DNA from: Bradymonadia bacterium
GTDB taxonomy: Bacteria > Myxococcota_A > Bradymonadia > UBA7976 > UBA1532
Length of the DNA: 24,598 bases
Assembly (NCBI GenBank): GCA_046290225.1
Contig: JBKAGE010000016.1
Coordinates: 1-24,598 of the forward strand
Direction: 5' to 3'
Shown: positions 1-24,598 of the stretch, piece by piece
Position numbering within the stretch: position 1 is the stretch's first letter
Layout: each line of letters starts with the position of its first letter
Position numbers and translations under genes: made by a program
The notes under the pieces: generated by a model
Databases searched by the model: none
What the model was told of the DNA's origin: nothing
The model's input: the letters and a program-made list of their open reading frames with translations, nothing else

Positions 1-2
1 GC

Positions 3-104
3 AAGGACCCCAACGGCTACCGCTACGACTTCGTCAAGCTCGCCGAGAAGGCCGCCACCCTCGCTGGCGTACAGCCCAAGAAGGTCCAGGCCATCGCCAG
101 ATAA
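3..104 (+). CDS. 3' end of a gene truncated by the window edge; resembles the C-terminus of YfbK-type vWA proteins (DUF3520-like)
   Basis: Frame from nt 3 reads KDPNGYRYDFVKLAEKAATLAGVQPKKVQAIAR, with stop TAA at 102-104 followed by TGA. GC3-rich codons. The D-x-x-GYR-x-[DE]-F-x-x-L motif matches my recollection of the YfbK C-terminus. Confidence 0.6.
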   Translation, partial: KDPNGYRYDFVKLAEKAATLAGVQPKKVQAIAR

Positions 105-255
105 TGACCTGACAACTCTACAGTACCCACCCTTCGCTCAACCCCACTGCCTTCCCGACCGATGGCCAAAAAACACGACATTCTTTTCGTAAATAAAACA
201 ACAGCATCACGATATTAAAAGATGCTTTTACGTGTTTCATTCCTCGGGGGACATC

Positions 256-2238
256 ATGGGCCGACGAATCAGCATCGCCACCCGAATCAGTATGGGCTTC
301 GCTGCCGTTGTGACCATTCTCGCAGCGAGCAATGCCTTGAGCATCAGTGGTCTGGGCACAGCCTCAGATGACTTGCGCACCTATGCCAGGCTCGTCGACG
401 AGACCGCTCAGACTCAAAGTGTCTGGGCCAATACGCTCAGCGCACGGGTGCAGATGAAGCATTTGCTTCTCAAGGCCGGCAATGATGATGCGGCAGAAGC
501 AGCAGTCCTCGATCATCTCGCCAAGGTGCGTGCGCTGTTGTCTCAAACCGACAGCGAAGAAGCCCAGAACCAGCTCAGCCGGTTCGAAACCTATACCCGG
601 ACCTTCCGAGAGGTGACCACCCTGCTCGACGAGCGGCGCCGTACCATGACGGAGCAGCTCGACGTCATCGGCCCCGAGATGGCCACCACCGCCTCGAAGC
701 TGATGCTCAGTGCCGTCAACAGCGGGGATGTAGAGCTGGCCACCCGAGGTGCACGGCTCATCGAGTCCACCCTCAAGGCGCGCCTCGCGGTGGTGAAGTA
801 CATGCAGAGTCAGTCGCCTGATCATCTGACCCAGGCCCGCTCATCGATGGAGCAGGCTGCCACCACCCTCTATGGTTTCATGGGCGGTCCGGTCGATGCC
901 AAGGCCAAAACCCTCGCAGGACAAATGAAGGCCTACCGGGAAGCCATGGATCTTCTGGAGCAGCAGACTCAGCAACAACAAGCCAAGGTGCTGCAGATCC
1001 TGGACATCATCGGCCCTGCTGTCACTGGAGAGCTGGCCGCGAATGCTGAGCGCCTCAACAGCGCCCAAAGCGCGTTGGGGGCGCAGGCGACAGGCCAAGT
1101 TGAATCGTCTGCAGTGTGGAGCGGCATCATCGTCGCGTTGAGTGTGCTGCTCTCCACCCTCGTGGCCTTTCTGATGGGGCGCTCGCTCTCTCGACCGGTC
1201 ATCAGCCTCACCCATGCGATCAAGCATGTGGCCGACGGCAAACTCGACAAGCCCATCGACCATCAAGGCCGCAGCGACGAGCTGGGCGAGATGGCCCAGG
1301 CCATCTCGATTTGCCAGAAAAACCTGCTACAGGTGGAGACGCTCAAGGCCTACCAGATCCAGCTGACGGCCAAAGCAGAGGAGACGCGGAAGACCGAGAT
1401 GCGGGCCCTCGCCGATCGGTTCGAGTCAGAGCTGAAGGGGGTCGTGGCAGAGGTCGCCGCCGGTGCCCAGCAGGTCTCTGGCAGCGCTGCACAGGTGCGC
1501 AAGCAGACTGAAGGTGCTCGGCAACAAACCACCGAAGTCACGGTCTCGACCGCACAGGCCGTGGACAGTGTTCAAAGTGTCGCCGCTGCCGCAGAAGAGC
1601 TCAGTCACAGCATCAACGAAATCAGCCGACAGATGGCTCAGGCCGAGTCGGCCACCAGCAGCGCCGCACGCACGCTCGATGAAGCGCAGGGCAACATGAC
1701 CATGCTCGCGGAAGAGGCCAACTCAGTGGGTGCGGTGGTGGGCCTGATTCAGGAGATCGCAGAGCAGACGAACCTGCTGGCCTTGAACGCCACCATCGAA
1801 GCCGCCCGAGCGGGCGACGCTGGCAAGGGCTTCGCGGTGGTCGCCGACGAGGTCAAGAACCTCGCCAGTCAAACCGCCAAGGCCACCGAACAAATCAGCG
1901 GCATCATCGGACGCATTCAGAGTTCGAGTGGCCAGACAGTGGATTCGATGCGCCAGGTGGCAATGGTGGTGAGTGAGCTCCAAGATGCATCTGCTGCCGT
2001 CGCCGCAGCGGTGGAAGAGCAGAGCGCGTCGACACAAGAGATCGCCCAGAGCATTCAACACGCGCACATGGGTACTCAGGCTGTAGGACAGCAGATCGCC
2101 GGGGTGGCCGATGCCACGTCGAGCTCTGCCCGAGAGGCAGAAGCCATGGCCAACGCTGCTGCCCACATCGGCACGCAGGCCACCCGCCTCAACGATCACG
2201 TCTCTACCTTCCTCGACGGGGTGCGCGCAGATCTGTGA
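256..2238 (+). CDS. Methyl-accepting chemotaxis protein (TM, probable HBM-type sensor, TM, HAMP, signalling domain)
   Basis: Hairpin-tip motif [37 protein letters not shown], two TM segments, and HAMP (LSRPV...[10 protein letters not shown]). The paired LDVIGP/LDIIGP motifs suggest HBM. ATG 256 follows GGGGGAC (ORF track starts at 232). Confidence 0.95.
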
Positions 2239-2328
2239 ACCCCGAGCAGGTCAGTGCACACATCTGTGATGACTCTGGCCGCGCGCCCCTGTACCTTCGC
2301 TTCGCCAACGAGACGCGAAGGGAACCCC

Positions 2329-4359
2329 ATGGAGATCACCGCCGATCTGCGCCGCACCATCGTCAACACCATCCGCATGCTCGCCGTCGATGCCGTGGAG
2401 CAAGCGAAGTCGGGCCACCCCGGCGCCCCCATGGGGCAGGCCGAGCTGGCCCATGTACTCTTTCACGAGTTCTTGCGCTTCGACCCCACTGATCCCGAGT
2501 GGCCCGCTCGGGACCGCTTCGTGCTCAGCTGCGGCCACGGCTCGATGTTGCAATATGCGCTGCTGCACCTCTGGGGCTACCCCCTCGAGCTCGATGATCT
2601 CAAGCAGTTCCGCCAGTGGGGCTCCCTGACCCCGGGTCACCCCGAGGCCGGTCACACCGCGGGTGTGGAGGTGACCACGGGCCCTCTCGGTCAAGGCGTG
2701 GCACAGTCGGTGGGCATGGCCCTCGCCGCCCGCATGATGCAGGCCCGCCTCGCTGCCGAAGGCGAGGACTTCGACCCGATGCCCCAGCGGGTCTTCACGA
2801 TCTGCTCCGACGGCGACTTGATGGAGGGCATCAGCAGCGAGGCCGCCTCTCTCGCGGGACACTGGCGACTCTCGAACTTGATCTGGCTCTACGATGACAA
2901 CGGCATCACCATCGACGGTGACACCGACATCGCCTTCTCGGAAGACGTGGGCCAGCGCTTCGAGGCCTTCGGCTGGCGGGTGCTGCGTGCCGATGGCCAC
3001 AACGCCGACGAGGTCCGCGCCGCTCTGGCCCGGGCCACCGATGCTGGCGCCCCCGATCAGCCGGTGCTGATCATTTGCAAGACCCACATCGGCTACGGCA
3101 GCCCCAACAAGGTCGACTCGTCGAAGGCCCACGGCTCCCCCCTCGGAGCCGACGAGATCAAGGCGACGAAAGAGGTCCTGGGCTGGCCCACCGAGCCCAC
3201 CTTCCTGGTGCCCGACGAGGTGAAGGCCTTCTTCACCGAGGCCCAGCAGGCCAAGACCGCCGATCGCAAAGCCTACGAGGCGGAGTACACCGCCTGGCGC
3301 AGCCGCCAGCCGGAGGCCGCCGCCCGCTTCGACGATCTCTGGGCCGCGAAGACCCCAGAAGACTTCGCCGAGCGTCTGCTGGCCTCTGTGGCAGGCAAAG
3401 AAGACGCCACCCGCAAGCTGAGCGCCGCGGTCATCGACGCCGCCCTCGAGGCGATGCCGGCCTTTGTGGGTGGCTCTGCCGATCTCACGGGGTCGAACGG
3501 CATCAACATGAAGTCCGAGGTGATGGTGGGCTACCCGGGCTCCAGCCGCCGCAACGAGATGAGCTTCGCCGGCCGCAAGATGCACTTCGGCATCCGCGAG
3601 CACGCCATGGGGGCCATCACCAACGGCATGTTGCTGCACGGGGGCCTGCGGCCCTTCAACGCCACCTTCCTGGTCTTCAGCGACTACCTGCGGCCCTCGA
3701 TCCGCCTTGCGGCGTTGAGCCGCCTGCCCAACGTCTTCGTGCTCAGCCACGACAGCGTGTTCCTCGGGGAAGACGGCCCCACGCACCAGCCCGTGGAGCA
3801 TCACTGGGCCCTGCGTACGATCCCTGACTTCCACTACTTCCGCCCTGCAGACGCTGTAGAGGTGGCCATGACCTGGTCTTGGGCCCTCGGCGAGGCAGAG
3901 CTGCCCATCGGCGTGTCCCTGACCCGTCAGAAGCTGCCGGCCATCGAGCGCCGCGCCGACTTCGACGCCAAAGAGGTCTGGCGCGGGGGCTACGTGGTGA
4001 CTGCCGCGGAGAACCCCGAAGTGGTGCTGGTGGGCACGGGCTCAGAGCTGCAGCTTTGCTGTGAAGCAGCGAAGGCGCTCACGGCCGATGGCCACCGCGT
4101 ACAGGTGGTGTCGATGCCCTCGTTCGATCTCTTCCGGGAGCAGGACGAGGCCTGGCAGCGCTCAGTGATCCCTGCAGGCGCCAAGGTGTGCACCATCGAG
4201 GCGGGCATCACGGACCCCTGGGCAGTGCTCACGGGCCTGAGCGGCCTGCGCATCGGCATCGATCGCTTCGGCGCTTCGGCCCCGATGGCGGTGATCGCTG
4301 AAGAGTTCGGGCTGACGACGGAGAAGGTGTTGGGGCGCATTCGAGAGTGGCTGGGCTGA
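2329..4359 (+). CDS. tkt: Transketolase
   Basis: SGHPGAPMG, RDRFVLSCGH, TTGPLGQG, DGDLMEG (TPP binding), FGIREHAM, GEDGPTHQP, GIDRFGASAP. ATG 2329 follows AAGGGA. Confidence 0.98.
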   Translation: MEITADLRRTIVNTIRMLAVDAVEQAKSGHPGAPMGQAELAHVLFHEFLRFDPTDPEWPARDRFVLSCGHGSMLQYALLHLWGYPLELDDLKQFRQWGSLTPGHPEAGHTAGVEVTTGPLGQGVAQSVGMALAARMMQARLAAEGEDFDPMPQRVFTICSDGDLMEGISSEAASLAGHWRLSNLIWLYDDNGITIDGDTDIAFSEDVGQRFEAFGWRVLRADGHNADEVRAALARATDAGAPDQPVLIICKTHIGYGSPNKVDSSKAHGSPLGADEIKATKEVLGWPTEPTFLVPDEVKAFFTEAQQAKTADRKAYEAEYTAWRSRQPEAAARFDDLWAAKTPEDFAERLLASVAGKEDATRKLSAAVIDAALEAMPAFVGGSADLTGSNGINMKSEVMVGYPGSSRRNEMSFAGRKMHFGIREHAMGAITNGMLLHGGLRPFNATFLVFSDYLRPSIRLAALSRLPNVFVLSHDSVFLGEDGPTHQPVEHHWALRTIPDFHYFRPADAVEVAMTWSWALGEAELPIGVSLTRQKLPAIERRADFDAKEVWRGGYVVTAAENPEVVLVGTGSELQLCCEAAKALTADGHRVQVVSMPSFDLFREQDEAWQRSVIPAGAKVCTIEAGITDPWAVLTGLSGLRIGIDRFGASAPMAVIAEEFGLTTEKVLGRIREWLG

Positions 4360-4370
4360 GGCGCGGACGA

Positions 4371-4796
4371 TCTGAGCGGACGGCCGCCCTTCGGGCCGCC
4401 TGTAGCAGACGGTCATCGCCTTACGGCGACAGCCTGTAGCGGACGCCTCGCCTTCGGCGAGAGCTGTAGCGGACGCTCATTTGCCTACGGCAAATTCCCT
4501 GTAGCTTTTTTGAAGATCACTCTGGGGGGGCGTGTGTGAATTCATCTACCGCAGACGCTGTTGGCCCCTGACGCACCAGTTCCGGCGTAAGCCCCAACCT
4601 GGGTTGAGAGGCCCACCAGACACACCATAAGTCTCTAAAAAAGCTACAGCACAGGCTGCCGAAGGCAGACTCGGCGTCCGCTACAGCTTTGCGCCAGCGC
4701 AGCTGGTTCAGGCGTCCGCTACAGACGCAGCGAAGCGAAAGCTTTTGCTGGGTCGTCCGCTACAGGCGGTGCCAAAGGCACGGCCGTCCGCTCAGA
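4371..4796. repeat. Nested inverted-repeat element 1 (REPIN/MITE-like branched hairpin)
   Basis: Arm pairs 4371-4386/4781-4796, 4396-4411/4754-4769, 4434-4448/4710-4724, 4462-4476/4674-4688 and 4499-4511/4637-4649. Built on CTGTAGCGGACG / CGTCCGCTACAG units separated by small hairpins. Confidence 0.9.
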
Positions 4797-4800
4797 CCGC

Positions 4801-5910
4801 TCACTCACACACATCCAACCACGGCGTAATCACCCCGCCGCTGCACTCAGGCGCAGTTTCAGCCCCACACGGCCACCAGCGCGGCCGGATCGCTCGGGGC
4901 ACCACGTACTCCTTCAGCTCCACGTCGACAATGCAGGTACAACCTGAGCACGTCGTGATGCCCTCCCGCACGCGCAACAGGCTGAAAATGCCATCTGTCT
5001 CGCACTCCAGGCGGCGGGTGCGCTGCGCTGGAGGCAGCTCTTCCACCTCAGGGGGCTCGATCTCGTCGAGGATCGCCACCTGACACAGCGTACGCTCCGC
5101 GCCGTCGGGCTCAGGCACTCCAGCGCAGGGGTTCGCACCCCCGGAGAGGGGCACCACTTCTGGGTCGAAGATGATGGTGCGATCCGTGAAGCCTCGGATG
5201 AAGGGGATCGAGCGTGTGCGGCAGGCCACCGCTTCCGTGAGGCCCGGGTTCGCTGCCAGCGTGAGCGCCACCGGCGGCGTAGGCTCCGGGGCCACGGCCA
5301 TCCGGGTCTCCGAGCCGTCGTCGGTCACGCGGAAGAAGCCGTTGTAGCGCGGGCCATATTGTTCATAGAACCGCTCGGTCACCTCGAGGCCCACCAGATC
5401 GAGCAGGGCGTCGAGATCAGGGGTATAGGCCAGGCCCGGGCCATTGCGGGCATCGACGGCGAGTACCCGATCGGCGCCGGGGGTGGGGTTGATCGTCGGC
5501 GGGCCGAAGCGGCCGTCTCCGTCGACGTCTTCATAGGCGATGATCCAGACACGGTGGGCCAGCGCCGCAGCCCGAATCGTCTCGTCCTCGATGAGGGTGA
5601 GGGCGTTGAGAGGCAGCAACAGGCTTGCCAATTCAGGGCTCAGAGGCTTCACCTGCAGCGACATCAGCGTGTCGCCCTCGGGCTCCAGCGTGATCGCCTC
5701 GTCGCTCACGATGTAGAGTCCCGTAATCAGACGCCAGGCCACCGCCACCCGCAGCGGCGCCTCTCGGGGCACTGTGTCGGGATCAGAGATCCTCACTGGC
5801 AGACTGATCGGATCAGAGAGCGTCTGAGTCTCCACCGTACAGCCCGCGAGGAGCGTGCTCCCGTGCACGAGGCCTGACAGCCAGCAGCGAAGGCGCATGT
5901 GACGACTCAC
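4801..5910 (-). CDS. Hypothetical lipoprotein with a Cys-rich C-terminus
   Basis: 369-aa ORF with lipobox LAGC, a DVDGDG Ca-binding-like motif and several C-terminal Cys. The GTG start overlaps the upstream stop (GTGA); alternative ATG at 5898. Confidence 0.8.
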   Translation of the reverse strand: MSRHMRLRCWLSGLVHGSTLLAGCTVETQTLSDPISLPVRISDPDTVPREAPLRVAVAWRLITGLYIVSDEAITLEPEGDTLMSLQVKPLSPELASLLLPLNALTLIEDETIRAAALAHRVWIIAYEDVDGDGRFGPPTINPTPGADRVLAVDARNGPGLAYTPDLDALLDLVGLEVTERFYEQYGPRYNGFFRVTDDGSETRMAVAPEPTPPVALTLAANPGLTEAVACRTRSIPFIRGFTDRTIIFDPEVVPLSGGANPCAGVPEPDGAERTLCQVAILDEIEPPEVEELPPAQRTRRLECETDGIFSLLRVREGITTCSGCTCIVDVELKEYVVPRAIRPRWWPCGAETAPECSGGVITPWLDVCE

Positions 5911-7304
5911 AGGTTCACCTCCACCTCGAAGATGAGGGCCGGATCATAAATGAAGCGGCGCTGCACCTGGAACGCCGCGTCGAAGATGAGCGAGTGCACC
6001 TGCTTGTTCGAGACGTGAATCCGGGCCAGGTGAGGCAGCCCGTACCAGAGTTGCCAGTTCAGCCCTGCCCGATAGTAGAAGTCGTGAAACACCCCTGGGA
6101 ACCGATCCCCCCGTGGCAAAGAGCTTACCCGGATCGGGCCGTCGGATCCTTGCTCTACGAGCCGCAGCCAGTATTCCCCCTGCGCCATGAGGGACCAGTG
6201 CCGGGCAAAGCGCCATCGCACCTCACCCATGGCTGTATACGAGCGCTGATCATAGTCGGGGCTGATGGACAAGAACTCGTACGGGTGCGTGACGTAGGTT
6301 TGCTCCCGCCAGGGCAGCTGAGGGCCCGTAGTCGTCTCACGGGGCGTACGTCGGGGGCCTGAGCCCGCACCGTAGTAACGAAATTGCTGACCCAGATGCA
6401 GATCGAGGCGACCCCCGGCGAGGGCGCGCTGCCGCCAGTCGAGGCGGAGCATCGCTGCCTGAGGGAACGCGTCGACGTCAGAGGTGGTGTTCGACACCTT
6501 CACCCCATACTCCGCTGCCACCCTGAAGGCCCCAAAGGGCAGATCGACGCTGGCCCCCACGAGCTGGCTGTTCTCCGTAGCGGCGCTCTGCAGCCAGGCC
6601 ATGTAGTGCAGCTTCACCCGACCATCGAGGGCGCCGAGGGTGAGCGAGTAGAGATCGTCATCGGGCCACATGATGCGCCCCGCCATGACCTGTGTGAGAG
6701 ACCAGTGACGCCACTTCAGGCCACCCGCGTTGCCTTCGAGGGGTAACTGCTCCACCCAGAGGCCGGCGCCGAGAGTCACCGTGTCGAGATCGAAAAGCAC
6801 AGCCTCGCCTTCGAGGGGATCACCATCGATCTGGGCGAGGGTGCCCGAAGCATGCAGGCCCAGGCCGCTGATCAAATCGCTCGAGAAGCGGTAGCCGTCG
6901 CTGGCGCTGGGATTGAACGTCACCAGATTCAGGTTCACCTCGAGGGCTTCGAAGGCCCGCAGCGCCAGAAACGTGTCGAGGATGAAGTACCCGTGAAAGT
7001 GCGGCAGCTCGCCACCAGGGGTGAGATTGAGTCGGAACCCCGTGAGGCCGTCGGCGGCCATGGTGAACCGCTCGGGGAGCGTCTGCGGGCTCAGGCGGTG
7101 GCTCTGGCTGGGCACGGTGAGCTGATCGTAGAGGCGTCGATTGAGTAGACGCTGCTCGAAGAGCGTCCAGCGATCGCGACCGTCGAGAAAGATGCTCGGC
7201 GCCAAATCGGCCGAGGCGCCACTCTGCTGGGCGTGCGCTCGACTGTGAGAGAGCACGGCGCAGGCGGACAAGAGCAACAGGAGAGACGCAGGCAGGCGAC
7301 GCAT
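5907..7304 (-). CDS. Hypothetical outer-membrane beta-barrel protein
   Basis: Likely start ATG 7304 (MRRLPASLLLLLSACAVLSHSRAHA signal peptide). Amphipathic aromatic-rich strands and C-terminal LIFEVEVNL. The upstream part of the 770-aa ORF overlaps plus-strand genes. Confidence 0.75.
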   Translation of the reverse strand: MRRLPASLLLLLSACAVLSHSRAHAQQSGASADLAPSIFLDGRDRWTLFEQRLLNRRLYDQLTVPSQSHRLSPQTLPERFTMAADGLTGFRLNLTPGGELPHFHGYFILDTFLALRAFEALEVNLNLVTFNPSASDGYRFSSDLISGLGLHASGTLAQIDGDPLEGEAVLFDLDTVTLGAGLWVEQLPLEGNAGGLKWRHWSLTQVMAGRIMWPDDDLYSLTLGALDGRVKLHYMAWLQSAATENSQLVGASVDLPFGAFRVAAEYGVKVSNTTSDVDAFPQAAMLRLDWRQRALAGGRLDLHLGQQFRYYGAGSGPRRTPRETTTGPQLPWREQTYVTHPYEFLSISPDYDQRSYTAMGEVRWRFARHWSLMAQGEYWLRLVEQGSDGPIRVSSLPRGDRFPGVFHDFYYRAGLNWQLWYGLPHLARIHVSNKQVHSLIFDAAFQVQRRFIYDPALIFEVEVNL

Positions 7305-7397
7305 GCTCTGGCTATAGCACAAGGGGCCGATCTCAGGCCCGACTTGAGGGCCGCGGTGACGCTGTGTTTTGCTTAAATTCAGAACTTCGGAGGATCT

Positions 7398-7970
7398 ATG
7401 CGCCCACCCTACATTGCCCATCTGCTTCGGGTCGGCCTCTTGATGCTGATCGCCTGCCCGACCTGGGCTCAACGCAAGATCATCAAGGTCACGGGCCCCG
7501 ATGGCAGGACGCGATACGTCACCGAGCCTGAGCCACCCGTGTTGGTGGGACCACCGGTTCAACCCTCCACGCCTGACGCCAAAGACCAGGCGCGCCCTCA
7601 GAAAGCCTCGTCGAAGCGCAGCACGACCAGCACTGCCGACACTCCCTTGTTTCCGGGCAACCCCGAGTTCGTCCCCGGCGTGGGGCTCACGAAGACCTCG
7701 AGGGCCGAGGGTGGCTCCGGTGACACAGGTGCAGCCGAGCCCCTGCCCACGCTCAGCCTCGCGGAACGCCGCGCCGAGGCCGAGGCGGCGTTGAAGCAGG
7801 CCATCGCCGATCAGGAGGCTGCAGAGAAGGCGTTCTCGGCAGCGGTGCACAAGGCTCGAGTGGTGCCCTTTGGCGCCCACTTCAAAGCCCGCACCGACGC
7901 TCAGGTCGCCCTCGAAGAGGCGAAAGCCAAAGTCACCGAGGCCCAAGCCGCCGTCGACGCGCTCAAGTGA
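7398..7970 (+). CDS. Secreted hypothetical protein with a DUF4124-like N-terminus and a C-terminal coiled coil
   Basis: GGAGGA RBS, signal peptide ending TWA, KIIKVTGPDGRTRYVTEP motif, Ala/Glu/Lys-rich helical tail. Confidence 0.7.
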   Translation: MRPPYIAHLLRVGLLMLIACPTWAQRKIIKVTGPDGRTRYVTEPEPPVLVGPPVQPSTPDAKDQARPQKASSKRSTTSTADTPLFPGNPEFVPGVGLTKTSRAEGGSGDTGAAEPLPTLSLAERRAEAEAALKQAIADQEAAEKAFSAAVHKARVVPFGAHFKARTDAQVALEEAKAKVTEAQAAVDALK

Positions 7971-7983
7971 TGCGCGCCCCTTG

Positions 7984-8712
7984 ATGTTGAGCCTTCTGCT
8001 GATCGGTGGGTTGCTGCACAGCCCCCCTGCCCTCGCCGAAGTCCCCAGTCGGGTAGACGTCGAGCCCCTCGCGGTCCCCGCTGTCGACGTACCCCTCACC
8101 TTCGTGACCGCTGTGGGCTGGTACGCGCTCTTTCGCCAACATGACGACTGGGCAGATCCCTCGTGCCCCTGTGATCGCACCGACGCACCTCGGTGGGATC
8201 GTATCGGCGTCGATGGCACCTGGCGTCAGGGAGAGACCATGGCCGACGCCACCCTCGGCGCCGCTCTGCTCGTAAGCCTCGGCGCCGCAGCCATGGGCGC
8301 AGATGACATGGACGACGTCTTTGAAGACGCTCTGCTCAGCACAGAAGCCATGATGATCGCCGGGCTGCTCACCCAAGGGGTCAAGACCGCCACCAGCCGC
8401 CCCTACCCCTACTTGCTGCGCCCAGGTGCTGATCCCGCTCGGGAGGCTGACGGGGTGAACTACGCCGCTTTCTGGTCGGGGCACACCGCCACCCCCATGG
8501 CCGCCGCCGTCGCCGCGGCGTGGCAGTTCCAGCGACGACGACCCCACGACCCGATGCGGTGGGTCTTCTGGGTGGTGGGCCCCGCCCTGGCGCTGTCATC
8601 AGGCGTGTTTCAGATCAGCGCCGGCAATCACTACCCCTCCGACGTGGTCGTGGGCGCCGCGGTGGGCGCCGGGGTCGGCCTCGCGGTGCCGTGGCTACAC
8701 GGAGAGTTCTAG
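7984..8712 (+). CDS. PAP2-family (type 2 phosphatidic acid phosphatase-like) membrane protein
   Basis: Motifs KTATSRPYP, FWSGH and AGNHYPSDV, several TM helices, and an N-terminal signal from ATG 7984. Confidence 0.88.
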   Translation: MLSLLLIGGLLHSPPALAEVPSRVDVEPLAVPAVDVPLTFVTAVGWYALFRQHDDWADPSCPCDRTDAPRWDRIGVDGTWRQGETMADATLGAALLVSLGAAAMGADDMDDVFEDALLSTEAMMIAGLLTQGVKTATSRPYPYLLRPGADPAREADGVNYAAFWSGHTATPMAAAVAAAWQFQRRRPHDPMRWVFWVVGPALALSSGVFQISAGNHYPSDVVVGAAVGAGVGLAVPWLHGEF

Positions 8713-8740
8713 GGCGTCGCTGCGCAGCGCAACGGAGCCG

Positions 8741-9304
8741 TCACCCAGCGATCACACGCTGAACGCTGGCCACCGCCCGCATTACAGAATCGTCGGACTC
8801 CACGGTGTGCATCTCGCTCAGCGGCACCCACCGAGCATCTTTGGCGTCCGAGCCCGCCTCGAAGTCCCACGTGGTGGCTTCGAACAACACCCGAGCGTCG
8901 AAGTGCTTGTGTGTCGGATCAGACTTTCGAGCAGGGATCTCATGTACATCGACGTCGAGCAGCCCGTCGCCGAGCAGCTTCACTTCCGTGAGGCCGGTCT
9001 CCTCGGCCACTTCACGTCGGGCGGCGGCGAAGATGTCGGCATCATCAGGCTCGAAGTGCCCCCCAGGTTGGAGCCAGCGGTGCAGCTTCCCGTGGAAGAT
9101 CAGCAACAGGGCCGAATGATCGGGCGAGAGCACGAAGGCGCTGGCGGTGAAGTGCCCGGGCTCGAAGTGATCGCGATGAAACGGATCACCCTCCACCTCG
9201 GCGAGGGCGAGCATATCCGTGCGATGCGTGCCTTCTGCAGTGTCGGCGGGGGCATGCTGCTTCAACAGCTCAGCGAGATGATTACGGCGGTGTAGATTGG
9301 TCAT
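8741..9304 (-). CDS. NUDIX hydrolase
   Basis: Nudix box PGGHFEPDDADIFAAARREVAEETG, plus GHFTASAFV, WLQ and HKHFD. Start ATG 9304. Confidence 0.93.
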   Translation of the reverse strand: MTNLHRRNHLAELLKQHAPADTAEGTHRTDMLALAEVEGDPFHRDHFEPGHFTASAFVLSPDHSALLLIFHGKLHRWLQPGGHFEPDDADIFAAARREVAEETGLTEVKLLGDGLLDVDVHEIPARKSDPTHKHFDARVLFEATTWDFEAGSDAKDARWVPLSEMHTVESDDSVMRAVASVQRVIAG

Positions 9305-9364
9305 AGGGGTCGTGTTACCTGCTCGACGTATAGATGCAAAGAGATTCGCATCGGGTAAGAGAGC

Positions 9365-9907
9365 ATGCAGATGACGCAACGTTTCTCCATCACGCGCCGC
9401 GCTGACTTTTCGCCGGACGACGAGGCCGAGCTCAAAGGGCTCTCGCAACAGGTCTACCCGCCCGAGGCCATGACGGACTGGCCAGGTCGCCACATCGAGT
9501 GGGCCAGGACCACCCACAGCATTCGCTGCTGGTCAGACGATGTACTGGTGGCCCACGCTGGCCTTCTGGTCCGCTCAGGTCGCATTGACGATCGCACCGT
9601 AACCCTCGGAGGCGTGGGTGGTGTGATGGTTCACCCCGGTCATCGTCGCCAGGGGCTCGCCACCGCCACCATGCATCGTGCACCCACGTGGTTTGCAGAG
9701 CAGCAGGTCGATTTCGCGGTGCTGGTCTGTGTACCTGAGCTGTTCACGCTCTATGGCAGGGCGGGCTGGCAGGTCTTCGAAGACACTCTGTGGGTGCAGC
9801 AGCCAGGAGGTCGTGTGCCGTTTACATTCAACCGGCCCATGACCTTGTCGGTGGGCCTCGAGGCGCCCATCACCGGCGCACTCGATCTATGCGGGCTTCC
9901 ATGGTGA
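9365..9907 (+). CDS. GNAT-family N-acetyltransferase (AAC(2')/Eis-like fold)
   Basis: Acetyl-CoA motif VGGVMVHPGHRRQGLAT, LYGRAGW, and C-terminal DLCGLPW. Confidence 0.88.
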   Translation: MQMTQRFSITRRADFSPDDEAELKGLSQQVYPPEAMTDWPGRHIEWARTTHSIRCWSDDVLVAHAGLLVRSGRIDDRTVTLGGVGGVMVHPGHRRQGLATATMHRAPTWFAEQQVDFAVLVCVPELFTLYGRAGWQVFEDTLWVQQPGGRVPFTFNRPMTLSVGLEAPITGALDLCGLPW

Positions 9908-9973
9908 ACTCACCGAGCACCAGGCGTCACCCGCTCTATTTTTTCGATATTCTTTTGAGACCTGCAGGCTGAT

Positions 9974-9992
9974 GTAGGGGTCGAACCCCTGC
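9974..9992. promoter_or_regulatory. Palindrome upstream of the LuxR gene; possible autoregulatory operator
   Basis: GTAGGGG-TCGAA-CCCCTGC lies just upstream of the AGGAG RBS of the gene at 10008. Confidence 0.35.
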
Positions 9993-10007
9993 TTCACAGG
10001 AGTTCGT

Positions 10008-10784
10008 ATGCTCTCATCGGAGATGTCGTCCTGGTCTCACCGGGCATTGCGCAAACACTTCCTCGACGCTCACGTCAATGACACCGAATCGGGCACCCTC
10101 GATGCCGTGGCACGCATGGTTTTGGAGATCGATCGGCCTGACCATGTGCTCCACGTCGGCCTGCGCACACTCTCTGCCCATCTCGGCGCCGGACGCGTCG
10201 ATGTAGGCTTCGGCACAGCGCAACAGCGCACCTTCTCCGCAGCGGCCGAGGTCTCTGTGAGCGACGACGTTCCGAAAATGGTGGGCCGGGCGTTGCCGAA
10301 CCGTCATGAGGTGTTGCAGCGGGTGTGGCACAGCGCTCAGCCGGTGGCCTACGACGACGTGGTGAACAACCCCATGGTGGCCTCGCTCAAAGAGGCCTTC
10401 CTCGAGTGTGCGGCCCACGCGATGCTCGCCCAGAGACTCTCGAACGATGCAGGCAGCTTTGGTGTGATCTGCATCGACGACGTCGAGTACGGCCGTGTCT
10501 GGCGAGACTGTGATCGAGCCTATGTCTATGACTTCTGCACCACCTTCTTTGCGCCGCTGATCACCATCAGCCGGCAGATCGCCGAGCCCGACGACATCGT
10601 CAAGCCATCGCCGTCAGAGCTCGACGCCATCCGCCTCGCCGCCCAGGGCCTGAGCTACAAAGCCATCGCCGCCACGCTGAACAAGTCGATCCGCACCATC
10701 GAAGCCCAGCTCCGCAGCGCCCGCCACAAAACCAACACAGGCAACCAGACCGAGCTGGTCCGCGTGTGCGAGCCCTGGCTGTAG
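10008..10784 (+). CDS. GAF-domain LuxR-family transcriptional regulator
   Basis: N-terminal GAF-like region (PVAYDDV...MLAQRL...FGVICID) and C-terminal LuxR HTH (SPSELDAIRLAAQGLSYKAIAATLNKSIRTIEAQLRSARHK). AGGAG RBS. Confidence 0.9.
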   Translation: MLSSEMSSWSHRALRKHFLDAHVNDTESGTLDAVARMVLEIDRPDHVLHVGLRTLSAHLGAGRVDVGFGTAQQRTFSAAAEVSVSDDVPKMVGRALPNRHEVLQRVWHSAQPVAYDDVVNNPMVASLKEAFLECAAHAMLAQRLSNDAGSFGVICIDDVEYGRVWRDCDRAYVYDFCTTFFAPLITISRQIAEPDDIVKPSPSELDAIRLAAQGLSYKAIAATLNKSIRTIEAQLRSARHKTNTGNQTELVRVCEPWL

Positions 10785-10788
10785 ACAC

Positions 10789-11046
10789 GTGAAATACATG
10801 GTGATCGAGACCTTCAAGGCAGGGTGCATGCCCAAGGTGTATGCGCGATATGCCGAGCGTGGGCGCATGCTCCCCGAGGGGCTGGTGTACATCGACTCCT
10901 GGCTCACAGCAGATCAGCGTCAGTGCTTTCAGCTGATGGAGACCGCAGACGCGTCCCTCTTCGAGCCATGGATCGCGCAGTGGAGTGATCTGGTGAACTT
11001 CGAGGTCATCGCCGTAGAAGCCTCACCTACAAAACGGGATCAGTGA
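10789..11046 (+). CDS. Small DUF3303-like protein
   Basis: YMVIETF...YARYAERGRMLPEGLVYIDSW...CFQLMET...WSDLVNFEVI matches my recollection of DUF3303. Starts 4 nt after the LuxR stop. Confidence 0.8.
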   Translation: MKYMVIETFKAGCMPKVYARYAERGRMLPEGLVYIDSWLTADQRQCFQLMETADASLFEPWIAQWSDLVNFEVIAVEASPTKRDQ

Positions 11047-11059
11047 GGCAGACTCACCC

Positions 11060-11545
11060 TCAAGCGGGGAGCAGCTTCTCGATCTCGGCTTTGAGCTTCG
11101 CCGGGGCGGTCTTGCTGGCGAAGCGATCGATGACGTTGCCCTCAGCATCGACGAGGAACTTGGTGAAGTTCCACTTGATGCCCTTGGAGCCCAGCACGCC
11201 CTTGGCCTCACCCTTGAGGTAGTTGTAGAGGGGGTGGGCATCCTTGCCGTTGACGTCGATCTTGGCGTGCATGGGGAAGCTCACCCCATAGTTGATCTGA
11301 CAGAACTCGCTGATCTCGTCATTGCTGCCAGGATCTTGATGGCCAAACTGGTTGCAGGGAAAGCCCAAGACCGCCAGGCCGCGCTCCCCGTACTCTTTGT
11401 GCAGCGCCTCCAGGCCCTTGAACTGAGGCGTGAAGCCACATTTGCTGGCGGTGTTGACGATGAGCATCACCTTGCCCTGGTACTCGCCGAGGCTCTTCTG
11501 CTCGCCGCTGATGGTCTCCACATCGAAGTTGTAGATCGTGCTCAT
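11060..11545 (-). CDS. Glutathione peroxidase family protein (Cys-type, BtuE/Gpx-like)
   Basis: [36 protein letters not shown] 11545 overlaps the ohrR stop (ATGA). Confidence 0.97.
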
Positions 11546-12006
11546 GGGTTCTCCGTGTCGCCCGAGGTCTCGCCCCGGAGCATGCAGGTGAGGGTCTTGA
11601 TTTGCTCTCGCAAGCCCACCAGACCTTCGAGGTCCAGCGGATCGGTCATCTTGCACAGCACCGCGCCTTGTACTTCGCCGGCACGTGCACGCAACGCTTG
11701 CCCTTGGGTGGTCAGCCGAATCCGGATACGGCGCTCATCTTCAGGGTCTTTGACCCTGCGCAGCAGCCTCTGGGCTTCGAGGCGCCTCACGAGGGGGGTG
11801 AGGGTGCCGCTGTCGAGCATGAGCCTGCCGCCGAGATCTTTGAGGCTGATGTCATCGGCCTCCCACAACACCAGCATCACGAGGTATTGCGGATACGTGA
11901 GCCCCAACGCATCGAGGCCGGGCCGGTAGGCCTGGGTCATGGCCCTGCTCGCTGCGTACAACGCAAAACAGAGCTGCTGGTCGAGGTGGAGCGGATCACT
12001 GGCCAT
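11542..12006 (-). CDS. ohrR: OhrR-type MarR-family peroxide-sensing repressor
   Basis: [10 protein letters not shown] (sensing Cys), [29 protein letters not shown]. Alternative starts at 12027 and 12039. Confidence 0.9.
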
Positions 12007-12037
12007 GTCGTTATCCGTGCGCTGCATAGCCGTATTC

Positions 12038-12063
12038 ATTGTGCACAATTGAATTGTGCGCAA
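12038..12063. promoter_or_regulatory. OhrR operator
   Basis: Perfect GCACAATT-G-AATTGTGC at 12043-12059, with overlapping palindromes ATTGTGCACAAT and TTGTGCGCAA. Matches the known ACAATT-N-AATTGT OhrR box and lies directly upstream of ohrR. Confidence 0.85.
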
Positions 12064-12179
12064 CCATTTCAGTTCACCCCACGCACAAAATCCCCCGTAT
12101 TGGGCTGGCGACTCACCGAGCCATCATGGAAGAATGATGGCCGCGTACACACAGGATCTCACCGATTCAGGAGCATGTT

Positions 12180-12692
12180 GTGGGCAAACCCTTAACGCCA
12201 CCCCCACGGACACCGGCGCTGATTCGCCGCGCCGCCCTGGGCGTCGCCCTCGCAGCCAGCGCGCTGGGCTGTGATGACGACTCTGGCCTCGTAGAAGATG
12301 ATCCACTCGATGGTGGCAGCCCCGATGTGATCATCGCCCCCATGCCGCCGCCTCAGCCCGACATGAACGTCGACTCGCCGATGCCTCCGCCGGAGCCAGA
12401 CGCCATGATCGCGCCGATGCCACCCCCTCAAGATGACATGGGTATAGCTGAGCCGGACGCCATCCCCCCCATGCCAGTGCCCCAGGAAGACATGGGCCTG
12501 GCCGATATGGACATCATCGCGCCGATGCCCCCACCGGAGCCCGACATGGAGGTGGACGCCCCCATGCCGCCGCCCGATCCCGACATGGAGCTTCCCGAAG
12601 ACATGGGCCTCCCCGACGCAGAGCCCCTGCCCGACTTCGAGGTCCTGCCCCCGATGCCCCCACCGATGCCCCCGCCCCCCGAAGAGCCTTGA
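12180..12692 (+). CDS. Acidic Pro/Met/Asp-rich lipoprotein with repeated PMPPP motifs
   Basis: AGGAG at 12169-12173, then GTG. Signal IRRAALGVALAASALG-C. Seven PMPPP plus one PMPVP, separated by PDM/EDMG linkers. Confidence 0.85.
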   Translation: MGKPLTPPPRTPALIRRAALGVALAASALGCDDDSGLVEDDPLDGGSPDVIIAPMPPPQPDMNVDSPMPPPEPDAMIAPMPPPQDDMGIAEPDAIPPMPVPQEDMGLADMDIIAPMPPPEPDMEVDAPMPPPDPDMELPEDMGLPDAEPLPDFEVLPPMPPPMPPPPEEP

Positions 12693-13663
12693 TGAGCGAC
12701 TGGGTGCTCGCCCCAGAGTGGGGCCACTGGATCGACGAGAACCTCTCTCAACGTGCCGAAGCCTCCGATGTCATCGCAGGGCTGGTGCAATCCGGGGTGC
12801 CCGAGGTCCTCGCTGCTGCCGAGGTGTACCGTCGCCTCACCGCCCAGATGACTCGTCGAGCGCGCCAGGCGGAGATGATCCTCGGCCTGCAACAACGCAT
12901 GTGGCGCACAGCGCCTGGTGGTGCCATCGAGCGGCGCTCTGGCCTGAGCGCCGAGGCGTTCTTTGCCCACCACTACGCCGCCAACCGGCCGGTGATCCTC
13001 GAAGATTTCACCGAGGGCTGGCCCGCCCTGGAGCGCTGGTCACCGAGCTTCTTCAAGTCGCACTTCGGCGCAGTGGAGGTAGCGGTCACCCTCGACCGGG
13101 AGTCGGATCCGGATTACGACATGCGCCACCGGGATCACACCCGACCGATGGCCATGGCCGATTACGTCGACGCGCTGCTCGCCGCCGGCGAGAGCAACGA
13201 CCTCTACATGGTGGCGAACAACCGCAACGCTGATCGCCCTGAGCTGGCGCCAATCTTCGACGACGTACGCCTCAATCACGGCATCTTGCGCCCGGATCGC
13301 CTGAAGGGCTGTGTGGCTCTGTGGCTGGGCCCCGCAGGCACGGTGACGCCCCTGCACCACGACACCTGCAACATCATGTTCTGCCAGATTCGAGGGCGTA
13401 AGCGCTTCAAGCTCTATCCACCGAGTGAGCGCCGACTGCTCCACGGCGCCCGGAGCATGTACGGCGCCATCGACCCGGAAGCACCGGGATCGACAGATCA
13501 GCTGGTGGAGTTCGAGGTGACGGTGGGCCCAGGCGACACGCTGTTCATCCCCGTGGGCTGGTGGCACCACGTCCGGGCCCTGGACGTAAGCGTGAGCATC
13601 GCCTTCAGCAACTTCGCCCGGCCCAATCTGTTCGATGATTATCGCCCAGGTGAGGTGCGTTGA
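12692..13663 (+). CDS. JmjC / cupin-like (Cupin_8) Fe(II)-2-oxoglutarate oxygenase
   Basis: NRPVIL...WPALERWS, LWLGPAGTVTPLHHD (HxD), QIRGRKRF, PGDTLFIPVGWWHHV (distal His). ATG overlaps the upstream TGA (TGATG). Confidence 0.93.
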   Translation: MSDWVLAPEWGHWIDENLSQRAEASDVIAGLVQSGVPEVLAAAEVYRRLTAQMTRRARQAEMILGLQQRMWRTAPGGAIERRSGLSAEAFFAHHYAANRPVILEDFTEGWPALERWSPSFFKSHFGAVEVAVTLDRESDPDYDMRHRDHTRPMAMADYVDALLAAGESNDLYMVANNRNADRPELAPIFDDVRLNHGILRPDRLKGCVALWLGPAGTVTPLHHDTCNIMFCQIRGRKRFKLYPPSERRLLHGARSMYGAIDPEAPGSTDQLVEFEVTVGPGDTLFIPVGWWHHVRALDVSVSIAFSNFARPNLFDDYRPGEVR

Positions 13664-13811
13664 GACGGACTCAGCCCTTGTCTTGAGCGGGCAGCTCGGC
13701 AAGAGACTGGGCCTTGCTCATACGAAATCGGTAGATCTGCCAGTCTTGCGCCATGAACAGGTGCTCTCTCGAGAAGGTCTCCTCTGCACGTACACTGCCT
13801 GGAGCCCGTCT

Positions 13812-14345
13812 ATGCGTCTCACCCTTACCCTCGTCACTCTGCCTCTGCTCGGGGCCTGCTCTGCCCTCCCTGCTGACGGTCCGCTCGACGGATCGGCGTG
13901 CCGACACGTGAACGCCCAGCCCCTGAGCCCCGACGACAGCTGGTCGGCGATCCAACGCCGGGCCGGCTACTTCACCGAGATCCCCAAGGTGCAGCTCGGC
14001 AACACCTTCGTGCCGGTGACGGGCATCTGCGTCGACGGCCCCGACTTACGCACGATCAAGCAGGTGGAGCGCTGCACGGCCTATCGCAGCCGTGGTGACG
14101 ACGATGAGTGTGTGGCCACGGAAAACGCGCACCTGCGTACATCGATCGCCTATACCCGTGAGGTCTGCACTCGCTGGCGTGGTGGGGAAAACGACGAGTG
14201 CGCCCGCACCGAGGCCCGATCGGGCAACCACCCCACGGTGTACGAGATCCCGGTGCACGCAACTCGGAATGCTGGAGAGGGCGAAGAAGAAGCTGGTCGA
14301 CTGTGCTTCGTGAAGACACATACGCTCCCCGCTTGCGACACCTGA
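13812..14345 (+). CDS. Cys-rich hypothetical lipoprotein with an internal duplication
   Basis: GGAG at 13801, ATG 13812, lipobox LGAC. Repeats CTAYRSRGDDDECVATE and CTRWRGGENDECARTE. Confidence 0.8.
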   Translation: MRLTLTLVTLPLLGACSALPADGPLDGSACRHVNAQPLSPDDSWSAIQRRAGYFTEIPKVQLGNTFVPVTGICVDGPDLRTIKQVERCTAYRSRGDDDECVATENAHLRTSIAYTREVCTRWRGGENDECARTEARSGNHPTVYEIPVHATRNAGEGEEEAGRLCFVKTHTLPACDT

Positions 14346-14500
14346 CCCCCACAGCACTCGCCAGCCCTTCAAAGAGCCCCACTGGTGAAGCAATAGGTAG
14401 AAACATGCACAAATTGCAGGCCCCACGGCTCAGCAATTGATCCACTCCCACTCAACATCTAGATTCTTCCCCATAGATCCGGGGCATATTGGGGTGCAGA

Positions 14501-15429
14501 GTGAAGCCAAAGAAATCAGCCAGCTACCTACAATATATCGTCCTCGCACTCTCCATATTACGGGGTGCGACACCAGCCCAACTCGCCAAAGACAGCCTGA
14601 AGCTGATGATGCGGGCATCGCCGATGCGTACATAGATAAGTCGGACGCAATGTTCAGACGCTCCTCCAGTGACTTTGGTGAGTTGCAGGCCAAGGTCTAT
14701 GGTGAGCTGACACCACCCGCCGAGTGCGACCAGGCAGAGGGCATGATCGCCATCGAGAGACCAGATGGCTCATGCTTTCTGATTGACTCACGTCCAGTAT
14801 CGAGAAGTGACTATTACTCATACTGGTCTAAGGAAGATGTACAACAGGCCCTGATTGCAGAAGGGCCATGTCGTGGGCAGCCAGCAAACGGTGCACCACG
14901 AAGGGTTGAAGATGTAGGTCCAGGCCTATGTCGACTATCAGACGAATTTGGACAACCAGCAGGCATGAACTGGCCTCCTCTCGAAGAGGAGCAGATTAAA
15001 CCCATGGTCTGTGTGAACTGGTGCGACGCGTATGTCTATTGCACGTATTTTGGCAAATCACTTTGCCAAAACCATCAGTATGAGAAATTCGAGGATATAC
15101 CACTCAACACATCTGGAGCGCCTATTCCGATTGGGCTCAACAGTTCAGATGACGATTGGTATATCGCCTGTTCGAATCATGGGATGCACAGGTACTCATA
15201 CCCTTCAGATGAACGTATCAGAGAGTGTCATCAACCAAATTCCCCTTGTGAAGGACCTTTCGTCGGTAGCCTCTTCACAACAACGGAACGTGAGCACAGA
15301 GGGCCTCAACTCGCCGTTGTGGGGGCTCAAACAGGGTGCACCGTTGAATCGATCCATCGGCACACCCCTTCAAGCTCACAGACAGGTTTTAACGCCACCT
15401 ATGGGTTTCGCTGTTGCAAATATGAATGA
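14501..15429 (+). pseudogene. FGE-sulfatase/SUMF1-like (C-lectin-fold) lipoprotein, copy 1, with a 1-nt frameshift in the signal peptide
   Basis: PMVCVNWCDAY..C...GKSLC...WYIAC...YGFRCC. GTG 14501 gives MKPKKSASYLQYIVLALSIL, and TGC-DTS continues in the -1 frame from 14560. Paralog of 22264-23184. The frameshift may be a sequencing error. Confidence 0.7.
14808..15350 (+). repeat. Direct repeat of 22557-23099 (near-identical core of the two FGE-like genes)
   Basis: Ungapped alignment at offset 7749; about 24 mismatches in 543 nt by manual count. Confidence 0.95.
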
Positions 15430-15459
15430 GCATGGCTCAAGCCTCCATCGATATTGAAT

Positions 15460-16025
15460 TGACCAAGCGTCGTATTGGGCAGTGACGGAGGTGGTGGCTG
15501 GGCCTTTGTAGGCAGTCGTCGCTGCGCTCCGCCTGCGTAGGCGCCCGGCCTTCGGCACATCTTCGATGCGCCTCGTCGGTCGCGTACACGTTCAGGCACC
15601 TGCTGACGCAGGCACCTTCCCGGGTAGGCAGGGTCGCTCAATGCTGACGCATTGATTGCTCGCTCCCCTGCGTAAAGAGTTTCTTCTGTATCTTTCTGCT
15701 CATGCCCGCCGGGATTCGACCTACCGCGAACGTACAAGCTTCCGAACATCAAACGCTCGGCGTAAGCCCCAACAACATTGGAAGCACCCTGAAGCCACAC
15801 CAGAACTGACTTTTTACGCAGGGGAGCGAGCAAGAAGGGCGAAGCCCTGAGCGCCCCTGCCTACCCGGAGGCCTGCTCGCCTCAGCGAGCCCGCCGACAT
15901 GTACGCAGCTCCAAGGCGAGCCGAAGGCCGGCCGACAAAGCTGCCTACGCAGGCGAAGCGAAGCGACGACTGCCTACAAAGGCCCAGCCACCACCTCCGT
16001 CACTGCCCAATATGATGTTCGGTCA
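15460..16025. repeat. Nested inverted-repeat element 2 (REPIN/MITE-like branched hairpin)
   Basis: Perfect 51-bp arms 15473-15523/15962-16012. Inner pairs 15530-15542/15943-15955, 15545-15556/15920-15931, 15620-15633/15855-15868 and 15656-15676/15813-15833. Confidence 0.92.
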
Positions 16026-16115
16026 GCGCTCTATTGCCTGTGAGAGCACCCACCAGCCCAATCGCGAGCCCTTCCCTCTTGCGACCCGTACCGACTCCAG
16101 GCATCACCCTCCGGT

Positions 16116-17360
16116 ATGGACACTTCTTCTCAACGGCCGCCCGGCTACACCCCTTTCGACCCGCGCCTGGAGGCGCAGCGGCGCTTCTTCCAGCAAATGC
16201 GCGACGCTCGGCCCAGAGCCACATGGCTGCTGGCGGCGCTCGTCGTGCTGGTGACAGGGGCCTCGATGCTCTGGGGCGGCTTCGACGAGCGCTCCGCCCG
16301 CTTCAACCTCGTGCTGGAGTTGATGGGCTCAGTGCGAAAAGACGCCATCCTCGAGGGTGAGTATTGGCGGCTACTCTCGGGCACTCTGCTCCACGGTGGG
16401 GTGGTACACGTGCTCATGAACCTCTATGGGCTCGTGATGCTGGGTAAGTTCGTCGAGCCCATCCTCGGCCGCGGCCGCATGCTGATGCTGTACGTGCTCT
16501 CTGCCCTCGTGGGCGCCCTGGGATCTGCGTTCCTGGGCGAAGGCGCCAGCGTCGGCGCCTCTGGGGCGATCTGGGGCTTCATGGGGGCCATCGGTGGGCT
16601 CGTGGTGAGACCTGGGGGCCTGATCCCTGGGGGCATCGCCAAAGCCATCGGACGTCGGCTGATGCCTCTGCTCATCCTCAACGTAGCCATCTCGTTCCTG
16701 CCCCGGGTCGACTTCTATGCGCACTTCCTCGGTGGCGCCGCTGGCTTCGCCCTCACCTTCACCGGGTTGCTCCGCCCTCGACCGGGCGAGCCTCCGGACT
16801 CCCTCGCCTCCTGGGGGCTCGGTGCCCTGGCGCTGCTGACGCTTGCGGGCTCTGGGGCGATGGCCACGGTTCAGGGCGAGCCCTGGCAGCTCGGTCAGCC
16901 TGTCTTCGTGAAGGAGACCCGTATCGCCGACACCGGGCTCACGCTTCCCCTGCCCGGCGACCTGCCTGCCCCACAGCGTGAGGGCACTGACAGCGCGCTC
17001 ACGCTGAAGTTCGGCGAGCTTCAATCAACACCTGATCGCACGCACGCGGTGACCGTGGGCGTAGACACACTCACCGCTCACCCTGCCCAGCGTCGGCAGA
17101 TCTTCGAGCGGGACATTCAGCACCTTGAGCAGACCCTCAAGCAGCGCAGCCGCCTGCTAGGTGTTCCGCGGCGCGACGACGGCACGGGGGCGCCCTTCTG
17201 GACCGTGGAGCGCGATCTGGGCGGCGCAAAGAGCCAGATGTTCGTCAGCTTGCTCGAGGATCGAATCGTCGTGGTAGAAGTAGTCTGGCTCAACGACTTT
17301 CGGGCAGCGGTGGTGCCCACGCTCTCCGCGCTCACCGATCGCCTGGCACCCCATAGGTGA
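16116..17360 (+). CDS. Rhomboid-family intramembrane serine protease with a C-terminal soluble domain
   Basis: EYWRLL...LHGGVVHVLMN, catalytic GASG, and AHFLG (His). Confidence 0.93.
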   Translation: MDTSSQRPPGYTPFDPRLEAQRRFFQQMRDARPRATWLLAALVVLVTGASMLWGGFDERSARFNLVLELMGSVRKDAILEGEYWRLLSGTLLHGGVVHVLMNLYGLVMLGKFVEPILGRGRMLMLYVLSALVGALGSAFLGEGASVGASGAIWGFMGAIGGLVVRPGGLIPGGIAKAIGRRLMPLLILNVAISFLPRVDFYAHFLGGAAGFALTFTGLLRPRPGEPPDSLASWGLGALALLTLAGSGAMATVQGEPWQLGQPVFVKETRIADTGLTLPLPGDLPAPQREGTDSALTLKFGELQSTPDRTHAVTVGVDTLTAHPAQRRQIFERDIQHLEQTLKQRSRLLGVPRRDDGTGAPFWTVERDLGGAKSQMFVSLLEDRIVVVEVVWLNDFRAAVVPTLSALTDRLAPHR

Positions 17361-17371
17361 GGATTGACCGC

Positions 17372-20002
17372 ATGAAGGCGTGGCCCGTGCTCGCCGCCCT
17401 GTTGCTGCTGCCCTTCGAGGGGGCCTTCGCCCAGGGGGTGACCCACACGTTGGTGAAGGGCGACACGTGCTGGGCGCTGTCCGAGCGCTACCTCGGCAAC
17501 CCGATGCGCTGGCGGGAGATCGCCCGCCTCAACCCCCACATCGGCATGTGCGATCACAAGAAGATGGCGCCGGGGGTGGTGATCCGCATCCCCGATGGCG
17601 GGCCAGAGCCAAAGGCAACTGGGGGCCGACGCGGCGCCCGCTCGGGTCAGAACGCCAAAACAGGTCGGAGCACCAGGCCACGCAAGGGCAACCCAGCGAG
17701 GGCATCGACGAAGCCAGGACGAAAGACGGTCAACACCAAAACTGGCTCCGGGGGCTCTGAGGCGAACATCGGCCCCAATGCGCCCGAGACCCGTGATCCG
17801 AATGCTGGCAACACAACACCTTCAGAGACGCACTCCGGCTCAGGCACCACGGCCACGTCAGGGGGCGCTTCTGGCACGCGGCCGGGGAAGACTGGCCCTG
17901 TGCGGCCGCCGGACGCTCGCCTCGAGGCCATGCAGCCCGAGGTGAACGCCCGGGCGCCGAAGGATCCGGACTGGGCCAGCGCCCGCACCGGCATGGATCT
18001 CTACCGCGGCTGGCGGGTGAACACCCTCGAAGAGGCCTCGGCGGACATCTCGTTCTCCAACAACGCCCAGGTGCGCCTGCGAGAGAACACGCTGGTCATC
18101 ATTTATGGCGACACGGTGCGGCCAATCCGCCGCCAGACCACCAGCGCCACCCTCGACCGCGGCGCCCTGCTCAGTCACCTCGACGCCCTGGCGGGCCAGG
18201 AGGGGCTCAAGGTGGTGACCCCTTCGGTGGAGGCCACCCTGAGAGAGGGGCGCGCCCTCGTGGACGTCTCCGAGAAAGACGGCACCACCCGGGTGGTGAA
18301 CCACGCCGGTAAGCCCGCAGAGGTGAAGCCCAAGGGCAGCAAAGCGCCGCCAGTGAAGGTGGCGGCGGGCACGGGCACCGTGGTCCGCAAGGGCAAGCGC
18401 CCCACCCCGCCCAAGCCGTTGCCGCCGCCAACAGCGTGGTCTGATCCGGGCCCGCTGCGGTTCATCGCCAGCCCGGGCAGCGGCGCCGAGGTGAGCGCCC
18501 GCTGGGCCCCGGCGCCCAAGGCCACAGGGTACCGGGTGGAGCTCTCCCGAGCCGGGGGCGGCCGAGGGGCTGTGGCCATTTATCAGGCCCCGGCGAACAT
18601 CGATCGCTTCAAACTGGTGGGCATCAGCCCTGGCCGCTACGCCGCCCGGGTCTCCGTCGTGGTCGACGGCATGGAAGGCCCGCCCTCACGGGCCCTGGGC
18701 ATCGACGTGGGCACCCTGGCCCTCGACGTCTCGCCTCAGAAAAACGCCGAGGGCCAGCTGATGGTGGCCATGGGCAACACGGTGCCTGCCCCCGATGGCA
18801 TGCTCTGCACCCTCGGAGGCGCGGGCACCCCACAGCAGAGCCTGCTGCTCACTCGACCTGGCGTCTCGCGCTTGATGTGCACCGACACCGCCGGGCGACC
18901 TGTAGAGGGCCCCACCTTCCAGGTGACGCCGGTGCAGGTGGCCCTCGCCCCCGGGCCCCCGCAGCTGCTCACCCGAGCGCAGCCCAAGCGCGTGTTCCTG
19001 CGCATCGACAGCGTCGCCGAGCTGCCTCAGGGCTTCGGCGTCTTCGGGCCCCCGGGTGTGCAGGTGCAGGGGCTGTCCTTCGAGCCCACTGGGGTGTGGG
19101 GGGTGAACGTCACCCCTGGCCCCCAGAGCAGCAAAGAGGTGATCTTGAAGGTGGTGACCAACGGGGCAGACCCCAACAGCTTGCCCCTCGGAGAGATCAA
19201 GCTGCCGGTCCTCACTGTTGAAGAGGCCGCCGCGGCAGATCCGCTCGGTGAAGAGTCGATCATCGTCCGCGATCCGGATCTGCCCATCGCCCCCACGGTG
19301 CCCCTGGCCCCCAACACACACGCTCAGAGCACCCTCGCCCGGCTCGGCAGCCCCCGGGCCCTCGCCGTGCTCGACGACGCTCAACGGGCGAGCCGTTACT
19401 GGGCGGGATCGAAGAGCTTGCCCCAAACCGGCGCCTCCCCAGAGGCCCTCATGGCCTTCGGCGCCCACTGGCACCTGCTCGGCGACCGCCGCCTGCGCCT
19501 CGAGGTGGGCCACGTGCGGGTGCTCCGAGCCGATCTCGTCACCAGCACCCCGGCGCACCTCGCGGGGACCTGGCTGGGTCAGGGCATACGCTTTGGCGAA
19601 GGCCGCCCCTGGTCGGCCCTCGTCAGCCTCGAAGAGTGGGTGAGCTCTGACGACACCCAGCGGCTGCGCCTGAGGCCCTCGGCCTCGGTCTCGTGGCGTC
19701 CGGGCTCCACGTGGGTCCTGCGCACCCGCCAGGGGCTGAGCGCCGGGGTCGACGTCTCAGAGTGGATCTACATGTCGGGGTATGGCGTCGACGTGACGAT
19801 CTTCGACACCCTCGCCCTCGGCGTGCAGGGGACCGCCTCTGTGGGCCGACTGCGGGGAGAAAGCCTCACCGCCGTCGCCGCGGGGCCGGTGGTTGGCTTG
19901 CACCTCAACTGGCTCTCGCTCACCCTCGCCGGTGAATCCACCCTCGCGGGTGATGGCGAGCCCTTCTCTGTGCTCTTTGCCTTGGAGCTGAAGTTTGACT
20001 GA
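17372..20002 (+). CDS. Secreted LysM + FecR-like + FN3-like multidomain protein with a putative C-terminal beta-barrel
   Basis: Signal MKAWPVLAALLLLPFEGAFA. LysM (HTLVKGDTCWALSERYLGNPMRWREIARLNP). FecR-like region (VNTLEEASADISFSNNAQVRLRENTLVII). FN3-like (WAPAPKATGYRVELS...PGRYAARV). Ends FALELKFD. ORF is open from GTG 17357. Confidence 0.85.
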   Translation: MKAWPVLAALLLLPFEGAFAQGVTHTLVKGDTCWALSERYLGNPMRWREIARLNPHIGMCDHKKMAPGVVIRIPDGGPEPKATGGRRGARSGQNAKTGRSTRPRKGNPARASTKPGRKTVNTKTGSGGSEANIGPNAPETRDPNAGNTTPSETHSGSGTTATSGGASGTRPGKTGPVRPPDARLEAMQPEVNARAPKDPDWASARTGMDLYRGWRVNTLEEASADISFSNNAQVRLRENTLVIIYGDTVRPIRRQTTSATLDRGALLSHLDALAGQEGLKVVTPSVEATLREGRALVDVSEKDGTTRVVNHAGKPAEVKPKGSKAPPVKVAAGTGTVVRKGKRPTPPKPLPPPTAWSDPGPLRFIASPGSGAEVSARWAPAPKATGYRVELSRAGGGRGAVAIYQAPANIDRFKLVGISPGRYAARVSVVVDGMEGPPSRALGIDVGTLALDVSPQKNAEGQLMVAMGNTVPAPDGMLCTLGGAGTPQQSLLLTRPGVSRLMCTDTAGRPVEGPTFQVTPVQVALAPGPPQLLTRAQPKRVFLRIDSVAELPQGFGVFGPPGVQVQGLSFEPTGVWGVNVTPGPQSSKEVILKVVTNGADPNSLPLGEIKLPVLTVEEAAAADPLGEESIIVRDPDLPIAPTVPLAPNTHAQSTLARLGSPRALAVLDDAQRASRYWAGSKSLPQTGASPEALMAFGAHWHLLGDRRLRLEVGHVRVLRADLVTSTPAHLAGTWLGQGIRFGEGRPWSALVSLEEWVSSDDTQRLRLRPSASVSWRPGSTWVLRTRQGLSAGVDVSEWIYMSGYGVDVTIFDTLALGVQGTASVGRLRGESLTAVAAGPVVGLHLNWLSLTLAGESTLAGDGEPFSVLFALELKFD

Positions 20003-21956
20003 TTCGAGATCTCGCTTGTCTGTGCCTGGTGTGTCTGTGCCCGGTGTATCTGCACTCTGCGCCCTCGCGATGTTGCTCCACGGATGCGGAGGCGGGCAGA
20101 CCGCCTCCGACACCCGCCCCGAGGCAAAGGCCGAGCCCCCAGCACAAGAAGCGAAGGCCAAGGCGGCCCCCAAGTGTGACGACGAGGTGCCCCCAGAAGG
20201 TGACACTGGCCGGCGCCACGTGCCCCTGGCCAGGAGCAAAGAGTTCATGGCCGGCGCCGCCAACCCCTATGCCGCCGCGGCGGGTCACGAGGTGCTCGCC
20301 GAGGGCGGCAGCGCCGTGGACGCCGCTGTCACCATGGCCATGGTGCTCACCCTCGTGGAGCCGCAATCTTCGGGTCTCGGCGGTGGGGGCTTCCTGCTGC
20401 ACTACAACGCCGGCGACCAGAAGATCACCGCCTTCGACGGCCGCGAGACCGCGCCGGCGGCGGCGAAGCCCGACATGTTCGCCCACCTCATCGGCCCCAG
20501 CGGCAAGCGGGACTTCAAAGCCCACATGGGCGGGGTGGTGAGCGGCCGCAGCGTGGGGGTGCCCGGCCTGCTGCGCATGCTGGCCATGGCCCACGAGCGC
20601 CACGGCAAGCTGCCGTGGTCCCGGCTGATGACCCCGGCCATCCGCCTCGCCGAGCAGGGCTTCGTGGTGTCGCCCCGCATGTACGGCCTGCTGAAATCCG
20701 AGGGGCAATACCCCAAAGAGCTGCAGCTGTGCAGCCAGCCCAGCGCCCGGGATTACTTCTGCCCTGGAGGCAAGGCCCTCACTCCGGGCACCGTGCGCAC
20801 CAACCCGGCCCTCGCCGCCCTGCTCACCGACATCGCCGAGAAGGGCCCCGACGCCCTCTACACCGGCAAAGTGGCCCAGGACATCGTCGACGCCGTGGCC
20901 AAAGCCCCTCGCATGCCCGGCAGCCTCACCGTGGCCGATCTCGAGGGCTACGTACCCGTGGCCCGCGAGCCCATCTGTCGAGATCACGGCCCCAAGACCG
21001 ATGGCAAGTCTCGTTACACAGTCTGCGGCATGCCGCCGCCCACTTCTGGTGGCATCGCGGTGATTCAGATGCTGGGCATCCTCGATCACTTGGCCCTCGG
21101 CGAGATGAGCGAGACCGACGCTGCCCACTACATCGCCGAGGTGGGCCGGGTGGCCTACGCTGATCGCAATCAGTACGTCGCTGATCCGAAGGCCATGACC
21201 GTAGACCCAGCCCGGCTGATCGACGAGACCTACCTGAAGTCACGGGCAGAGGCGATCTCCAAAGACGAGAGCACAGGGCCGGTGAAGCCCATCGAGCTGA
21301 GCCAGCACCTCGGCCGCGACGCGTCGCCTGAGCTGCCCTCCACGAGCCACCTCGTGGCCGCAGACAAAGACGGCAACGTCATCTCGATGACCGCCAGCAT
21401 CGAGCACGCCTTCGGATCCCGCATCTTCGTGCACGGGTTCCTGCTCAACAACGAGCTCACCGACTTCAGCTTCCTGCCAAAAGACGCCGAGGGCCGCCCC
21501 GTGGCCAACCGCGTCGAGGGGGGCAAGCGCCCCCGCAGCTCGATGGCGCCGATGATCGTGCTCGATGGCCGCACTGGGGCCTTCGAACTCGCCGCGGGCT
21601 CCCCTGGGGGCAGCCGCATCATCGGCTACGTGGCTCAGACGCTCTTCGAGGTCCTGCACCGCGGGAAGGATCCACAGGCCGCCGTGAACGCGGCCCACGT
21701 GCTCAACCGCAACGGGGCCTGCACTGAGGTGGAGACGCCGCTCAAGGGGCAGGAGCATCACATCAAGGGGATCGTCGATGGCCTCAAGGCCCGAGGCCAC
21801 GGGGTGAAGATCACGGATCTGAACAGCGGCCTGCACGCCCTACGCAAGACCGCCGATGGGTACGAGGGCGGCGCCGACCCGCGACGAGAAGGCATGTTCT
21901 ACGGCGACACGGCGCCCCCACCGGCTCAGCCCGAGAGCGATCTGCCGGCGCCCTGA
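19995..21956 (+). CDS. ggt: Gamma-glutamyltransferase (lipoprotein)
   Basis: GGSAVDAAV, VEPQSSGLGGG, FDGRETAP, VGVPG, nucleophile motif STSH, LNNELTDF, KRPRSSMAP, GSPGGSRI, ADPRREG. Lipobox LHGC. Confidence 0.96.
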   Translation: MTDSRSRLSVPGVSVPGVSALCALAMLLHGCGGGQTASDTRPEAKAEPPAQEAKAKAAPKCDDEVPPEGDTGRRHVPLARSKEFMAGAANPYAAAAGHEVLAEGGSAVDAAVTMAMVLTLVEPQSSGLGGGGFLLHYNAGDQKITAFDGRETAPAAAKPDMFAHLIGPSGKRDFKAHMGGVVSGRSVGVPGLLRMLAMAHERHGKLPWSRLMTPAIRLAEQGFVVSPRMYGLLKSEGQYPKELQLCSQPSARDYFCPGGKALTPGTVRTNPALAALLTDIAEKGPDALYTGKVAQDIVDAVAKAPRMPGSLTVADLEGYVPVAREPICRDHGPKTDGKSRYTVCGMPPPTSGGIAVIQMLGILDHLALGEMSETDAAHYIAEVGRVAYADRNQYVADPKAMTVDPARLIDETYLKSRAEAISKDESTGPVKPIELSQHLGRDASPELPSTSHLVAADKDGNVISMTASIEHAFGSRIFVHGFLLNNELTDFSFLPKDAEGRPVANRVEGGKRPRSSMAPMIVLDGRTGAFELAAGSPGGSRIIGYVAQTLFEVLHRGKDPQAAVNAAHVLNRNGACTEVETPLKGQEHHIKGIVDGLKARGHGVKITDLNSGLHALRKTADGYEGGADPRREGMFYGDTAPPPAQPESDLPAP

Positions 21957-22263
21957 GGGCTCTGGCGGCTACATCATCAGGCCCGAGCCTGTACGCCCTG
22001 CCGTGGCGAAGCAGCCACTCACCCAGAACAGCTCCTCTGTAGCAATCCGCTGTCAGCAAAAGCACCTAAAAACATTAACATTTCAAAGTTTCTTTTTTCA
22101 CCCATTGATTCCTAGAGACTTCAGAGCCTATCGTCAAAAGCGTGGAATTTGGGTTTATCTGGGGAGCAGGGTGGACAAACGCACATCGACAAGTGGATGC
22201 CAGCTTTCTGTTGAGATGACACTGCGATTCACAACTCAGCTTGAAGTGAATCAGCGTACTCGT

Positions 22264-23184
22264 ATGCCTCGAAATGGCATCGTGTTTAGTATCATCGCAT
22301 TCTCACTTGTAAGTTGCGACTCGGGCTCAGGCCGTCACAGACAGTCTGAGGTCACCGATGCGAGCGTAGCCGACGCCCACTTAGATAACTTGGATGCGAT
22401 GTTCAGGCCTTCTCCAAGAGACTTTGGTGGTCTGAGTGTCAAAGTCTATGGTGAATTGACACCAACTGCAGAATGCGATGAGGTTGAAGGTATGATCGCC
22501 ATCGAGAGGCCGGATGGCACATGCTTCCTCATCGACTCACGCCCTGTCTCAAGAAATGACTATTACTCATACTGGTCTAAGGAAGATGTACAACAGGCCC
22601 TAATTTCAGAAGGGCCATGTCGTGGGCAGCCAGCAAACGGTGCACCACGAAGGGTTGAAGATGTAGGGCCAGGCCCATGTCGACTATCAGACGAATTTGG
22701 ACAACCAGCAGGCATGAACTGGCCTCCTCTCGAAGAGGAGCAGATTAAACCCATGGTATGTGTGAACTGGTGCGATGCGTATGCCTATTGCTCATATCTT
22801 GGCAAATCACTTTGCCAAAACCGTCAGTATGAGCAATTCGAGGATATACCACTCGACACATCTGGAGCGCCCATTCCGAATGGGCTCAACAGTTCGGAGG
22901 ACGATTGGTATATCGCCTGTTCGAATCATGGGATGCACAGGTATCCATATCCTTCAGATGAACGTATCAGAGAGTGTCATCAACCAAATTACCCATGTGA
23001 AGGGCCTTTCGTCGGTAGCCTCTTCACAACAACGGAACGTGAGCACAGAGGGCCTCAACTCGCCGTTGTGGGGGTTCAAACAGGGTGCACCGTTGAATCA
23101 GTACACCAACATAACATCTTAAGTTCACAAACAGGGTTTAACTATAATTATGGGTTTCGGTGTTGTAAATACAATCAACCTTAA
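22264..23184 (+). CDS. FGE-sulfatase/SUMF1-like (C-lectin-fold) lipoprotein, copy 2
   Basis: MPRNGIVFSIIAFSLVS-C lipoprotein signal, PMVCVNWCDAYAYC, GKSLC, YGFRCC. Lower GC than the flanks. The exact start is uncertain. Confidence 0.8.
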   Translation: MPRNGIVFSIIAFSLVSCDSGSGRHRQSEVTDASVADAHLDNLDAMFRPSPRDFGGLSVKVYGELTPTAECDEVEGMIAIERPDGTCFLIDSRPVSRNDYYSYWSKEDVQQALISEGPCRGQPANGAPRRVEDVGPGPCRLSDEFGQPAGMNWPPLEEEQIKPMVCVNWCDAYAYCSYLGKSLCQNRQYEQFEDIPLDTSGAPIPNGLNSSEDDWYIACSNHGMHRYPYPSDERIRECHQPNYPCEGPFVGSLFTTTEREHRGPQLAVVGVQTGCTVESVHQHNILSSQTGFNYNYGFRCCKYNQP

Positions 23185-23277
23185 CTCTATCGTTCAAGCA
23201 CAAAAAGCAACTATCTGCTTACACGAAAAACACCAACAGTCTGCCAAACGCACACTGTTCCATAGAGGGGCAAACCT

Positions 23278-24590
23278 ATGTCAATAAAACAGCATATAGG
23301 GCATTTCATTAGTTCTAGCGGCAATATTATTGCCCAACATTTCAAGTTCTGAGACGTTCATATTAGATGTAATCTATTTCTGTGAAGACCCATCATGTGG
23401 CTATGCAAGCCCCAGTGATAGAGGAAAGGTTCGCTCATTTTTATTGAATAATGCTCTACCAGCGATTAATCGACTGTGGAGCGATACAGGCTATTCTTTC
23501 AGAATGAGGTTCCGCAGTCATGCGGACCCAGATATATCTAGTTACCCAGGAAAATCGGAGTCGAGAGAGGATAAACGGTACTGTGACCTTCAGAACCCAG
23601 ATTGCCCATGCAACAATCAGGGAATGCCGTTCTCAGATGATGGGCAGGATACATGCGATTGTTACAAAGCAACTCCCAATTGCAACAGTGCTGAAGACTG
23701 TTCGGAAGGTCATACTTGCGTTTCAGGACGGTGCTATACTAGTTGCCTATCCACAACAGATTGCTCGCACTCCGAGTCACCAGGAGTAAGCCCGCACATT
23801 TGCATTGATGGCCTATGTGGCTGTCCCCGAATACATGCGGAAAGGCATGCTCTAGAATTACTTTCATCAGACAATCTAAATACAATCCCAATAATAGTTC
23901 CACAAAATTTTAGCGGCTCAGCTTCCTTCTCTGGCTACAGTGGCCAACAAGGAGTCTACACATACATGCTCGCCTTCGATCCAGCAGATCCAGGCACTAG
24001 TATGTGGCTTGCGCGACAATGGGGGCAAGTGGTTGCTCATGAGCTCGGTCACTATTTTGGTTTGGACCATACATTCAGTTCTCAATCAACATCCTTATAT
24101 TTCGACCCATATTCAGGCGAAACACATGATGGAGATGGATTATCAGATACAGCACCTGATCCCGGTAAGGTAGAATATTATGATGTGAACAACCCGAATT
24201 CTGGAGACTATGGACCGTCATCCGCAATCATCCGCGAATACAACCCTGCCCGAATGCGCAAAAACCATGTTTATTGCGTAGAGTATGGCTATGATCCAAT
24301 ATCTGGCAACGCAGATGACAGGCCGACTGATTGGTCCACCCCTGCGGATGTAGGTAGCTTGGGAGCGGAAATCATCACATCACCCAGATGTTATGTTAGA
24401 AATGAAGATGATCCTTTTGGCTCATTCCATACTTACCACTGGTCTGCCCTTGACTTCACACCTGGACCTCACTTCATGCCAGCTGGTGGTACTGTCCATA
24501 TGAGCCTATCCCAAAAAGCATTCCCCTCGTAGTAGAATGAGGCTTCTGGACTACGGAGGTGATGAATGGCGGGTCGATTTGAAGGCGTGA
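23278..24590 (+). pseudogene. Secreted M43 (pappalysin/ulilysin-like) zinc metalloprotease with a Cys-rich insert; apparent frameshifts at about 23300 and 24506
   Basis: HELGHYFGLDHTF zinc motif followed by GDGLSDT. Cys-rich repeats CNSAEDCSEGHTCVSGRC / CLSTTDC...CIDGLC. Main ORF is 23330-24532. The signal peptide and an MSY Met-turn are each restored by a single-base correction. Confidence 0.7.
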
Positions 24591-24598
24591 GCGACGCT

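Follow-up and report, generated by a model that had tools for sequence, protein, structure and literature searches.

Two complete fold-back repeats, A and B, lie in the window (the whole analysed stretch of 24,598 nt from a Bradymonadia bacterium, contig JBKAGE010000016.1) and carry one homologous core between unrelated arms; across the genome the modules of these elements are exchanged almost freely, both from copy to copy and from one arm side to the other, and A and B recombine through the common core. Tentatively, and with somewhat less than even confidence, we read both as orphan BIME/REPIN-like elements, non-autonomous and folding back as single-stranded DNA, in which the core would be a conserved linker like that of BIME-1. 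The in vivo origin, spread and diversification of REP-type repeats are still an open problem, and this genome offers about 75 complete copies with modules near linkage equilibrium, an A/B hybrid, nested collapse products, a probable empty allele and a copy in which a gene stands in place of the core, a resource that makes testable both the spread of repeats without a RAYT and the action of a four-helix-bundle protein on hairpin arms. If the core is an inherited linker only, the elements amount to a lineage-specific BIME-like family of modest interest.

Architecture and setting of the two window elements

Element A (4370..4796, 427 nt, no strand assigned) sits between convergent stop codons, with the host transketolase gene (2254..4359, plus strand) ending just upstream of it and an ORF of no known family (4801..5910, minus strand) converging from the other side. 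Its left arm (4370..4511, plus strand, as are all parts of both elements given here) is made of TGAGC/TGTAGCGGACG units, with a side hairpin (mostly TNC-looped) after every unit, carries GTAG words at 4402, 4436, 4466 and 4501, and closes at its inner end with TGTAGC and then a T-run. The core forms the loop (4512..4636), and the right arm (4637..4796) holds the inverted units, with GNA loops in the side hairpins. Element B (15460..16025, 566 nt, likewise without assigned strand) lies downstream of an FGE-sulfatase-domain gene (14437..15429, plus strand) and upstream of the host Rhomboid gene (16116..17360, plus strand). Its left arm (15460..15679) has GTAG-led units at 15508, 15537 and 15624, an outer inverted segment that matches the right end of this copy, and the inner end CCTGCGTAAAGAG; the core (15680..15809) and the right arm (15810..16025) follow. 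The A and B regions fold with z scores of -11.8 and -19.6, none of 100 shuffles being equally stable, and no tRNA was found in the elements.

A preliminary description of this DNA had proposed a functional core, presented on exchangeable arms and marked by two identically spaced motifs. Motif 1, CTACCGC, is present at 4546..4552 in A, where it reads GTAG on the minus strand, and at 15721..15727 in B, and motif 2, an identical 16-mer with a GGC-GTAA-GCC mini-hairpin (4584-4593 in A), is present at 4583..4598 and 15758..15773, with 30 nt between the motifs and the same orientation in both elements; the arms are indeed not alignable, A and B arms sharing only micro-matches of at most 21 nt. The identical spacing of the window pair does not extend to the families, in which the spacer is 30 nt in 21/24 and 29 nt in 3/24 A copies, and 29 nt in 32/38 and 30 nt in 6/38 B copies. 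The 16-mer is exact at only nine loci in the genome, its variants having GTAA, GAAA or GCAA loops and CAAC, CTAC, CAAT or CAGC tails, and both motifs are exact together in 3 of 24 A copies and 4 of 38 B copies. CACCAGA, which had been noted behind the 16-mer in both elements, occurs at 4614 and 15798 but is not positionally homologous; in the family alignment CACACCA at 4621-4627 pairs with 15796-15802.

The shared region is longer than the two motifs and comprises a non-coding core of about 130 nt (127-137 nt) with fixed polarity. Over 99 columns the consensus sequences of the two cores have 61% identity, a profile of the A core picks up each of the 38 B cores if E values up to 10 are allowed, a loose threshold (best 4e-7), and the conserved positions of the two cores coincide (rho 0.27, p 0.006). 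Compared with the best windows of shuffled columns, conservation of motif 1 and motif 2 gives p values of 0.056 and 0.29, so that the two motifs do not clearly rise above such windows. Stops occur across copies in each of the six frames, and no homologue was found for the 144-aa ORF over B, none of 11 candidates reaching E 0.1. BIME-1 linkers often contain an IHF site; in the cores here the exact IHF consensus is found in 0/61, and with one mismatch in 10/61. One homologous core and exchangeable arms are thus borne out by the 75 loci, the hybrid and the gene-for-core copy described below, and the function claimed for the core is not: whether it is an active cis site, with the minus-strand GTAG and the GNAA hairpin as nick or binding site, or a passive inherited linker is about evenly balanced.

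Element loci are intergenic, lie between protein genes and favour gene 3' ends. Judged with a crude gene caller made for the analysis, 32 of 61 copies have a convergent gene context, compared with 32 of 361 background gaps, and the core runs with tandem genes in 11 cases and against them in 14, which indicates that its orientation is independent of transcription. A related strain appears to be without element A, 4369 being joined to 4797 with one T between (a weak join, with about 19 letters on the short side), and retains a 12-bp palindrome whose left half is GCGGACG (4363..4369, plus strand) and whose right half, CCGCTCA (4797..4803, plus strand), shares bases with the minus-strand gene's stop codon. 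What seems to be the empty allele is itself arm-like sequence. In related-strain sequence of motif 2 of A, the stem of the mini-hairpin gains a fourth pair through 4594 C>G. A related-strain contig is without the FGE-sulfatase gene and B jointly (14346-16095), and one read run has low depth over B, which was not taken as absence.

These sites bear on the possibility that A and B are classical MITEs, moved by a DDE transposase acting on the outer termini, which we consider very unlikely indeed. Long inverted termini, a non-coding interior and dispersal would suit such an origin, and the genome does contain an IS4-like ORF as well as a miniature element that duplicates TA. However, no target duplication was seen on inspection of 62 end pairs or at the apparent empty site of A, B is without a constant terminus, and the conserved part of the arms is the inner trunk rather than the tip. 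Bacterial MITEs such as Correia/NEMIS, ERIC and RUP are accordingly comparable as non-coding, dispersed sequences with long inverted repeats, but A and B have neither a fixed terminus nor a target duplication nor a matching IS.

Exchange of arms and modules among copies

The bipartite motif pattern has 60 matches in the genome and none in a 2-Mb Markov control, and the expectation that the core would always be flanked by inverted arms was confirmed, since all 75 profile matches adjoin arms and none is arm-free. These 75 core loci comprise 30 of family A, 44 of family B and one natural hybrid with an A left arm and a B right arm (C82:48337-48803). Among 61 arm pairs with loops of 90-170 nt, 59 contain the core, and the search for copies that enclose an ORF yielded one B arm pair in which a gene takes the place of the core (C77:106988-107860). 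GTAG is invariant in both families and faces inward on both arms, with two to four units per arm in A and three per arm in most B copies. Right-arm triloops are GNA in 52/70 (A) and 56/62 (B) cases and left-arm loops are TNC in 57/85 (A) and 56/68 (B), against a background of 7-8%; GNA triloops are especially stable in DNA.

Linkage reaches r2 values of up to 1.0 inside one side hairpin and is 0.02-0.10 between arm and core blocks (null 0.03-0.04); it falls between all modules, and one recombination breakpoint within the core was not found. Arm modules are slot-specific yet common to left and right arms. The own opposite arm is the best partner in only 2/24 A and 2/37 B copies, and at the outer ends of B the own other end is the best match in 11/36. 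Collapsed remnants occur commonly; A minis of this kind number 20, compared with none for control words, and the collapse products form nested series.

Such exchange, and the spread of the elements, might also come about through host recombination and repair with no dedicated enzyme, by hairpin slippage and by ectopic gene conversion that uses short palindromes at gene ends as seeds, in which case the core would be a passive leftover, possibly of former coding sequence, and conversion would have kept its A and B versions alike. This account, which we regard as quite improbable, is in line with the near-free shuffling, the ragged ends, the 11/36 B copies whose outer ends match each other best, the arm-like empty allele, the non-significant motif conservation against shuffled columns, a period-3 variability of the A core (p 0.005, uncorrected, six tests) and the finding of no RAYT, IS91, IS110, DUF559 or GxxExxY genes (the IS91 control matched nowhere). 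By contrast, about 75 dispersed copies of fixed core length and polarity require a copying bias, and retention of the core in all but two of the 61 arm pairs and the coincidence of conserved positions between A and B also speak against it, as do the lack of a period-3 signal in the B core (p 0.79) and the stops in all frames.

Spread through RNA, with the core as a ribozyme or an RT-recognition RNA copied by retron-type RTs or diversified in the manner of a DGR, is very improbable. Two retron-like RT genes at C79 have a collapsed B remnant between them, the core contains a GNAA loop, and FGE-sulfatase genes lie in the window. The consensus folds, however, are weak (-9 and -8 kcal/mol, plus strand) and A and B share no helix beyond the 3-bp hairpin, wobble pairs are without strand bias (G-T versus A-C, 15 versus 16 and 37 versus 33), and the orientation of the elements is independent of transcription, so that neither the catalytic RNA core that had been suggested nor a structured RNA is supported. 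Comparison with Rfam matched no family, no sigma-70-like promoter was found, and the putative retron RNA at C79 has no core match. Substitution rates of 0.09-0.17, similar for A, C, G and T, indicate that there is no adenine-directed mutagenesis.

Relation to REP-type elements

As in REPs, BIMEs and REPINs, the A and B repeats are dispersed, extragenic and palindromic, and form inverted pairs that make a hairpin. In the BIME/REPIN-like origin that we favour, an HUH nuclease of the RAYT/TnpA-REP type would have copied the elements as single-stranded DNA hairpins, nicking near GTAG-led hairpins and rejoining strands between copies, so that modules would have been spread and shuffled. The nuclease gene may since have been lost or been missed by the assembly. 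Both arm types would have been built onto one ancestral cassette, from which the core would be inherited as the counterpart of the BIME-1 linker, and the B copy with the four-helix-bundle gene would have captured that gene as cargo. TnpA-REP is described as recombining BIME modules in vitro, as dispensable in that its gene can be deleted while the BIMEs remain, and as proposed to sequester genes, and chimeric BIMEs are described as occurring (PMC3333891); the RAYT system is reported to combine GTAG-dependent cleavage of ssDNA between C and T with strand transfer (PMC8266576). The copies are diverse, with a mean core identity of 80-84% and one identical pair, which fits decay after loss of the RAYT as this is described (10.1101/2021.07.10.451892).

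The E. coli BIMEs and their REPtron TnpA-REP, as described, come closest: they share palindromic units that are GTAG-led and inverted about a long conserved linker, as in BIME-1, together with interfamily (“atypical”) chimeras, module variation, survival after transposase loss and proposed capture of neighbouring genes (PMC3333891). It was therefore an overstatement to call A and B an undescribed system. In contrast to E. coli BIMEs, each A or B arm is an ordered array of several slots (140-220 nt) and pairs with its partner into a single long trunk; two unrelated arm families use the same linker, the exact IHF consensus is lacking and TnpA-REP was not found. Pseudomonas REPINs are described as similar in that the inverted unit is repeated as a whole and is extragenic, deletion remnants are common and decay is expected without a RAYT (PMC3116915, 10.1101/2021.07.10.451892), but in their doublets the spacing is given as about 70-110 bp and the RAYT is linked, whereas A and B are branched, measure 430-570 nt, several times the described REPIN length, and have a shared asymmetric core and no RAYT that was found. 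The GTAG REP families (Di Nocera et al. 2013; PMC3733652) are, by their description, alike in the GTAG tag, head-to-head arrangement, short loops and position after gene ends; they differ from A, whose stem starts more than 2 nt from GTAG, its side hairpins beginning about 7 nt after the word, compared with 0-2 nt in the canonical REPs as described. B units, as read from their sequence, can pair from the base right after GTAG.

Against the favoured origin, besides the hairpin offset in A, the length of the elements, the missing exact IHF consensus and the nature of the one gene found inside B arms, Pfam and NCBIfam models, tblastn and a custom profile revealed no Y1/RAYT gene in the assembly (99.4% complete, 83 contigs). 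Searches of the genome for Y1_Tnp, NF047646, DUF559, PDDEXK_3 and IS110 likewise returned none, as did that for Y2_Tnp, for which the control was uninformative, and GIY-YIG gave one match, inside a 625-aa frame. In favour of this origin, 27 of 40 relatives match RAYT-like genes at E up to 0.01, only one of them above the curated cut-off; against it, the 22 RAYT-like loci of relatives have A/B-type arms in no case and no core, and inverted flanks of other sequence in four. Known elements that were considered and rejected include a diversity-generating retroelement TR/VR pair (no adenine-specific variation, and the only RTs are the two retron-like genes elsewhere), a retron msr-msd (no core match at the C79 RT locus and no Rfam match), a miniature IS200/IS605 derivative or PATE (four TnpB loci in the genome, best core E 1.1) and a 23S rRNA intervening sequence (the elements are intergenic between protein genes, and the window has no Rfam rRNA match).

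Gene-bearing arm pairs and occurrence in other genomes

The frameshifted four-helix-bundle gene that replaces the core in one B-armed copy makes a cassette origin the main rival to the BIME/REPIN-like one. A and B would then be gene-less derivatives of a four-helix-bundle cassette (PF05635/TIGR02436, the 23S-rRNA-IVS-protein family), a gene-in-stem unit spreading by a route that needs the four-helix-bundle protein, and the core would be a replacement loop accepted by the same machinery. This origin, rather unlikely in our estimate, draws on the observation that the genome has two PF05635 genes, each enclosed by giant inverted arms, the frameshifted one in B arms (C77) and an intact one in arms of family C (C72), which has about 48 inverted-arm loci mostly carrying a fixed core of their own. 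In the phylum, homologous PF05635 loci have inverted flanks at 18 of 22 scorable loci (7/29 truncated loci left out), one relative's cassette (L193) has a CTGTAG word resembling that of the A trunk, and at the right junction of the core some 9 nt are still present in the gene-bearing B copy. Against this, only 1/31 of the relatives' cassettes has the GTAG word and 0/31 have triloop hairpins on both arms, and their arms, like those of family C, typically consist of 6-7-nt tandem words, whereas A and B have arms built from arrays of hairpins. The gene-bearing B loop has no homology to the core, a gene-bearing A copy was not found, and in a further family, D, the arms stand on either side of ordinary host genes and of tRNA-like arrays, which indicates that arms can come to enclose arbitrary DNA. 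To our knowledge, the PF05635 protein has no known catalytic activity.

A distinctly unlikely extension is a transposase-free fold-back system, whose arms would accept either the four-helix-bundle gene or the 130-nt core. The core would then be a true copying signal (origin or nick site) onto which unrelated arm families are plugged, with modules reshuffled combinatorially, and either the four-helix-bundle protein or some enzyme not recognised as such would drive the process. If true, such an exchangeable-loop system would show what a so far unexplained protein family does and provide a new route of repeat spread. ORF-bearing 23S rRNA intervening sequences and four-helix-bundle cassettes (PF05635/TIGR02436; PDB 2gsc) resemble the C77 and C72 copies in having a PF05635 gene in a long-stem loop; they differ from A and B, which are not in rRNA, have arms of hairpin arrays and are gene-less in the window. 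The Coxiella intervening sequence is described as excised by RNase III (PMC4990558).

Extending the pattern search to related genomes, as had been proposed, gave the 60 matches in the own genome but no exact match in 40 relatives, and element B was found by BLAST in none of 30 order-level genomes. With a sequence-only model of the core, for which 25-33 candidates were scored per genome, no match was obtained in 149 phylum genomes at E up to 0.002, and 14 of 112 class genomes gave single weak matches (E 7e-4 to 0.05), none with inverted flanks. Viral contigs contained no core match, and plasmids and phages nothing meaningful, although the collections scanned, here and in the contig and metagenome scans below, may leave out this genome and its nearest kin. 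In the literature, with subscription journals thinly covered, no paper was found on A or B elements or tying four-helix-bundle genes to dispersed inverted repeats. A wider contig scan with an over-short pattern returned at least 89 loci; among the matches listed, four have short, chance-like inverted matches and none is arm-like, which does not imply absence. Two core matches, both armless, were obtained from metagenomes.

Anatomy and census of the fold-back elements

The two core motifs, CTACCGC (4546 and 15721) and a 16-mer with a GGC-GTAA-GCC hairpin (4583 and 15758), lie where the preliminary description had placed them, in the same orientation and 30 nt apart in both element A (4370..4796) and element B (15460..16025). 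Both regions fold far more stably than shuffled sequences and their arms are indeed not alignable, the longest matches common to both being at most 21 nt. A genome-wide search for motif 1, spacer and motif 2 gave 60 matches in 8.58 Mb compared with none in a 2-Mb Markov control, so the pattern does not arise by chance. The expectation that inverted arms always flank the core held for all 75 core loci found by profile searches: the arms are of A type at 30 of them and of B type at 44, one locus is a hybrid, and none is armless. Other details apply to the window pair rather than to the families: the 30-nt spacer recurs in A (21 of 24), whereas B mostly has a spacer of 29 nt (32 of 38), and the 16-mer, identical in the window pair, has exact copies at only 9 loci. 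CACCAGA, proposed as a common block, is out of register, the homologous block being CACACCA, and the shared region is larger than had been claimed (consensus identity of A and B cores 61% over 99 columns).

When every arm pair around a 90-170-nt loop is counted as an element, 23/25 A and 36/36 B elements contain both motifs, and the loops of the motif-bearing ones measure 127-137 nt. Mean core identity is 80% for A and 84% for B, with a single identical pair; 20 collapsed A minis were also recovered, while control words gave none. The elements are real and lineage-restricted; limited scans of relatives, metagenomes, viral contigs, plasmids and phages did not turn up the core, and literature searches found no published description of the elements.

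Module shuffling, location and the candidate enzyme

The A arm consists of four ordered slots, each made of TGTAGCGGACG and a side hairpin and each drawing on its own small module pool, mostly common to left and right arms, while most B copies carry three GTAG-led units per arm; GTAG reads inward without exception. On the outward-reading strand the side hairpins bear GNA triloops, a DNA-type signature, in 52/70 cases for A and 56/62 for B (background 7%). G-T and A-C mismatches are in balance, and a route through RNA and reverse transcriptase (RT) is very unlikely. Linkage (r2) reaches 1.0 within one hairpin and collapses to 0.02-0.10 between arm and core blocks, indicating that copies are near-free combinations of modules, although recurrent mutation could have contributed; the linkage analysis of copies gave no single prominent recombination breakpoint. 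In a natural hybrid (C82:48337-48803) the core links a left arm of A type to a right arm of B type, and an A-armed copy (C35:507815) has the same B-like left junction. Host recombination on its own is improbable as the mechanism behind the elements.

In the predictions of a crude gene caller, convergent genes flank 32 of the 61 copies, compared with 32 of 361 gaps in the background; the core shows no preferred direction relative to tandem genes (11 with, 14 against). No target duplication was seen among the 62 end pairs inspected, and an origin as a MITE of DDE type is the least probable of the readings considered. A miniature element of ~150 nt, presumably of IS630 type, has inserted independently with TA duplication into one B core and one A core (C34:360650-361333, C78:372536-373099). 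In a contig of X1, a sequencing run with related strains, 4369 is joined to 4797 by a single T, leaving GCGGACGTCCGC between both stop codons; since its short side (~19 letters) falls short of the required 31 letters, this join is suggestive only, and is readable either as insertion into a seed or as collapse. A second X1 contig with a 150-letter short side lacks 14346-16095, but this is not a precise empty site of B because the FGE-domain gene is missing too. Cores in X1 carry 4594 C>G, which gives the motif-2 hairpin a fourth pair, and 4597 A>G.

Taken together, we tentatively prefer, at somewhat less than an even chance, to read A and B as BIME/REPIN-like ssDNA hairpins. This reading builds on the observed anatomy, shuffling, hybrid and location and postulates the enzyme and its chemistry: an HUH nuclease would have copied and shuffled the hairpins as ssDNA, and its gene would since have been lost or lie outside the assembly. 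BIME-1 is described with a long conserved linker, alongside chimeric BIMEs, recombination of BIME modules by TnpA-REP in vitro, loss of the TnpA-REP gene with BIMEs retained, and a proposal of gene capture (PMC3333891). REPINs have been defined and reported to decay without RAYT (PMC3116915, 10.1101/2021.07.10.451892), GTAG families are defined in PMC3733652, and cleavage at C|T depends on GTAG (PMC8266576). A and B work similarly to BIMEs, but four methods found neither RAYT nor any Y1 gene in the genome, and the elements are therefore not assigned to the BIMEs. IS110, DUF559 and GxxExxY genes were likewise not found there; four TnpB genes (C35:142954, C64:11727, C35:40084, C45:37121) are not related to the core, and no Y1 TnpA partner for them was found in the assembly.

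Function of the core

Whether the core is an active DNA site or a passive linker is about evenly balanced. Its near-universal retention and its fixed length and polarity argue for an active site, as do the lower within-family divergence of columns agreeing between A and B (0.10 vs 0.17, p 5e-4) and the correlation of column divergence between both (rho 0.27, p 0.006). However, the motifs do not clearly surpass the most conserved windows obtained after columns are shuffled (p 0.056 and 0.29), the fold common to A and B is limited to one 3-bp hairpin, and variability has a period of 3 in the A core (p 0.005 uncorrected) that is absent in B. Furthermore, conversion between the families alone could keep short blocks similar. 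A loop-exchanging, transposase-free system with a functional core is unlikely. Ribozyme, DGR or retron RNA assignments of the core found no support.

Four-helix-bundle genes and further repeat families

Derivation of A and B from a four-helix-bundle cassette is doubtful, yet the strongest competitor of the BIME/REPIN-like reading; the ORF-bearing IVS is defined in PMC4990558. At C77:106988-107860 (loci L011, L221) a frameshifted four-helix-bundle gene, the sole gene found inside B arms, replaces the core and retains ~9 nt of its right junction. Four-helix-bundle genes have inverted flanks at 18 of 22 scorable loci, and one cassette in a relative (L193, G112:C115) has CTGTAG-word arms with GTAG reading inward like family A. 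The flanks are short-word arrays, with the GTAG word in only 1/31 and triloop hairpins on both arms in 0/31.

The other such gene of this genome is intact, matches PDB 2gsc and lies in arms of family C, a third fold-back family (e.g. C72:82266-83361; loci L012, L222) with ~48 loci genome-wide, built of (GGGCAC)n arrays and optional 102-nt units around its own variable core of ~170 nt, unrelated to the A/B core. Besides this copy, another (C50:55559-57127) has an IS4-like ORF inserted in its core. Family D, a fourth repeat family with 78 loci (e.g. C36:153142-154952, C37:77586-78326, C20:93-1431, C43:30-1346), consists mostly of single arms of 170-290 nt, and its inverted pairs bracket ordinary host DNA, named by eye as an SMR-like gene cluster, tRNA-like arrays and a cyoE-like gene, which makes cargo capture plausible; some pairs, located at contig starts, may be assembly effects.

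Within the window, two FGE-sulfatase-domain paralogues (14437-15429 and 21856-23184) are 78% identical over 300 nt; the former is the gene that a related-strain contig lacks along with element B. Proline-rich coding repeats (12321-12671) lie within ORF 12180-12692, for which no Pfam or NCBIfam family was found, and at 10784-11041 a related-strain contig has 25 other letters in place of a short stretch that is single-copy and includes a small ORF-like region. At locus L120 (G030:C290) a weak PF05635 match immediately precedes an ORF judged RT-like by eye; this may be a DGR. At C79:177728-181442 (loci L013, L014) a collapsed B remnant lies between a convergent pair of retron-like RT genes; a long inverted repeat precedes the first RT gene, and the neighbours appear SWIM-like by eye.
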